Assembly: GCA_963839605.1 (NCBI GenBank)
Contig: CAWIWK010000059.1
Coordinates: 1,126 to 65,125, forward strand
DNA from: an uncultured Acidimicrobiales bacterium
GTDB taxonomy: Bacteria > Actinomycetota > Acidimicrobiia > Acidimicrobiales > UBA8190
Direction: 5' to 3'
DNA length: 64,000 bases
Below, one piece after another: positions 1 through 64,000 of this stretch; the stretch's first letter is position 1, and every line of letters begins with the position of its first letter. Below the pieces are notes generated by a model. The model searched no databases. It worked only from the letters and a program-made list of their open reading frames with translations, and was not told the DNA's origin. The translations under genes and the position numbers were made by a program.

Positions 1-2
1 TC

Positions 3-1607
3 GCCGCCCGCGTCCTCGAGGCCGGCGGCAACGCCGTGGACGCGGGGGTGGCGGCGGGGCTCGCCACCAACGTGGTGCAGGTCGACATGTGCAACCTGGG
101 TGGCATCACGCCATCCTCGTGCATCCCGCCGGGTCGTCCGGGGTGATGAGCGTGGCCGGCGTGGGCCGGTGGTCGGAGACGGCCACGATGGCGGCCTATA
201 CCGCCCGCCACGGCACCACCATGGACCCCGGCGCCGCCCCCTGCATCGTGCCCGGCGCGCTGGCCGGCTGGCTCAGCGCCCTGGAGCACTTCGGGACGTG
301 GTCCTTCGCCGACGTGGTCGCGCCCGCCGTCGAGCTGGCCACCGAGGGCTTCGTGCTCGACGCCACCGTGGCCTCGGCACTCGACCTCTTCGCCTGGGTC
401 TACGAGCAGTGGCCGTCGTCGGCCGCGCTGTACTGCCCGGATGGCCGCAGGGCGCGGCCAGGCGACCGGCTCGTGCAGGCCGACCTGGGTCGCCTTCTCG
501 GGCGTCTGGCGGCGGCGGAGCACGGCGTCCGCAACGGTTCGGGACGCAGCGCCGGCATCGACGCCGTGCGCCGGGCCTTCTACGAGGGCGAGGTGGCCCG
601 CACCGTCGTGGACTTCGTCACCGCCCAGGGGGGCTTTCTCACCCTCGAGGACCTGACCGCGTTCCGGGCCGAGGTTGCGCCGGCGCCGGCCCGGCGCTTC
701 GCCGCATGGGACGGTGTCACGCTGCACGTCACGCCGCCGGAGTGGTCCCAGGGGCCCGCCCTGCTGCAGGCGCTGGCGATCCTGGAGCGCTTCGACCTCG
801 CTTCGATGGAGCACAACTCGGCCGACTATCTCCACCTCCTGGTCGAGGCCGTCAAGCTCGCCTTCTCCGACCGGGAGCGCCACTACGGCGACGCCCGACC
901 CGTCGACCTCGACGTCTTGCTGAGCGACGGGCACGCCGCGCAGCTCGCCGGGCTGATCCGACCCGACGCTGTGCTGGACGATCTCCCCACGCTGCGCCAC
1001 CGGGCCGACGACGTCGTCTCCACCACCCATGTCGCCGTGGTGGACGGCCGGGGGACGGCTTTCGCCGTGGCGCCGAGCGACACGTTGGCCATGGGCCCCG
1101 TCGTCCCCGGGCTGGGCATCGTGGTGTCGGGGCGCGGCGTGCAGAGCCGCACCGATCCCACCCACCCCGCCGCCCTCGGGCCCGGCCGCCGTCCCCGGGT
1201 GACGCCGTCCCCGGCCATCGCCCTCGGGATCGACGGATCGGTGTGGCCCGTCACGTGCCCCGGCGGTGACGTCATCGTGCAGGCCATGGTGCAGGCCTTC
1301 CTCAACGTGTCGGTGTTCGCCATGACCGATCAGCAGGCCGTGGAGGCGCCCCGGGCGGTGTCGTTCGCGTCCCCCGAATTCCTTCTACCCCCACGGGCAC
1401 GACGCGGCCATGGTGGCGGCCGAGAGCCGGATCCCCGCCGACGTCCTTCAGGATCTGGCCCGCCGTGGCCACGACGTGCGCCTGTGGCCGCCCTACGAGT
1501 TCGAGGCCGGATCGGTGGGCATGATCCGGTGGTGGCCAGGTGACGGCCGCCCCGTCCTGCGGGCGGGCGCCGATCCACGCCGTGCCGCCTATGGGCTGGG
1601 CCGCTGA
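3..1607 (+). CDS. ggt: gamma-glutamyltransferase family protein (5' end may lie outside window; at least 2 frame disruptions)
   Basis: Frame 3 from nt 3 reads AARVLEAGGNAVDAGVAAGLATNVV (GGT N-terminus). Body is ORF 89..1543 (STTHVAVVDGRGTAFAV). C-terminus is ORF 1410..1607. Frame switches near ~107 and ~1385-1410. Confidence 0.8.
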
Positions 1608-1830
1608 GCTTCGACGGGCCGAAGGTGAAAACGGCAACTCCCCACGGACCCCGTCGTCGGGAGCCGCGGGGAGTCACCCCGGTCACGATCTTCGAGCGGC
1701 CCGGCGGTTGGCGTTCTTGGCCCTGAGGACGAACTTGTACACCCGGTCGCGGTCCGTCTTGAGCGCCGTTCCCGATATGAGTAGTGGCAGTGGGAGTCGT
1801 CGCATGCCGAGCCCACCGTGCACGTCGGCG

Positions 1831-2178
1831 CTACGGGAGATCCTCGATCATCCGGATCACGTCCTCGCGGCGGTACCCGAGGTGCCGGGCCGTTCCGAGG
1901 AGATCCCGCAGTTGGGAGAGCAGCGCACCGTGCTCGGGAGCACCGACGACGGTGATGCCGCGACCCCGGCGGAATTCCAGGAGTCCCTCGTCCCGCAGGA
2001 TGTGCATCGCCCGCAGCACGGTGTTCTTGTTCACCCCCAGCACGGCGGCGATGTCCTTGACGAGCGGCAGGCGCTCACCGGGGGCGGCCTCGCCGTCGGC
2101 GATGGCCCGCCGGATCTCGGCCGCCACCTGGTCGTGGAGGGGCACCGGTTCCGACCGGTCGACGTTGACAAGGAGCAT
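1831..2178 (-). CDS. GntR-family (short, YtrA-like) transcriptional regulator
   Basis: Internal start MLLVNVDRSEPVPLHDQVAAEIRRAIADGE..LPLVKDIAAVLGVNKNTVLRAMHILRDEGLLEFRRGRGITV is a GntR winged-HTH. The upstream part of ORF 1831..2499 looks non-coding. Confidence 0.85.
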   Translation of the reverse strand: MLLVNVDRSEPVPLHDQVAAEIRRAIADGEAAPGERLPLVKDIAAVLGVNKNTVLRAMHILRDEGLLEFRRGRGITVVGAPEHGALLSQLRDLLGTARHLGYRREDVIRMIEDLP

Positions 2179-2199
2179 GGTACTAGTAATAGTAGTGCC
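2179..2199. promoter_or_regulatory. 21-bp divergent spacer with AT-rich imperfect palindrome (candidate GntR operator)
   Basis: ggtactagtaatagtagtgcc lies between the GntR start (2178, minus) and the lepB start (2200, plus). Half-sites GTACTA / TAGTAG flank gtaa. It is an AT-rich island in a GC-rich genome. Confidence 0.35.
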
Positions 2200-2895
2200 A
2201 TGAAGCCGGGCTCGACAACGCTCGTGGGTCCCGCGCCGGCACCCGTCTCGCTCCGAGGGATCGACGCCGAGGCGCTGTTCGAAGAGGCACGCAGCCGTCG
2301 GCGTCGACGTCGTCGGCAGATCTCCGGCGCTGTTGGCGCCGTCGTCGTCGTCGTCGTGGTGGCGGTGGTGATCGGCGGCATCGCCCGTACCCACCACGAT
2401 CCGGTGACGGCGGGCGCGCCGCCCCCTGCCGGCGCCGTCCACTCGGGGAGCGTCCGCTTCTATGTCGAGCAATCGGCCGCCATGTCCCCGACCCTGCACC
2501 CCGGTGACCGGCTCAGCGTGGACGCCGGGTTCCGAACCCTGCAGCGAGGAGATGTCGTCGTCTTCGATCCCCCGAGCGGGTTCTTCCGGGTTCCCCCCGT
2601 CGTCCCGGAGATCAAGCGGATCATCGGCCTTCCGGGAGAGACGATCTCGTCGTCGGACGGCACCGTGCTCATCGACGGAAGGCCGTTGTCGGAGCCCTAT
2701 CTCTCCCGAGGAGGGGCTTTCGGATCGCCGCTCGCCACGCAGGTCGTCCCGGCAGGTCGGTACTACGTCTTGGGAGACAACCGGTCGGACTCGGCGGATT
2801 CCCGCTTCTTCGGCCCGGTCGCGGCACGGTCGATCATCGGTGTCGTCACAGCGATCGTCTCTCCCTCGTCACGGGCCGGCCCGATCTCGAGGTGA
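2200..2895 (+). CDS. lepB: signal peptidase I (S26)
   Basis: Internal ATG in ORF 1540..2895. N-terminal TM helix (AVGAVVVVVVVAVVIGGI). S26 boxes SAAMSPTLHPGD, RGDVVVF, KRIIGLPGE, GDNRSDSADSR. Confidence 0.9.
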   Translation: MKPGSTTLVGPAPAPVSLRGIDAEALFEEARSRRRRRRRQISGAVGAVVVVVVVAVVIGGIARTHHDPVTAGAPPPAGAVHSGSVRFYVEQSAAMSPTLHPGDRLSVDAGFRTLQRGDVVVFDPPSGFFRVPPVVPEIKRIIGLPGETISSSDGTVLIDGRPLSEPYLSRGGAFGSPLATQVVPAGRYYVLGDNRSDSADSRFFGPVAARSIIGVVTAIVSPSSRAGPISR

Positions 2896-2897
2896 CG

Positions 2898-4674
2898 TCA
2901 GGGCTCGAGCACACGCCTCGAGGGGACGACCGCATCGAGCACCCCGAGGTGCACGACGTGGTAGCGGATCGAGCAATTGCGTGAGCCACGTCTCGAACAG
3001 CTGCTCGGTGTACACGCCGGGACCGGGCTGGGGATTCGAGAACGTGGCGCTGGCGGCGGCGATGTCGTCGGGTGAGAAGAAGAGCCACGCCGGATCGGAG
3101 GATGCCGACACCCTTCGACGCAGGGCGGGCCAGCGATCCACGTCGAGCGGCGAGGGGCTGACCGTGATCCGGCCGTCGCCGATGAACTCGAGGTCGTAGG
3201 CCGTCCAGTAGTCGCCGAAGGCATCGGTGAGGTGATGCTCGGCCATGGCGTCGACGACCTGGCGCATGGGGGCGTTCGGATCGCCCCATCCCGAGAAGAA
3301 GGTCGTCGGCGCGCTCGGGACACCGCCGGCCCGCGCCGTTGCGGCGGTGAGCAGCGTCGCACCCACGACGCCGAGGCTCGCCCCCGCCAGTGCGATCTTC
3401 CGAACAGCGCCGTCGCTTCTCGCCGGCACCGCTCCCCCTGCGCCGGCCTGCGGACCGCCGGGCGCCAAGGCCAGGGCCGACAGGGGGACGATCATGAACG
3501 ACAGGTACAGGCCGTACCGACCGTCGACCCAGTAGCTGGTGGCGGAGACGGCGGCGCACAGGAAGGGATAGGTGACCACGCCTGCGGCGAGCGCCAGTGG
3601 CACGAGACGACGGGACCGGTTCCGCGTGATCCACACCGCCCGCACGAGCGCCACGACCACGACCACGAGAAGCAGGGCGAAGAGCAGCTGCCCGGTGGAG
3701 GTCCCCCACGCCCAGGACCCGCCGGGCACCGTCCGCACCCCGAGGGCGACGGGCAGGGTCTTGTGGAAGAACACCGACAGCCGGGCGCCGTAGCCGAGGC
3801 TCGCTCCGGCGGGCAACGCCGATGTCTTGAGCGAGGCGAAGCCCGAACCCACGTTGGCGTACCACCACGGAAGGGATCCGACGACGGCGCCCCCGAGGGC
3901 ACACGCCGTCGCTGCCGCCCGGCCGCGCAGCCGGGGCCCTGTCGCCTCGACGGTCTCGGCAGGGAGACGCCCCGCCCACCGCCACCAGCCGACCAGCAGG
4001 ATCAGGCACGGGGGCACGAAGTACAGGATCTCGGGCGACGCCCACCACCCGGCGCCGAGCGCCAGGCCGAGCAGGCCGAAGGTCCACAGCCCGCCCGCCC
4101 GCCGCTGCGCCCGGACGGCGCAGAGCACGGCCGCCAGGCCGCAGCACAACGTGGCGTAGCGGAACCCCAGCTCCCACGCCGAATTCCACACCACCGTGTA
4201 CGGCCACACCCAGGCCACGGCCCCGGCCACGAGCGTGACGCCGGCGTCCGGCGCCGCCTGTCCGCACGATGGCCGCCACCAGCACCGCCGCTGTCGCCGC
4301 CAGCACCGCCGCCGTCACGTTGAGGGCCATCGGGCCGTCCCCCCCAGCCGCAGCGCAAGGGCCGCCGGATACGGTTCGACGCCGCCGTAGAACTGACCCC
4401 AGTAGAAGGCGGTGAAGTGCCCGGCGTCGATCTGCCGGGCCATCAGCCCGACGACGGCCTCGTCACCGAAGAGGGGCAGGTGCACGAGAAGCCAGAGGCG
4501 CAGGACGGCGCCGTAGGCGATGGCGAGGATCGCCAGGACGACCGGAGCGAACCGCCACAGCTGCCCGGAGCGGGTGGGGGTGCGCGGCTCGTCACGTCGC
4601 CGGTGGCGTGGGCTGGTCGAGGTGGGCGCAGGCGTGGAGGACGTGCCGGGACCTCCATCGTCCTGTCGGGCCAT
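2898..4674 (-). CDS. polytopic membrane protein, GT-C-fold glycosyltransferase-like (PMT/ArnT type); at least 2 frame disruptions
   Basis: N-terminus from MARQDDGG in ORF 4315..5034 (FAPVVLAILAIAYGAVLRLWLLVHLPLFGDEAVVGLMARQ). Multi-TM body is ORF 2869..4230. Probable tail is in the ORF 2898..3362 frame. Confidence 0.55.
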
Positions 4675-5034
4675 GTCGGGCTCGTCTCCGGCTCCATCTG
4701 ACTTCGGCGGCCACAGGTTAGGCCGCCGGTGCTGCAGTCGCAGGCTCCGTTGCGGATCACCGACGTGATGGCCTTGTCGCACACGACGCGCGGGTCGTAG
4801 GCAGCCTCGCGCTCGGCCTCGTCGGCACGGCGCATGTCCGTCGGGCGCCCCGAACGGCCCCGGCCGAGGCGCGGACCAGGGTTCCGGGCATCGGGAGGTC
4901 GGGCGGGGCGTCGAACGACCGCGGTGCTGATCACGGACGAGATCGGTGGGCCGACCGCCCGAGAAGTACCGGTCCTCGTGCCTCTCGTAGGGGTCCGAGT
5001 ACCAACCCTGGGCACGTCTCCGGGGGATCGCCAT
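4675..5034 (-). CDS. DUF2510-like N-terminal module (separate small gene or N-terminal extension of the downstream GT-C protein; frames unresolved)
   Basis: MAIPRRRAQGWYSDPYERHEDRYFSGGRPTDLV matches the GWYxDPxxxxxxRYWDG DUF2510 pattern. No stop separates it from the GT-C start in the same frame. A second frame (RRADEAEREAAYDPRVVCDKAITSVIRNGACDCSTGG) also looks coding. Confidence 0.4.
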
Positions 5035-5040
5035 GCCTCA

Positions 5041-5073
5041 GTTTACCTAAAGTTCACCTTTCGTTCACCTTTA
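5041..5073. promoter_or_regulatory. three tandem 11-nt direct repeats with GTTCACC core (PHO-box-like)
   Basis: gtttacctaaa gttcacctttc gttcaccttta lies 6 nt from the ATG at 5034 (minus strand). It is an AT-rich island. On the minus strand a TAAACT -10-like hexamer sits 5 nt before the ATG. Confidence 0.45.
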
Positions 5074-5111
5074 GATAACCCGAGGCCGGCGGGGCGCCCT
5101 GGTCCGGGGCG

Positions 5112-5980
5112 TCAGGACCGCCTGGACTCGAGCGCCTCGAGAAGGTCGTCGGGGACGTGCAGGTCGCCCAGCCCCGTGCCGACGTGGAGCCCCTTCTTGA
5201 ACGTGCCGTGGAAGTCCGAGCCCCCGGTGGCCACGATGCCGGCCCGCTCGGCCATCCGGCGCAGGCCGGCCCTCTGCTCGGGCGTATAGGTGCCGTACAC
5301 CGCCTCGATGCCGTCCAGCCCGGCGCCGGCCAGCTCGGTCACCAGCTGCTCGAGCGCCGGCGGCCCGAGGCCGGTGGACAGCGGATGGGCGAGGACGGCC
5401 ACGCCCCCCGACCGATGGGCGAGACGCGCCACGTCGGGCGGGTCCAGTCGCGCCTTGGGCACGTAGGCGGGCCGGCCGTCGCCCAGCCACCGGTCGAAGG
5501 CGTCGTCCACGTCCTCGGCCACACCGGCCTTCACGAGGGCCCGGGCGAAGTGGGGCCGACCGACCCCGGCCTCGCTCCCCGCCTCGGCCACCACGTCCTC
5601 GTAGCGGATGCCGGTTCCCAGCTCGACGAGACGGGCCGCCAGGGCCTGGTTGCGCTCGGCCCGGTCGCCGCGCAGCTCGACGAGCTCGTCCTGGAGGGGC
5701 CCCTCGCCCGGCTCGACGAAGTACACGAGGACGTGGACCGAACCCGCCACCCGTTCCTCGCCCGGCCCCCGGCGCGGCTTGCGGCACGACACCTCGCAGC
5801 CCGGCACCAGGCGCACCCCATGGCGCGCTGCCGCCGCGCCCGCCTCCTCCAGCCCGTCCAGGCTGTCGTGGTCGGTGAGGGCCAGGCTCGCAGCAGCCCG
5901 CCGCGGCCGCCAGCTCCACCACCCGGGCCGGGGTCTCCGGAGCCGTCGGAGACGGTCGAGTGGGTGTGGAGGTCGATCAC
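5112..5980 (-). CDS. PHP-domain metal-dependent phosphoesterase (TrpH/YciV-like); about 2 frame disruptions near the N-terminus
   Basis: MIDLHTHSTVSDGS (ORF 5531..5980), then VVELAAAAG (ORF 5071..5922), then LALTDHDSLDGLEEA...GGSDFHG (ORF 5112..6131). Confidence 0.8.
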
Positions 5981-6146
5981 GCCCGGAGGCTACCTGTGCC
6001 GCCGCCCGCCCCCACCAGCCACGACGCGAAGGACCGTCACGACCGGCTGGCAAGGTAGGCTCGATGACGCGGCGAGGAGAAGCGCCGGGGGTGCGGGGAG
6101 GCCCCTGAGACGTCCGGCGCGGTGAGGGCAACGCGATGAGGGCCCG

Positions 6147-7643
6147 GTGAAAGAAGCCTGTGGCGTCTTCGGTGTGTACGCCCCGGCAAGACCGTGGCGC
6201 AGCTCACCTTCGACGGCATGTACGCCCTGCAGCACCGTGGCCAGGAGTCGGCCGGCATGGCGGTGAGCGACGGCGAGGCCATCACCGTGGTGAAGGACAT
6301 GGGCCTCGTCACCACCGTCTTCGACGAGCGCACCGTGTCGTGCCTCCCCGGGCACCTCGCCATCGGTCACACCCGCTACTCGACCACCGGCGCCTCGGAA
6401 TGGCGCAACGCCCAACCGGTCTTCCGGCCGTGGGCCGGGCCGGGTTCGCCCTGGGGCACAACGGCAACCTGACCAACACCGCCCAGCTGGCCGAGCAGGC
6501 GGGCATGCTCCCCGGCGTGGTCGCCTCCGACAGCGACCTCGTGGCCGAGCTCCTCGCCTGCGGCCGACGACGGCGTGGGACGGCTTCCCCGACGAGATCG
6601 AGGCGAGCGGACCGGCCGTCGGGCCGACGCTCGACGTCGGACGACCCTCGAAGACGCCCTGCGCCAGGTGCTGCCCACGGTCGAGGGCGCCTTCTCCTTC
6701 GTCCTGCTCGATGCCACCCACCTGGTGGGGGTGCGTGACCCGAACGGCTTGCGCCCCCTGTGCCTGGGCCGGCTCGGTCCCGCCGAGGCCCCCGAGGGAT
6801 GGGTGATGGCGTCGGAGACCCCGGCGCTCGACATCGTGGGCGCCACTTCGTCCGCGAGATCGAGCCCGGCGAGATGGTGATCGTCGACGCCAAGGGCGTG
6901 CGCTCCGAACGGCTCGTTCTCGGCCGAGCGCATCGACCCGCACCTGTGCATCTTCGAGTTCGTGTACTTCGCCCGGCCCGACAGCCTCCTCTACGGGCGC
7001 GAGGTGCACGGCGCCCGGCGGCGCATGGGCGAGCTCCTGGCCTCGCAGGCTCCGGTCGACGCCGATCTCGTCATGGGCGTGCCCGAGTCGGGCATGCCCG
7101 CCGCCGAGGGATATGCCGCGGCGAGCGGCATCCCCTACGGCCAGGGCCTGGTGAAGAACCGCTACATCGGCCGCACCTTCATCGCCCCGGACCAGGCGGC
7201 ACGCGTCGACGCAGGGGTGCGGCGAAAGCTCAACCCCCTGCCGCGAGAACATCGCCGGGAAGCGCATCGTCGTCGTCGACGACTCGGTCGTGCGGGGCAC
7301 GACGAGCGCGCCGTGGTGCGCATGCTCCGCGAGGCCGGCGCAGCCGAGGTGCACCTGCGCATCTCGTCGCCGCCGCTTCGCGTGGCCGTGCTTCTACGGC
7401 ATCGACACCCCCGACCGCGAGCGAGCTGCTGGCCGCCGAGCGCGCCGTCGGCCGAGATGGCCGAGTTCCTGGACGTCGACTCGCTCGAGTACCTGTCGCT
7501 CGACGAACCTGGTGGCCGCCATCGGCGTCCCGGAGGCGGGCTTCTGCACCGCGTGTCTCACCGGTGACTGTCCCGTGCCGGTCCCGGTCGATCGCTCGGG
7601 CACGGGCGTCAGGGCCGACCGCGGCGCCGCCGGCACCGCCTGA
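6147..7643 (+). CDS. purF: amidophosphoribosyltransferase; roughly ten frame switches
   Basis: VKEACGVFGVYAP, LQHRGQESAGMAVSDG, GHTRYSTTG, ALGHNGNLTN, EGAFSFVLLD, CIFEFVYFARPDS, GIPYGQGLVKNRYIGRTFI, VVVDDSVVRGTTS, CFYGIDTP and GFCTACLTG are spread over ORFs 6194, 6160, 6575, 6760, 6962 and 7290. Confidence 0.85.
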
Positions 7644-7659
7644 CGTGCGGCGGCGGAGC

Positions 7660-8712
7660 GTGGCCGCCGGGGGGCCCGCCACCTACGCCGCCGGCCGGGG
7701 TCGACATCGGCGCCGGGGAGCCTGGCGCGTGGACCGCATCCGCGACGCCGTGGCCTCGACCGCGCCGACCCGAGGTCGCTCGGGGGGATCGGCGGCTTCG
7801 GGGGGCTTCGCCTTCGACCCCGTCCGCTACAGCCGGCCCGTTCTCGTGTCGTCCACTGACGGGGTGGGCACCAAGTCGCTCGTGGCCACCGCCGCCGGGC
7901 GCTACGACACCATCGGCGTGGACCTGGTGGCCATGTGCGTGGACGACATCGTCTGCTCGGGGGCCGAGCCGCTGTTCCTGCTCGACTACATCACCACCGG
8001 CAAGATCGATCCCGAGCAGATGGAGCAGCTCATGTCGGGCGTGGCCGACGGGTGTCGCCGGGCGGGTTGCGCCCTGCTCGGCGGGGAGATGGCCGAGCAT
8101 CCCGGCGAGCTGGCACCGGGCACTTTCGACCTGGCCGGCTTCGCCGTCGGGGCGGTGGAAGGCGACGCCATGCTCGGGCCCGAGCGCGTGGAGGTGGGCG
8201 ACGTCCTCGTCGGGCTGGCGTCACCCGGCATCCGGTGCAACGGCTACACGCTGGCCCGTCACGTCCTGCTCGAGCGGGCGGGGATCGCCCTCGACGACCC
8301 CGCCTGGGACGGTGCCGGCCACACCCTGGCCGACGAGCTGCTGCGCCCCTCGGTCGTCTACGCCCCCGCCGTGCGTGGCGCCATCGGCGCCGCCGAAGTG
8401 CACGCCGCCGCCCACGTCACCGGGGGCGGCATCCCCGGCAATCTGGTCCGCGCCCTGCCGCCGCACTGCGACGCCGTGGTGGAGCGCGGCTCCTGGGAAG
8501 AGCCGCGCATCTTCGCCGAGATCCGCCGTCTGGGCGACGTGGACGAGGGCGAAATGACCCGGGTGTTCAATCTCGGCATCGGCATGATCCTCGTGGTGCC
8601 CGCGGCGCACCAGGCCGCCGCCCTCGAGGCGCTGCGCCTCGCCGGCGCCCCCGCCGCCGCCGTCGGCAAGGTCACTGCCGGCACGGGCACCGTGCACATG
8701 GAGGGGGCGTGA
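7660..8712 (+). CDS. purM: phosphoribosylformylglycinamidine cyclo-ligase (AIR synthetase); about 2 disruptions in the N-terminus
   Basis: GTG start, ATYAAAG-VDIGAGE region shifted, then VSSTDGVGTKSLVA...DLVAMCVDDIVCSGAEPLFLLDY...HVTGGGIPGNL in ORF 6760..8712. Confidence 0.85.
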   Translation: MAAGGPATYAAGRGRHRRRGAWRVDRIRDAVASTAPTRGRSGGSAASGGFAFDPVRYSRPVLVSSTDGVGTKSLVATAAGRYDTIGVDLVAMCVDDIVCSGAEPLFLLDYITTGKIDPEQMEQLMSGVADGCRRAGCALLGGEMAEHPGELAPGTFDLAGFAVGAVEGDAMLGPERVEVGDVLVGLASPGIRCNGYTLARHVLLERAGIALDDPAWDGAGHTLADELLRPSVVYAPAVRGAIGAAEVHAAAHVTGGGIPGNLVRALPPHCDAVVERGSWEEPRIFAEIRRLGDVDEGEMTRVFNLGIGMILVVPAAHQAAALEALRLAGAPAAAVGKVTAGTGTVHMEGA

Positions 8713-9282
8713 CCGGTCACGGCGGACCCGGGCCCGACGCCCTCGACGGGCTGCGCCGGCACCTCATGGAGCACTCGGTGCGCACCGGCGATTTCGTCTT
8801 GAAGTCGGGCCGGCGCTCCACCTGGTTCATCGACTCCAAGCAGACGGTGTGCCGTCCGGACGGCATGCTGCTCGTGGCCGACGCCGTCCTGGCCGTCGTG
8901 CCCCCCGAGGCGACCGCCATCGGCGGCCTCACCATGGGGGCCGATCCCGTCGCCTTCGTCACGGCCGGCGTGGCCGCCGCCCGGGGCCGGGCCCTCAAGG
9001 CGTTCAGCGTGCGCAAGGAGGCCAAGGACCACGGCGGCGGGGGCGCTGGCCGGGGCCCTCGACCCCGGCGACCGGGTGGTCGTCACCGAGGACACCGTCA
9101 CGCGGGGCACGTCGCTGCTCGAGGCGGTCCACGCCGTGCGGGCCGCCGGGGCCGAGGTGGTGCTGGCGGTGGCGGTGGTGGATCGGGGCGGTGCCGCCTT
9201 CGACCTGCTCGGCGGCGAGGGCGTCGCCTTCCGGGCGCTGCTCGGCGCGCCCGACCTCGGCTTCGACTACGACGAGCGCTGA
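8709..9282 (+). CDS. pyrE: orotate phosphoribosyltransferase; 1 frame disruption (~9040-9075)
   Basis: GTGA start/stop overlap with purM. GDFVLKSGRRSTWFIDSK, then VVVTEDTVTRGTSLLEAV (PRPP motif) in ORF 9076..9282. Confidence 0.8.
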
Positions 9283-9374
9283 GAGGGCGGCTCCTCGCCC
9301 CCAGGACGGGGAGCTCCCGATGGGCATTCCGGCGGGCCGTTCGGCTCTATTGGACGGCGGCCGGGCCAGGCAAT

Positions 9375-9797
9375 GTGAACAGTGTGGTAGTCGACTCTTC
9401 AGGCCTGGAGATCCTCATCGAGGAGCAGTGCCTGGACCTCCTGTCAGGGGCTTCCCTGGGGCGGATCGCCGTGACCGTGGGTGCGGTGCCCGCCATCTTC
9501 CCCGTCAACTACCGCCTGCTCGACGGCCAGATCCTGTTCCGGACCGGCGACGGCACGAAGCTCCACCACAGCTCTGACAACTCCGTCGTGGCCTTCGAGG
9601 TGGACCAGGTGGACCCGTCCACCCACGAGGGCTGGAGCGTGCTCGTGGTGGGGGTGGCCCGCGAGGTGAAGGACCAGGAGCGGGCGGGGACGATGCTCCA
9701 CACGCTCCCCCGACCGTGGGCACCGGGTGAGCGCGACCACGTCATCGCCATCATCCCCGAGTTCGTGTCGGGCCGGCGCATCATGGGCGCCGGGTAG
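9375..9797 (+). CDS. pyridoxamine 5'-phosphate oxidase-like FMN-binding family protein
   Basis: LDLLSGASLGRIAVTVGAVPAIFPVNYRLLDGQILFRTGDGTK...GWSVLVVGVAREV is a typical split-barrel PPOX-like pattern. Confidence 0.7.
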   Translation: MNSVVVDSSGLEILIEEQCLDLLSGASLGRIAVTVGAVPAIFPVNYRLLDGQILFRTGDGTKLHHSSDNSVVAFEVDQVDPSTHEGWSVLVVGVAREVKDQERAGTMLHTLPRPWAPGERDHVIAIIPEFVSGRRIMGAG

Positions 9798-9858
9798 CAG
9801 GCGCCCGGGCTCGAAGGGGGAGGCCTGCCGGTCGGCGGGCGCCACCGGATCGGTGTGC

Positions 9859-10653
9859 TCAGGGTTGCGGGGGGATCTCCTTGGCGCGTCCCAGGCTTGC
9901 CATGAGCTCGATCCAACCGGGCAGATCACCGTTCTTGTAGTCGACGTGGTCCTTCAACTCGGGGGGCACGAAGAACTCGAAGCCGTCGGTCTCGAGCGCA
10001 TCGGCGATGCCCGCCGCGGACTGCTCGGCGGTCACGAAGTCGGTGGGCAGCCCGGGCAGCTCACCGGGGCGCTGGCCCCAGATCTCCGTCTCGATGGCAC
10101 CCGGTTGCACGAGCTTGATCTCCACGGGCGAGCCGGCCAGGTCCATCGCCGCCGATTCGCTCCACCCCGACACGGCGAACTTGGCCGCGCAGTACGCCGA
10201 CTCGTGGACGATGCCGAACCGTCCTCCGCCGCTCGCCACGTTGACGATGGTGCCCGAGCCGCGCTCGAGCATGAGCGGCAGCAGGGCGAGGTTCATCCTG
10301 ATGGGCGACACGAAGTCGGTGCGCAGGACCTCGTCGACGTCCTGCGCGGTGTGGTCAGTCACGAACTTGCGCTTGCCCATCGCCGCGTTGTTCACCAGGC
10401 AGTCGAGCCCGCCGAAGGCCTCCCACACGTCGTGCACCAGCTGCACGGCGCGGTCGGGGTCCGACAGGTCGACCACCCACAGGCGCGACGCCGGGGCGTA
10501 CGTCTGACACCGGGACAGCGTCTCGGCCAACCGGTCGGCACGGCGTGCCGCGATGGCCAATGTGGCGCCCCGCTCGGCCAACTGGGGCGCCAGAGCGGCT
10601 CCGATGCCCGACGACGCCCCGGTGACGAGGATCGTCGAACCTTTGATCTTCAT
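9859..10653 (-). CDS. SDR-family oxidoreductase
   Basis: MKIKGSTILVTGASSGIGAA (TGxxxGxG), NNAA, and the catalytic YCAAK motif. Paralogous to 19522..20300. Confidence 0.85.
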   Translation of the reverse strand: MKIKGSTILVTGASSGIGAALAPQLAERGATLAIAARRADRLAETLSRCQTYAPASRLWVVDLSDPDRAVQLVHDVWEAFGGLDCLVNNAAMGKRKFVTDHTAQDVDEVLRTDFVSPIRMNLALLPLMLERGSGTIVNVASGGGRFGIVHESAYCAAKFAVSGWSESAAMDLAGSPVEIKLVQPGAIETEIWGQRPGELPGLPTDFVTAEQSAAGIADALETDGFEFFVPPELKDHVDYKNGDLPGWIELMASLGRAKEIPPQP

Positions 10654-10690
10654 GTTCCGGCCCCCCGCACTGGGTGAGAGGCCCGCGTCG

Positions 10691-11260
10691 TCAGCGGCGG
10701 CGCGCCGTGGTCTTCTTGGCCGTGGCGCGGCGCACGGTCTTCTTGGCCGTGGTGCGCTTGGCCGTGGTGCGCTTGGCCGTGGTCTTCTTGGCCGCGGTGC
10801 GCCGGACCGGTGCCTTGCGGGCGGGCGCCTTCTTGGCCACCTTGCGCGCCGTGGTCTTCTTGGCCGTGGTGCGCTTGGCCGGTGCCGCCTTGCGCGGCGC
10901 GGCGACGGCGGCCGTCTTGCCCGCCGCACGAACGGCCTCGTCGCTCGTGGGGAACGAACCACGGCGCAGCTTCGGCGCGATCGACGGCGCCATGACCGCT
11001 TCCTTGAACGCCTTCACGGGCGTGATGCGCGCCTTCTTGGAGGCCTTGATGCGGATGGCCTCGCCGGTGGCGGGGTTGCGGCCCATGCGGGCGGGACGGT
11101 CGACCTTGACGAACTTGGCGAAACCGGTGATGGCCACCGGCTCACCTTGGGCGACCACTGCGGTCACGACGTCGGTGAAGCCCTCGAGGACACTGGACAC
11201 GGTCCGGAGGTCCACATCGGCATGGACGGCAACCGCTTTGGCAAGCTCTCTTTTGTTCAT
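10691..11260 (-). CDS. hupB: HU/histone-like DNA-binding protein with Lys/Ala/Thr-rich basic C-terminal tail (Hlp/MDP1 type)
   Basis: MNKRELAKAVA...GFAKFVKVDRPARMGRNPATGEAIRIKASKKARITP HU fold, then AKKTTAKRTTAKRTTAKKT repeats encoded by 15-bp tandem DNA repeats. Confidence 0.9.
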   Translation of the reverse strand: MNKRELAKAVAVHADVDLRTVSSVLEGFTDVVTAVVAQGEPVAITGFAKFVKVDRPARMGRNPATGEAIRIKASKKARITPVKAFKEAVMAPSIAPKLRRGSFPTSDEAVRAAGKTAAVAAPRKAAPAKRTTAKKTTARKVAKKAPARKAPVRRTAAKKTTAKRTTAKRTTAKKTVRRATAKKTTARRR

Positions 11261-11361
11261 GGACGGTCATTTTGCTCTACGGCCCCTTACCGCGCCAACA
11301 CCCTCCGATTCCCGAGCGCGACGGCGCGTCGTCGCGGCCCGCGCCATGGGACCCGACCGGG

Positions 11362-11419
11362 CCCCACCGGCGGGCCCTGAAGCGCCCACCGGCGGGGCCC
11401 GGAGTGTCCGGCGGGCCCC
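11362..11419. repeat. three direct copies of CC(A)CCGGCGGGCCC at ~22-bp spacing
   Basis: ccccaccggcgggccc / cccaccggcggggccc / tgtccggcgggcccc lie between the ABC exporter stop (11421) and the hupB start (11260). Confidence 0.5.
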
Positions 11420-11420
11420 G

Positions 11421-13214
11421 TCACACCCCGAGGAAGCTCCCCGACTGGTGCTGCCACAGTCGGCTGTAGAGGCCGGCCTGGCCGCCCCGGAGCAACTCCT
11501 CGTGCGTGCCCTGCTCCACCACGCGTCCCCGCTCGAGGACCACGATGCGGTCGAGCCGTGACACCGTGGCGAGGCGGTGTGCCACCACCAGTGCGCTGCA
11601 GTGCTCCATGAGCGACCACAGCGCCTCCTGGACGAGGACTTCCGACTCCGAGTCGAGGGCGGAGGTGGCCTCGTCGAGCACGAGCACAGGCGCTTTCTTG
11701 GCCATGGCCTGGGCGATGGCCACCCGCTGGCGCTGACCCCCGGACAGCTTGAGGCCACGCTCCCCGACCACCGTGTCGTAGCCGTGGGGCAGGCGCTCCA
11801 CGAACTCCTCCACGTGGGCGGCCCTGCCCACCGAGCGCACCACGTCCATGTCGGGCGGACCCTCCATGCCGTAGCAGATGTTCTCGGCCACGCTGCGGTG
11901 CAGCATCTGGGGGTCCTGGGGGACGTAGGCGATGTGGCGCCGCAGCGACTGCTGGGTCACGGTGGCGATGTCCTGGCCGTCGACGAGGATGGCGCCCCCG
12001 TCGACGTCCATGAAGCGCAGGAGCAGCTTGGTGAGGGTGGTCTTGCCCGACCCTGACGGGCCCACCAGGCCCACGTGCTCGCCCGGCGCCACGCACAGGT
12101 CGAGTCCGTCGAACAGCGGCGCGGCCGGCCCGTGGCCGAACACGAGGCCCCTGAATTCCACCCGTCCGGTGCCCACCACCAGGCCCGGGGCCCCCGGCTC
12201 GTCGACGATCTCGGGCCCGGTGTCGGCAACGCCCACGAACTTGGCGCAGCGACCGAGGGCCCGGGACATGGACCGCACGTGCTCGAAGGACTCCTCGAGG
12301 CTGCCCCCCACGAAGGTGGCGTAGAACAGGATCAGGTACACCGATCCCGCCGCCACCACGTGGTGCAGGGCGAGGACCACCCCGACCAGGATGGCCGCCC
12401 AGTTGAGCACGGCCATGGACGACTCCATCTGCAGGCGGGTGGTGGTGAAGGCCCGCCGGGCCCGGAGATCGGCGGTCATGGAGGCGGCGACGAGGTCCCG
12501 CACGTGGCCCTTCTCCTCGTCCTCGGCCGCCTGGGTCCGCACCGCGGTGAGGTTGGCGATGGTGTCGGCGATGACGCCCGTGGCCCGGCTGTGGGTGTCG
12601 GAGAACTCCTTCTCGGCCGCGATGACGATGCCCATGCGGCGCCGCAGCACGGCCCCGAACACGAGCACCAGGGCCGCTATGACCAGGGCCACGGGCCAGG
12701 CGAAGACGGCCAGGACGATCACGGCGCCGAGGACGGTGACGACGATGCGCAGGACCCCCCACGTCATGGTGTCGATGAGCTCGACGAAGGCCCAGCTGAA
12801 GGTCTCGAGCGTCGAGATCACCTCGCCGGCGGGGCGGTCGGTGTGCCAGCGGTGGCTGAGGCCGACCAGGTGGTCGTAGCCGTTGGTGATGGACCGGCAG
12901 AACGAGCGCAGCGCCGCCCCCCAGTTGAGCCACCCGCCCACCCGCCACAGGGCGGTGGAGGCGACCAGGGTGGCGGCGTAGGCGATCACCACCGGTCCGA
13001 AGTCGCGCCACAGCGAGCCGTGGGCGGGAAGGCGCGACAGCCGGGCCAGGAGCACGGCGAAGATGACGGGCCCGGCCACGGCCGTGGACAGCGTCCCGAG
13101 CACGATGGCGGCGGAGCTGATGGCGAAGCTGGCGCGGTCGGGCTGCAGTTGGCGCCAGCAATAGGCCAGCGTGCGGCGGGTGGTTGCAGTGGGGAAGCGT
13201 GTGCTTTCACCCAT
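11421..13214 (-). CDS. ABC exporter, fused permease/ATPase (MsbA/type I exporter-like), intact
   Basis: 597 aa with six N-terminal TM segments. Walker A GPSGSGKTT, signature LSGGQRQRVAIA, Walker B LVLDEATSALD. Confidence 0.9.
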   Translation of the reverse strand: MGESTRFPTATTRRTLAYCWRQLQPDRASFAISSAAIVLGTLSTAVAGPVIFAVLLARLSRLPAHGSLWRDFGPVVIAYAATLVASTALWRVGGWLNWGAALRSFCRSITNGYDHLVGLSHRWHTDRPAGEVISTLETFSWAFVELIDTMTWGVLRIVVTVLGAVIVLAVFAWPVALVIAALVLVFGAVLRRRMGIVIAAEKEFSDTHSRATGVIADTIANLTAVRTQAAEDEEKGHVRDLVAASMTADLRARRAFTTTRLQMESSMAVLNWAAILVGVVLALHHVVAAGSVYLILFYATFVGGSLEESFEHVRSMSRALGRCAKFVGVADTGPEIVDEPGAPGLVVGTGRVEFRGLVFGHGPAAPLFDGLDLCVAPGEHVGLVGPSGSGKTTLTKLLLRFMDVDGGAILVDGQDIATVTQQSLRRHIAYVPQDPQMLHRSVAENICYGMEGPPDMDVVRSVGRAAHVEEFVERLPHGYDTVVGERGLKLSGGQRQRVAIAQAMAKKAPVLVLDEATSALDSESEVLVQEALWSLMEHCSALVVAHRLATVSRLDRIVVLERGRVVEQGTHEELLRGGQAGLYSRLWQHQSGSFLGV

Positions 13215-13448
13215 GGCGTACTCCAGGTGGGAAGGTGCGTAGCGATCGAACGCACCGATCGAGCGGGATGGGGACCCGGGATGGGGACCGTCGGAGAGAA
13301 GACGGATGCAGGGAGATGCGCCCTGGGGAGAGACGGTGGCTGTCGGTGCCGTCGTGGTCGTGCCACGGTCACGCCGAAGCTGCGTCGCCCGGAGAGCGGA
13401 TCCGCCCCGGTCGGCCGGGTCAGCCCGGCCGGTTCGCCTGGAAGCGGC

Positions 13449-13583
13449 TCAGAAGCCGCGCAGGCGGAAGAGCGGCCCGGCCATGCGGGGGCTGCCCATC
13501 GGGCCGCCCGTGACAGGCGGCTCCGTTACCTCGATGGGCGTGAACCCGGCCGGGCAGCCACTGAAATCAGTCGTTGCCGTCAT
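13449..13583 (-). CDS. candidate 44-aa small ORF upstream of the ABC exporter
   Basis: MTATTDFSGCPAGFTPIEVTEPPVTGGPMGSPRMAGPLFRLRGF. SD-like GGAAGGGG sits 7 nt before the ATG. Third-position G+C is high. No family recognised. Confidence 0.3.
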   Translation of the reverse strand: MTATTDFSGCPAGFTPIEVTEPPVTGGPMGSPRMAGPLFRLRGF

Positions 13584-13697
13584 CGAGTCACCCCTTCCGG
13601 TCGTCGTCGTCGACGAACCCGGCCACGATAGCGCGCCCCGCCTCCGAGGGGAGCCCGGGCCCTCCGCCGCCGCGGCGGGCGCGGCGGCGGGCGCCGG

Positions 13698-13770
13698 TGG
13701 TCGGGACCGGCGTCGATCCGGTGACCTCACGCTTTTCAGGCGCGCGCTCTACCAACTGAGCTACCCGACC
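13698..13770 (-). tRNA. tRNA-Phe (GAA)
   Basis: Reverse complement is GGTCGGGTAGCTCAGTTGGTAGAGCGCGCGCCTGAAAAGCGTGAGGTCACCGGATCGACGCCGGTCCCGACCA. Cloverleaf folds by hand and CCA is encoded. The T-loop reads ATCGACG (A at position 54, atypical). Confidence 0.85.
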
Positions 13771-13806
13771 GTGTTTCGGCCGTCGACACCGAGGTGTCTC
13801 CGGCGG

Positions 13807-13881
13807 CGGTCCTGACGGGATTTGAACCCGCGACCTCCGGCTTGACAGGCCGGCGTGCACTCCAGACTGCACCACAGGACC
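13807..13881 (-). tRNA. tRNA-Asp (GTC)
   Basis: Reverse complement is GGTCCTGTGGTGCAGTCTGGAGTGCACGCCGGCCTGTCAAGCCGGAGGTCGCGGGTTCAAATCCCGTCAGGACCG. Anticodon loop is CTGTCAA. Confidence 0.9.
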
Positions 13882-13906
13882 CCGGTCAGCGTGGCCCCAC
13901 CCGCTG

Positions 13907-13979
13907 CACCCCCAACGGGATTCGAACCCGTGTTACCGCCTTGAAAGGGCGGCGTCCTCGGCCACTAGACGATGGGGGC
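13907..13979 (-). tRNA. tRNA-Glu (TTC)
   Basis: Reverse complement is GCCCCCATCGTCTAGTGGCCGAGGACGCCGCCCTTTCAAGGCGGTAACACGGGTTCGAATCCCGTTGGGGGTG. Anticodon loop is CTTTCAA. Confidence 0.9.
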
Positions 13980-13987
13980 TCGACCGA

Positions 13988-15367
13988 TCAGGGCTTTGGC
14001 AGGTTAGCAGTCCCCCCGGACGGCCCCACGGGCCCGCCCGCGCCGCCCCCGGCTTCGTCGGACAGGACCCACACCACGCCCTCGGCCGTGTCGCGCACCT
14101 CCACCCCCAGGGCGCTCAACCGGTCGCGCACCGCGTCGGCCTCGGCGAAGCGGTGCGCGGCCCGGGCGTCGTCCCTGAGGGCGAGGGCGAGCTCGACGAA
14201 GGGCGCCACCACCTCGCTCGGGTCGCGGGTGCCGTGCTCGGCCACCTCGCCCAGCTCCATCACCATGGCCCGGAGGCTGGCCCGGCCGCGGTCGAGGGCG
14301 TCGGACTGCAGCGTGTCGGCACTCCACGCCCACAGCTCGTCGTCCAGGCCCAGCACGGCGGCCACCATGGCGGGGGCGTCGGCCGCCGCCATGGCGGTGC
14401 GGAACTCCTCCTCGTGGAGGCGCACGGCGTCGAGCAGCGGTGGACCGCCCGCCTGGGGAACGACGAAGGCACCGCCCGTGGCCGCACCTGCGTCCGGCGC
14501 CACGCCCACGGCGTCTTTGCCCGTGCCCGTGCCCATGCCCGTGCCGCCCCCCGACCCACCCGCCGCCAGCTCGGAGGCCAGCTCAACCACGTGCTCGAGG
14601 TGGAAGGCCGGGCCCGGCTCGAGGCGGGCCGAGCGGCCCCGCACCCGCACCGTGACGCCACCGCGCCCGGTGACGAGCGCCGTGCCGGCATCCAGGTCGA
14701 TGCACAGCGCCGTGTGCTCGTCCACCCCGACCACGAACGTCCCCGGTGCGAGCTCGGCTTCCAGGGTGGCCAGGCGGTCCTCGCCCAGGTAGCAGAAGCG
14801 CGTGTCGTGGGTGCCGCCTTCGGCGTTGTCGTAGTGGGGGATGAGCACCACGGGAAGCCCGAGCGCCGACAGCAGGTCGAGCCCGGGCAGCCAGTGGGGG
14901 TCCTCGCCCACCTTGTAGATCTCGTACACGGGGACGGTGGCCACCCCGAGCGTGAGGGCGGCGGCGGAGGCGAAGGTGACGGCCCCTCCGTGGGCCAGCT
15001 TCTCGCCCAGGACCCCGGGCACGAGCGTCTTCTCCCACTGGCGCAGGGCGTAGCTGGGGCTGCCGGGTCCGGCGAAGACGAGAGGGGCGGCCACCATGCG
15101 GGCCACGAGGGCGTCGCCGCCCGGCCCCTCGAGGTCGGCGGCGCGCCGCATGCCGGCGGTGTCGAGGGTGGCCCCCACGCTGTCGCGGAAGTAGGTGACG
15201 GCCCGGGCCGCGATCTCCGCCGCGTTGGTCTGGAAGCCGAAGGGCGTGTCGAGCAGCAGCCCCCGCACGGGGCCGGGACCGAGCCGCTCCACCACGCTCC
15301 TGTGCACCTTGGCCATGGTGGGGGCGGTCTCCCCCGACCCCATGATGGTGAGCAGGCGTGGTGTCAC
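13988..15367 (-). CDS. conserved hypothetical protein: amidotransferase/peptidase-S51-like N-domain plus CysRS-like C-terminal helical tail
   Basis: 459 aa, intact. C-terminus AHRFAEADAVRDRLSALGVEVRDTAEGVVW resembles the cysteinyl-tRNA synthetase C-terminal motif. GTGA overlap with the DUF2017 gene. Confidence 0.5.
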   Translation of the reverse strand: MTPRLLTIMGSGETAPTMAKVHRSVVERLGPGPVRGLLLDTPFGFQTNAAEIAARAVTYFRDSVGATLDTAGMRRAADLEGPGGDALVARMVAAPLVFAGPGSPSYALRQWEKTLVPGVLGEKLAHGGAVTFASAAALTLGVATVPVYEIYKVGEDPHWLPGLDLLSALGLPVVLIPHYDNAEGGTHDTRFCYLGEDRLATLEAELAPGTFVVGVDEHTALCIDLDAGTALVTGRGGVTVRVRGRSARLEPGPAFHLEHVVELASELAAGGSGGGTGMGTGTGKDAVGVAPDAGAATGGAFVVPQAGGPPLLDAVRLHEEEFRTAMAAADAPAMVAAVLGLDDELWAWSADTLQSDALDRGRASLRAMVMELGEVAEHGTRDPSEVVAPFVELALALRDDARAAHRFAEADAVRDRLSALGVEVRDTAEGVVWVLSDEAGGGAGGPVGPSGGTANLPKP

Positions 15368-15825
15368 AGCGCCTCCGACAGGGAGCCCACGATCTCGTCC
15401 TGCAGCATGCTCAGGTACTGGTACACGGTGAACTGATCGGCGGCGGGGTCGCCCGGCTCCACGCCGGCGAAGTCCTCGGTCACGTCGAGGGCGGTGCCCA
15501 CGAGCAGGCGCAGCACCTCCAGGGCGCCCAGCCAGGCCTGCAGGTCGCTCTCGTCCAGCGTGGGGGCGTCCACCGTGGCCACCAGGGTGTCGAGCACCAG
15601 GCGGTGGTGCTCGAGGAGCTGCGCCCCCATCATCTCCCGGTAGTCGTGCTGGGCCGTGTCGTCGTCGGTGTAGGCCACCGGGAAGAGCCGGCGCGCCGCG
15701 GGCTCGTCCTCGGCCACGAGCTCACGCACCTCGCCCGGGAGCATGCGCAGCAGGTCGCGCTCGGGGGCCTCGAGCCCGGGGCGGAAGCGACCGTGGCGGT
15801 CGCGGGCGAAGCGCCGGCGCCCCAT
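15364..15825 (-). CDS. DUF2017-like protein (ClpS-associated)
   Basis: Internal start [14 protein letters not shown]...DLLRMLPGEVRELV...LEVLRLLVG. Sits directly after clpS with a TAATG overlap, the usual actinobacterial arrangement. Confidence 0.6.
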   Translation of the reverse strand: MGRRRFARDRHGRFRPGLEAPERDLLRMLPGEVRELVAEDEPAARRLFPVAYTDDDTAQHDYREMMGAQLLEHHRLVLDTLVATVDAPTLDESDLQAWLGALEVLRLLVGTALDVTEDFAGVEPGDPAADQFTVYQYLSMLQDEIVGSLSEAL

Positions 15826-16130
15826 TACGACGACTGTTCCATGGTGGCCCACAGCCCGTGCTCGTGGAGTCGGAAGACGTCGAGCTCGGCACGCTCGCGT
15901 GGCCCCGAGGTGACCACCGCCCGTCCCTTGTGGTGGACGTCGAGCATGAGCTTGGTGGCCTTGTCCCTGCTGTAGCCGAACAGCTTCTGGAACACGTAGG
16001 TGACGTAGGACATCAGGTTGATGGGGTCGTTCCACACGATGACCAGCCACGGACGGTCGGCACGGGGCTCCTCGCCTCCCTCGGGGCGGTCGACCTCGAC
16101 CGGCTGGACCTCGGTCAGGGGCCCCGTCAT
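15825..16130 (-). CDS. clpS: ATP-dependent Clp protease adaptor ClpS
   Basis: [47 protein letters not shown] is the last 102 aa of the 647-aa track ORF 15825..17768. Confidence 0.9.
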
Positions 16131-17110
16131 GGGCGGGCCGGCGACACCGTGACCGGGGTGGGCGTGGCCGCGCCCCGCGGCGGTGCGCCGCCGGCGACGG
16201 GGGCGGTCTCCGGACCGTGCCTGGTCAGCCCGTCGTAGAACCACAGCATCGCCGTCCACACCACCGCGGCCCCGAGGACGTGCACCCCGACGAGGAGGGC
16301 GGGGAGGTGGCTGAAGTACTGCGTGTAGCCGATGACGCCCTGGACGGCCATGGCGGCCACGAGCAGCCGGGTGCGCATGAGCACCTGCTCGGGAGCGCCG
16401 TTGCGGGCCAGGAGCACGAGCAGCCCGAGCGTCAGGCCCACCAGGACGAGCACGATCCCGGAGTGCACACGGGCCATGTCGGCCAGCGGGACGGGCACGC
16501 GCTTGGCTCCCACCCCCCCGGCGTGGGGGCCGGCACCGGTGGTGGCCGTGCCTGCCGCCACGGCCAGGGCGAGCAGGCCCAGCATGACCCGGCTCACCAG
16601 CATCTCCTGGCGACCGACCAACCGCCGGGTCGACGCCGCGCCGCCGGCGCGGCCCGTGTCGGGGGCGCGGCCAGCCCGGAGGGCGAGCACCACGGCGTCG
16701 CTCAGGATGGCGATGCCGAGCAGGAAGTGGCACATGACCACGTAGGCGTTGAGCTTGGTGTACACGACCACGGCCCCGACCACGGCCTCGGCCACCACCC
16801 CGCCCACCAGGCCCGCCGACAGCCACACCAGGTCGCGACGCCGGGGGGTGCGGCGCAGGGCGGCGAGGAGGGTGAGGACGGCGAAGACGCACAGCACCAC
16901 CACCACCATGCGGTTGCCGAACTCCACCACGGGGTGCAGCGACAGCGCCGGGGTCAAATGCTCCCGGGAGCACGTGGGCCAGTCCGGACAGCCGAGCCCC
17001 GAGTCCGACAGGCGGACGGCCGCCCCCGAGACGATGTTGAGCGCCACCAGCACCAGCGCCACCTGGGTGATGCGGAGCAATCGCGAGGGGCTGACGTCGG
17101 GCAGGTGCAC
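16127..17110 (-). CDS. ctaA: heme A synthase (COX15/CtaA)
   Basis: 327 aa, polytopic. Contains [10 protein letters not shown] plus conserved His in TM helices (MCHFLLG, GVHVLGA). ATGA overlap with clpS. Confidence 0.85.
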
Positions 17111-17207
17111 CGGGGGACCATCGTACCGGCGCCCCGTTCGGGCCTCCCCGGGCGCCCTCCGGCCCTGACATTGTCCCGTCCGAGGAGGCCGCCGTAGGCT
17201 CGCCCCG

Positions 17208-18120
17208 ATGTCCTCTCTTTCTGCCGCGGTCCCCCGCGGGCTCCGGTTGGGTGGCGGCAGGCTGCGCAGCTACGTGGCGCTCACCAAGCCCCGCATCATC
17301 GAGCTCCTGCTCGTGACCACCCTCCCCACCATGCTGGTGGCCCGCCGGGGGGTGCCCTCGGTGCTGCTCATGCTGGCCACCCTGGCCGGGGGGGCGCTCG
17401 CCGCCGGCGGGGCCAACGCCTTCAACATGGTCCTCGACCGCGACATCGACCAGGTCATGCACCGCACCCGGAACCGTCCCCTCGTCACCGGCGAGGTGAC
17501 CCCCGTCGCCGCCACCGTGTTCGCCGTGGCCCTCGAGGCGGCCGCCTTCGCCGAGCTGTGGGGGGCCGTCAACCTCCTGTGCGCCGTGCTGGCCGTGTCG
17601 GCCACCGCCTTCTACGTGGTCGTCTACACGATCCTGCTCAAGCGCCACTCGAGCCAGAACATCGTCATCGGCGGAGCGGCGGGAGCGGTGCCGGTGCTCG
17701 TGGGGTGGGCGGCGGTCACCGACCGGTTGGGCGTGGGCCCCGCTCGTGCTCTTCGCCGTGATCGTCATCTGGACACCGCCGCACTTCTGGGCCCTCGCCG
17801 TTCGCTACCGCGACGACTACGCCAAGGCGAAGGTCCCCATGCTGCCCGTCGTGGCCACCTTCCGGCGCACGGCGCGCCAGATCCTGCTGTACACGGTGCT
17901 GCTCGTGGCCCTCACCGTCCTCTTCGCCCCCGTGGGCCACATGGGTGCGCTCTACCTCGTGAGCGCGCTGGTGCTCGGCGCGGGGTTCGTGGTCTTCGCC
18001 CTCCGCCTGCTGCGCCAGGAGTCGACCGGTGCCGCCATGGCGCTGTTCCGCTACTCGATCACCTACCTGACCCTCCTCTTCGCCGCCATGGCCGGTGACG
18101 TGCTGGTGCGGTTCCATTGA
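17208..18120 (+). CDS. ctaB: protoheme IX farnesyltransferase (heme O synthase); 1 frame disruption ~17735-17750
   Basis: [40 protein letters not shown], then [27 protein letters not shown] in ORF 17746..18120. Confidence 0.9.
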
Positions 18121-18701
18121 CCGACGTGGCCACCCCGGCCGCCGACGTCGGCGCGCCGGGACCAGCGATCTCGACGCGGCGCCGGCGCGGGGTGGTGTGG
18201 GGGGCCGGGGCGGTGGTGGTGATCGGCCTGGTGGTGGCGCTTCTCGTCACGAGCGGCACCCCGCTTCGCCGAGCCCCGTCCTTCTCCCTGCCGCGCCTCG
18301 GGGGTGGTCCGGCCGTGGGGCTGCCGCTCGGCGGGAAGACGAGCCACCTCCCCGTGGTGCTCACGTTCTTCGCCTCGTGGTGCGGGCCCTGTCACCGCGA
18401 CCTGCCCGTCATCGCCGCCGCCGCCCGCCGCGAGGAGGCCGCCGGAGGCAAGGTGCAATTCCTCGGCGTGGACGGCAACGACGGTGCCGCCGCCGGGCTC
18501 GCCTTCGCCCGCCAGAGCGGCATCGCCTTCCCCGTGGCAACAGACATGGCGAGCGCCGTCGCCCCCCGCTTCGCCCTCGACGGCTACCCCGACACCGTGT
18601 TCATCGACGCGTCGGGCAACGTGGTGGGGACGGTGCGGGGCCCGGTGAGCAGCGCCACCCTCGACAGCTGGCTGGCACGCCTCGCGCCGTCGCGCACCTG
18701 A
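18117..18701 (+). CDS. TlpA/ResA-family thiol-disulfide oxidoreductase (membrane anchored)
   Basis: TM anchor, VVLTFFASWCGPCHRDLP (WCGPC), DGYPDTVFID. Confidence 0.85.
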   Translation: MTDVATPAADVGAPGPAISTRRRRGVVWGAGAVVVIGLVVALLVTSGTPLRRAPSFSLPRLGGGPAVGLPLGGKTSHLPVVLTFFASWCGPCHRDLPVIAAAARREEAAGGKVQFLGVDGNDGAAAGLAFARQSGIAFPVATDMASAVAPRFALDGYPDTVFIDASGNVVGTVRGPVSSATLDSWLARLAPSRT

Positions 18702-18749
18702 TCGAAACCGGTCCTCGCACCCGACGCGGATCCGGGCGCGGCCCCCGGC

Positions 18750-19481
18750 TCAGGTGGCCACCACGGCGAAGCGGGGGGTGACGCCGAGGAGGCGCTCGGG
18801 GAGGCCCAGCTCGAGCGCGCCGGCCCATTCGACGTCCCGCAGGCGAACGAGTCGGGGGGCCGACCAGCCCGCCTGCGCCGCCAGCGCGGCCACGGCGCGC
18901 GGGTGGGTGCCCGATCCGAGAGGGAGGGCCCGGCGCACATGGGCGGGGTAGGGGGCGTGGTGGTCGTCGGCCCCGCCCCGCGCCTGGCGCAGCCACGTCC
19001 GGGCCCTGCCCCGCAGGCGCTCGAGCGGGTCGACGGCGCCCCACAGCGACTCCACCGCCACCAGCCGGCCCCCGGCCGCGGCGGCCCGCCACGCCCGCAG
19101 GGCGGCCACGGGGTCGGGCAGGGTCCACAGGACGTGGCGCTCCATGACGGCGTCGAACCCGTGGGGAGGGTCCTCGGCCGGCCCCACCACGACGTCGATG
19201 TCGAGGTCCTCGGCCCCCGCCGCGGCCCGAAGGCGCTCGAGCATCCCCGGCGACAGGTCGAGGGCGGTGACGCGGTGCCCGAGGCGCGCCGCCATCAGGC
19301 TCAGGAACCCCGTTCCCGCCCCGCAGTCGAGGACGCGGGCCGGCGCCGGAGGCAGGAGCGCCTCGAGCTCCGCCGCCCAGGCCGCCTGCACCGCCGGGCT
19401 GCGGGGCCGGTGGCCGGGGGAGTCGTCGTAGGTGGCGGCGTCGTCGTTCCAGTAGGCGCGGATCTCGTCGAGGATGGCCAT
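18750..19481 (-). CDS. class I SAM-dependent methyltransferase
   Basis: ARVLDCGAGTGFLSLMAARLGHRVTALDLSPGML (motif I and post-I). Confidence 0.8.
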   Translation of the reverse strand: MAILDEIRAYWNDDAATYDDSPGHRPRSPAVQAAWAAELEALLPPAPARVLDCGAGTGFLSLMAARLGHRVTALDLSPGMLERLRAAAGAEDLDIDVVVGPAEDPPHGFDAVMERHVLWTLPDPVAALRAWRAAAAGGRLVAVESLWGAVDPLERLRGRARTWLRQARGGADDHHAPYPAHVRRALPLGSGTHPRAVAALAAQAGWSAPRLVRLRDVEWAGALELGLPERLLGVTPRFAVVAT

Positions 19482-19521
19482 CCCCGTGTTCTACTTTGGC
19501 GCCCGAGTCGAGGAGGCGCAC

Positions 19522-20300
19522 ATGGAGATCGAGGGGTCGAGCGTGCTCGTGACGGGGGCGTCGTCGGGGATCGGCGCCGCCCTGGCCCGCCTGCTCGCCC
19601 GCCGTGGGGCGACGGTCGGGCTGGTGGCGCGGCGACAGGACCGCCTGGCCGCGGTGCTCGAGGAGTGCCGCCGCGACGCCCCGGGGTCCCGGTCGTGGGT
19701 CGCCGACCTCGGCGACGTGGAGTTGGCCGAGCGGGTGGCGGTGGAGGCGTGGGAGGCGTTCGACGGCCTCGACTGCCTGGTGAACAACGCCGGGGTGCCC
19801 ATGCGCCGCCACACCACCGAGCTCGACTACAGCACCCTGGAGTGGGTGATGCGGGTCAACTTCTTCTCCCCGGCCCGCATGACGATGGCGCTGCTGCCCC
19901 GCATGGCGCGGCGCGGTCGGGGATGATCGTCAACGTGTCGAGCGTGGCAGGCAGGCTCGGCAACGCCAACGAGGCCGCCTATTCGGCCAGCAAGTTCGCC
20001 CTGTGCGGGTGGAGCGAGGCCATCGCTGTCGACCTCTTCGACTCCCCCATCGAGATCAGGCTGGTCAATCCCGGTCCCATCGACACCGAGATCTGGGACC
20101 TCCCCGGCAACGACGACCCGCTCTACTCGGGCCCCAAGATCCCGGCTGCGGAGATGGCCGAGGGCATCGTGACCGCCATGGAGGGCGACACCTTCGAGCA
20201 CTACGTGCCGGACATGCGCTCCATCGTGGAGGCGAAGACCGCCAATCCCGATCCGTTCATCGAGGGGATGGCGTCGATGCTCCGCCCGGGCACGCCCTGA
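19522..20300 (+). CDS. SDR-family oxidoreductase; 1 frame disruption ~19920
   Basis: MEIEGSSVLVTGASSGIGAA...NNAG (ORF 19474..19926), then MIVNVSS...YSASKFAL... (ORF 18903..20300). Confidence 0.8.
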
Positions 20301-20333
20301 CCGGGGTCCCCTGAACGAGGGCGGGCGCGGCGC

Positions 20334-21952
20334 TCAGGTGCGCTCGGTGGCTTCGAGGTAGCTCTCGATCCCGGTGGCGATGCCCTGGGCGGCGAGGGCT
20401 CGCCACTGCGGGTCCTGCACCAGGGCGGCGTCGTGGGCGTTGCGCATGTTGGCGCACTCGATGAGCACCTTGGGCACGGTGGAGAGGTCGAGGCCGCCGA
20501 GGTCCGACCGCTCCACGATGCCGTCCTGGCCGGTGTAGTCCGACGGCGGTTCACCGGTCACCGACGCGAAGGCGTCGCGCACGTCCAGTGCCAACTGGGC
20601 CGACGGGGCGACGATGGCCCTGTTGTCGGAGATCGAGCTCACCACGCCGACCGGGGCGTCGACGGCGAAGCCGACGCCTCCCGGCGGCCCGCCGTCGGCA
20701 TGGATCGACACCGCCGCCGCGGCGTGCAGGTCGTTGGCGATGGCGGCGCGCTCGTTCACGCACGGGCCCACCCCGTCGTCGCTCGTGCGGGTGAGCACCA
20801 CGTCCGCCCCGGCCGCCTCGAGCAGCGCCTGGGTCTGGACCGCCACCGCGAAGGTGAAGGCGTGCTCGGGGTACCCGTTGTCGGTCGAGGTCCCCGCCGT
20901 GTCGCACGGCTCGGTGAAGCCGCCGCCGTCGATGGGCCGGTCGATGGCGCCGGGGTCGGCGCCGTTGCCCCCGTCGTGCCCGGGGTCGAGCACCACCACC
21001 ATGCCGGCCAGGGGCGGCACCGACACCGACCCCCGGTAGGAGGCGGTCCCGAAGGCGTAGACGCCGCCGTCCGCCCCCGCCAGCCAGTAGCCGGCGCCGT
21101 CGGGGGTGGGCGCCACCGCCACCACGGCCCGGTTGAGGACGAGGGCGCCGGTCGAACCCTCGAAGGGGGCGTCGAAGGCGAACACCCCGCCGTCGGAGGC
21201 CACCAGCCAGTAGCCGCCCGTGGCCGGGTCGGCCGCCATCGCCACCACCGGGCGGGACAGGGGCCGCCCTCCATGGACCCGGCGAAGGCGGCGTCGCCGA
21301 AGGCGAACACCCCGCCGTCCGCTCCGGCCAGGAGGTAGCCGCCGCCGTCGGCGGTGGCGGCCATGCCGATCACGGGGGCATGGAGAGCCAGAGCGCCGGT
21401 CGACCCCTCGTAGGGGGCGTCGAAGGCGAACACCCCGCCGTCGGAGGCCACCAGCCAGTAGCCGCCCGTGGCCGGGTCGGCCGCCATCGCCACCACCGGG
21501 CGGGACAGGGGCCGCCCTCCATGGACCCGGCGAAGGCGGCGTCGCCGAAGGCGAACACCCCGCCGTCGGAGGCCACGAGCCAGTAGCCGTCGTCGTCGGC
21601 GGTGGCGGCCATGCCGACGATGGGAGCGTCGAGGGTGCGCCCCCCCCGTCGAACCATCGAAGGGGGCGTCGAAGGCGAACACCCCACCGTCGGAAGCAAC
21701 CACCCAGTAGCCGCCGGTCAGCCGGTCGGGGACGACGTCGACCACGGGGGCGTCGCTCGTGGGGCGAGTGGCGTCGACGACGTGGGCCCGGGTCCCGTGC
21801 ACGCTGCTCCCGGGCCCGCTCCCGGCCCCGCTTCCGGGCACGCCGGTCGAGGCGACCGAGCCCGTCGCCATGAGCACGGCGACGCCGACGACGCCGCACG
21901 CCAGTGCCCCGAGCAGCGTGCGCCCCCGACGAGGCCGACCCGTCGCCGTCAC
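20334..21952 (-). CDS. secreted N-acetylmuramoyl-L-alanine amidase (Amidase_3) preceded by about six [15 protein letters not shown]-type repeats; several frame disruptions
   Basis: C-terminus [12 protein letters not shown]...VSIHADGG...LIECANMRN. Repeats such as [24 protein letters not shown] are spread over three frames. Signal-like [24 protein letters not shown]. Start could be 21952 or 22009. Confidence 0.75.
21143..21660. repeat. tandem ~248-bp DNA repeat (two repeat-blades per unit) inside the amidase gene
   Basis: 21165..21319 is identical to 21413..21567 (155 bp, compared by eye). Flanks are diverged copies. Confidence 0.85.
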
Positions 21953-21987
21953 GGCGTGCGCCGCGGTCGCGGGCGCGGCCCGCCGCT

Positions 21988-22472
21988 TCAAGTGCGAGCG
22001 CCACGGCACGCACCGGATCGTCGGTGCGCATCACGGCGCCGTCGGCCGCGCCCCGGCGGATCAGCTCCCACGTGCCGACGCCGACGACGGGCGTGCCCGA
22101 CCGCAGGGCCAGCGCCATCTCCGACAAAGTGCCGTACTCGCCCCCCACCGCCACCACGGCGTCGGCCGCCCCCACCACCAGCGCGTTGCGGGCCTCGCCC
22201 AGCCCGGTGGGCAGCGCCACGTCCACGTGGGGATTGGCGTCGGCCCGGTCGTGGCCGGGAAGGATGCCGACGGTGAGGCCGCCCGCGCTCTTCGCCCCCC
22301 GGCACGCCGCCTCCATGACACCGCCCAGCCCCCCGCACACGAGCACGGCGCCCGCCTCGGCCACGGCCCGGCCGACGGCCTCGGCCCGCTCGTCGTCCTG
22401 CGTGTGTGCGTCGGCGCCGCCCACGACCGCCACGTAGAGGGGGGCGCCGCCGGGGCGCGGGGATCTCGTCAC
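21988..22472 (-). CDS. TIGR00725/LOG-like (SLOG) Rossmann-fold protein; 3' end uncertain
   Basis: GTG start. LYVAVVGGADA...VLVCGGLGGVMEAACRGAKSAGGLTVGILPG...AVVAVGGEYGTLSEMALAL. The ORF runs on into the amidase region without a stop (track ORF 20334..22472). Confidence 0.65.
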
Positions 22473-22475
22473 GGC

Positions 22476-22535
22476 GTGCGCACTCCCGACGGGCTCACTC
22501 CCACCGGGCTCACTCCCACAGGGCTCACTCCCATC
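22476..22535. repeat. about four tandem 15-bp units (g)ggctcactcccaNN
   Basis: gcgcactcccgac gggctcactcccacc gggctcactcccaca gggctcactcccatc. It spans the gap between the ABC-2 permease stop (22525) and the SLOG gene start (22472). Confidence 0.8.
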
Positions 22536-23259
22536 GGAAGGTGACCGCCGCCGCCAGCGGTGCCGCCACAGCCCAGGTCACGAGCACGAGCCAGGCCCAG
22601 CCGGGCACCGACACACCCAGGCCGAGCGCCCGGTGCAGCGCTTCGGCCAGGGCGGCCGACGGCAGGACCTTGGCCACGCCCTGCAACCCGCCGGGCAGCT
22701 TGGACAGGGGTGCCAACATGCCGCTCACGAGGAGGAGCACGAGCCACAGCCCGTTGGCGGCGGCCAGGTTGACCTCGGCCCGCAGCACACCGGCGAGGAG
22801 GAGGCCGAGGCCCCCGAAGCCGGCGGTGGCGAGCACCACCACCAGCACGGCGAGGCCCAAGCCACCGGCCGTGGGGTGCCAGCCGAGCCCGAGCGCCACG
22901 GGGACGAGCACGGCGAACTGCACGGCTTCGACCACGAGGATGGCCACGATCTTGGCGCCCAGGAGGGCGGGCCGGCCGAGGGGGGTCGCCCCCAGGCGCT
23001 TCAGCACACCCTGGCCCCGCTCGAAACCGGTGGCGATGCTCAGGTTCACGAATGCGGTGCCCATGACGGCGAGGGCCAGGACGCCGGGTGCCAGGAAGGT
23101 GACGGGGTGACCGGTCCCGGTGGGCAGGAGATGGACCTCGGAGAAGAAGACGAGAAGCAGCACAGGGATACCCAGGGTGAGCAGGAGCGACTCGCCCCGC
23201 CGCACGGTCATCCCCACCTCGGCCCCCGACTGGGCGGCCAGCCGGCGCAGCGTGCTCAT
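22525..23259 (-). CDS. ABC-2 type transporter permease
   Basis: 244 aa with six hydrophobic segments. Overlaps the upstream ATPase gene by 4 nt. Confidence 0.8.
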   Translation of the reverse strand: MSTLRRLAAQSGAEVGMTVRRGESLLLTLGIPVLLLVFFSEVHLLPTGTGHPVTFLAPGVLALAVMGTAFVNLSIATGFERGQGVLKRLGATPLGRPALLGAKIVAILVVEAVQFAVLVPVALGLGWHPTAGGLGLAVLVVVLATAGFGGLGLLLAGVLRAEVNLAAANGLWLVLLLVSGMLAPLSKLPGGLQGVAKVLPSAALAEALHRALGLGVSVPGWAWLVLVTWAVAAPLAAAVTFRWE

Positions 23260-24263
23260 GACCGCCCGCCCCCCGATCCGGCCCGGGCCCGGCGGGGGGG
23301 CGACGGCGGGTCACCGTCGTCCTCGGTGGCGGTGACGCGCAGGTAGACCTCCTCCAGCGAGTGCCCGCCCGCCCGGAGCTCGGCCAGGGGGATGTCGCGC
23401 TCGGCCATCCACGCCCCGAGCGCGGCGAGGCGGGCGGGCGTGGCCTCCCCCGCCACGCGGTAGGTCCCCGGCGCCTCCTCGGTGACGCCTTGGTCCCCCG
23501 CCCCGAGGGCCGAGGCCAGCGCGGCCGTGTCGAGCAGGGGCGGTGCCTCGAAGCGGATACCCCCGCCGGAGGTGGCGGCGAGCTCGGCCACCGTGCCGCG
23601 CGCCACGGCGCGGCCGTGGGCGATGATGACGACTTCGTCGGCCAGACGCTCGGCCTCGGGGAGCTCGTGCGTGGTGAGGAGCACGCATGCGCCGCGCCGG
23701 CGTGCGGTGTCGATCACGCGCCGCACGGCCAGCCGGCCCTCGGGGTCCACGCCGGCCGTGGGCTCGTCGAGGAAGAGCACCTCGGGCCGGCCCACGAGGG
23801 CGAGCGCCAGTGACAGCCGTTGCTGCTCGCCACCGGAGAGCCTTCGCCACGGCGTGCGGGCCACCTCGGCCAGACCGACGAGGTCGAGCAGGGTGTCGGG
23901 GTCCTCGGGGTCGTCGTAGTAGTCGGCGAAGAGGTGGAGCACGCGACGGGGTCCCATGACGGGGTAGACACCGCCGCGCTGCAACATGACGCCCATGCGC
24001 AGGACGAGGCGGGCGTGGTCGGCCACGGGGTCGAGCCCGAGGACGCGCACCGTGCCCGCGGCGGCGCGCCGGTAGCCCTCCAGGGTCTCCACCGTCGAGG
24101 TCTTCCCCGCCCCGTTGGGCCCGAGCAGGGCCAGCACCTGCCCCCGCCGGGCGGTGAAGGACAGGCCGTCCACCGCCGTGCGCGCCCCGTAGCGCACCAC
24201 CAAGTCCCGGCAGTCGACGGCGACGTCCCCGGAGGACACCCCGGGAACAGGCGGGATCGGCAT
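23256..24263 (-). CDS. ABC transporter ATP-binding protein (DrrA-like)
   Basis: GPNGAGKTS, LSGGEQQRLSLA, LFLDEPTAGVD. Confidence 0.9.
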   Translation of the reverse strand: MPIPPVPGVSSGDVAVDCRDLVVRYGARTAVDGLSFTARRGQVLALLGPNGAGKTSTVETLEGYRRAAAGTVRVLGLDPVADHARLVLRMGVMLQRGGVYPVMGPRRVLHLFADYYDDPEDPDTLLDLVGLAEVARTPWRRLSGGEQQRLSLALALVGRPEVLFLDEPTAGVDPEGRLAVRRVIDTARRRGACVLLTTHELPEAERLADEVVIIAHGRAVARGTVAELAATSGGGIRFEAPPLLDTAALASALGAGDQGVTEEAPGTYRVAGEATPARLAALGAWMAERDIPLAELRAGGHSLEEVYLRVTATEDDGDPPSPPRRARAGSGGGRS

Positions 24264-24289
24264 CGCGGCGAGGCTACCGTTGGCCCACC

Positions 24290-25581
24290 GTGATCGACAT
24301 CCGCCTGGCCCGCGACGACCCCGACGGCGTCACCGCCGCACTGGTCCGACCGGGGTGGACCCCGCCGACGTCGGGCACCTCGTCGACGCCGACGGCCGGG
24401 CACACGCCGCCGTGGGCCGGCGCGACGCGCTGCGGGCCCGGGTGAAAGAGCTGTCGCGGCAGGTGGGGGAGGCCCGTCGCGCCGGGGAGGACACCCGGGC
24501 GGCGGACCTGGCCGAGGAGAGCCGCGTCCTGGGCGAGGAGGAGCGGGCCGCTGACGCCGATGCCGGCGAGGCCCAGGCCGAGGTGCGCGACGTGCTCCTT
24601 CGCCTGCCCAACCTGCCCTCGCCCCAGGTTCCCGACGGGCTGACCGAGCAGGACAACGTCATCGTCCGCAGCTGGCCCGACGTCCCGCCGTCCTATGGCG
24701 AGCACCAGCGCGTGCCGCACTGGGACGTGGGGGCGGCGCTCGGCATCCTCGACCTCGAGCGTGGCGCCAAGCTGTCGGGCTCGATGTTCCCGCTCTACCG
24801 GGGCATGGGGTCGCGCCTCATCCGCGCCCTGACCGCGTTCGCCCTCGACCACCACGCCGACGCCTACGAGGAGATCCGTCCTCCGACGCTGGTGCGCACC
24901 GAGACCATGATGTCCACCGGGCACCTCCCCAAGTTCGAGGACGACGCCTACCACCTCGAGCGCGACGACCTGTGGGCCATCCCCACCGCCGAGGTCCCCC
25001 TCACCTCCATGTACCGCGGCGACATCCTCGACCAGGCCGACCTGCCGCTGCGGCTGACGGCGGGCACGGCGTGCTTCCGTCGCGAGGCGGGCTCGGCGGG
25101 ACGCGACACGCGGGGCCTGCTGCGCGTGCACGAGTTCGACAAGGTCGAGCTGTTCGCCTACGCCACGGCCGAGGAGTCTCCGGCCGAGCTCGAGCAGATG
25201 GTGGGGCGAGCCGAGGCGTTGTTACGCGAGCTCGGCCTCGCCTACCGGGTGGTCGACCTGTGTGCCGGCGAGCTCGGCATCTCCTCGACGCGCACCTTCG
25301 ACATCGAGGTGTACGCGCCGGGATGCGACATGTGGCTCGAGGTGTCCTCGGTCAGCTGGTGCACCGACTACCAAGCGCGCCGGGCCAACATCCGCTACCG
25401 CCCCACCGATGGTGGGCAGCCCGTGTTCGTCCACACCCTGAACGGCTCGGCCATCGCCTGGGCCCGGGTGTGGGCGGCGCTGGTGGAGACGGGCCGTCGT
25501 CCCGACGGATCGGTGGCGTTGCCCGACGCCCTGGCGCCGTACCTGGGTGGGCGCACCGTGGTCGAGGTGCCGGCCCGGTGA
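24290..25581 (+). CDS. serS: seryl-tRNA synthetase; 1 frame disruption ~24345
   Basis: VIDIRLARDDPDGV (GTG at 24290), then the coiled-coil arm and class II core (GHLPKFEDDAY, TAEVPLT, FRREAGSAGRDTRGLLRVHEF, TLNGSA). Confidence 0.9.
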
Positions 25582-25880
25582 CCGAGCGCCTGTCATGCTC
25601 GCTGCCTGCCGGCGAGCTCGACGAGCGGGCCGAGGAGTGGACAGCGCTCGACCCTCACGTGCGCAGCCGGGGCCGGGTGGCGTCGGGCATACGGATCGAG
25701 TTCGACGGGCGCGCCGCCGAGGACGTCGAGCGGCTGGCCGCGGCCGAGCGCTCGTGCTGCGCCTGGGGGAGCTGGTCGGTCACCGTCGCCCCCGACGCCG
25801 TCGTGCTCGAGGTCACGGGTCCCGCCGCGCAGGTCGACGCCCTGGCTGCGCTCGTCGGGGCACCGCCGGCCGGCGGGTAG
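25578..25880 (+). CDS. small hypothetical protein (~100 aa)
   Basis: VTERLSCSLPAGELDERAEEW...AAAERSCCAWGSWSV. GTGA overlap with serS. No family recognised. Confidence 0.45.
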   Translation: MTERLSCSLPAGELDERAEEWTALDPHVRSRGRVASGIRIEFDGRAAEDVERLAAAERSCCAWGSWSVTVAPDAVVLEVTGPAAQVDALAALVGAPPAGG

Positions 25881-25893
25881 ACCGGGTCGCCGC

Positions 25894-27066
25894 TCAGGCC
25901 GGCCCCGGGACCAGCACGCAGCGCGTGCCGCTGTAGATGGTCGGCATGCACTTGTTGCAGTGCACGCACAGCGACTCCGACGACGTCCCGTCGCGCAGCC
26001 GTGCCACCAGGTCGGGCTGGCGCAGCAGGGCGCGGGCCATGGCCACGAAGGAGAAGCCCTCGTCGAGCGCCCCCTGCACCGTGGCGAGCCGGTTGATCCC
26101 GCCGAGCAGGATGAGCGGCATCGACAGGGCGGCCCGGAACTGTCGGCGTAGGAGAGGAAGAACGCCTCCTCGAAGGGGTAGTCGGGCATGAAGCGCCGCC
26201 CCACCAGGCGGAAGCCAGGCGCGCCGGTGCGGGGAGCGGGGCGGCGAACTCGCGGCGCGGCGCCTCGCCCCGGAACAGGTACATGGGGTTGGCGAGCGAG
26301 CTGCCGCCCGTGAGGGTGAGCGCGTCCAGGGCGCCGTCCGCCTCGAGCAGGCGGGCCACCTCGACGCTGTCGTCGAGCCACAGCCCGCCCGGTACCCGTC
26401 GGCCATGTTCAGCTTGGCCGTCACCGCCGCCCGGTCGCCGACCGCCTCGCGCACGGCCCGACACCTGCCGGGCGAAGCGGGCCGGTTCTCCACGCTTCCG
26501 CCCGAACTGGTCGCGCCGGCGGTTCAGCTTCGGGCTCAGGAAGGCGCTCAGCAGGTAGTTGTGGCCGAGGTGGATCTCGATGCTGTCGAACCCTGCCTCC
26601 ACCACGGCCCGCGCCGCGCCGCGGTAGTCCTCGGTGATCCGCGACACGTCGGCGGCGGTCACGGCGCGGCTGACGGTCCCGAGGGGGCTCACGTGACGTG
26701 ACGGGGCCAGGGCGGGCGGGCCGTTCGACCGGGGGTTGGCCACGGGCCGGCGTGGCCGAGCTGGGCGGCCACCGCCGCCCCCGTGGCGTGCACGGCGTCG
26801 GTGAGGCGCCGCAGGCCGGGGAGCGCGTCGTCGCCCACCACCACGCAGTGGCGGTCGGTGCGGCCCTCGGGCGACACGGCGAGGTACGCCACCGTCGTCA
26901 TGGCCGCCCCGCCCGCACCCACACGTCGGTGGAAATCGACGAGCGCGTCGGTGACGGCGCCGCGCGGCGACGCGCCCTCGAACGTGGCCGCCTTGATGAA
27001 CCGGTTGCGCAGGGTGAGGGGTCCGAGCCCGCGCCGGCTCGAACGGCGCCGGGCGGGACCCGTCAC
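25894..27066 (-). CDS. NADH:flavin oxidoreductase (Old Yellow Enzyme family); 4 or more frame disruptions
   Basis: LGPLTLRNRFIKAATFEG, AVHATGAAVAAQLGHAG, EAGFDSIEIHLGHNYLLSAFLSP and LLGGINRL..FVAMARALL are spread over ORFs 26689, 25655 and 25894. The GTG start overlaps the regX3 stop (GTGA). Confidence 0.75.
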
Positions 27067-27781
27067 GTCCGGTGGAGATCTCGAAGCGGTAGCCGACGCC
27101 CCGGACCGGTGGTGATGATGGTGGGCGCCGACGAGTCCGGCCTCGACGTGGCTCCGCAGCCGCTTGATGTGGACGTCGAGCGTCTTCGTGTCGCCGACGT
27201 AGTCGGACCCCACACACGGTCGATGAGCGTGTCGCGGGTGAGGACCCGGCCCGCGTTCTCGATGAGCAGCGACAGGAGCTCGAACTCCTTGCGACGCAGG
27301 TGCACCTCTCGCCGCGCACGAAACCCGGTGGCGGTCGGGGTCGAGCCGCACGCGCCCACCTCGAGAACGCCCCCGTTGTCGACGGCGCCGCCGCCGGCCC
27401 CGGCCGGGAGCCGCCTCGCTGCCCGGCGAGCGACGGAGCACCGCGCGCATGCGGGCCACGAGCTCGCGGAGGCGGTAGGGCTTGGTGACGTAGTCGTCCG
27501 CGCCCACCTCGAGACCGACCACGGTGTCGATCTCGGTGCCCTTGGCCGTCACCATGATGATCGGCACCTGCGAGTCGGGCCGGATGGCGCGGCACACGTC
27601 GACCCCCGACATCTTGGGGAAGCATGACGTCGAGCAGCACGAGATCCGGTTCGAGGGAGTCGAACATGGCCAGCGCCTCGGGCCCGTCGCGGGCGATGGA
27701 GACGTCGAAGCCCTCGCGCCCGAGCCCGATGACGAGCGCGTCGACGAAGGACTCCTCGTCCTCGGCCACGAGGACCGTCAC
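27063..27781 (-). CDS. regX3: OmpR-family response regulator, RegX3-like; 4 or more frame disruptions
   Basis: VTVLVAEDEESFVDAL...DLVLLDVMLP, MSGVDVCRAIR..PIIMVTAK..EVGADDYVTKPY, LRRKEFELLSLL, DYVGDTKTLDVHIKRLR and VRGVGYRFE lie in three frames. Confidence 0.8.
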
Positions 27782-27783
27782 CG

Positions 27784-27837
27784 CCCCGCCGGAGGCGGGG
27801 ACGTTGTCGCGGCCCCTGCCGGCCGCGCCGGCAGGGG
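27784..27837. other. two perfect GC hairpins in the senX3-regX3 spacer
   Basis: ccccgcc-gga-ggcgggg (27784..27800) and cccctgccggc-cgc-gccggcagggg (27813..27837). Confidence 0.7.
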
Positions 27838-27909
27838 GATCGGCCGGCGCGGACCATGCCCGGGGCGCGCCGCGTGGCCCGACTGTGCTCCGGGGGAACT
27901 GCTCACGAC

Positions 27910-29240
27910 TTAGCCGACCTCCGAATGGGCGGGCAGGATCAGGCGGAAGGTCGACCCCTCACCCTTCGCGCGAGTCCACCTCGACGTGGCCCTGATGGTT
28001 GGCGGCGACGTGCCGCACGATCGAAAGGCCGAGGCCGGTGCCACCGCTGTTGCGGCTGCGACCCTGGTCGACACGGTAGAAGCGCTCGAAGATGCGATCG
28101 AGGTCACGGGCCGGGATGCCCACGCCGTGGTCTTCCACCATCAGGCGGACCTGGCCCTCGGCCATGCCGCCCGAGATCGTCACCGAGCCGCCGTCGTAGG
28201 AGAACTTCACGGCGTTCTCGAGGAGGTTGTAGAGCGCGGATACGAGCTGGCGCCGGTCTCCGAGCACCGTCACCGGCGGCGGCTCCTCGAGCACGATCTT
28301 CACGTCGCGCTGTTCGGCCGCGGCGCGGACCCGCTCAACCGCCTCCGCCATGACCAGGTTGACGAGCACGGGCTCGCGGCGGCGGCGCCTCCTCCGCCTC
28401 GATGCGCGACAGGTCGAGCAGGTCGTCGATGATCCTGCTCACCCGGAACGCCTCGGGGTGGATCCGGCTGGCCAGTCGCTGGGCCACGGTGGGGTCCACC
28501 TCCGCCACCAGTGTCTCGGCCAGGAGCCCCAGCGCGCCCATGGGTGTCTTCAGCTCGTGGCTGACGTTGGCCACGAAGTCACGGCGGATCTCCTCCAGGC
28601 GGCGGCGCTCGGACACGTCGTCAATGGCCGCGATCACGCCCAGTGTGCGGCGCCCGTCGTCGATGAGCTGGGTTGACACCGCCAGCGTGCGCCGCGGTGG
28701 GCCGTAGAGATCGAGGGTCCGGTTGGCCGAGCCCTGCTTCCACGCGTCGGCGAGCAGGTCGACCACGGCCTGGGCGGCGAGCGCGTCGCCGTGGCGTCCG
28801 CCCATGAGGCCGACGGCCCGGGCGTTGCGGAACACCACCGTGCCGTTCTCGTCGCACACGATCACACCCTGGGGCAGGGTGTCGAGGGCACGCCGGAGCC
28901 GGATGGCGTCGGCCGACGATTCGGCCACCGCCTCCGCAGCGCGGTCGGTGACGAGCTCGAGATGGTGCAGTGCCGGCTCGACCCCGGTGCCGCTCTCCTC
29001 GGTGGGGGCGTCGACACCGAGGCGCGAGGCCAGGGCGGAGAGCCGTTGCTCGAGTGCCTGTCGACCCGAGCGCCGACCCAGCACGGTGGCCACGACCACC
29101 CCGATGATCCCGAGCGCGGCGAGCGCGACGAAGCCGACGATCACCACGCTCGAATCGACTCCGCCGGCGCCGAGCACGGCAACAGCATGACAGGGCTGGA
29201 CGCGCGCCGGGTCTGGCGTCCGCGGCGCACCGCCCGCCAT
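27910..29240 (-). CDS. senX3: PAS-containing sensor histidine kinase, SenX3-like; about 2 frame disruptions
   Basis: TM anchor, PAS-like LPQGVIVCDENGTVVFRN, H-box RRDFVANVSHELKTP, N/G boxes LLENAVKF and GGTGLGLSIVRHVAANH, tail GEGSTFRLILPA. Pieces are in ORFs 28335, 27959 and 27910. Confidence 0.8.
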
Positions 29241-29293
29241 CCCCGCTGCGGCGACCGTCCGGCCACGTGGTCCGGGAGTTGGAGTGAAACATC

Positions 29294-29332
29294 TTGAAAA
29301 GTCATGAAAAGGCACCTATCGTCATGAAGAGG
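29294..29332 (+). promoter_or_regulatory. predicted promoter (-35 TTGAAA, 17 nt, -10 TATCGT) with two 12-bp direct repeats GTCATGAA(A/G)AGG 20 bp apart
   Basis: TTGAAA 29294..29299 and TATCGT 29317..29322. Repeats at 29301..29312 and 29321..29332. SD GGGAGGAG at 29344..29351. The only AT-rich island in the divergent senX3/T4SS-like spacer. Confidence 0.45.
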
Positions 29333-29357
29333 TGACCCGACGTGGGAGGAGAGCGAC

Positions 29358-29663
29358 GTGATGGTGACGAGCGTGGCCGTGATGGCGTCGGGCGTGATCC
29401 TCGACCCCAACACGGGCAATCTCCCCGGCGGTGACGTCCTGCAGAACCTGACGGACGGGATCGGGGGCTGGGCGCTCGTGTTCTGCCTGGTGGGCCTGCT
29501 CGTGGGCGCCGCCGGGTGGGCGCTCGGCGCCCACGCCCAGAACTACCACCAGGCGTTCAACGGACGCCGGACGGTGCTCGTGTCCGGGTTGGCGGCACTG
29601 CTCGTCGGCGCCGCGCCGGCCATCGTCAACTTCTTCTTTCACGCCGGTCAGGGAGTGCACTGA
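29358..29663 (+). CDS. small two-helix membrane protein in the VirB2/TrbC-pilin position
   Basis: 101 aa with a hydrophobic N-terminus and a second helix (GWALVFCLVGLLVGAAGWALG, LVSGLAALLVGAAPAIV). First gene of the module and has a good SD. Confidence 0.45.
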   Translation: MMVTSVAVMASGVILDPNTGNLPGGDVLQNLTDGIGGWALVFCLVGLLVGAAGWALGAHAQNYHQAFNGRRTVLVSGLAALLVGAAPAIVNFFFHAGQGVH

Positions 29664-29665
29664 CC

Positions 29666-30937
29666 GTGCACGGCGCGCTCGGTGTGTGTGCCGGTCTGGA
29701 TCCGGTGACGGGTGGTGCCTGCGGCGCGGCCAGCGGCGCCCTGGGGGGCGCGGTGGGGTCGGCGGTGGGCGGCCTCTTCGCCGACGCCGGGTTATGGGTC
29801 GTGTCGGGAGCGGTGTGGCTCATGAACGAGGTGGGCCGCGCCATGACGGCGAGCACGGCGGTGGAGCTCGACGCCACGTGGTTCAAGGCCCACGAGGCCG
29901 TCATGGCCGGACTGGCGGCAGCTGTGGTCGTCCCCATGGTGTGCTGTGCCGCCATCCAGGCCGTCTACCGCCAGAGCCCGTCGATGCTGGTGCGGAGCTT
30001 TCTCGTCTATCTGCCGTTGTCGGTCCTTTTGACGGGGGTGGCCGTGACGCTCGTGCGCCTTGCCCTTGCTGTCACCGACGCCCTTTCCGCCCAGGTGATG
30101 GGGGGCGCCGGCGCGAGCACGTCGAGCCTGTTCACCGACCTGGCCGTGGCGCTGGCGGGAGGGGTGGGTGGTCCGGCACCGGGCTTCGCCGTCTTCGCCG
30201 GCGGCCTGCTCGTGGCGGCGGGGGCGCTCGTGCTGTGGCTCGAGCTCGTGGTGCGGGCCGCAGCCGTGTCGGCCGCCGTGCTCTTCTTGCCCCTGGCGCT
30301 CGCCGCGCTCGTCTGGCCGGCGGTGTCGCACTGGTGCCGGCGCCTGGCCGACACGCTCGTGGCGCTCATCCTGTCGAAGCTGGTGGTGGCGGCGGTGCTC
30401 TCGTTGGGCGTGGCCGCGCTGGCCGGCGGCGGGTCGTCGGTGGGGACGGGGCAGCCGGGGGGCTTCGCCGCCGTGGTCACGGGCATCGCCCTGCTCCTGC
30501 TGGCCACGCTGTCACCGTTCACGCTCCTCCGCCTGGTACCGGCGGTGGAGGCGGGAGCGATCGCCCATCTGGAGGGCCTGCGACATCGGGCGGTGAGCTC
30601 GGCCCGCTCCTCGGCGCTGACGGGCGCGGACGTGGCCCGGGACCTGTCGCGCCGGGGCGACGGTAGCGGGCACGGCTCCGCCGATACGGGTGCGGTCGGC
30701 ACGAGCGGTGCACGCACCGTCGCCGGTGTCGTGGCCGGCGTCGGCGGTGACGTTGCGGGTGCGGGTGTAGGTGCAGGTGCAGGTGGGGGTGCGGTTGGAG
30801 GAACGGGCGCCGCCGCGCCGCTCGAACCGCCCGCGCTCAACGAGACCACATGGGAAGAGGCGGGCCGACAGGTCGCCGTCGCCGCGTCGTCGCCGGGGAC
30901 GCCGCAGGGCCGGGGCGACGCGCCCTCCCAGGGGTGA
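29666..30937 (+). CDS. polytopic membrane protein, VirB6/TrbL-like
   Basis: About 423 aa with six or more TM helices, followed by a Gly/Ala-rich cytoplasmic tail. GTG start lies 2 nt after the previous stop. Confidence 0.5.
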   Translation: MHGALGVCAGLDPVTGGACGAASGALGGAVGSAVGGLFADAGLWVVSGAVWLMNEVGRAMTASTAVELDATWFKAHEAVMAGLAAAVVVPMVCCAAIQAVYRQSPSMLVRSFLVYLPLSVLLTGVAVTLVRLALAVTDALSAQVMGGAGASTSSLFTDLAVALAGGVGGPAPGFAVFAGGLLVAAGALVLWLELVVRAAAVSAAVLFLPLALAALVWPAVSHWCRRLADTLVALILSKLVVAAVLSLGVAALAGGGSSVGTGQPGGFAAVVTGIALLLLATLSPFTLLRLVPAVEAGAIAHLEGLRHRAVSSARSSALTGADVARDLSRRGDGSGHGSADTGAVGTSGARTVAGVVAGVGGDVAGAGVGAGAGGGAVGGTGAAAPLEPPALNETTWEEAGRQVAVAASSPGTPQGRGDAPSQG

Positions 30938-31021
30938 CGCCGCCCCCGGCGGACCGGGGCCTGCGACCGGCGACGGGCGCGACGCCCCGGGTGGCACCCG
31001 CCGTCCCCCCGGGTCGGATCG

Positions 31022-32462
31022 GTGAGCTCCGACGACGGGCGGCCGGCGCGGTACCGCTTCGGGCCCTTGGAGCGACGGGGGCTCGTGGCGGGATGGCGCG
31101 GCGGGCAGATCGCCGCCGTGGCGGCCGGGCTGCTCGTGGCCGTGGCCGTGGTGCGCGTTTCTTCTTCTCCCTTCGGGGTCGTGGCGGCGGTGGCGGTGGT
31201 GGCGATGAGCGTGGCCGCCGCCACCTGGCCCATCGGCGGACGGACGGCGGAGGAGTGGGCTCCCGATGCCCTGCGTCACGTCGCCGCCCGCAAGGGCCGG
31301 CAGCGTCCGGTCCGTCGAGGCGTGCTCGACGCGCTGCGCGTCGTTCCCGTCGAGGTCGACGGGCTCGGACAGGTGGGCGTTCTCCACGACGCGCTGGGTG
31401 GCACCTGCACGGCGGTGGTGCGCGTGTCGGCGCCGGGAATCGTCCTCCTGGGAGAGCAGGACAAGGTCCGACGCGTGGACGACTGGGCGGGCGTGCTGGC
31501 CGCGCTGGCACGCGACCGCTCGACCGTGCACCGGCTGCAGTGGATCGAGCGGTCCGCTCCCGCCCCGGTGGCTGCGGTCCCTCGGGAACCGGCGGGCCAT
31601 GCCGCGGCCCGCGCCTCCTACGAGGCACTGCTGTCGGCGGAGGCGGGTGCGTCGTGGTCGCACGAGGTGTACCTGGCCGTCACCGTGCGGGCCACCAGGT
31701 CACAGTGGACGCGTCCGGTGGCGAAGGTCGACGCGGCGGCGTGTGCATCGTTGTTGCGCGAGGTGGCCGGTCTCAGACGCCGGCTCGCCGACGCGTCGCT
31801 CGACGTCAGCGCCGTGCTCCCTCCGCACACGGTCGTCGCCCTCGTGCGCGACACGTTCGACCCGGGTCCGTCGCCCGAGGCCCCCGCGCCTGCGGGCTCG
31901 GCGCCGGTGCGGATGGGGGCACCGGCGGCTCCGGTGGAGGGCGGCGCATGGCCGTGGCCCATGGCGGTGTCGGTGGAGTGGGGGCGCCTGCACGCCGACG
32001 CCGGCTGGCATGCCACGTTCTGGGTGTCGGAGTGGCCCCGCATCGACGTGGGCCCCGACTTCCTGGCGCCTCTCTTGCTCCCCTCGGGGGTCCGGCGCAC
32101 CGTGTCGGTGGTCATGGAGCCGCTCGGCCCGGTGGAGGCCGCCCGGAAGATCGAGAAAGGCGCGCACCGCCGACGTCGCCGACGCCGAGTTGCGACGCCG
32201 CGGCGGGTTCCTGGCCACGGCGCGGCGCCGGCGCGAGGAGGAGGTGCTCGCCCGACGCGAGCTGGAGCTGGCCGACGGGCACGCCCACTACCGCTTCACC
32301 GGCTACGTCACGGTGGGCGCACCGGACCCCGACGCACTCGACGAGGCGGTGGCGGCGGTGGAGCAGTCGGCGGCCCGGGCCGGCATCGAGCTGCGGCGCT
32401 GCTACGGCGCCCAGCTGGAGTCGCTTCTGTGCACGCTCCCCTTCGGACGCGGGCTTCCCTGA
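31022..32462 (+). CDS. PrgI/VirB3-like N-terminus with large C-terminal domain (SCO6880-family-like); 1 frame disruption ~32160
   Basis: YRFGPLERRGLVAGWRGGQIAAVAAGLLVAVAVV plus a second TM helix, then a ~400-aa soluble region. Tail ...DAELRRRGGFLATARRRREEEVLARRELELADGHAHYRFTGYVTV... is in ORF 31266..32462. Confidence 0.55.
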
Positions 32463-32472
32463 GTCCGCCGCC

Positions 32473-33819
32473 ATGGGACACGGCGCCCACGAGGCCACCA
32501 CCCGCCATCTCGGCGCTCTCTTTCCGTTCCTGTCCGAACCGGGCCTGGGCATCGACGGCGCCCTGGTGGGACGCGACCTGCTCGGCGGACCCTTCCGCCA
32601 CGACCCCTTCGCGCTGTACCGGTCGGGGGCTGTCACCAATCCCAACATGGTGGTGGTCGGGCAGATCGGCAGGGGCAAGAGCGCGTTCGTGAAGACCTAT
32701 CTGTGGCGCCAGGCCGTGTTCGGTCGCCGGGCGTGGGTCGTCGACCCCAAGGGCGAGTACGGCGCGCTGGCCCGTGCCTGGGGTGTCACACCGGTGGCGC
32801 TGCGCCCGGGAGGACGCATCCGGTTGAACCCACTCGACGCTCCCGCCGCCCGCGACCGCCACGACGCCCAGGACGCGGTGCGCATGCGGGCCGAGTTGCT
32901 GGCGTCGTTGTCGTCGGCGAGCCTCGGCCGGTCCCTGGCACCCCCGGAGCGCACCGCCCTGGAGCTGGCGGTGGCCGAGGTCTCTCTCCCGCCACCGGCC
33001 CGGTCGGCGGGGGCGCAGCCGCCGTGCCCCACCCTGCCGGCGGTGGTGGAGGCGCTCCTGCACCCAGCCGAGTCGGCGGCCGCCACCATCGGCACCGACG
33101 CGCCCGGCCTGGCCGCCGACGGCCGGGACGTGGCGCTCGAGTTGCGACGGCTGGTGGCCGGCGACCTGCGCGGCATGTTCGACGGGCAGACCTCGGAGGG
33201 CCTGCGCCTCGACGCCTCGCTCGTCGTCCTCGACCTCTCGGCGGTGTATCACTCCGCCGCCCTGGGCGTGCTCATGACGTGCGCCACCGCCTGGCTGCAC
33301 GCCGCGCTGGACGGCGTGGGTGCGCACGGCGCGCCGGACCCCGACGTCCCCGCGCCGACGGGCACGGGGCGTGACGGGGGCGTCGTGCTGGTGGTGGACG
33401 AGGCGTGGGCCATCCTCGCCAACCTGGCGGTGGCGCGTTGGCTGCGATCGTCGTGGAAGCTGTCGCGGGCCCGGGGCGTGGCCAACGTGGCGGTGGTGCA
33501 CCGGCTGTCGGACCTCGACGCGTCGGGGGCGACGGGATCCGAGCAGGTCGGCCTGGCCCAGGGTTTGCTGGCGGACTCCGAGACACGCGTCATCTACGCC
33601 CAACCGCCGGGCGAGATCGAGCGCTCCGCCGCTGCGCTCGGCCTGTCGTCGACCGAGGCCGACATCGTGCCCCACCTGCGCCGGGGCGTGGCCCTGTGGA
33701 AGGTGGGGACGCGGTCGTTCCTGGTGGAGCACCGGCTGTCTCCGCACGAGGTGGCCATGGTGGACACCGACGCCCGCATGGGCAGGGGCGAGGCACACGG
33801 GGGAGAGACGCAGCGGTGA
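32473..33819 (+). CDS. VirB4/TraC-like conjugation-type ATPase (short, C-terminal ATPase domain only)
   Basis: 448 aa. Walker A VVVGQIGRGKSAFVK, Walker B VVLVVDEAWAIL, downstream RGVANVAVVHRLSDL. Confidence 0.7.
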   Translation: MGHGAHEATTRHLGALFPFLSEPGLGIDGALVGRDLLGGPFRHDPFALYRSGAVTNPNMVVVGQIGRGKSAFVKTYLWRQAVFGRRAWVVDPKGEYGALARAWGVTPVALRPGGRIRLNPLDAPAARDRHDAQDAVRMRAELLASLSSASLGRSLAPPERTALELAVAEVSLPPPARSAGAQPPCPTLPAVVEALLHPAESAAATIGTDAPGLAADGRDVALELRRLVAGDLRGMFDGQTSEGLRLDASLVVLDLSAVYHSAALGVLMTCATAWLHAALDGVGAHGAPDPDVPAPTGTGRDGGVVLVVDEAWAILANLAVARWLRSSWKLSRARGVANVAVVHRLSDLDASGATGSEQVGLAQGLLADSETRVIYAQPPGEIERSAAALGLSSTEADIVPHLRRGVALWKVGTRSFLVEHRLSPHEVAMVDTDARMGRGEAHGGETQR

Positions 33820-35324
33820 ACGGCCTCGTCCCCGCCGCCCTGGCGTTGGCGGTGGGGTGGGGTCTCGTGGGCTCGCGTCGCGGTGCGCTCGGCGCCGGTG
33901 GCGTGCCCCGGATCCCGGGCCGCGCCCCGGGTGCCCGGCGCGGTGGCGGCGGGCACGGTCTGACGGCCCGGCGCCACGAGCCTGAGCCGGCGCGCTGGGC
34001 CACGCGGCGCGACCTGGGGCCGCTGGTGGTGTCCACACCGACGGCCGGCCGCCTGTCGCTCGGGCTCGCCCATCACCGGCTGGTGGCCGCCGAGCCCGGG
34101 CACTCGGTCCTCGTGGTCGGACCCACCCAGAGCCGCAAGACGAGCGGCTTCGCCGTGCCCGCCATCCTCGAGTGGGAGGGGCCGGTGGTGGCGGCGTCGG
34201 TGAAGGCGGACCTCGCCCGCCACACCGCGGCGTGGCGGCGCAGCCGCGGCCAGGTTTGGGTGTACGACCCGTCGGCGGTCACCTCGCTGCCCGGGGCGTC
34301 GTGGTCGCCGCTCGACGCCTCGGTCACGTGGGAGGGGGCACGCCGTGCGGCCGCGTCGCTCACCGAGGTGGCGCGTGGCTCCGCCGGATCGCTCACCGAC
34401 GGCGACTTCTGGTACGCCACGGCGGCCAAGTTGCTGGCCCCGTTGCTCCAGGCGGCGGCGGTGTCGGGTCGGACCATGGCCGACGTGGTGCGCTGGCTCG
34501 ACACCCAGGAGGTGGACGAGGTGTACGAGGCGCTCTCCGCCGGCGGCGACGGGCGCGCCCTGCAGGCGGCGCAGGCGTCGTGGGGGCGCGACGAGCGCCA
34601 GCGCAGCGCCGTGTACACGACGGCCGAGACGGCGGTGGAGGTGTTCGCCGATCCGGTGGTGGCGGCCTCGGCGCACGCCGGTGCGGCCGTCGATCCCGTG
34701 CGCCTCCTCGACGGCCACAACACGCTGTACCTGTGCGCGCCGGCCCACGACCAGCGGCGGCTGCGCCCGCTGTTCGCCACGCTGGTGGCGCAGGTGGTGG
34801 AGGCCGCCTACGAGCAGCGCCACGCAACGGGCGCGCCGCTCGACCCTCCCCTGCTCGTCGTCCTGGACGAAGCGGCCAACGTCGCCCCGCTGGCCGAGCT
34901 CGACGTGCTGGCGTCGACGGCCGCCGGACACGGCGTACAGCTGGTGACGGTGTGGCAGGACCTGGCCCAGCTCCATGCCCGCTACGGCACGAGAGGCCAG
35001 AGCGTGGTGAACAACCACCGGGTCAAGGTGTTCCTGTCGGGAATCGCCGACCCCGCCACCCTCGAGCACGCCAGCGCGCTCATCGGGGACACCGAGCAAC
35101 GGGCGTGGGCCACGACGGTCGACGGCTTCGGCGCCACGTCGGTGACCGACTCCCCCACGCCGCGCCGTCTGGCCCCGGCCGACGCCCTGCGCCGGGTGCG
35201 CCCGGGCGAGGCGGTGGCGGTGTCGGGCCATCTGCCCCCGGTCCACCTGAGGCTGCGGGCCTGGCAGGACGACCGGGGGCTGCGGCGGCGGGTCGAATCC
35301 GCCCCGGAGCCCTCCCCGCCGTGA
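33816..35324 (+). CDS. type IV coupling protein (VirD4/TraG/TraD family)
   Basis: 502 aa. GTGA overlap with the previous gene. N-terminal TM, Walker A VVGPTQSRKTSGF, Walker B LLVVLDEAANV, then VTVWQDLAQL. Confidence 0.7.
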   Translation: MNGLVPAALALAVGWGLVGSRRGALGAGGVPRIPGRAPGARRGGGGHGLTARRHEPEPARWATRRDLGPLVVSTPTAGRLSLGLAHHRLVAAEPGHSVLVVGPTQSRKTSGFAVPAILEWEGPVVAASVKADLARHTAAWRRSRGQVWVYDPSAVTSLPGASWSPLDASVTWEGARRAAASLTEVARGSAGSLTDGDFWYATAAKLLAPLLQAAAVSGRTMADVVRWLDTQEVDEVYEALSAGGDGRALQAAQASWGRDERQRSAVYTTAETAVEVFADPVVAASAHAGAAVDPVRLLDGHNTLYLCAPAHDQRRLRPLFATLVAQVVEAAYEQRHATGAPLDPPLLVVLDEAANVAPLAELDVLASTAAGHGVQLVTVWQDLAQLHARYGTRGQSVVNNHRVKVFLSGIADPATLEHASALIGDTEQRAWATTVDGFGATSVTDSPTPRRLAPADALRRVRPGEAVAVSGHLPPVHLRLRAWQDDRGLRRRVESAPEPSPP

Positions 35325-35356
35325 ACGGCCCGCCGTGAACGACCCGCCGTGAACGA
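35315..35356 (+). repeat. 3 x 14-bp tandem repeat cccgccgtgaacg(g/a), placing TGA in all three frames
   Basis: TGA at 35322, 35336 and 35350, each 14 nt apart. The first is the coupling-protein stop. Confidence 0.85.
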
Positions 35357-35358
35357 AA

Positions 35359-35390
35359 GGCGCATCGCCCCCGTAGTCACGGCGATCGCC
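35359..35390 (+). terminator. GC hairpin after the T4SS-like operon (no T-tract)
   Basis: ggcgcatcgcc - cccgtagtcac - ggcgatcgcc (10-bp stem with one bulge). Confidence 0.3.
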
Positions 35391-35433
35391 TCCAGAGATC
35401 CCCAGGGATCCGCCTGAGACAGGACGGTGCGCC

Positions 35434-36357
35434 ATGGCCCCCCACCAAGAGGACGGACGCCGTCTGCATTCCGGCCACAGCGTCGCGGCGCCGGCCCGCC
35501 CCCGCCTTCGGGCGGCGCCCGCGCTGATGGCCGTGGTGGCCCTGATGGCCCTGGCGGCGGGATGGTCGATGCCGGCAGGGGCCGCATCGGGCACGGTCGA
35601 CGTCGGGACCAACGCCACGTTCGGATCGATCCTCACCGATGCCGGCGGACTCGCCCTCTACACCTTGAACACCGATCACAACGGCATGAGCACGTGCACC
35701 GGCTCGTGCGCCCAGGTGTGGCCGGCGTTGACCGTGCCGGTCGGCACCACGCCGAGCGCCGGTCCCGGCGTGCCGGGGACGGTGGCGGCGGTGGTGCAGG
35801 CCAACGGCACCGACCAGGTGACCTACGACGGGGCCCCGCTCTACACGTTCCTGAGCGACTCGGCCCCGGGCCAGGTCACCGGCAGCGGAGTGGCCGGCTT
35901 CGCCGTGGTGCGGGTCACCCCGACGACGCCTCCCACGACCACCGCCACGACGACACCCCCGCCTCCCACCACGGCCCCGCCCTCTCCCACGGCGACCACC
36001 TCCCCGACCACCTCCCCGACCACGACGCGCTCCCCGGTGACATCGTCGGGGGGCTCCTCCACCACGCCGTCCTCCGGGTCGGGCGCATCGCCGGGATCGC
36101 CGGGCGCGGCGCGGCCCGCGGCGGGCACGTCGGCTCCCACCGCCGCTTCGACGTCGGCGGCGGGCTCGCTCGCCTTCACCGGGCCCGGCCCGGGGATCGT
36201 GTGGTTGGCCCTGGCCGGCGTGGGCCTGCTCGTGGCCGGTGTCGTGTTGCTGCTGGTGGTCCGAGGACACGCGCTGCTCCGAAACGAGCCATGGCAGGGA
36301 GCCCCCGCCCGGCCCGGGTGGGGGAGGTCCACCACGACGGTTACGGTGGCCTCGTGA
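35434..36357 (+). CDS. secreted, sortase-anchored (LAFTG) surface protein with two COG4315/Lipoprotein_15-type repeats and a Thr/Pro-rich stalk
   Basis: Signal peptide ...LAAGWSMPAGAASG. GSILTDAGGLALYTLNTDHNGMSTCTGSCAQVWP and QVTYDGAPLYTFLSD. TTPPTTTATTTPPPPTT stalk. LAFTG plus TM plus a basic tail. Confidence 0.7.
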   Translation: MAPHQEDGRRLHSGHSVAAPARPRLRAAPALMAVVALMALAAGWSMPAGAASGTVDVGTNATFGSILTDAGGLALYTLNTDHNGMSTCTGSCAQVWPALTVPVGTTPSAGPGVPGTVAAVVQANGTDQVTYDGAPLYTFLSDSAPGQVTGSGVAGFAVVRVTPTTPPTTTATTTPPPPTTAPPSPTATTSPTTSPTTTRSPVTSSGGSSTTPSSGSGASPGSPGAARPAAGTSAPTAASTSAAGSLAFTGPGPGIVWLALAGVGLLVAGVVLLLVVRGHALLRNEPWQGAPARPGWGRSTTTVTVAS

Positions 36358-37705
36358 CCCACGACCCACCGGGCGCGGCCCGCGCACCGGCCGATCCGGA
36401 CCTCACCCGTCTGGTGGCCGAGCGCAGCGCCGAGCTGCACCGCACGGCGCGCGCCACCCGCGACCGTGCCGCCGCCGACGGCACCCTGGTGTGGGACCCG
36501 TTCGACCCGGCCTGGGTTCGGGACCCTTACGCCGTGTACGCCGAGTTGCGCCGCGCCAATCCGGTGCACCGCAGCCCGCTCGGGTTCTGGGTGCTCACCC
36601 GCCACGCCGACTGCCTCGCCGTGCTGCGCGACCGTCGGGTGAGCAGCGACGGGCGCAACATCGAACCGGGCAGCTTCCGGGAGCTGCGCGCCGTGGACAT
36701 CGACGTGCTGCGGGCCGACGACGCCGTCCTGGCCGAGATGGCCCCGTTCCTGTTCCGCGACCCCCCCGACCACACGCGCCTGCGGGGCTCGTGCAGAAGG
36801 CGTTCACGCCCCGTGTGGTGGAGGGCCTGCGCCCCCGGGTGGAGGAGATCTGCGAGGAGCTGCTCGACGCCGCCCTCGAGCGGGGCGAGGCGGATCTCGT
36901 GGCCGACTTCGCCTACCCCCTGCCGGTGCAGATCATCGTCGAGATGCTGGGCGTTCCGGCGCAGGACCACGCCCAGTTCCGGGAGTGGTCCGAGGCGCTG
37001 GCACGCGGCCTCGATCCCGACTTCCTCCTCCCCGCCGAGGCCGTGCAGCAGCGTCTCGGGGCCGTCCTGTCGTTCGCGCAGTACTTCGCATCGCTCATCG
37101 AGGAGCGCCGCGCCCAGCCCGGGGACGACCTCCTCAGCCGGTTGATCGCGGCCGAGGAGCAAGGCGACGTGCTCACCCAGGGTGAGCTGTTGTCGACGTG
37201 CATCCTGCTCCTCGTGGCCGGCCACGAGACGACCGTCAACCTGATCGCCGGCGGCACCCTCGCCCTGCTCGAGCATCCCGACCAGATGGCGCGCGTCCGC
37301 GACGACCCGTCGGTGCTGCGCAGCGGCGTGGAGGAGATGCTGCGCTTCACCCCGCCGGTGCAGCTGACCGGCCGCGTCGCCCTCGAGGACATGGACGTGG
37401 CCGGTGTCCGCGTCGGCCGGGGCGAGTTCTGCATGCTCCTCATCGGCTCCGCCAACCGGGACCCCGACGCCTTCACCGACCCCGACACCTTCGACGTCGG
37501 GCGGCAGGACAACAACCACCTCGGCTTCGGCTTCGGCATCCACCACTGCCTGGGGGCGTCGCTCGCCCGCCTCGAGACGCAGGTCGCCGTGTCGGCCTTG
37601 CTGCGCCGGGCCCGGCACGTCGAGCGCAGCAGCGACACGCTCACGTACAAGGAGAACATCGTCCTGCGGGGACTCGACGCCCTCCCCGTGCGCCTGTCGG
37701 CCTGA
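36354..37705 (+). CDS. cytochrome P450; 1 frame disruption ~36785
   Basis: FRDPPDHTRLR, LLLVAGHETT, EEMLRF and FGFGIHHCLGASLA (heme Cys loop). GTGA overlap with the surface-protein gene. Confidence 0.85.
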
Positions 37706-37862
37706 TCCCCCGGAACCCTCGCGGCACGCGCCGCCATCGCGGACCAACGGCCCTGGGCGTGGTGCCGGGGAACGGGCACGATGACAGGAGCCGCCGGGAG
37801 ACGACGGTCCGGCAGGTCGGAGCGGGCCGCTCGGCGACCTCCCCGAAGGGGGGTGGAGCGTC

Positions 37863-38407
37863 ATGGCCGCTGCCACCGGAACCGACACCTACCATCCCCT
37901 GTGGGCGAGACCCCACCCCCGGCCCGTGGCGCCCGGGCGCAGCCCGTGGGCACGTCCGGTGCCGGCGCCGGGGCAGCCGCTGCATCCCGGATGGGACCGG
38001 CCCGACCCGCGTCCGCGCTGGTTCCGGCGCATCCCCCGAGCCCTTACGCGCTGGTGGTGGGAGCGCTCGTGTGCGTGGTGCTGGCCATCGTGGTGGTCGA
38101 GGTGTGGGGCGCCGGCGCCGGCTACCAGGGTGTCGTGACGTCGGTAACCCCGGTCGGCGCCGACCAGGTCGCCGTGACCGTCGAGGTGTCGAACGCCACG
38201 GGCACGGCGGGCTCACCGACGTGCCAGATCCAGCTGTACTCCTCCGCCTATGTGGCGGGCGACGCCGGTGCCACGGGCCTGGCCACCTTCACGGTGGGTC
38301 GCAGCATCCCGGCCGGTGCCACGTCGGTGTCCGTGCACGTCGTCACGGTCACGGCGGGCCGCGCCGATGCCATCTCGGTCGAGGGGTCGAGCATCAGCTG
38401 CCGGTGA
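37863..38407 (+). CDS. DUF4307-like single-pass membrane protein; 1 frame disruption ~38035 (C5 run)
   Basis: Pro-rich cytoplasmic N-terminus ..PRWFRRIP, TM YALVVGALVCVVLAIVVV, then a beta-rich domain VTSVTPVGADQVAVTVEVSN..C. Confidence 0.45.
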
Positions 38408-38426
38408 CGCGCATCTGCGGCGGTGC

Positions 38427-39849
38427 TCACAGCGGCGCGCCGGGGGCCACGAGCGGCCAGGGGCGCTGGCGCTCTGCCATCAGCGCCAGGTCGAGCAGGA
38501 GCTGCTCCTCGTGGTGCCGTCCGATGACCTGCATCCCCACGGGCAGCCCGTCCACGCTCCCCACGGGAATCGACACCGCCGGGTTGCCGGCGAAGTTGGC
38601 GGGAAAGGTCAGGTTCCCCTGGTTGGCGCCGGCCCGGATGACGTCGCCGAAGCGCTCCACGAGGTCGACGTCGCCCACCGTCATGGGGACCGGCCCCTCG
38701 GCGCCGAAGGCCACGTCGGGGTTGGTGGAGGCGAAGACGAAGTCCACCTCGTCGAGCAGGTCGGCCATGGCCTCGTGGGCCGACACCCGGAAGCGCTCGG
38801 CCGTGGCCGCCATGGCGAGGTCGTAGTGGTGGGTGGCGATGTTGATCCCCAGCATGACCTCGAGCGTCAGATCCTGCTCGCACGCCGGATAGCGGTCACC
38901 GAGGTCGGCCGCCAGCGTGACCAGGTTGGACATGGCCCACTCGAACAGCGCCGGCGGGAACCGCACCGCCACGTCCACGCGGGCCAGCCCGGCGTCGGCC
39001 ACGAGCGCCTCGGCCGCCGACGTCACGAGGGCGGCCACCTCGGGATGGACGACGGCCACCCCGAGGTCGACGGCGATCACGGCCCGCTTGCCGCGTAGCG
39101 CCGCGCCGTGGGTGCCGATCCCCGCCTCCCAACCCTCCACGCGCGGCAGGCTCAGGGTGTCGTGGGGGTCGTAGCCGTTGCAGACGTCGAACCACCGTGC
39201 CGTGTCGCGCACCGACCGGCTGATGCACCCCAACGTGACGGTGTGCGGTGTCTGGTGGGCAAAGGGTCCCTTGGGGATCCGGCCGAAGGTGGACTTCAGC
39301 CCGAACATGCCCGTGAAGGACGGCCGGGATGCGGATGGACCCGCCACCGTCACCGCCCGAGGCGATGGGGACGAGCCCACCCGCCACCACCGCCGCCGAT
39401 CCCCCCGAGGAGCCCCCCGGCGTTCGCTCGAGGTTCCACGGGTTGCGGGTGGTGCCGTGCAGCTTGGTGTGGGTGAGGTTGATGCCGCCGAACTCGCTGG
39501 ATGTGGTCTGGCCCACGAGCACGGCGCCTGCGCCCACCAGGCGGCGCACGTGGGTGGAGCTGTGGTGCGCCACCCGGTCGGCGAAGACGAGCGAGGCCTC
39601 GGTGAAGGGCCACCCCTCCACCGGCTCGAGCTCCTTGATGCCGACCGGCAGCCCGCCGAAGGGGAGCGACACGTCGGCGGCCGCGGCGGCCGCGGTGGCG
39701 GCCTCGGCGTCGACGTGGCTGAAGGCGTTCAACGCCGAGCCGTCCATGGCCGCCAGGCACGAACCGAGCGCCTCGGACGGCGATATCTCGCCCCGGCGGT
39801 ACGCGTCGACGAGCGAGCAGGCGTCCCCGGACCACGGCGAGTGGGGCAC
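38427..39849 (-). CDS. amidase-signature family amidase; 1 frame disruption ~39330
   Basis: GGSSGGSAAVVAGGLVPIASGGDGGGSIRIPA (AS signature), then FGLKSTFGRIP... in ORF 38427..39380. Confidence 0.85.
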
Positions 39850-39934
39850 GGGTGGAGGCTACCCGGGCCCCGCCGAGCCGGGGCGACCGGGGGCTCCCGC
39901 AGGTCAGCCCGGGATGCGCTTGTAAGGTGCGCGT

Positions 39935-40693
39935 GTGGAGTCGTCGAGCGGGCACCGGGCCGACACGAGCGCTCCCGGTGGCGCGGGGCCGGCCGGCTTC
40001 TACGACGTCGTGCACCGCCGCCGCGACGTCCGAGGCGAATTCAACGGCGCCCCCGTCGACGTGGACGTGCTCGCCCGGGTGCTGGGGGCCGCCCACAGCG
40101 CCCCCAGCGTGGGGTTGTCCCAGCCCTGGGACTTCATCCTCGTCACCGACGAGGCGGTGCGCCACGCCTTCTGGTCCCACGTCCAGCACGAGCGCAGCGC
40201 CTTCGCCGCCTCGCTCGAGGGCGAGCGGGCGGAACGCTTCGCCGGCATCAAGATCGACGGGATCCTCGAGGCGAGCCTGTCGGTGGTCGTCACCTACGAC
40301 CCCGAGCGCGGCGCCCCTGCGGTGCTCGGACGCCATGCCATCGCCGACGCCGGGCTGTACTCGGTCTGCCTCGCCATCGAGAACATGTGGTTGGCCTGCA
40401 CCGCCGAGGGGTGGGGCATGGGGTGGGTGTCGTTCTACCGGGAGTCGTTCCTGCGTGACCTGCTGCACATCCCGTCCGGGATCCGTCCCGTGGCATGGCT
40501 GTGCGTCGGCCCTGTGTCGACGCTGCAGGACGCTCCCGATCTCGAGCGTCACGGATGGCGGTCCCGCCTGCCGCTCGAGCCCGTGCTGCATCTCGACCGC
40601 TGGGACCACACCGGACCCGACGCGCTGCCGCGCGCCGCTCGGGGGGCCTCCCACGGCACCACCGTGGGATCGACAGGGGGAGCGACGCCATGA
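39935..40693 (+). CDS. bluB: 5,6-dimethylbenzimidazole synthase (BluB-type nitroreductase fold)
   Basis: FYDVVHRRRDVRGEF..., AHSAPSVGLSQPWDFILV, YDPERG, GWGMGWVSF, IPSGIRPVAWLCVGP. Confidence 0.75.
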   Translation: MESSSGHRADTSAPGGAGPAGFYDVVHRRRDVRGEFNGAPVDVDVLARVLGAAHSAPSVGLSQPWDFILVTDEAVRHAFWSHVQHERSAFAASLEGERAERFAGIKIDGILEASLSVVVTYDPERGAPAVLGRHAIADAGLYSVCLAIENMWLACTAEGWGMGWVSFYRESFLRDLLHIPSGIRPVAWLCVGPVSTLQDAPDLERHGWRSRLPLEPVLHLDRWDHTGPDALPRAARGASHGTTVGSTGGATP

Positions 40694-41697
40694 GCGAGCC
40701 GCCGCAGGACACACCCACCGGCAACGGCACCGGCGACGACAGGGCGGCCCCCGTGGTGTCGCCGCCGCCCCCCCCACCTGCCACGCCGACGCCGGCGGCA
40801 CCCCGCCGCACGGCGACCCCCGGCACACCGGCCTCACGCCGGCCCACCACCGCCGGCCGCGCGCCCGCCACCGGTCCGCGCCGCACCGCACCGGCGGCGG
40901 CATCGAAGACGGGGTCGGCCCCCGTGCCGGCGCGCCCCGCCCGGCCCCGGGCCCCGCTCACGCTCGCCATCGACATCGGTGGGACGGGGCTGAAGGCGTC
41001 GGTGCTCGACACGTCGGGGGCCATGGTGGCCGACCGGGTGGCAGTGAAGACCACCTACCCCTGCGGGCCCGCCGCCATGGTCGACGACCTGGTGGCCCTG
41101 GTCGCCCCGCTGCCGCCGGCGGATCGCATCTCGGCCGGGTTCCCGGGGATGGTGCGGTCGGGCCGCGTCCTGTCGGCGCCGCACTTCGTGACCCTGCACG
41201 GTCCGGGCACGGCCATCGACCCCCAGCTCTCGAAGCAATGGTCCGGCTTCGACCTGGCCGGCGCCCTGTCGGCGCGCCTGGGCAAGCCCGCCCGGGTGGC
41301 CAACGACGCCGACGTGCAGGGGGCGGCCGTGGTGAAGGGCAACGGTCTCGAGCTCGTCGTCACGCTCGGCACCGGGGTGGGCACGGCGTTCTTCTACGAG
41401 GGCCGCATCCTGCCTCATCTCGAGTTCGCCCACCACCCGTTCCTGAAGGGCGACACCTACAACGAGCAGATCGGCGACGCGGCGCGCAAGCAGGTCGGCA
41501 ACGCCCGGTGGAACAAGCGGGTGCGAAAGGCGGTCACCACGCTGCGCAACCTGTCGTTCTTCGACCACTGCTTCGTCGGCGGCGGCAATGCCAAGAAGAT
41601 CCACGGCGATCTCGGTGACGACGTCACGCTGATCGACAACAGCGCCGGCATCCTGGGCGGCATCAGGTTGTGGGACGAGTCCCACATCGGCGTGTGA
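40690..41697 (+). CDS. ROK-family sugar kinase (polyphosphate glucokinase-like) with ~95-aa Pro/Ala/Thr-rich N-terminal extension
   Basis: ATGA overlap with bluB. LAIDIGGTGLKASVLD, ANDADVQGAA, LGTGVGTAFF. Confidence 0.7.
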   Translation: MSEPPQDTPTGNGTGDDRAAPVVSPPPPPPATPTPAAPRRTATPGTPASRRPTTAGRAPATGPRRTAPAAASKTGSAPVPARPARPRAPLTLAIDIGGTGLKASVLDTSGAMVADRVAVKTTYPCGPAAMVDDLVALVAPLPPADRISAGFPGMVRSGRVLSAPHFVTLHGPGTAIDPQLSKQWSGFDLAGALSARLGKPARVANDADVQGAAVVKGNGLELVVTLGTGVGTAFFYEGRILPHLEFAHHPFLKGDTYNEQIGDAARKQVGNARWNKRVRKAVTTLRNLSFFDHCFVGGGNAKKIHGDLGDDVTLIDNSAGILGGIRLWDESHIGV

Positions 41698-41707
41698 CGA
41701 GCCTCAC

Positions 41708-42026
41708 GTGACGGGTGAACCCGAACACGTCCCCGATGACATGGAGCGTCTGGCCCGGCGCCGGCGCCGCCGGGCGGTGCGCGGCATCGGCGTCCTCCTG
41801 GTGGTGGCGGCGGCGGTCACCTTCGTGGTGCAGAACGACAAGTCCGTCCCCGTGCACTTCTGGTTCTTCACCGGCCATCCCCGCGTCATCTGGGTGGTGC
41901 TCATCTCGCTCGTCGTCGGACTCGTGATCGGGCTACGTGCTCGGGAGCCCGGGCCACCGCGCCTCGCGCCGGCGCCGCCGCCAGGCCCGGCAGCAGGAGA
42001 AAGAGGACCGGCAATCCGGGCAGTGA
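41708..42026 (+). CDS. LapA-domain (DUF1049-like) small membrane protein; 1 frame disruption ~41930 (extra G)
   Basis: RRRRRRAVRGIGVLLVVAAAVTFVVQNDKSVPVHFWFFTGHPRVIWVVLISLVVGLVIG, then (shifted) YVLGSPGHRASRRRRRQARQQEKEDRQSGQ stop. Confidence 0.6.
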
Positions 42027-42961
42027 CCGTCGTCGACGGCGACCTGCGATGGGAGGAGCACCCCGATCCCGAGCCCGCCGACACGGGATTGGTGGTGGCG
42101 GTGCGCGCCGCCGGGGTGAACGCCGCCGACCTGATGCAGCGCCACGGCCTGTATCCCGCCCCGGCGGGCTGGCCCCCCGACGTCCCCGGCATGGAGCTCG
42201 CCGGCGAGGTGGTGGCCGTGGGCCGGCGGGCGCGGCGCTTCGCGGTGGGAGACCGCGTCATGGCCCTGGTGGGCGGGGGCGCCCAGGCCGAGCTGTGCGC
42301 CCTCGACGAGGCGACCGCCATGGCGGTGCCGCCCGACGTGCCCTGGCCCGAGGCGGGCGGCTTCCCCGAGATCTTCGCCACCGCCTACGACGCCCTGTGC
42401 ACCCAGTGCGCCATGTCGCTCGGTGACCGGGTGCTCGTCACCGGGGCGGCCGGCGGGGTCGGCTCGGCCGCGGTGCAGCTGGCCGCCGCCACCGGCGCCC
42501 GGTGCGTGGCCTCGGTGCGGCGCCAGGAGTCGCGCCCCGCCGTGCAGGCCCTCGGCGCCGTGGCCGCCGCCGACCCCGAGGAGGCCCTCGGCCTCGGGCC
42601 CTTCGACGTTGCCCTCGAGCTCGTGGGCGCCCCCAGCATCACCGGCGTGCTCGGAGCCATGGCGAGCGGCGGGAGGATCTCGGTCATCGGCGTGGGGGGC
42701 GGCGCCCAGGCCGAGATCGACCTCCTCACCGTCATGCAACGCCGCCTCCGGGTGCACGGCTCCACGCTCCGGGCGCGCTCGCCCGAGGAGAAGGCCATGG
42801 TGGTTGCGGCGGTCGAGGCCCACGTCGTGCCCCTGCTGGCGGCGGGGCGGCTGCGGGTCCCGGTGGCGGCCACCGTCCCCCTGGATCGCGCCACCGAGGC
42901 GTACGAACGCTTCGGGCGGAGCGGCAAGGTGGGGAAGATCGTGCTCGTGGCCGGCCGATGA
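42023..42961 (+). CDS. NADPH:quinone oxidoreductase / zinc-type alcohol dehydrogenase superfamily
   Basis: GTG overlaps the LapA stop (GTGA). AAGVNAADLMQRHGLYP, GMELAGEVVAVG, VLVTGAAGGVGSAAVQLA, GKIVL. Confidence 0.8.
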   Translation: MTVVDGDLRWEEHPDPEPADTGLVVAVRAAGVNAADLMQRHGLYPAPAGWPPDVPGMELAGEVVAVGRRARRFAVGDRVMALVGGGAQAELCALDEATAMAVPPDVPWPEAGGFPEIFATAYDALCTQCAMSLGDRVLVTGAAGGVGSAAVQLAAATGARCVASVRRQESRPAVQALGAVAAADPEEALGLGPFDVALELVGAPSITGVLGAMASGGRISVIGVGGGAQAEIDLLTVMQRRLRVHGSTLRARSPEEKAMVVAAVEAHVVPLLAAGRLRVPVAATVPLDRATEAYERFGRSGKVGKIVLVAGR

Positions 42962-43012
42962 CGGTCCCGGCCGCTGTTGTCGTTGACCGGCACGGCTCGT
43001 AAGGGAGGATCA

Positions 43013-43417
43013 GTGGACTGGAAGCTCGAACTGGTGGTGGTTCCCGTGGCCGACGTGGACCGGGCCAAGGCCTTCTATCTCGACGGCCTCGGGTTCGACC
43101 TGATTGTCGACCATCGTGCCGGCGACGACTTCCGCGTGGTGCAGGTCATCCCGCCCGGGTCCGCCTGTGCCGTCGCCCTGATGCCCAACGCCGCCGCCGC
43201 CGGCTCGGTGCAGGGTCTGCACCTGGTGGTCCCCGACATCGACGCCGCCCGGCAGTCGCTGGCGGAGCGGGGGGTGGCGGTGAGCGAGCTGTTCCACTTC
43301 GTCGACGGGGCACAGGTGGCGGGGGCGTCCCCGGGGCGGGGCGACTACGAGACCTTCTTCTCCTTCGCCGACCCCGACGGCACGGGCTGGATGGTGCAGG
43401 AGGTCGGTCGGGCCTGA
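43013..43417 (+). CDS. VOC (glyoxalase/bleomycin-resistance) family protein
   Basis: SD AAGGGAGGA 4 nt before the GTG. LELVVVPVADVDRAKAFYLDGLGFDL...FADPDGTGWMVQE. Confidence 0.75.
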   Translation: MDWKLELVVVPVADVDRAKAFYLDGLGFDLIVDHRAGDDFRVVQVIPPGSACAVALMPNAAAAGSVQGLHLVVPDIDAARQSLAERGVAVSELFHFVDGAQVAGASPGRGDYETFFSFADPDGTGWMVQEVGRA

Positions 43418-43427
43418 GGGGGCCTGA

Positions 43428-44105
43428 TCAGCCCGCGGCGGCCGGGTCGTGCCCGACGAGCCGGGCCGCCAGCGCCTCGAGACCGGCCCCCGTCGCCTCC
43501 ACCACGCACGCGCCGTCGCGGTGGCGCAGCCAGTCGCGGTTGCGGCGGTGGAGCTCGGAGGAGGGGTCGAAGCGGTTCAGCACGACCACGGCATGGCCCG
43601 GACCGTTCAACGCCTCGAGCGACAGGCGCACGGCGTTGATGGTGCCGAGGCCGGCGTCGGCCACGAGCACCACGGCGTCGGGCCGCAGGGCGCGCGCCAC
43701 GTCGACGACGTCACCGTCGGCCGCCTGGGGCGAGCGCACCCCACCGGCCGTCTCCACCACACCGACGTCGACGGCCGAGCCCGGCCAGGAGACGTCCCCC
43801 GCCAGCTCGGCCACGGTCGGGACGTGCAGCCCCAGCGCCTCGGCGGCCATGGGCGGCGCCATGGGCACCGGGTAGGAGCGTTCGGCGGGGCACACCGCGG
43901 CCGGGCCCTCCCCGCTCGCCTCTCCCAGGACCTCGGCGTCGGTCGGGCCCTCGCCCGGGACGTAGGACTGGGCCGGCTTGCGCGCCGCCACGGACACCCC
44001 CCGCGCCCGCCACGCATCGAGCAGGCGCGCCGCCACCCACGTCTTGCCCACCTCGGTGCCGGTCCCCACCACCAGGACCACCACAGCGGGCCGCGTGCCC
44101 GTCAC
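43428..44105 (-). CDS. bioD: dethiobiotin synthase
   Basis: VVGTGTEVGKTWV (P-loop), VVETAGGVRSP, LGTINAV. Last gene of the bioA-bioF-bioD string. Confidence 0.8.
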   Translation of the reverse strand: MTGTRPAVVVLVVGTGTEVGKTWVAARLLDAWRARGVSVAARKPAQSYVPGEGPTDAEVLGEASGEGPAAVCPAERSYPVPMAPPMAAEALGLHVPTVAELAGDVSWPGSAVDVGVVETAGGVRSPQAADGDVVDVARALRPDAVVLVADAGLGTINAVRLSLEALNGPGHAVVVLNRFDPSSELHRRNRDWLRHRDGACVVEATGAGLEALAARLVGHDPAAAG

Positions 44106-44118
44106 CGCCGCAGGGGGG

Positions 44119-45276
44119 TCACGGCACGGTGCTCGGGCGCCGGGGTGAGACACCGAAGCTCTCTTCCACCTCGGCCAGCGCCTCGACCAGCAGCGCCACC
44201 TGGCCGTCTGTGTGCGCGGCGGACAGGCTCACGCGCAGGCGGGCCGTCCCCACCGGCACGGTGGGCGGGCGGATGGCGGGCACCCACACGCCGCGCCGGC
44301 GCAAGGAGGCCGAGGCCGCCAGTGCCCGCTCGTCGCTCCCCATCACCACCGGCACGATCGGGGTGGTGTGCCCGGGGGCGACGCGTCCGACGAAGCCAGT
44401 GAGCCGGGCCCGCAGCCGGTCCCCCTCGGGCGACGACACGACGCCCAGCGCGGCCAAGGCGGCGGCGGCGTCGGGGGGCGTGGGGGCGGTGGTGAAGACG
44501 TAGGAGCGGGCCCGGTTGACGAGCAGGTCGATGAAGGGCCGGGGCCCGGCCACGAAGCCGCCGAGCGAGCCGAGGGTCTTCGACAGCGTGCCCATGCGCA
44601 GCACGTCCAGGCCCTCGACGTGGGGCATGGGGTCGGGCCCGAGCACGGCGTGGGCCTCGTCCAGCACGAGCAGGGCGCCGTGGTGCCGGCACAGCGCGGC
44701 GATGTCGGCCACGGGGGCCACGTCGCCGTCCATGGAGAAGACGAGGTCGCTCACCACGAGCGCCGGTCCCGGCGCGCCGCGCAGCAGCGCGGCGAGGTGC
44801 TCGACGTCGCGGTGGCGGTACACGGCAACCTCGGCGCGCGCCAGGCGCGCCCCGTCCACGATCGAGGCGTGGTTGAGCTCGTCTGAGCAGATGCGCACCC
44901 CGGCATCGCCGAACGCCGTCAGCACGCCCAGGTTGGCGGCGAAGCCGGTCGGGAACACGACGGCCCGTTCCATGCCGCAGTGGCGGGCCAGGGCCGCTTC
45001 GAGCCGCTCGTGCACGGGCCGGCTGCCGGTGACGAGACGGCTGGCGCCGGATCCCGTCCCCCAGCGGTCGAGCGCGTCGTGCGCGGCGGCGACCACGGCG
45101 GGGTGGGCGCTCAGGCCCAGGTAGTCGTTGGAGGCGAACGCCACCACGGCCTCGCCGTCCTCGGTCAGCACGCCCGACGGACCGAGGGCGTCGAAGGTGA
45201 GCGGTCGTCGCCACCTGGCCTCGGCCTCGAGGCGCTCGGCGGCGCTCACGACACGCTCGACCCACGTGGCGCTCAC
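44119..45276 (-). CDS. bioF: 8-amino-7-oxononanoate synthase
   Basis: FASNDYLGLSAHP, SRLVTGS, DEAHAVG-type LVLDEAHAVLG, TLSKTLGSLGG (PLP Lys). Part of track ORF 44119..46566. Confidence 0.85.
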   Translation of the reverse strand: MSATWVERVVSAAERLEAEARWRRPLTFDALGPSGVLTEDGEAVVAFASNDYLGLSAHPAVVAAAHDALDRWGTGSGASRLVTGSRPVHERLEAALARHCGMERAVVFPTGFAANLGVLTAFGDAGVRICSDELNHASIVDGARLARAEVAVYRHRDVEHLAALLRGAPGPALVVSDLVFSMDGDVAPVADIAALCRHHGALLVLDEAHAVLGPDPMPHVEGLDVLRMGTLSKTLGSLGGFVAGPRPFIDLLVNRARSYVFTTAPTPPDAAAALAALGVVSSPEGDRLRARLTGFVGRVAPGHTTPIVPVVMGSDERALAASASLRRRGVWVPAIRPPTVPVGTARLRVSLSAAHTDGQVALLVEALAEVEESFGVSPRRPSTVP

Positions 45277-46566
45277 GGCACCGATCGGGCCGGCGATCCG
45301 TTCCCCGCCTGGCTCCCGCCCACCTCGTCCAGTGCCCCCTCCAGCGCCGACACGATCCGGTCGATCTCCTCGGCGGTCACGGTGAGCGGGGGCATGAGGA
45401 CCACCACGTCGCCCAAGGGGCGCAACAGCACGCCACGCGCCACGGCGGCGGCGCACACCCGCCGGCCCCAGAGAAGCCCTGGCCCGGGCGGGGCCAACTC
45501 GACGCCCACCATGAGCCCTCGCTTGCGGACCTCGCGCACGGCGGGGTGGTGCGCCACCGACGCCGTCAGCCGCTCTCCGAGCTGATCGGCGCGCGCCGAC
45601 ACGTTGTCGAGCACCCGCCACTTGTCGATGAGGCGGAGGTGCTCGAGGGCGACCGCGGCGGCCAGGGCGTTCCCCGCGTAGGAGTGCCCGTGGTAGAAGG
45701 TGCGCGGTCCGAGGTCCTCGCCCAGGAAGGCGTCGTGCACGTGCCCCGCCGCCACCGTGGCCGACATGGGGAGATAGCCGGCCGTGATCCCCTTGCCGAG
45801 GCACAGCAGGTCCGGGCGGGTGCCGCTCCACTCGCAGGCGAAGAGCTTCCCCGTGCGGCCGAATCCCGTGGCCACCTCGTCCGCCACCACCAGCACCCCG
45901 GCCCGCCGGCACCCGTCGACGACGCGCCCCCACCTCACCCGGGTCGGTGACGAGCATGCCCGACGCCCCCTGGACGAGGGGCTCGAGCACGAACGCGGCC
46001 AGCTCGCCGGCGTGCGCCTCCACCGTGGCGAGGGCCTTGTCCGCCCAGCCCGGGTCGTCGTAGCCGGGGGTGCGGACCACGGGGAAGCGCAGCGGGTCGA
46101 AGACGTCGGTGCCGAAGCCGCCGTCCCCGAGCGACAGGGCGCCCACCGTGTCGCCGTGGTAGGCGCTGCCCAGGGCCACGTAGCGGTGCCGACCGTCGAT
46201 CCCCTGGTTGGTCCAGTACTGGAAGGCGATCTTGATGGCCTGCTCCACCGCCGAGGCGCCGTCGGAGGCGAACAGGACGTGGGGGTCGTCCACGGGGACC
46301 ACGGCCGCCAGCGCCTCGGCCAGCTCGACCACCACCCGGTTGCCGTGGCCGAGGAGCGTGGTGTGGGCCACCCGGTCGAGCTGGCGGCGAAGGGCGGCGT
46401 CGAGCTCGGGGACGCCGTGGCCGAGGGTGTTGACCCACAGCGACGAGATGGCGTCGAGGTAGCGCCGGCCTTCGGTGTCGACCAGCTCGCGCCCCTCGGC
46501 GTGATCCACGATCACCGGGGTGTTGCCGGCGTAGGTGGCCATCTGGGTGAACCCGTGCCACACCAC
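45273..46566 (-). CDS. bioA: adenosylmethionine-8-amino-7-oxononanoate aminotransferase; 1 frame disruption ~45940
   Basis: MVWHGFTQM...SSLWVNTLGH...YHGDT...FVLEPLVQGASGM, then VVADEVATGFGRTGKLFACEW...LCLGKGITAGYLP (ORF 45273..45938). Confidence 0.85.
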
Positions 46567-46688
46567 CGCCGCGTCGCGGGCGACCCAGTCGCCCTGTCCC
46601 CGGCCGGGGGTGCGCCTGCGGTGTCACCGGGAACGAGTCTCCATCAGGACCCGGGCCCGGTCCAGCCGTGCCGCGCGGGACTCGGCCC

Positions 46689-46721
46689 GGGGCGGCCCGG
46701 GCGGCCCGGGCGGCCCGGGGG
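46689..46721 (+). repeat. GGGG(CGGCCCGGG)x3 tract: 9-bp tandem repeat, G-quadruplex-type motif and nested GCCCGGGC palindromes
   Basis: ggggcggcccgggcggcccgggcggcccggggg lies between the crotonase stop (46737) and the bioA start (46566). Confidence 0.7.
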
Positions 46722-46736
46722 TGCGGAGGGTGCCGG

Positions 46737-47540
46737 TCAGATCTGCGGTCCGACCCGCGCCACGATGTCCCCGCGCCGGCGCTCGATCTCGGCCGGGTCC
46801 ACCCCGCCACCGCCGTGGAAGGCGGCCGCCCTGGCCTGCTCGACCTCCCACGCCTCGGCCACGGTCACGCGGCTCGTCTCCTCGTAGGTGCCCAGCAGGG
46901 CCTGCACGGCCCGCCCGTCGTTCGACACGATGTCGGCGGCCAGGGCGTGGGCGAAGGGGAGGAGCTCGTCGTGGGGGACCACGTGGTTGACGAGGCCCCA
47001 GGCCAGGGCGGTGGGGGCGTCCACGTAATTGCCCGTCGTGCTCATCTCGCGGGCCCGGCGGATCCCCACCGCCTGGGGGAGCTGCACGGTCAGCCCCCAC
47101 AGCGGGTGCACGCCCACCCGGGCGTGGGTGTCGGCGAACCGGGCCCGCTCCGAGGCCACCAGGAAGTCGCAGTTGAGAGCGAGCTCGAGGCCGCCTGTCA
47201 CCGCTGCGCCGTTGACGGCGCCGATGACGGGCTTGGCGGTGGGAAGCACGGGGCCCCGGCCCCCGCGACCTGCGGGCCGCGACGGCGCACCGTCGCCGTC
47301 TCGGCCGGGACGCAGCGGTCCGCCGTCGACGCCCAGCTCCTTCAGGTCGAGGCCGGCGCAGAAGGCGGGGTCGGCACCGGTGAGGACGAGCACGTCCACG
47401 TCGTCACGACCGTCGACCTCGGTCACGCAGCGGCGCAGGGCGCTGATGAGCCCGGTCGACAGGGCGTTGCGCGCCTCGGGACGGTTGAGCGTGACGGTGG
47501 CGATGCGGTCGGCCACGTCGAGCAGGATCACGTCGGGCAC
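46737..47540 (-). CDS. enoyl-CoA hydratase/isomerase (crotonase) family protein
   Basis: VTLNRPEARNAL, LTGADPAFCAGLDLKE, INGAAVTGGLELALNCD. Confidence 0.85.
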   Translation of the reverse strand: MPDVILLDVADRIATVTLNRPEARNALSTGLISALRRCVTEVDGRDDVDVLVLTGADPAFCAGLDLKELGVDGGPLRPGRDGDGAPSRPAGRGGRGPVLPTAKPVIGAVNGAAVTGGLELALNCDFLVASERARFADTHARVGVHPLWGLTVQLPQAVGIRRAREMSTTGNYVDAPTALAWGLVNHVVPHDELLPFAHALAADIVSNDGRAVQALLGTYEETSRVTVAEAWEVEQARAAAFHGGGGVDPAEIERRRGDIVARVGPQI

Positions 47541-47551
47541 GGCCCGCTGCC

Positions 47552-48751
47552 CTACCGGGTGACGAGGACGCTCGAGCCGTGGCCGAACAGTCCCTGGTTG
47601 GCGGTGACGCCCACGCGGGCGCCCTCCACCTGGCGGTCCCCCGCCTGGCCCCGCAGCTGCCACACGAGCTCGCACACCTGGGCGATGGCCTGGGCGGGGA
47701 TGGCCTCGCCGAAGCTCGACAGCCCGCCGCTCGGGTTGACCGGGATGCGGCCCCCGAGGGCGGTGTCGCCGTCGCGCAGCAGGCGCTCCGCCTCACCCTC
47801 CTTGCACAGCCCCACGTCCTCGTACCAGTCGAGCTCGAGGGCTGACGACAGGTCGTAGACCTCGGCCACGTCCACGTCCTCGGGGCCGATGCCCGCCTCC
47901 TCGTAGGCGGCGGCGGCGATGGAGCGGGCGGAATCCCGGGCCGTCGGCGGCCGCGCGCCACGGCGGAGTCGGTGGCGAAGTTGGGCATCTCGATCACCGT
48001 CTGGGGGAAGCGGGGCGTGACGGTGGAGACCGCCGGGATGGTCACCGCCGGGCCGGTGCCGGCGTGGCGACGGGCGAAGTCCATGCTCGACAGCACGAGG
48101 GCGGCCCCGCCGTCGGAGGTGGCGCAGATCTCGAGGAGGCGCAGGGGGTCGGCCACCATGGGGGAGGCGAGCACCTCCTCGGCCGTGACCACCTGTCGAT
48201 AGCGGGCGTTGGGGTTACCGCCCCGGCCCTGGCGTTCTTCACCTTCACGGCGGCGAAGTCGTCCTCGGTGGCGCCGAACAGCTCCATGCGCCGGCGGGCG
48301 TAGAGGGCGAAGTAGGTGGGGTTGGTGGCGCCGAGGAGATGGAAGCGCAGCCAGTCGGGATCGTCCCTGCGCTCCCCACCGACAGGGGCGAAGAACCCCT
48401 TGGGGGTGGTGTCGGCCCCCACCACGAGGGCGACGTCGCACAGACCGGCCAGGATCTGGGCACGGGCGGCGGCCACGGCCGTGGCCCCCGAGGCGCACGC
48501 CGCGTAGGCGCTCGACACCCGGCCCCCGACCATCCGAGGGCCTGGGCGAAGGTGGCGCCGGAGATGAAGCCGGGGTAGCCGTTGCGGATGGTGTCGGCGC
48601 CCGACACGAATTGCACGTCGGTCCACGCCAGCCCGGCGTCGGCCAGGGCGGCGCGCGCCGCCGCCAGGCCGTACTCGACGAAGTTCCGCCCCCACTTGCC
48701 CCAGGGGTGCATGCCCGCCCCGAGCACGGCCACCCGGCGGTCGTCAACCAC
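47552..48751 (-). CDS. thiolase-like (SCP-x/lipid-transfer type) protein; 4 or more frame disruptions
   Basis: VAVLGAGMHPWGKWG, AYAACASGATAV, ATSDGGAALVL and NPSGGLSSFGEAIPAQ are spread over ORFs 48245, 48042, 47404 and 47552. SD GAAGGGAG lies before the GTG at 48751. Confidence 0.75.
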
Positions 48752-49218
48752 GGTCGGCTCCCTTCGCCGGCGCCGGCGCCAGTGCCGGACACGGGCCGCC
48801 ACTTCCACACCAGGTACTCGTGGTCGTCGTCCTCGTACAGCACGTCGGTGACGAGCTCGACCTCGTCGCCCACGGCCAGGTCGTCCACGGTCACCCCGGG
48901 AACCACCTGCCCCATCACCACCATCTTCTCCTCGGCGAGCTCGACCGCGGCGATGCAGAAGGGCACGAAGGGATCGGCGGCCACGTAGGGCGCGGGTGGG
49001 GTGTAGCGGGCGTCGGTGTAGGACCACACCCGGCCCCGGCGGCTCAGCGCGACCTCGTCGAAGTCGCTGCCGTCGCAGACGGGGTTGCGGCAGAAGAAGG
49101 CCTCGCGGGGGAAGGCGTAGGTGCCGCAGCTCCGGCACCGGCTGCCGAGCAGCGAGGGCTCGCCGCCCTCGGCGCTGAACCAGCCCTCGACGGCGGGGAC
49201 ACGGGTCTTGGTGGTCAC
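48744..49218 (-). CDS. DUF35 OB-fold/zinc-ribbon acyl-CoA-associated protein (3' end uncertain)
   Basis: LLGSRCRSCGTYAFPREAFFCRNPVC (Zn ribbon), then the OB fold GRVWSYTD...MGQVV. Standard partner of SCP-x-type thiolases. Confidence 0.7.
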
Positions 49219-49373
49219 CGGGCGAGTCTAACGCTCCGTCAGATCCGGGCCCCTGGGCCCGGCGGCCGTGGGGTGTTCCCCGGGGCCCTCCCCTCCGATG
49301 TACCCCCCATTGGGGTTATACGAGAGGGCACCCCTGGCGCCATCTCCGCAGAGCGGACGGCGGACCGCGGACG

Positions 49374-49418
49374 CCGGAGGGCGGAGGGCGGAGAGCGGAG
49401 GGCGGACCGGGGCGGGGG
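49374..49418 (+). repeat. G-rich heptad tandem repeat (GCGGAGG)x~5 followed by GGGGCGGGGG
   Basis: Lies in the 234-bp divergent spacer between DUF35 (49218, minus) and the PhzF-like gene (49453, plus). Confidence 0.7.
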
Positions 49419-49452
49419 ACGCGGCCCCTCTGACGGCGCGCGATCCTGTTCC

Positions 49453-50236
49453 ATGGAACTCACCGTCGTCGACGCCTTCACCGACCGCCCCTTCGCCGGC
49501 AACCCGGCCGCCGTGGCCGTGGTGGACGCCTTCCCCGACGAGCACCGCATGCAGGCCATCGCCCGCGAGATGCACTTGTCGGAGACCGCCTTCGTCCGCC
49601 CCGCGCCGGCGGCGACCACGACCTGCGCTGGTTCAGCCCGACCGTCGAGGTCGATCTGTGCGGGCACGCCACCCTGGCCACGGCGCACGTGCTCGGTGGG
49701 GCGGGCCGGTTCCACACCCGCAGCGGCGAGCTGGTGTGCAGCGCCGGCGACGACGGCTGGATCGACATGGACTTCCCCGCCGACCCGGTGACCGCCTCGC
49801 AGGAGTCCGCCGCGGTCGCCACCGCCCTCGGTCTTTCCGACGCCACCGCCGTCCGGTTCGTGGGGCGGGGCCGCAGCGACGTTCTGGTGGAGGTGGCCGA
49901 CGCCGGGGTGGTGCGGGGCCTGCACCCCGATCAGGGGGCGGTTGCCGCCCTCGGGTCGCGGTGCGTGATCGTCACCGCCGGCGGGGACGGCACGGGCGCC
50001 ATGGCCGACTGCGTGAGCCGCGTGTTCGCCCCCAACGCCGGCATCGCCGAGGATCCCGCCACCGGCTCGGCGCACTGCACCCTGGCCGGGTACTGGGGAG
50101 AGCGCCTGGGCCGCGAGGTGCTGGTGGGCGAGCAGGCGTCGGCGCGGGCGGCGTGGTGCGCATGCGCCTGGCCGGCGACCGGGTGGTGCTGAGCGGCCGG
50201 GCCGTCACCGTGTCACGGGTGCAGCTGCTCGTGTGA
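49453..50236 (+). CDS. PhzF-family isomerase-like protein; 2-3 frame disruptions
   Basis: MELTVVDAFTDRPFAGNPAAV, MHLSETAFV, LRWFSPTVEVDLCGHATLA, FAPNAGIAEDPATGSA. Pieces are in ORFs 48820, 49689 and 49268. Confidence 0.8.
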
Positions 50237-50268
50237 GGAGACGGCCACCCCCTCAGCCGGCCACCCCC

Positions 50269-51048
50269 TCAGCCGGCCGCCTTGCGGACCCCCTTTCGGT
50301 AGGCGCGGGGGAACAGGGCCCGGGCCACGGGGGCCAGGCGGGCCACCGCCGCGGCGTCGATGTCGACCCTCGGTCCCCCCATGCGGGCCAGCACCAGGCG
50401 CGACACGCCCTCCTCGGTGCGCCGCACCATGCGCGGAGGCGTGGGCATGCCGTCGTCCACGGCGGCGCGCCCCATGGCGGTGGGGACCCATCCCGGGTAC
50501 AGGACATGGAGGTGCACGCCCCGTTCCTCGGTGTCGAAGGCGAGGCTCTCGGTGAACGCGCTCAGCGCCGCCTTCGACGCGCCGTAGGCGGCCTCGTGCG
50601 GCCCCGGGGCGCGACCGCTGTCCGACGACACGTTCACCACCACGCCCCGGCCACGCCGCACCATGCCCGGCAGGACGGCCAGCGTGCCCGCCACCGCCCC
50701 GAAGTAGTTGGTGGCCATGACGGCGCGGTGCACCTCGACGCCGGGCTCGGCGTCGCCCCGGGGCGGTCCCGTGCCGGCGTTGTTGACGAGCACGTCGATG
50801 CGGCCGTGGGTGCGCTCCACCTCGGTCAGGGCGGCCACGAAGGCGTCGGTGTCAGAGACGTCGCACGCCACGGCGGCGGAATCCGGCGACGACCGCTGCA
50901 TGTCGTGCGCCAACGCCGCCAGGAGATCGTGGCGGCGGGCCATCCCCACCACCACCGCCCCCCGGGCCGCCAGGTCGAGGGCGAAGCGCCGCCCCAGGCC
51001 CGACGAAGCCCCCGTCACGACGCACACCGCACCCCGCACCTCGAACAT
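50269..51048 (-). CDS. SDR-family oxidoreductase
   Basis: VCVVTGASSGLGRR, NNAG, YGASKAAL. Confidence 0.85.
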   Translation of the reverse strand: MFEVRGAVCVVTGASSGLGRRFALDLAARGAVVVGMARRHDLLAALAHDMQRSSPDSAAVACDVSDTDAFVAALTEVERTHGRIDVLVNNAGTGPPRGDAEPGVEVHRAVMATNYFGAVAGTLAVLPGMVRRGRGVVVNVSSDSGRAPGPHEAAYGASKAALSAFTESLAFDTEERGVHLHVLYPGWVPTAMGRAAVDDGMPTPPRMVRRTEEGVSRLVLARMGGPRVDIDAAAVARLAPVARALFPRAYRKGVRKAAG

Positions 51049-51088
51049 GACGTCCCATCGTAGGAACCGGCGTCGCATTGCTGACAAC

Positions 51089-51962
51089 ATGGGTGCCGTG
51101 GTCGACCGCGCCGTCCCCACGGCCCGCACCATGTGGCACCTCCTCGAGCCACTGCACGCCGTCGTCTACTTCGCCCCCGAGGCCGCCGACGCGTTCGCCG
51201 CCGCCGGGTTGAAGGGCTTCTGGATGGGCTACTTCGCCGGCCGGGCCGCGCCCATGGGCGCGGTTGGGCCGGCCGTGGTGGACGCCACCTTCTTCAACTT
51301 CGCCCCGGCACACGTGGCGCAGCGCCGTGCCCGACGCGTGGCTGTTCGCGTCGCCGGCGCACGTCCTGGAGGCGCGCCTGGCCGGTGCCGGGGCGGCGCT
51401 CGGCCGCCTGCTCGACGGGCACGACGCCGAGGTCCGCGCCGCCGCCCACCTGGCCCGTCGGGCGGTCGAGGGCCTCACCGTGGCCGGGCGCCCCCTGGGC
51501 GCGGCCAACGCCGCACTGCCCTGGCCCGACGATCCGCGCCTCGTGCTGTGGCAGGCGGCGGGCGTGGTGCGCGAGCACCGCGGCGACGGCCACGTGGCCG
51601 CCCTGGTGGCGGCGGGGCTCGACGGCGTGGAGGCTCTCGTGTCGATGGTGGGCACCGGCGCCGTTCCCCGCTCGCTGCTCCAGGTGGCCCGGGGGTGGGA
51701 CGACGCCGAATGGGAGGCGGCCGAGGCCCGGCTGGCCGGTCGCGGCTGGCTGGCGGCCGACGGCGCGCTCACGTCCGAGGGGGCGGCGGCGCGCACCGGC
51801 ATCGAGGCCCTCACCGACCGTCTGGCCACCGAGCCCTGGGACCGACTGGGCCCAGAGGGGACCGAGGAGCTGCGGGCCCTGCTCGTGCCGCTCGCCCGGG
51901 CCGTGGCGGCGTCCGGGGTGGTTCCCGTCCCCAATCCGATTGGCCTGCCCGTCCCCGGCTAA
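51089..51962 (+). CDS. conserved actinobacterial hypothetical protein (SCO6745-like helical protein); 1 frame disruption ~51310
   Basis: MWHLLEPLHAVVYFAPEA..GLKGFWMGYFAGRAAPMG, then ...REHRGDGHVAAL... in ORF 51264..51962. Family name recalled from memory only. Confidence 0.45.
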
Positions 51963-52029
51963 TCGGTTCGCCGGGCGTCACCACGGTGCGTGGCCCGTCG
52001 TGGGTACACACTCCCGGTCCACGGTCCGT

Positions 52030-52060
52030 GGCCGGATAGGGCCTTTGGGCCTGTCCGGCC
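52030..52060 (+). terminator. 14-bp-stem GC hairpin (no T-tract) 68 nt after the preceding stop
   Basis: ggccggatagggcc-ttt-gggcctgtccggcc (one mismatch, one G-U). Confidence 0.35.
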
Positions 52061-52109
52061 CAGGGCCATTGGGTCCTACGCGTCACGCGGCGACGTGTCG
52101 ACGCTAGAG

Positions 52110-52831
52110 ATGATGAACGAACCGGCCCCCGACCTCTTCCGCACACTCGCCACCCACCAGGAGCTCCTTCCCGCCCTGCAACGGGCCGAGACCGTCTACG
52201 ACCGTGCCACCGCCCAGCACTCGGCCCGGGTGGGGAAGATCTGCGCCCTCATCGGCCAGGTCATCGGCCTGAGCGCCACTGACATCGGCGCCTTGACATG
52301 GACGGGCGTCCTGCACGACGTGGGCAAGCTCACGGTGCCCGAAACGGTGCTGCACAAGCAGTCGGGGGCTTTCACCGAGGCCGAATGGGCCGAGCTGCGA
52401 CGCCACGCCACGGCGGGGGAGAGCCTGGTGCTCGCCCTCGGTCCCCAGATGCAGCCCATGGCGTCGGCCGTGCGCTCGCACCACGAACGCTGGGATGGCA
52501 GCGGCTACCCCGACGGTCTGGCGGGCGAGGACATCCCCGTCTGGTCGCGCATCGTGGCGGTTGCCGACGCCTACGACCTGCTCGCCCACGAGCAGCCCTA
52601 TCGTCACCAGGCGTTCACCCACGCCGCCGCCGTCGACCTCGTGCTGGACGGCGTGGCCGGCGCTTCGAGCCGGAGGTGGTCGACGCCTTCGTGTTCCTCG
52701 ACCACCGGGGGGTGCTCGCCCCCATCGCCGAGTCGATGCAGCACCGGCCCCAGGCCGTGTCGGCCATCACCGCAGCGCGTCGCACACCGGTGGGGACGCG
52801 CCGGCGCAGGGCTCGCAGGCCCGTGGTGTAG
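52110..52831 (+). CDS. HD-GYP domain phosphodiesterase-like protein; 1 frame disruption ~52665
   Basis: HSARVGKI, GVLHDVGKLTVPETVL, HHERWDGSGYPDGL, IVAVADAYD. Confidence 0.8.
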
Positions 52832-52835
52832 TCGG

Positions 52836-53074
52836 TCAGCTGTCGGTCTCGCGCCGCCGCGCCGTGGCCAGCTCGGCTGCGATGCGCTGCGCCTCCTCGG
52901 TGTCGACCTGCTCCAGGGCGTAGCCGCTGTGGACCACGAGCCAGTCACCCACCGCCGGGGGATCGCCGTCGTAGGCCAGCAGCGAGACGTCGTGGCGCGA
53001 GCCGTCGACGTCCTGCACGGCCACCTGGGACCCGGTGGGGGGACCCACGACCAGGTGGAGCCGGCTCACGCACA
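52836..53074 (-). CDS. hypC: hydrogenase maturation chaperone HypC/HupF family
   Basis: GTG-Cys start (VCVSRLHLVV...), GDWLVVHSGYALEQVDTEEAQ. Confidence 0.7.
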
Positions 53075-53548
53075 CGACGTGGAGCCTGCCACGACATCGA
53101 GCACGCGTGCCGCCGCCTCCTCCACCGACGCGGCCACGGCGTCGCTCAGTCCCATGCCGTCGCCGAAGTCCTCCCCCTCGATCCCCACCGCCACCACCCG
53201 TCGCGGGGCGCGGTCCACGGCGTGGGCCAGGCGCAGGGCGCCGGCCACGCCCACGGTGTGGGTGCTGGCCGTGGCGTCGCCTGGCGTGTCGGGGCCCAGC
53301 TCGACCACGGTCACGGTGCCGGGCGTCGCCCCCGTGCGCACGGCGTCGACCACCACCGCCAGGGTGGCACCGTCCCACTCGCCCAGCAGGTCGAGCGGAT
53401 CGCCGAAGGGCCCCGACACCGTGGTGTCGCGGCCGGTGCCGTGGTCGGGCCGTTTCCCGCCTGCGAGGCGCTGCGCCACGAGGGCTGTCACGGCCGCACC
53501 GACGCCGTCGTCGCGGCGGTACTCGTTCCCCATGGCGAGCACCACCAC
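53066..53548 (-). CDS. hydrogenase maturation endopeptidase (HyaD/HoxW/FrhD family)
   Basis: VVLAMGNEYRRDDGVG...LAVVVDAV...GTVTVVEL...STHTVG. Confidence 0.75.
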   Translation of the reverse strand: MVVLAMGNEYRRDDGVGAAVTALVAQRLAGGKRPDHGTGRDTTVSGPFGDPLDLLGEWDGATLAVVVDAVRTGATPGTVTVVELGPDTPGDATASTHTVGVAGALRLAHAVDRAPRRVVAVGIEGEDFGDGMGLSDAVAASVEEAAARVLDVVAGSTSCA

Positions 53549-53570
53549 ACGCCGCGCGGCGGGCGCAGCG

Positions 53571-54871
53571 TCACGTGCGCTCCACCCTCACGTCCAAAAA
53601 GTGGGTGGCGCACGAGATGCACGGGTCGTGGTTGCGCACGGCCTGCTCGCAGCGCCACGTCAGGTCCTCGTCGGCCAGGTCGAGCCCGCCCTCCACCACG
53701 CGCCGCAGGTCGTCCTCGATGGTGAGCTGGTTCTGCGACGTGGGCGGCATGATGCGGGCCGTGCGGATCGGTGCCGTCGTCGTCGAGGGCGTAGCGGTGC
53801 ACGAGCAGGCCGCGGGGCGCCTCGGTCGCGCCCGTGCCCACGCCCCGCGGCGGCACGGCATCGAGCGGCGGGCTCGGGCGCTCGTACTCCTCCACCAGGC
53901 GCAGCGCCTCGTCGCAGGCGAAGACGAGCTCGACGGCTCGCACCACGATGCTGCGGAAGGGGTTGGTGCAACCTCGCCCAGCCCGGCGGCGGCCGCGGCC
54001 TGCCGGGCCACTCGGGGAGCTTGGCGCCGTTGAGGGCGTAGCGCGCCAGCGGACCGGTGAGATACGGGTCGCTCCCCGCCAGCCGCGGCGTGCAGGGCGG
54101 TGGAGTGCGCCACGTGCTCCTCCACCGCCAGGTCGGCGAACTCGGACGGGCTCGATCTCCTGAGCCCGACCACAGCGACCACCCGGCCCTCCTCGACGGG
54201 TAATGGTCGGGTGGGTGAGCGCCACGAAGCGGTAGTCACCGGTCGACGTCGGGGAAGTCGAACCCCGCCACCCACGACACCGTGGTGAGGGCGTCGTCGC
54301 GCGCCCGGCGCAGGGGCTCGGCCAGGGCGCGCACGGCCTCGGTGTCCGGGGCCCGGTAGAAGCCGCCGACGCGCACGTTCACCGGGTGCACGGCCCGGCC
54401 CCCCACCGTCTTCATGATGAGGTTGCCGGTGCGCTTCAGGTCGAGGCCGCGCTCGACCGCGGCCCGGTCGATGGCGGCGAGCTCCACGGCGTCCTCGCAG
54501 CCGAGGAAGTCCGGCGCATGCAGCAGGTAGATGTGCAGCGCGTGGCTCTGGATCCACTCGCCGCAGTAGAGCAGGCGGCGCAGCGCCGCCACGGGCCCGC
54601 CGACCGTCGACCCCGCAGGCGTCCTCCATGGCCCGGCACGCGCTCATCTGGTAGGCGACAGGGCAGATCCCGCAGATGCGGGCCGTGATGTCGGGCGCCT
54701 CGTCGAAGCGCGCGGCCCCGAGCAGCGCCTCGAAGAAGCGGGGCGGCTCGAAGATGTCGAGCGTGACCTCGGTGACCGCCCCGTCGTGGACGTGCACTCG
54801 CAGCACGCCCTCGCCCTCGACCCGGGCCAGGCCGCACGGCGACGGTGCGCTCCGTGCCGGCCGTGGGTCAT
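53571..54871 (-). CDS. [NiFe] hydrogenase large subunit (group-3-like, probably 3b); 5 or more frame disruptions
   Basis: [22 protein letters not shown] (L1), EAPRGLLVH and the C-terminal [18 protein letters not shown]. Pieces are in ORFs 53571, 54236 and 53488. Confidence 0.8.
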
Positions 54872-55671
54872 GGGGGCCGCTCCCGCCATCGGGTCGTTGG
54901 CCTCGCTCTCCGCGGAAGGCGGGGGCTCCGGCGTTGAAGGTGCGGAACAGGCGCGACACGTCGACGGCGGCGAGCCCGTCGGCGCGCAGGCGCCCAGCCA
55001 GGGAGGCCGTGTTGGCGGTGTCGGCCGGCCCGAAGCACCCGAAACAGCCGCGGTCCACCGACGGGCACAATCCCCCGCAGCCGGCACGGGTCACCGGCCC
55101 CAGGCACGGCGTCCCCTTGGCCACGAGCACGCACACCGTGCCGCGGCCCTTGCACTCCTGGCACACGCTGTGGCCGGCGATGGCCGGGCGCCTCCCGGCC
55201 AGATGGGCCAGGACCACCTCGAGCAGCTGCCCCCGGTCGACGGGGCAGCCGTGCAACTCGTAGTCGACGCGGACGTGCGACGAGATGGGCGTCGAGGTCG
55301 CCAGCGTGGCGATGTAGTCGGGACGGGCGTACACGGTGGCGGCGTAGGCGCCCGCCGACGCGAAGTTGCGCAGGCCCTGGATCCCGCCGGCCGTGGCGCA
55401 GGCGCCGATGGTGACGAGCACCCGCGACGAGGCCCGCACGGCCTGGATGCGCTCGGCGTCGTCGGCCGTGGTGATCGACCCCTCCACCAGCGACACGTCG
55501 TAGGGCCCGGCCACCACCGCCCTGCTCATCTCGGTGAACTATGCGATCCGCACGGCGCCGGCCAGGGCCAGCAGCTCGTCCTCGCAGTCGAGCAGGGTGA
55601 GCTGGCAGCCGTCGCACGAGGCGAACTTCCACACCGGCCAAGGTGGGCCGGCTGTCGGTGGCGCCCGTCAT
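54868..55671 (-). CDS. [NiFe] hydrogenase small (delta-type) subunit; 1 frameshift plus an in-frame TAG at 55539..55541
   Basis: [12 protein letters not shown] / [31 protein letters not shown] / TAG / [24 protein letters not shown]...[10 protein letters not shown]...CPVD...[15 protein letters not shown]. Confidence 0.75.
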
Positions 55672-56530
55672 CGCTCGCGCTCGCAGCAGCAGGCGCTCGA
55701 GGCCGCCCCGTAGTCGAAGATGGGTCCGTCCCGGCACAGCAGGAGGGCCCGAGCTGGCAGTGACCGCACAGCCCGATGCCGCACTGCATGTTGCGCTCCA
55801 GCGAGACCCTGATGCGGGACCGCGCCACGCCCCGCTCGATGAGGTCGCGCACGGTGAAGCGCATCATGACCTCGGGGCCGCACATCACCGCCGAGGTGCG
55901 GGCCGGGTCGAACCCCGCGGCGGGTATCAACGTCGTGACCACGCCCACCCGCCCCGTCCAGTCGGCCTCGGCCACGTCCACCGTCACCGCCACGTGCGCC
56001 CCCGCCTCCCGCCAGCGTTCCAGGTCGTCGCCGAACACGATCTGGTCGGGCGAGCGGGCCCCGACCAGCACGTACAGCCGGCCGGCCCGCCCGGCGCCCC
56101 CAACGTGGCCACCAGCCGCTCCACCGCGCCCCGCAGCGGCGCCAAGCCGATGCCGCCCGCCACCACCACGGCGTCGGCGCCGGCCATGGTGTCGAGTGCC
56201 CCAGTCGTTGCCGAAGGGACCGCGCACGCCCACGACGCCTCCCACCGGGGTGGCGCACAGGGCGTGGGTGACGGCGCCCACGTCGCGCACGGTGTGCTCC
56301 ATGGGGCCTTCGCCGTCGGGGCTGCTGCTCATGGAGATGGCCACCTCGCCCACGCCGAAGGCGGTGAGCATGTTGAACTGGCCGGGGCCGAAGTGGAGGT
56401 GATCGCCGCCGAGGGGGACGAGCGACAGCGTGGTGACGTCGTCGGTGTGTCGGCGTATGGCCACCACCCGGTACGGGACCGGCACGAGGGGGTGGGGGGC
56501 GGTGGCGGCGTCAGCCGTGGCCGTCGTCAT
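55668..56530 (-). CDS. hydrogenase gamma-type subunit: FAD/NAD(P)-binding oxidoreductase with C-terminal 2Fe-2S (PyrK/AsrB-like); 2-3 frame disruptions
   Basis: [67 protein letters not shown] overlap with the small subunit. Confidence 0.75.
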
Positions 56531-57014
56531 GGTCCTTGCCGTACAGGTCGAGAATGCGCATGCGTGTCGACTGCAGGCGCTCGAGGATGACGGCCGACAC
56601 CCGCTGGAGCAGCGCGTAGCCGAAGACCGGGTCGGCGTCCGCCTTGCGCCGCAGGCAGGCGGCGTCCACGGCCACCGCACCCACCGGCGCCGTGGCGCGG
56701 GCGTCGAAGTGCCAGCGATAGGGCGGGAACATCCACGACCATCCCACCGGATCGCCCGGGCCCACCGTCTCCACCACGATGCGGCCCCGGTCCGGGGCGT
56801 GCACCTCGATGGAGACCCGCCCGCGCCGCAGGAGGTAGAGCGTGTCGGCGGCCGAACCCTCCTCGAGCAGGAGCGCCCCGGCGTCGACGGCCACGTTGCG
56901 GGCGCACCCGGCCACCAGGGCCACGGCGTCGCCGGGCAGCCCGGCCAGCAGCGGGTGCTCGGCCACCAGTTCGGCGATGTGGCGCGGGTCGTGGGATGCG
57001 TCGTGGGTGGTCAT
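56511..57014 (-). CDS. cyclic-nucleotide-binding (cNMP) domain protein, no DNA-binding domain
   Basis: 167 aa. [23 protein letters not shown]...[15 protein letters not shown]. Sits between the beta- and gamma-type subunit genes and overlaps both. Confidence 0.7.
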
Positions 57015-58195
57015 GGTGCGACCTCGCTCGTGTCGGTGGCCCGGATGGCGGCGGTCTCCTCGGTCAGGTCGATGCCCACCGGGCACCAGGCGATGCAGCG
57101 CCCGCACCCCACGCAGCCCGACATGCCGAACTGGTCGTGCCACGTGCCGAGCTTGTGCGTCAGCCACTGGCGGTAGCGCGAGCGGGTGGTGGGCCGGACC
57201 GGGCCCCCGTGCACGAAGGAGTGGGCCAGGTCGAAGCACGACGCCCACGTCTTGTGGCGCTCGACCGTGCCGGACAGGTCGCTCGTGTCCTGCACGGTGC
57301 TGCAGAAGCACGTGGGGCACACGAGCGTGCAATTGCCGCACGAAAGGCAGCGGTCGGCCACCTCGTCCCACCGGGGGTGTTCCAGGTTGCGCTCCAGCAG
57401 GGCGGGAAGGTCGGTGGTGTCGAGGCGCCGGGTGATGGCCGCCACCGCCCCGTCGACCACGGCCCGGCGCGCCGCCTCGTCGGCGCCGGTGCCGGCCCGG
57501 TGGGGGACGGCGGCGAGGACCTCGGCCCCGATGTCGCTGCCGGGGCGCGCCACGAAGCGCTGGCCCTCGTCGTCGAGGATCTCGGCCAGGGCGATGTCGA
57601 AGCCCTCCTCCGCCCCCGGGCCCGTGCCCATGGAGGTGCAGAAGCAGGTGGCCGACGGGGTGCCGCACTCCGCCGCCACCAGGAAGGTGCTCCGGCGGCG
57701 GTCGACGTAGAGGGGGTCGGGGGCAGGGGCGCCATCCATCACCCGGTCGAGCACGCCCAGGGCGGCGAGATCGCAGGGACGCACCCCCACCAGGGCTGTG
57801 GCCCGGCTGTCGTGCGCCACCTCCTCGATCACCACGCCGGCCGGGGCCGACCCGTCGTCGCCGTCGGGCTGGACGTGGGCCCGCCATACGAGCGACCGGG
57901 GCGGGAAGACGTGCGCCTTGGGCGAATGGGGGCCGACGGCCCAGGCGAAGAGGGCCGGATCGTCGGCCTGCTCGATGCGGTAGGTCCCCGGCGCCTGGAC
58001 GTCGTGCCAGCCCGCGGGCAGATCGGCGCTCGTCTCGATCTCGGCGTAGGTGATGGCCCCGTCGCGTGCCACGGGGCCGACGGTGCGGTACCCGCGCCGG
58101 CGCAGCTCGGCCAGGAGCGTGTCTAATCCAGACCGGTCGAGGACGACCGTGCCACCCGCCACGGTGCCCGTGCCATCCGCCGCCACGCTGCTCAG
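57011..58195 (-). CDS. hydrogenase beta-type subunit: 4Fe-4S dicluster protein (AsrA-like), intact
   Basis: [16 protein letters not shown] and [16 protein letters not shown]-terminal 394 aa of track ORF 57011..58759. Confidence 0.75.
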
Positions 58196-58235
58196 GCTAC
58201 GGCGGGTCCCCCCTGGTGGCCAGGGTCGTTCGCCC

Positions 58236-58759
58236 CTAGTCCCACAGCCCGACGGGGGCCTTCCCCAGGGGGTAATGGCCGGGCAGCAACTTCGCCCGAA
58301 CGCGGCCCGCTCCATGCGGCGCCGCATGCCCTCGGACAGGGCGTCGGCCTTGATCATCTCGATGAACAGGGCGGTGGCGTTGCCCACGTCGAAGAAGTCG
58401 CGCTGCCACGACCAGCGCCCGTCCCCGCCGTAGCGGAACCAGCTCCCGCCCAGTCCGGCGATGACGTACGGCGAGCCGTCGGGCCGGGTGGAGTCGGCCA
58501 CCTGCTTCCACAGGCCGATGACCTCTCCCTGGTGGGGGTCGATGAGCACCTTCTGGTAGGGGTAGGTCCAGCCGTCGAGCCCGCCCATCTCGAGCCCCAG
58601 GGCGACGTCGCGGATCTCCTCGCGCCCCACGGCCATGAACTCCTCGTTGGGCCCGATGTTCCAGCCGTAGGTGGCGTCCTCGGTGTACAGGTCGGCCATG
58701 GGCCGCCAGTCGCGCGCCTCCTGGGCGCGGCGGTTGGCCTCCAGCCAGCGCTGCACCAT
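58236..58759 (-). CDS. SnoaL/NTF2-like fold protein; 1 frame disruption ~58310
   Basis: MVQRWLEANRRAQEARDWRPMADLYTEDATYGWNIGP...GGSWFRYGGDGRWSWQRDFFD. Tail is in ORF 58236..58511. SD AAGGAG is present. Confidence 0.6.
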
Positions 58760-58772
58760 CTCCTCGAGCTCC

Positions 58773-59025
58773 TTAGCGTACGCCGGCAGTCAGTCCTTCG
58801 TCGGGGTGCGTCGATGCCCCCGTCCTCGATGCCCCCGTCCTCGATGCGCAGCGCGTGGGTGGGGCAGAAGGCCACCGCCGCCTCGACCTGGGCCCGCATG
58901 CTCTCGGGCGGCGACTCGTCGAGGACCTCCAGGATCCCCTTCTTGTTGACGGCGAACACCGCCGGTGCCTCGGACTCGCACACGCCGTGACCCTGGCACA
59001 GGTCGCGGTCCACGATCACCTTCAT
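58773..59025 (-). CDS. small single-cluster ferredoxin (Rv0763c-like); 3' frame uncertain
   Basis: MKVIVDRDLCQGHGVCESEAPAVF...AVAFCPTHALRIED. Stops are available at 58773 (TAA) or 58790 (TGA) only after a frame shift in a G5 run. Confidence 0.7.
58811..58847. repeat. 15-bp tandem duplication tcgatgcccccgtcc x2.5 (IEDGG IEDGG)
   Basis: Direct comparison of 58811..58825 with 58826..58840, plus a partial third copy. Confidence 0.85.
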
Positions 59026-60389
59026 GGTCTGCGGACGCCGCCGGTAGCGGGCCACGCACGGCTGTGCCAGCTGCACCACCATCTTGGAGTGGTCGTTTCT
59101 GTACGTGTCCGACGGCTGGGCCAGCTCGAAGTCCCAGTGCCGCAGCAACACCGAGAAGATGGCCTTCAGCTGCATCATGGCGAAGGGCGCGCCGACGCAG
59201 CGGTGGCGCCCGGCGCCGAAGGGGATCCACGTCCACGGGTTGGCGCGGTCCTCGGCCCGGGGCTCCATGTACCGCCCGGGCACGAAGGCATCGGCGTCGG
59301 GGAAGTCGTCCTCGATACGGTTCGACACCGCCGGGCTGGCGCCCACCAGCTTGCCGGCCGCGATGTGGAAGCCGCCCACCTCCAGGTCCTCCTTGGCCAC
59401 CCGCAGCACCAGGATGAGCGGGGGGTGCAGGCGCAGCGCCTCCTTGATGGCCGACTCCAGCCGGGGCATGTCGCGCAGCGCCTGGTAGCTCACCTCCTCG
59501 CCGTGGGCGTAGAGGTCGTCGAGCTCGGCCCGACGGCGGCGAGCTCTTCGGGGTGGCGCAGCAGCTCGATGAGCGTCCACGCCGCGGTGCCCGACGTGGT
59601 GTGGTGGCCGGCGAACATCATGGAGATGAACATCCCGGTCACCATGTCGGTCGAGAAGCGCGGCGAGCCGTCCTCGTCGCGGATCGACATGAGCACGTCG
59701 AGCAGATCGCGGTCGTCGTCGGTGGGTGCGGGCCCGGCGCTGCGGCGGTCCATGATCCCCTGCACCAGGTCCACGAGCCCGAGGCGGGCCTCGTCGCGAC
59801 GGCGGAAGCTGTCGATGGGGGCGTAAGGGTCCACGTAGGCGATGGCGTCGGTGCCCTGCTCGAGGTCGTGGTACAGCGTGGCGAATCGGCGGTCGAGCTC
59901 GCGCCGGAACTTGCGGCCCACCAGGCACGCCGAGGACGTGTAGATGGTGAGCTCGGCGAACCAGTCGAGCAGGTCGATGGACCCCGCATCGCCCCAGCCG
60001 CCCACCATGGACTCCACCTCGTCGGCGATGGTGGCGGCGTGGCCCCGCATGAACTTGTCCCGCAGCGCCTGGTTGTGGAGCATCTCCCGCCGCCGCTCGG
60101 GCGGCGCGTCGAACACCACGCCGGGCCCGAAGATGGGGGTCATGAAGGGGTAGGCCTCGGCCTGGTCGAGCACCTCCTCGGGGGCGCGGAAGAAGAACTC
60201 GTTGGCGTCGGCCCCGGTGCACAGCACCACGTCCCGGTCGGCCAGGCGGAACTGGCCCACGTCGCCGCACTCGGCCCGCACCCGGCGCATGAGGCCGATG
60301 GGGTCGTGGCGCAGCTCCTCGAGGTGGCCGTGCTCCGCCTCGCCCCCCGACACCCGGGGCGGCTCGTGAAGGGCCACGTCGACGGTCAT
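59022..60389 (-). CDS. cyp51: sterol 14-alpha-demethylase-type cytochrome P450 (CYP51); 1 frame disruption ~59520
   Basis: Near-colinear with my memory of M. tuberculosis CYP51: PRVSGG..EHGHLEE.R.DPIGLM.RVR.ECGDVG.F, AYPFMTPIFG.GVVFDA, FISMMFAGHHT, WIPFGAGRHRCVGA.FA, NDHSKMVVQLAQP. Confidence 0.85.
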
Positions 60390-60405
60390 GGTGTGCCTCG
60401 CTTCG

Positions 60406-61174
60406 TCATGGTGCGTCTCCTCCGCTGTCGGGCTCGGTCGGACCGGCGCCTCGGGCTGGATCTCGATGTAGGGGATGTGCCCGCCGGGCGGCGTCGACAC
60501 CGCCGCCAGGACGGCGGCGGCCACGGCCGGGGGGCGCAGGAAGTGGCCGTGGCGGGCCACGCCGAAGCGGATCCACTCGTTCAGCACCTCGGTGGCGAGG
60601 GCGGGCTCCCAATCCGTGCCCATGCCGGTGAGCGTCTGGCCGGGCTGGACGACGGTGGCGCGCACTCCTGTCCCCTCCAGCTCGAGCTGCAACGCCCGCA
60701 CGAAGCCCTCGAGCCCGAACTTCGACGCCACGTAGGCGGCGCCATGCGGGCGCGGCGTGCGCACCGCCTCCGACGACACGAACACGAGATCGCCGCGGTG
60801 GCGCTCGACCATGCCGGGGCCCAGGGCGGCCACCAGGCGGTGGGGCCCCAGCAGGTTCACGGCCACGGTGTGGGCGAAGTCGTCGGGCGAGGTGTCCAGC
60901 GCCGCCCCCGGATAGGCTGCGCCTGCGTTCGACACCACCACGTCCACCGGGCCCACCAGCTTGGCCGCCGCCCGCGGCGAACGCCTCCACCGAGGCGGCG
61001 TCGGCCAGGTCGAGGTGATGGCACGTGGCCTCGCCCCCCGACGCCGTGATGCGCGCCGCCACCTCCTCGCAGCGCTCCGTCCGGCGGGCCCCCAGCACTA
61101 CGGGGTGGCCGGCGCCGGCCAGCGCCTCCGCCGTCGCCGCCCCGATCCCCGACGAGCGCGCCGGTCACCACCGC
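60406..61174 (-). CDS. SDR-family oxidoreductase (Rv0765c-like position); 3 or more frame disruptions
   Basis: VVTGA(SSGIG), VLGARRTERCEEVAARI, VDVVVSNAG, YVASKFGLEGF. Pieces are in ORFs 60857, 60406 and 59490. Confidence 0.7.
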
Positions 61175-61228
61175 CGGTCGGTGCTCGGGGTGGGCGACGA
61201 AGGCGGAGCGGGCACGGGGTCGGTCCTC

Positions 61229-62445
61229 TCAGCGGGGGGTGACGGTGGTGGGGAGGCTGGCGAAGCCCCGCACGTTGATGGAGTGGACGCGCCGGGCGCG
61301 CTCGGCGTGGACCTCGTAGTCCGCCACGCGGGCGCACCAGCTCCTCGAGCGCGACCCGCGCCTCGAGCCGGGCGAGCGGCGCCCCCAGGCAGAAGTGGCG
61401 ACCCCCGCCGAAGCTGATGAGCTTGGCCGTGTCGCGGTCGAGGTCGTAGCGGTCGGGGTCGGGGAACACCGCCCCGTCGCGGTTGGCCGACCCCACGAGC
61501 AGGAGCACCCGCTCGCCGTCGCGGGAGCGTCGTGCCGTGGAGCTCGACGGTGCCGGTGGTGACGCGGAGCGAGCATCTGCGACGAGGTGTCGAAGCGCAG
61601 CGTCTCCTCCACCCAGTCTGGGCCCGCCCCGCATCCGCAAGGGCTGCGCCTTCTGGTCGGGGTAGCGCCACGCCCAGTACCAGGCGTTGCCCAGCAGCTT
61701 GGTGGTGGTCTCGTTGCCCGCCACCACCATGAGGAACAGCACCGAGATGACGTCGTCGTCGCTCAGCTGCTCGCCGTCGAGGTCGGCGTGGACGAGTCCC
61801 GAGGTGAGGTCGTCGCGCTCGGGCCCGCGGCGCTCGCGCACCATGTCGGCGAAGTAGCCGGCCAGGGCCAGTGCCGCCTCCATCCCCTCCTGGGGGACGT
61901 CGAGCACGCCGTCCTCGCGGTGCACGAGCAGGTCGGCGAGGCGCCGCAGCTCGGCCCGGTCGGCGGGGGGCACGCCGATCATCTCGGAGATGACGTCCAT
62001 GGGGAGCTTGCCGGCGAAGTCGCCGACCATGTCGAAGCTGCCCATGGCCACGGCCTCGTCGAGGTAGCGCACGGCCAGGTCGCGGATGCGGGGCTCGAGG
62101 TCGGCCACCCGGCGGATGGTGAACACCTTGCCCACCAGCGAGCGCATCCGGGTGTGCGGCGGGGGGTCCATTGCCAGGAACGACATCGAGCGATGGGCAT
62201 TGGGCCCGTAGGCGGCGGGGTCGAGGGACACGCCGTAAGCGGTTGGAGAGGCGGGTCGGGTCCCGGAAGGCGGCGAGCACGTCGGCGTGGCGCGAGAGGG
62301 CCCAGAAGTCGAGCTCGTCGTTGCGGTAGACGCGGCGCCTCGGCCCGCAGGCGGGCATAGGTCGGGTAGGGGTCCTCGTGGATGGCGTAGTCGTAGGGGC
62401 TGTAGGCACGGCCGTGTCGGTGTCTGTGCCCGGCACCGGCGTCAC
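61229..62445 (-). CDS. cytochrome P450 (CYP123-like by position); 3 or more frame disruptions
   Basis: MDPPPHTRMR, VVAGNETT, EETLRF, SFGGGRHFCLGAPLA. GTGA overlap with the TetR stop. Confidence 0.8.
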
Positions 62446-63043
62446 GACCGGCCCCCGAGCAGGCGCCGGGCCGTGTCGGCCAGCGCCTCGGGCACGTCCT
62501 CGAAGTGGATGTGGCCCATGCCGGCCCACAGCATGGCCCCGCTGTAGGCGAGGTCGAGGGCCCGCAGCGCCGACTCGTCCTCGACGCCGGTGCCCCAAGC
62601 GCGGCGCGCAGCCGGTCGTGCAGGGCGGCGCCGAAGCGCACCCGCAGGCGCGTCACCTCGGGACCGGCACCGAGGAGGGCGGCCGTGCACGCCGCGGCCA
62701 CGGTCGGATCGTCGGCCATGAACAGCCCGAGCACGCGCAGCTCGGCGGTGACCCGCTCGGCCGTGGTGCGGTCCCCGGGCGCCTCCACCGGGGGGAGGGC
62801 CTGCAAGCGGCGCCAGAGCACCTCGGCCAGGAGGTGGTCCTTGGAGGCGAAGTAGGTGTAGGCCGTGGCCGGCGCCACGCCGGCCCGGCGGGCCACGGCG
62901 CGCACCGTCACGCCCTCGTAGCCCGTGGCCCGCGCCTCGTCGGCGGCCGCCTCCACCAACTGCTCCACCACCGCCGCCTGACGCGGCGTGAGGCGGCGGC
63001 GCGTCGCCTCGGCCGCCGGCACCGTCAGGGCCGCCTCGCTCAC
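62442..63043 (-). CDS. TetR-family transcriptional regulator; 1 frame disruption ~62690
   Basis: RQAAVVEQLVEAAADEARATGYEGVTVRAVARRAGVAPATAYTYFASKDHLL (HTH). Tail is in ORF 62442..62690. Confidence 0.8.
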
Positions 63044-63064
63044 TGCGCCGCCTCGCTCACTGCG
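63031..63064. repeat. perfect 17-bp tandem duplication ccgcctcgctcactgcg x2 at the TetR start
   Basis: 63031..63047 equals 63048..63064. Each copy carries a GTG(A) start/stop motif on the minus strand. Confidence 0.9.
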
Positions 63065-63774
63065 CCCGTGCGCCGCCGGGGCGGCCGGGGTGTCGGCGGC
63101 GGGCACGTGGGGGGTGCCGTCGCGCATGGGCGGGAAGCGGAACGTCGCCGCCGTGGTGAGGCGCGTCATCTCCGTGATGTCGGCCACGGGAAGGGTCTCG
63201 GTGTCGTCGTCGATGACCACCTCCCACCGGCAGTGCGGCACGCGGTCCGACGGCACCGCGGGGGGCGGTGGACGTGGCGGATGCGGGCTTTGGGGTTCAC
63301 GGCCTGGGCGGTTACGTCGAAGGTGCCGTCCTCGATGGTGTGGCACATGCCGGTGACCATGCGCTCGCCCCACGGCTCCACGTCCATGAGCGCCCCGCAG
63401 CTGCGAGCTCGAAGTAGCCCAGGTGGTCGTCGACCACCTCGTAGTGGACGTCCATGTAGTGGTGGGGGAAGCCGGGGTCGAGCTGGAGGACCTTGAAGAT
63501 GGCCTCCACGCCGTTGCCTCGACCCCATGATCTCCCGCAGGCGCTCGCCGTAGATGGGGCTGGCGCCCCGCCACTCCTCGATGGCGAGCTCGCTGACGAC
63601 ATCGGCGCCGTAGCGGATGCCGATGGCGGCGCACATGGAGCGGTCCAGGAGATGCACGATGAGGGCGTACTCGCGCACCAGGCGGACCAGGGCGTCCTTG
63701 GACAGGTCCTCGTAGCGGAAGTCGGGGTCGAACGGCCCCGAGTAGTCGTCGAGATCGGCGTTGCGGTCGGCCAT
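63060..63774 (-). CDS. hypothetical protein; about 3 frame disruptions, 3' end uncertain
   Basis: MADRNADLDDYSGPFDPDFRYEDLSKDALVRLVREYALIVHLLDRS..., GVEAIFKVLQLDPGFPHHYMDVHYEVVDDHLGYFEL, MDVEPWGERMVTGMCHTIEDGTFDV, CRWEVVIDDD. No family recognised. Confidence 0.5.
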
Positions 63775-63790
63775 GGCGTCAGACTACGTT

Positions 63791-63806
63791 CCAGACACCT
63801 GTCTGG
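63791..63806. promoter_or_regulatory. 16-bp palindrome CCAGACAccTGTCTGG in a divergent spacer (candidate TetR-type operator)
   Basis: Perfect 7-bp arms with a 2-nt centre, between the minus-strand start at 63774 and the plus-strand start at 63855. Confidence 0.4.
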
Positions 63807-63854
63807 CTAGAGGGGAATTTCGATGGCGGACGCAGCGCACGCCGGGGGTACGCC

Positions 63855-64000
63855 ATGACCACGGTGCGGGGTGATCGGGCTCGGCGACATCGGCCGGGGC
63901 GTGGCCGACGCCTCCCTGCGCGCCGGGCTCGCCCTGGTGGTGTGCGACGTCCGGGCCGAGGCCACCGACCCCTACGCCGGGTCGGCCCACGTGGCCGCTG
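63855..64000 (+). CDS. NAD(P)-binding dehydrogenase N-terminus (3-hydroxyisobutyrate/6-phosphogluconate dehydrogenase-like); partial, 1 early frame disruption
   Basis: MTTV, then (shifted) VIGLGDIGRGVADASLRAGLALVVCDV Rossmann motif. Runs off the window end. Confidence 0.5.
   Translation, partial: MTTVRGDRARRHRPGRGRRLPARRARPGGVRRPGRGHRPLRRVGPRGR

Follow-up and report, generated by a model that had tools for sequence, protein, structure and literature searches.

The 64-kb window, that is, the whole stretch of DNA analysed here, derives from a soil actinobacterium of the order Acidimicrobiales, and at a fixed chromosomal site it carries five co-directional open reading frames, g1 to g5 (29358-35324, forward strand), in the consecutive arrangement claimed by an initial annotation of the sequence. 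The last two overlap by 4 bases, the start of g5 lying over the stop of g4. Pfam domains identify serS, an old yellow enzyme and genes for a PhoR/SenX3-like kinase and an OmpR-family regulator upstream, and a P450 and bioD/F/A downstream, which matches the neighbours first named (serS and a two-component system on one side, P450 and bio genes on the other). The G+C content of the block (0.71-0.77, compared with ~0.74 for the whole window) likewise resembles that of its flanks, as had been stated. A Pfam sweep of the whole window, with translations chosen by GC3 phase, yielded housekeeping and metabolic families only in the 64 kb. Downstream of g5 lies a gene (35434-36357) for a secreted, sortase-anchored protein; it is missing at the same position in the two close relatives with called genes.

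The five encoded proteins

The first gene, g1 (29358-29663, +), encodes a 101-aa protein with two transmembrane (TM) helices, in agreement with the pilin-sized two-helix product described earlier, and matches Pfam DUF6112 above cutoff (28.5 bits against 25; 1.3e-6). Its matches to T4SS_pilin and TrbC/VirB2 fell below the Pfam thresholds, and it is VirB2/pilin-like by topology and operon position. The start of g2 (29666-30937, +) is backed by a 100% identical database protein (P0401), and its product is predicted to be a polytopic membrane protein with ~6 TM segments and a Gly/Ala-rich tail. No Pfam match was found for g2 itself, and its best and sole NCBIfam match was SCO6881_fam (1.2e-9, far under the strict cutoff of the model). 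BLASTP related it to plasmid proteins annotated as TrbL or T4SS protein (1e-9 to 3e-14); weak TrbL/TrbL_4 matches are carried by its plasmid homologues, with TrbL_4 weakly matched in 8 of 51 members of the g2 family, and a fold search with a poor AF2 model returned TrwI/VirB6 at E = 1.2. The topology and operon position fit the VirB6/TrbL-like protein originally proposed, while the matches that speak for VirB6 identity are weak; g2 is a putative VirB6/TrbL analogue.

Profiles, fused homologues and a fold model establish that g3 and g4 are the two halves of one VirB4. The two fragments into which a single frame break divides g3 (31022-32462, +) score 148.9 and 73.4 bits against SCO6880_fam (NF042935), both above the cutoff of 60. 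The protein opens with a two-helix TM hairpin (helices 29-48 and 52-70 in the model) fused straight to a VirB4 N-terminal domain. When the closest intact relative was modelled with AF2 (pLDDT 79.7) and the model compared with the PDB using Foldseek, a check suggested in the initial annotation, the top 14 matches were all TrwK/VirB4 (E 6e-10 to 5e-7). A plasmid homologue of g3 gave a weak PrgI match (0.02). Moreover, fused homologues of 870-930 aa (P0132, P0182 and P0209) join the SCO6880 family to the ATPase, with SCO6880_fam in the N-terminal half and a VirB4 model bridging the junction. The earlier reading of g3 as a PrgI/VirB3-like protein with a large extra domain therefore holds for the VirB3-like hairpin, but the extra domain is the VirB4 N-terminal domain rather than an unknown one, and so g3 and g4 together constitute a split VirB4.

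The C-terminal ATPase domain is encoded as a separate, CmdB-like protein by g4 (32473-33819, +), with the motifs GQIGRGKS and VVDEAW. This protein matches Pfam AAA_10 above cutoff and the VirB4 C-terminal domain structure PDB 4AG5 at 4.7e-32 over its full length, which bears out its assignment as a VirB4-type ATPase. VirB4-type NCBIfam models align to it by their C-terminal halves only, and the cutoffs of full-length curated VirB4 models are unreached by g3 and g4 because the protein is both split and divergent. Across 31 diverse homologues, G63, G66 and K69 of the Walker A motif and E310 are invariant, and D309 is nearly so.

The product of g5 (33816-35324, +) is a VirD4/TraG-type coupling protein (T4CP) with one weak N-terminal TM segment, a Walker A motif GPTQSRKTS and a Walker B motif LDEAAN. 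It exceeds the cutoffs of three Pfam families, T4SS-DNA_transf (125.4 bits, cutoff 20.1, 3.6e-36), TraG-D_C (70.5 bits, 1.6e-19) and TrwB_AAD_bind (44 bits, 1.8e-11), in line with its original description. Profiles and the solved-structure match thus place g4 and g5 in the VirB4 and T4CP families, respectively.

The frame break in g3 consists of one extra base near 32154-32158 relative to intact relatives. Genes that share 75-88% identity with their intact relatives switch frame roughly every 2 kb, near short homopolymers. Since the break in g3 is one of ~8 alike in 17 kb, with the neighbouring kinase and regulator genes among those hit, these interruptions look like long-read assembly errors. 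The initial annotation had contrasted the largely intact block with its many broken neighbours, an argument that carries no signal, one break in 6 kb being not unusually few.

Plasmid relatives and missing conjugation genes

Homologues of g4 are encoded on 244 actinobacterial plasmids, at identities of up to 45%. A colinear operon is present on three plasmids, one of them from Acidimicrobiales: on the Iamia sp. SCSIO 61187 plasmid NZ_CP050950, on Streptomyces pZL1 (NC_023316) and on S. angustmyceticus p1 (NZ_CP104318), in the order hydrolase, DUF6112, ~250-aa protein, TrbL-like protein, SCO6880 and ATPase. All five window proteins match these three operons in order (25-41% identity; 27-39% for g1 and the DUF6112 genes, 31-33% for g5 and the plasmid T4CPs), and the plasmids share the same five core genes with VirB4 split in the same way. 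In NZ_CP050950 and pZL1, the T4CP gene comes after the ATPase gene and a MobF relaxase gene lies a few kb downstream, whereas in p1 the T4CP gene is ~9 kb downstream of the ATPase gene and no relaxase was found in the stretch examined. Compared with the window, the plasmid operons have two further components, a peptidoglycan hydrolase (of the NlpC/P60, M23 or DD-carboxypeptidase type) and the ~250-aa protein whose gene comes next after that for DUF6112. On two of the plasmids there is also a small protein encoded behind the T4CP, together with the large MobF relaxase, and the Iamia plasmid has a ParA-like ATPase gene and IS3 transposase genes besides; none of these has a counterpart in the window.

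The Pfam sweep of the 64 kb detected no relaxase, integrase, recombinase or transposase family and no Rep/Par or FtsK. Neither a VirB8/TcpC-like protein nor a VirB1-type peptidoglycan hydrolase (CHAP, SLT, NlpC/P60 or M23) was found in the block or in the sweep, so that the absences listed in the initial annotation are corroborated across the window. An Amidase_3 gene situated 8 kb from the block on the opposite strand is unrelated to it. The block has no flanking att-like repeats, the repeats present being low-identity chance ones only, and no tRNA gene adjoins it, the nearest being 15 kb away. Among 80 relatives, no MobF homologue was encoded within 10 kb on either side of the block.

Promoter region, conservation and selection

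Three 5-bp direct repeats, TGAAA-N5-TGAAA-N5-TGAAA (29285-29309), precede g1 and overlap the -35 element of TTGAAA-17-TATCGT (29294-29322), the sole sigma-70-like site between 29.0 and 36.5 kb (expected 0.0). The triple repeat occurs once in the window (expected 0.00), and at the same intergenic position perfect copies are found in 9 relatives, with degenerate ones in at least 30 of 58. Together these elements form a putative regulated promoter of the operon (29285-29322, +), whose architecture matches that of a mycobacterial RegX3 site (10.1101/400960). Transcription of the block would probably start from this one promoter.

On the opposite strand, a divergent two-component system (27077-29239, -) is recognized by its Pfam domains, both genes being frame-broken in the assembly: a PhoR/SenX3-like kinase (~27925-29239, -; HisKA, HATPase_c and PAS) and an OmpR/PhoB-family regulator (~27077-27817, -; Response_reg and Trans_reg_C). 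For the intact orthologue, the best NCBIfam models were PnpS and PhoR, below cutoff. The system adjoins the block divergently in 53-57 of the 80 relatives (regulator gene at the locus in 53, kinase gene in 57). Given that phased repeats are typical of OmpR/PhoB-type regulators, motif and position make this PhoR/SenX3-like system the candidate regulator, and it probably controls the operon.

Relatives are encoded in at least 546 species-level genomes, the best 80 of which, all Acidimicrobiales at 57-86% identity, were used to compare the locus. Among these, g4 is present at the locus in 80, g5 in 76, g3 in 73, g2 in 59 and g1 in 58. A single operon is not universal, since in some relatives g1-g3 and g4-g5 lie apart, with 3-9 kb of metabolic genes in between, and the downstream neighbours differ (P450, nitroreductase or ROK kinase). 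At the loci of the 80 relatives, the block is not accompanied by conserved genes for effectors, immunity proteins or adaptors. Divergence of the block correlates with that of its flanks (Spearman 0.57-0.80) in the same range as flank with flank, and its dN/dS (0.21-0.26) is comparable to that of neighbouring genes (0.20-0.29), these values being rough with dS near saturation (~0.8-1.1). The shared locus, the co-divergence with the flanks and the neighbour-like dN/dS indicate, at the level of sequence comparison, that the block is vertically inherited and maintained rather than a decaying ICE. The mapping across genomes that the initial annotation had recommended thus supports chromosomal, vertical inheritance among the best 80 relatives.

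Known counterparts and possible function

These results make it very probable that the block descends from the mating-pair-formation core of a conjugative T4SS of the actinobacterial, MobF-associated kind, and that it has become fixed in the chromosome and is inherited vertically. The domesticated, minimal MPF-FATA-like machine proposed from the sequence in preference to an ICE is favoured by the profiles, the lack of mobility genes in the 64 kb, the fixed locus, the co-divergence and the purifying selection. With the DNA-processing and mobility genes gone, the core has probably been re-used, like cmd of Streptomyces, for another transport job. The five proteins may form a translocon spanning the cytoplasmic membrane only, in which g5 would recruit the substrate, a g3/g4 hexamer would energize transport and g2 with g1 would provide the conduit. 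Because no relaxase lies beside the block, it probably does not transport a plasmid strand piloted by a relaxase; a host macromolecule, protein or chromosomal DNA, would be likelier.

The closest precedent is cmdABCDEF of Streptomyces coelicolor (SCO4126-4131; Xie, Zeng & Qin 2009), so the kind of system is already known, though poorly understood. The cmd genes are co-transcribed, and CmdB is a membrane-located VirB4-like protein whose Walker lysine is essential; when the operon is deleted, sporulation and the segregation of chromosomes are altered, whereas transfer of an SLP2-derived plasmid is unchanged, and the operon affects septation, with its phenotype in aerial hyphae and sporulation (PMC2782261). 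Both operons are chromosomal, co-directional, conserved across species and related to plasmid transfer genes (SLP2.21-23 for cmd), and both encode a VirB4-like ATP-binding protein, SCO6880-like and SCO6881-like proteins, the latter polytopic, and further membrane proteins. The likeness of CmdB, CmdC and CmdD to SCO6878, SCO6880 and SCO6881 is taken from the description in PMC2782261; in the block, g3 is above the SCO6880_fam cutoff, g4 is a VirB4-like ATPase and g2 matches SCO6881_fam below cutoff. In contrast, cmd has six genes instead of five and belongs to the class Actinomycetes rather than Acidimicrobiia, its phenotype concerns sporulation whereas Acidimicrobiales hosts are not known for aerial hyphae or sporulation, and PMC2782261 describes no two-component neighbour or direct-repeat promoter.

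With monoderm conjugative T4SSs (MPF-FATA/FA, such as pCF10 Prg, pIP501 Tra and Tn916/ICEBs1), Thermoanaerobacter VirB4 (4AG5) and R388 TrwK, the block shares the VirB4 fold and motifs, a VirD4-type coupling protein, a VirB3-like hairpin beside VirB4 and a polytopic protein in the VirB6 position. Unlike them, it has VirB4 split between two genes and no VirB8/TcpC-like protein, VirB1-type hydrolase, relaxase, accessory DNA-processing proteins or adhesin. The T4SS of Patescibacteria, which is relaxase-less and has been read as co-opted (PMC12102498), is similarly a chromosomal, lineage-wide, monoderm-type core, but it occurs in another phylum, falls in a separate VirB4 clade, has a different accessory repertoire and is tied to an epibiotic lifestyle, whereas the hosts of the block are free-living soil and peat actinobacteria.

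A defective ICE or integrated plasmid remnant, deprived of integrase and relaxase and headed for deletion, would account for a gene set and order like those of plasmid conjugation operons and for a frame-broken gene, and ICE-screening pipelines do class relaxase-less VirB4/T4CP clusters in this way, including one that every strain of a Streptomyces population carries (PMC9513070). Such a remnant is nonetheless highly improbable for a block that keeps its position across dozens of species, with identities as low as 57%, diverges as its flanks do with the dN/dS of housekeeping neighbours, has invariant ATPase motifs and the G+C of its host, retains no other element genes and owes its one frame break to the kind of assembly error seen throughout the region.

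We also consider it unlikely that the block is a working DNA-transfer machine served by a relaxase or DNA-processing enzyme encoded elsewhere, whether mobilizing chromosomal DNA or unlinked elements in trans or exporting or importing DNA. Its coupling protein keeps an intact TraG-D_C/TraM-recognition domain, T4CPs normally dock DNA-protein substrates, and the relaxase search spanned 64 kb here and 10 kb on either side in relatives; yet MobF is found a few kb past the T4CP on NZ_CP050950 and pZL1 and near none of the 80 chromosomal copies, and the parts for crossing the cell wall (VirB8/TcpC-like protein and peptidoglycan hydrolase) are absent. The cmd mutants point both ways, with defects in chromosome segregation but unchanged plasmid transfer (PMC2782261). 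Secretion of effector or toxin proteins, as by antibacterial or host-targeting Gram-negative T4SSs, seems unlikely as well, even though relaxase-less chromosomal T4SSs such as that of Patescibacteria are usually read as co-opted (PMC12102498) and a sortase-anchored secreted protein is encoded after g5. That protein is missing in the two close relatives mentioned above, conserved effector, immunity or adaptor genes are lacking beside a block whose downstream neighbours vary, and no envelope-spanning parts are encoded.

Beyond the derivation from a conjugative core, we offer a bolder and rather unlikely proposal: the block might be an ancient, phylum-wide translocon of the actinobacterial membrane, exapted from a conjugative T4SS and orthologous to cmd. 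A SenX3-RegX3-type system that senses phosphate would turn it on directly, by way of the three-repeat box, and when phosphate is limiting it would carry DNA or a protein over the cytoplasmic membrane; its SCO6880 subunit might be the evolutionary source of EccE. A Pfam and structural likeness to EccE hints at a connection between T4SS and T7SS, and RegX3 likewise controls ESX in M. tuberculosis; if true, this origin of EccE would give the membrane complex of type VII (ESX) secretion a link to T4SS ancestry. There is a practical lesson for annotation: a match to the SCO6880 family or to "EccE" next to an AAA_10 ATPase is best taken as a split VirB4.

Clusters of VirB4 and T4CP genes that lack a relaxase are routinely dismissed as defective ICEs. 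The core described here occupies a fixed locus, under selection like that on housekeeping genes, across a large and deep-branching order of uncultured actinobacteria. This supports the idea that conjugation machinery was co-opted by its hosts in Actinomycetota, as the 2009 cmd work suggested but never explained. The idea is now more testable, with a split VirB4 whose N-terminal half is the SCO6880 family, the likeness to EccE as a hint of a T4SS-T7SS connection, and a candidate regulator site in the shared promoter region.

Parts list of the module and a split VirB4

The five genes (29358-35324, + strand) lie in a window with a G+C content of about 74%, and the closest relatives of the window's proteins are from uncultured Acidimicrobiales (Actinomycetota) of soil and peat metagenomes. 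The coordinates, motifs and neighbours recorded in the initial annotation were all correct. The first gene, g1 (29358-29663, +), encodes a 101-aa protein with two hydrophobic helices that matches Pfam DUF6112 with 28.5 bits (cutoff 25), and T4SS_pilin and TrbC/VirB2 only below threshold. The last gene, g5 (33816-35324, +), whose start overlaps the g4 stop, carries the motifs GPTQSRKTS and LDEAAN and matches T4SS-DNA_transf at 125 bits, together with TraG-D_C and TrwB_AAD_bind. On these profile matches, g5 is clearly a VirD4/TraG coupling protein (T4CP), the family to which it had been assigned by eye. PDB sequence searches with g5 and with a g3 profile gave no match, and no intrinsic terminators were found in the block. 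The sole PHROGs match, of g4 to a P-loop/terminase family, was judged spurious, and a phage or defence origin of the block was dropped for want of support.

The fourth gene, g4 (32473-33819, +; motifs GQIGRGKS and VVDEAW), aligns with VirB4 models in their C-terminal halves only (CD1110 positions 413-565 and TIGR00929 positions 423-751). A profile of its relatives matches 4AG5, a crystal structure of the C-terminal domain of VirB4, over its full length at 4.7e-32, which upholds the proposed VirB4-family placement. Across 31 homologues with identities as low as 36%, there is no variation in the Walker A residues or in the Walker B glutamate and almost none in the Walker B aspartate. The preceding gene, g3 (31022-32462, +, read in two frames), is a member of the NCBIfam "SCO6880 family" (NF042935), and its N-terminus forms a two-helix hairpin like that of VirB3. 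An exhaustive search of 1.8 billion representatives recovered fused homologues of 867-932 aa, in which the ATPase is the C-terminal half, the N-terminal half belongs to the SCO6880 family (316 bits) with 38% identity to g3, and one VirB4 model spans the junction without a break. For the intact relative closest to g3, an AlphaFold model (pLDDT 79.7, pTM 0.76) was matched best by TrwK/VirB4 of plasmid R388, which fills its first 14 PDB hits (E 6e-10 to 5e-7; probability 1.0; alignments of about 410-430 columns). Taken together, the half-length g4 matches, the fused homologues, the TrwK/VirB4 matches and the hairpin show that g3 and g4 are a split VirB4, with g3 comprising a VirB3-like part and the VirB4 N-domain. 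The initial annotation of g3 as VirB3-like with a large extra domain therefore stands for the hairpin, while the extra domain is the VirB4 N-domain. Fused, single-gene forms of the g3-g4 pair occur in metagenomes (P0132, P0138, P0182, P0209, P0213, P0218, P0250, P0261 and P0263), so split and unsplit forms of this VirB4 lineage both circulate. Cluster records for ten distant homologues consist almost entirely of unnamed metagenome proteins.

In the g3 family (31022-32462 here, 8084-9535 in L001), intact SCO6880-family proteins also match Pfam EccE (PF11203) above threshold (1.2e-8). After TrwK/VirB4, the next PDB matches of the AlphaFold model are 6sgz_D (probability 0.92) and 7b9f_E (probability 0.96), chains of the ESX-3 and ESX-5 core complexes, respectively, which we take to be EccE. 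EccE, a component of type VII systems, may thus be homologous to the N-terminal domain of VirB4; a literature search found no paper stating this.

The second gene, g2 (29666-30937, +), has a start supported by a database protein with 100% identity and encodes about six TM segments and a Gly/Ala-rich tail. Its initial description as a VirB6/TrbL-like polytopic protein agrees with its topology, with its place in the operon and with BLASTP matches (1e-9 to 3e-14) to plasmid-borne proteins named TrbL or T4SS protein by PGAP, whose own TrbL matches are weak. On the other hand, g2 has no Pfam match of its own, TrbL_4 is matched by only 8 of 51 relatives, and Foldseek on a poor AF2 model (pLDDT 64, pTM 0.31) ranked TrwI/VirB6 second at a non-significant E = 1.2. 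Topology, position and the plasmid matches thus only weakly suggest that g2 is VirB6-like.

Plasmid ancestry and loss of DNA-processing and wall-crossing parts

A tblastn search of 72,556 plasmids with g4 gave matches on 244 actinobacterial plasmids, every one at no more than 45% identity. A 34-kb plasmid of Iamia (NZ_CP050950), also of the Acidimicrobiales, was examined in detail along with Streptomyces pZL1 and S. angustmyceticus p1, and each of the three has the same colinear operon, encoding a peptidoglycan hydrolase, a DUF6112 protein, a protein of about 250 aa, a TrbL-like protein, an SCO6880-family protein and an ATP-binding protein. Next come a T4CP and a small protein on two of the plasmids (that of Iamia and pZL1), where a MobF relaxase is encoded a few kb further downstream; p1 has its T4CP gene about 9 kb downstream and, in the part that was read, no relaxase. 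Each of the five window proteins has its match in these operons, in the same order and at 25-41% identity, so the block is the membrane core of this plasmid machinery. Unlike the plasmid operons, it has neither the hydrolase and the 250-aa protein (present in all three) nor the relaxase (present in two).

Simple ORF calling fails here, given the frameshifts and the long frames without stops that come with high G+C; for a Pfam sweep of the whole window, the coding phase was therefore chosen by GC3 and every segment was translated. All families recovered belong to housekeeping or metabolism: gamma-glutamyltranspeptidase, signal peptidase, purM, HU, ClpS, CtaA/CtaB, ABC transporters, serS, old yellow enzyme, a two-component system, P450s, bioD/F/A, enoyl-CoA hydratase, thiolase, and NiFe hydrogenase along with genes for its maturation. 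Across the 64 kb, families of the relaxase, integrase, transposase, Rep/Par, FtsK, VirB8/TcpC and CHAP/SLT/NlpC types were not detected, so the absences first noted by eye hold. Rfam matches in the window were limited to three tRNAs, at 13.7-14.0 kb, and no credible direct repeats flank the block.

Several neighbouring features were also recorded. Directly after the coupling-protein gene, 35434-36357 (+) encodes a secreted protein of the Lipoprotein_15/SCO0930 family that has a linker rich in Thr and Pro and, at its C-terminus, a sortase-type wall anchor made up of an LAFTG motif, then a hydrophobic helix, then a basic tail; it is absent from this position in two close relatives with called genes (L001 and L004). 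A cell-wall amidase (Amidase_3) region at about 20280-22560 (-), with several copies of a 16-letter protein repeat-like sequence, adjoins a SLOG/LOG-family gene and in relatives is unlinked to the T4SS-like block. A NiFe hydrogenase cluster (small and large subunits, HypC and HycI protease) lies at about 53000-57000 (-), and further downstream are an FNR-like reductase, a cNMP-binding regulator and several P450/ferredoxin genes.

Fixation and selection in Acidimicrobiales

Relatives of the block were found in at least 546 of 185,579 species-representative genomes in one scan, and the best 80 are all Acidimicrobiales MAGs with 57-86% identity; the Iamia plasmid copy, by contrast, has the same gene order at only 40% identity. 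In L001 and L004, genes for a PLP decarboxylase, old yellow enzyme, the regulator and the kinase (on one strand) precede the five module genes, which are followed by P450, lipase, amidase, nitroreductase and ROK kinase genes. Among the best 80 loci, tblastn detected g4 in 80, g5 in 76, g3 in 73, g2 in 59 and g1 in 58, and the neighbouring kinase in 57, regulator in 53 and ROK kinase in 53, counts below 80 arising because many loci sit on incomplete contigs; a MobF relaxase was found within 10 kb in none. Identity to a reference correlates between module and flanking genes (Spearman 0.57-0.80) as strongly as between one flank and another, and Nei-Gojobori dN/dS, a rough measure here with dS near saturation, is 0.21-0.26 for g1-g5 and 0.20-0.29 for the neighbours. 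Fixed synteny, co-divergence, dN/dS and invariant motifs establish that the block is vertically inherited under purifying selection and is not decaying. In several lineages (L014, L021, L022, L040, L062, L073 and L085), 3-9 kb of unrelated metabolic genes separate the g3 and g4 homologues, and both halves, g1-g3 and g4-g5, are kept; the L021 insertion encodes an acyl-CoA dehydrogenase, a protein resembling SGNH hydrolases and a large membrane protein. Three relatives have closed chromosomes of 4.0-4.7 Mb (L018, OY970234.1; L020, OY970155.1; L069, OY969923.1), and in these the module lies 68-343 kb from the record start; if these records start at dnaA, it is origin-proximal, as reported for the T4SS of Patescibacteria.

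In g3, the frame is broken by a single extra base in GAGAAAGGCG; an intact relative keeps the frame there. With genes of a syntenic relative as tblastn queries, about eight frame switches were found in 17 kb of the window (the response regulator has two or three, the kinase two, and g3, the P450 and the amidase one each), that is, about one per 2 kb, mostly beside short homopolymers (for example, at 27100-27145, 27600-27640, 27945-27980, 28360-28395, 32154-32158, 36780-36820 and 39260-39325). The broken genes are otherwise 75-88% identical to intact orthologues, and g3 is fragmented likewise in relatives with "contig_NNNN" names, a naming that suggests long-read assemblies. These observations identify the breaks as indel errors of a long-read assembly left unpolished. 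With a one-base insertion amid window-wide switches in well-conserved genes, the idea that g3 is a real pseudogene was rejected, and apparent pseudogenes in this window are not to be trusted. The earlier argument from four of the five genes being intact is, for the same reason, uninformative.

Control region and possible function

The PhoR/SenX3-like kinase and its OmpR/PhoB-family regulator (27077-29239, -) are divergent from g1, with about 100-120 bp between kinase and g1. The best models for the kinase are PnpS and PhoR, both below cutoff. The sole sigma-70-like promoter match in 7.5 kb, TTGAAA-17-TATCGT (29294-29322; expected 0.0), lies in this gap. Its -35 is overlapped by three phased TGAAA repeats with 5-bp spacers, TGAAAcatctTGAAAagtcaTGAAA, a sequence unique in the window (expected 0.00); repeats and promoter together span 29285-29322 (+). 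The repeat element is AT-rich within a 74% G+C genome. Perfect copies of TGAAAcatctTGAAAagtcaTGAAA occupy the same intergenic position in nine relatives (L012, L014, L018, L020, L027, L054, L055, L069 and L081), and degenerate copies of the triple repeat occur in at least 30 of 58. Such an arrangement is characteristic of OmpR/PhoB regulators as a group, and for Mycobacterium tuberculosis RegX3 it has been shown at the esx-5 locus, as three direct repeats of 5 bp set 5 bp apart (10.1101/400960). The element looks like a putative OmpR/PhoB-type (RegX3-like) box common to the divergent kinase and T4SS-like operons, and we infer control of the operon by the adjacent kinase/regulator system.

In the machine proposed here, g3 and g4 would form a VirB4-type motor at the membrane, g2, with g1, would form a conduit, and g5 would bring the substrate. 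The complex would span the cytoplasmic membrane only, because the block is without a hydrolase or VirB8-like proteins. The sole experimental guide to its function is the Streptomyces cmdABCDEF operon, which is co-transcribed and encodes a membrane-bound CmdB in which the conserved lysines K90 and K404 are essential by mutation; when cmd is deleted, aerial growth comes later, septation and chromosome segregation are disturbed and more actinorhodin is produced, with SLP2-derived plasmid transfer unaltered (PMC2782261). By analogy with these phenotypes and the unaltered plasmid transfer, a host macromolecule, DNA or protein, is the favoured cargo, any specific substrate being proposed with low confidence.

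The conservation data and the lack of mobility genes in 64 kb bear out the initial view of a domesticated T4SS module rather than an ICE. A core "defective ICE" is present in all strains in Streptomyces ICE screens (PMC9513070), and a decaying ICE would be the corresponding reading here; the conservation data contradict it, and we regard it as highly improbable. A DNA-transfer machine served by a relaxase encoded elsewhere in the genome is unlikely, and an effector-secretion system, unsupported by any conserved partner genes, is unlikely too.

A domesticated module of this kind is already published, as cmd in Streptomyces and as the relaxase-less chromosomal T4SS of Patescibacteria (PMC12102498). 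What is new is that it occurs, with fixed synteny, across Acidimicrobiales; further new points are the explicit reading of the SCO6880 family as part of a split VirB4, the resemblance of this family to EccE, and the repeat-bearing promoter beside a PhoR/SenX3-like system.
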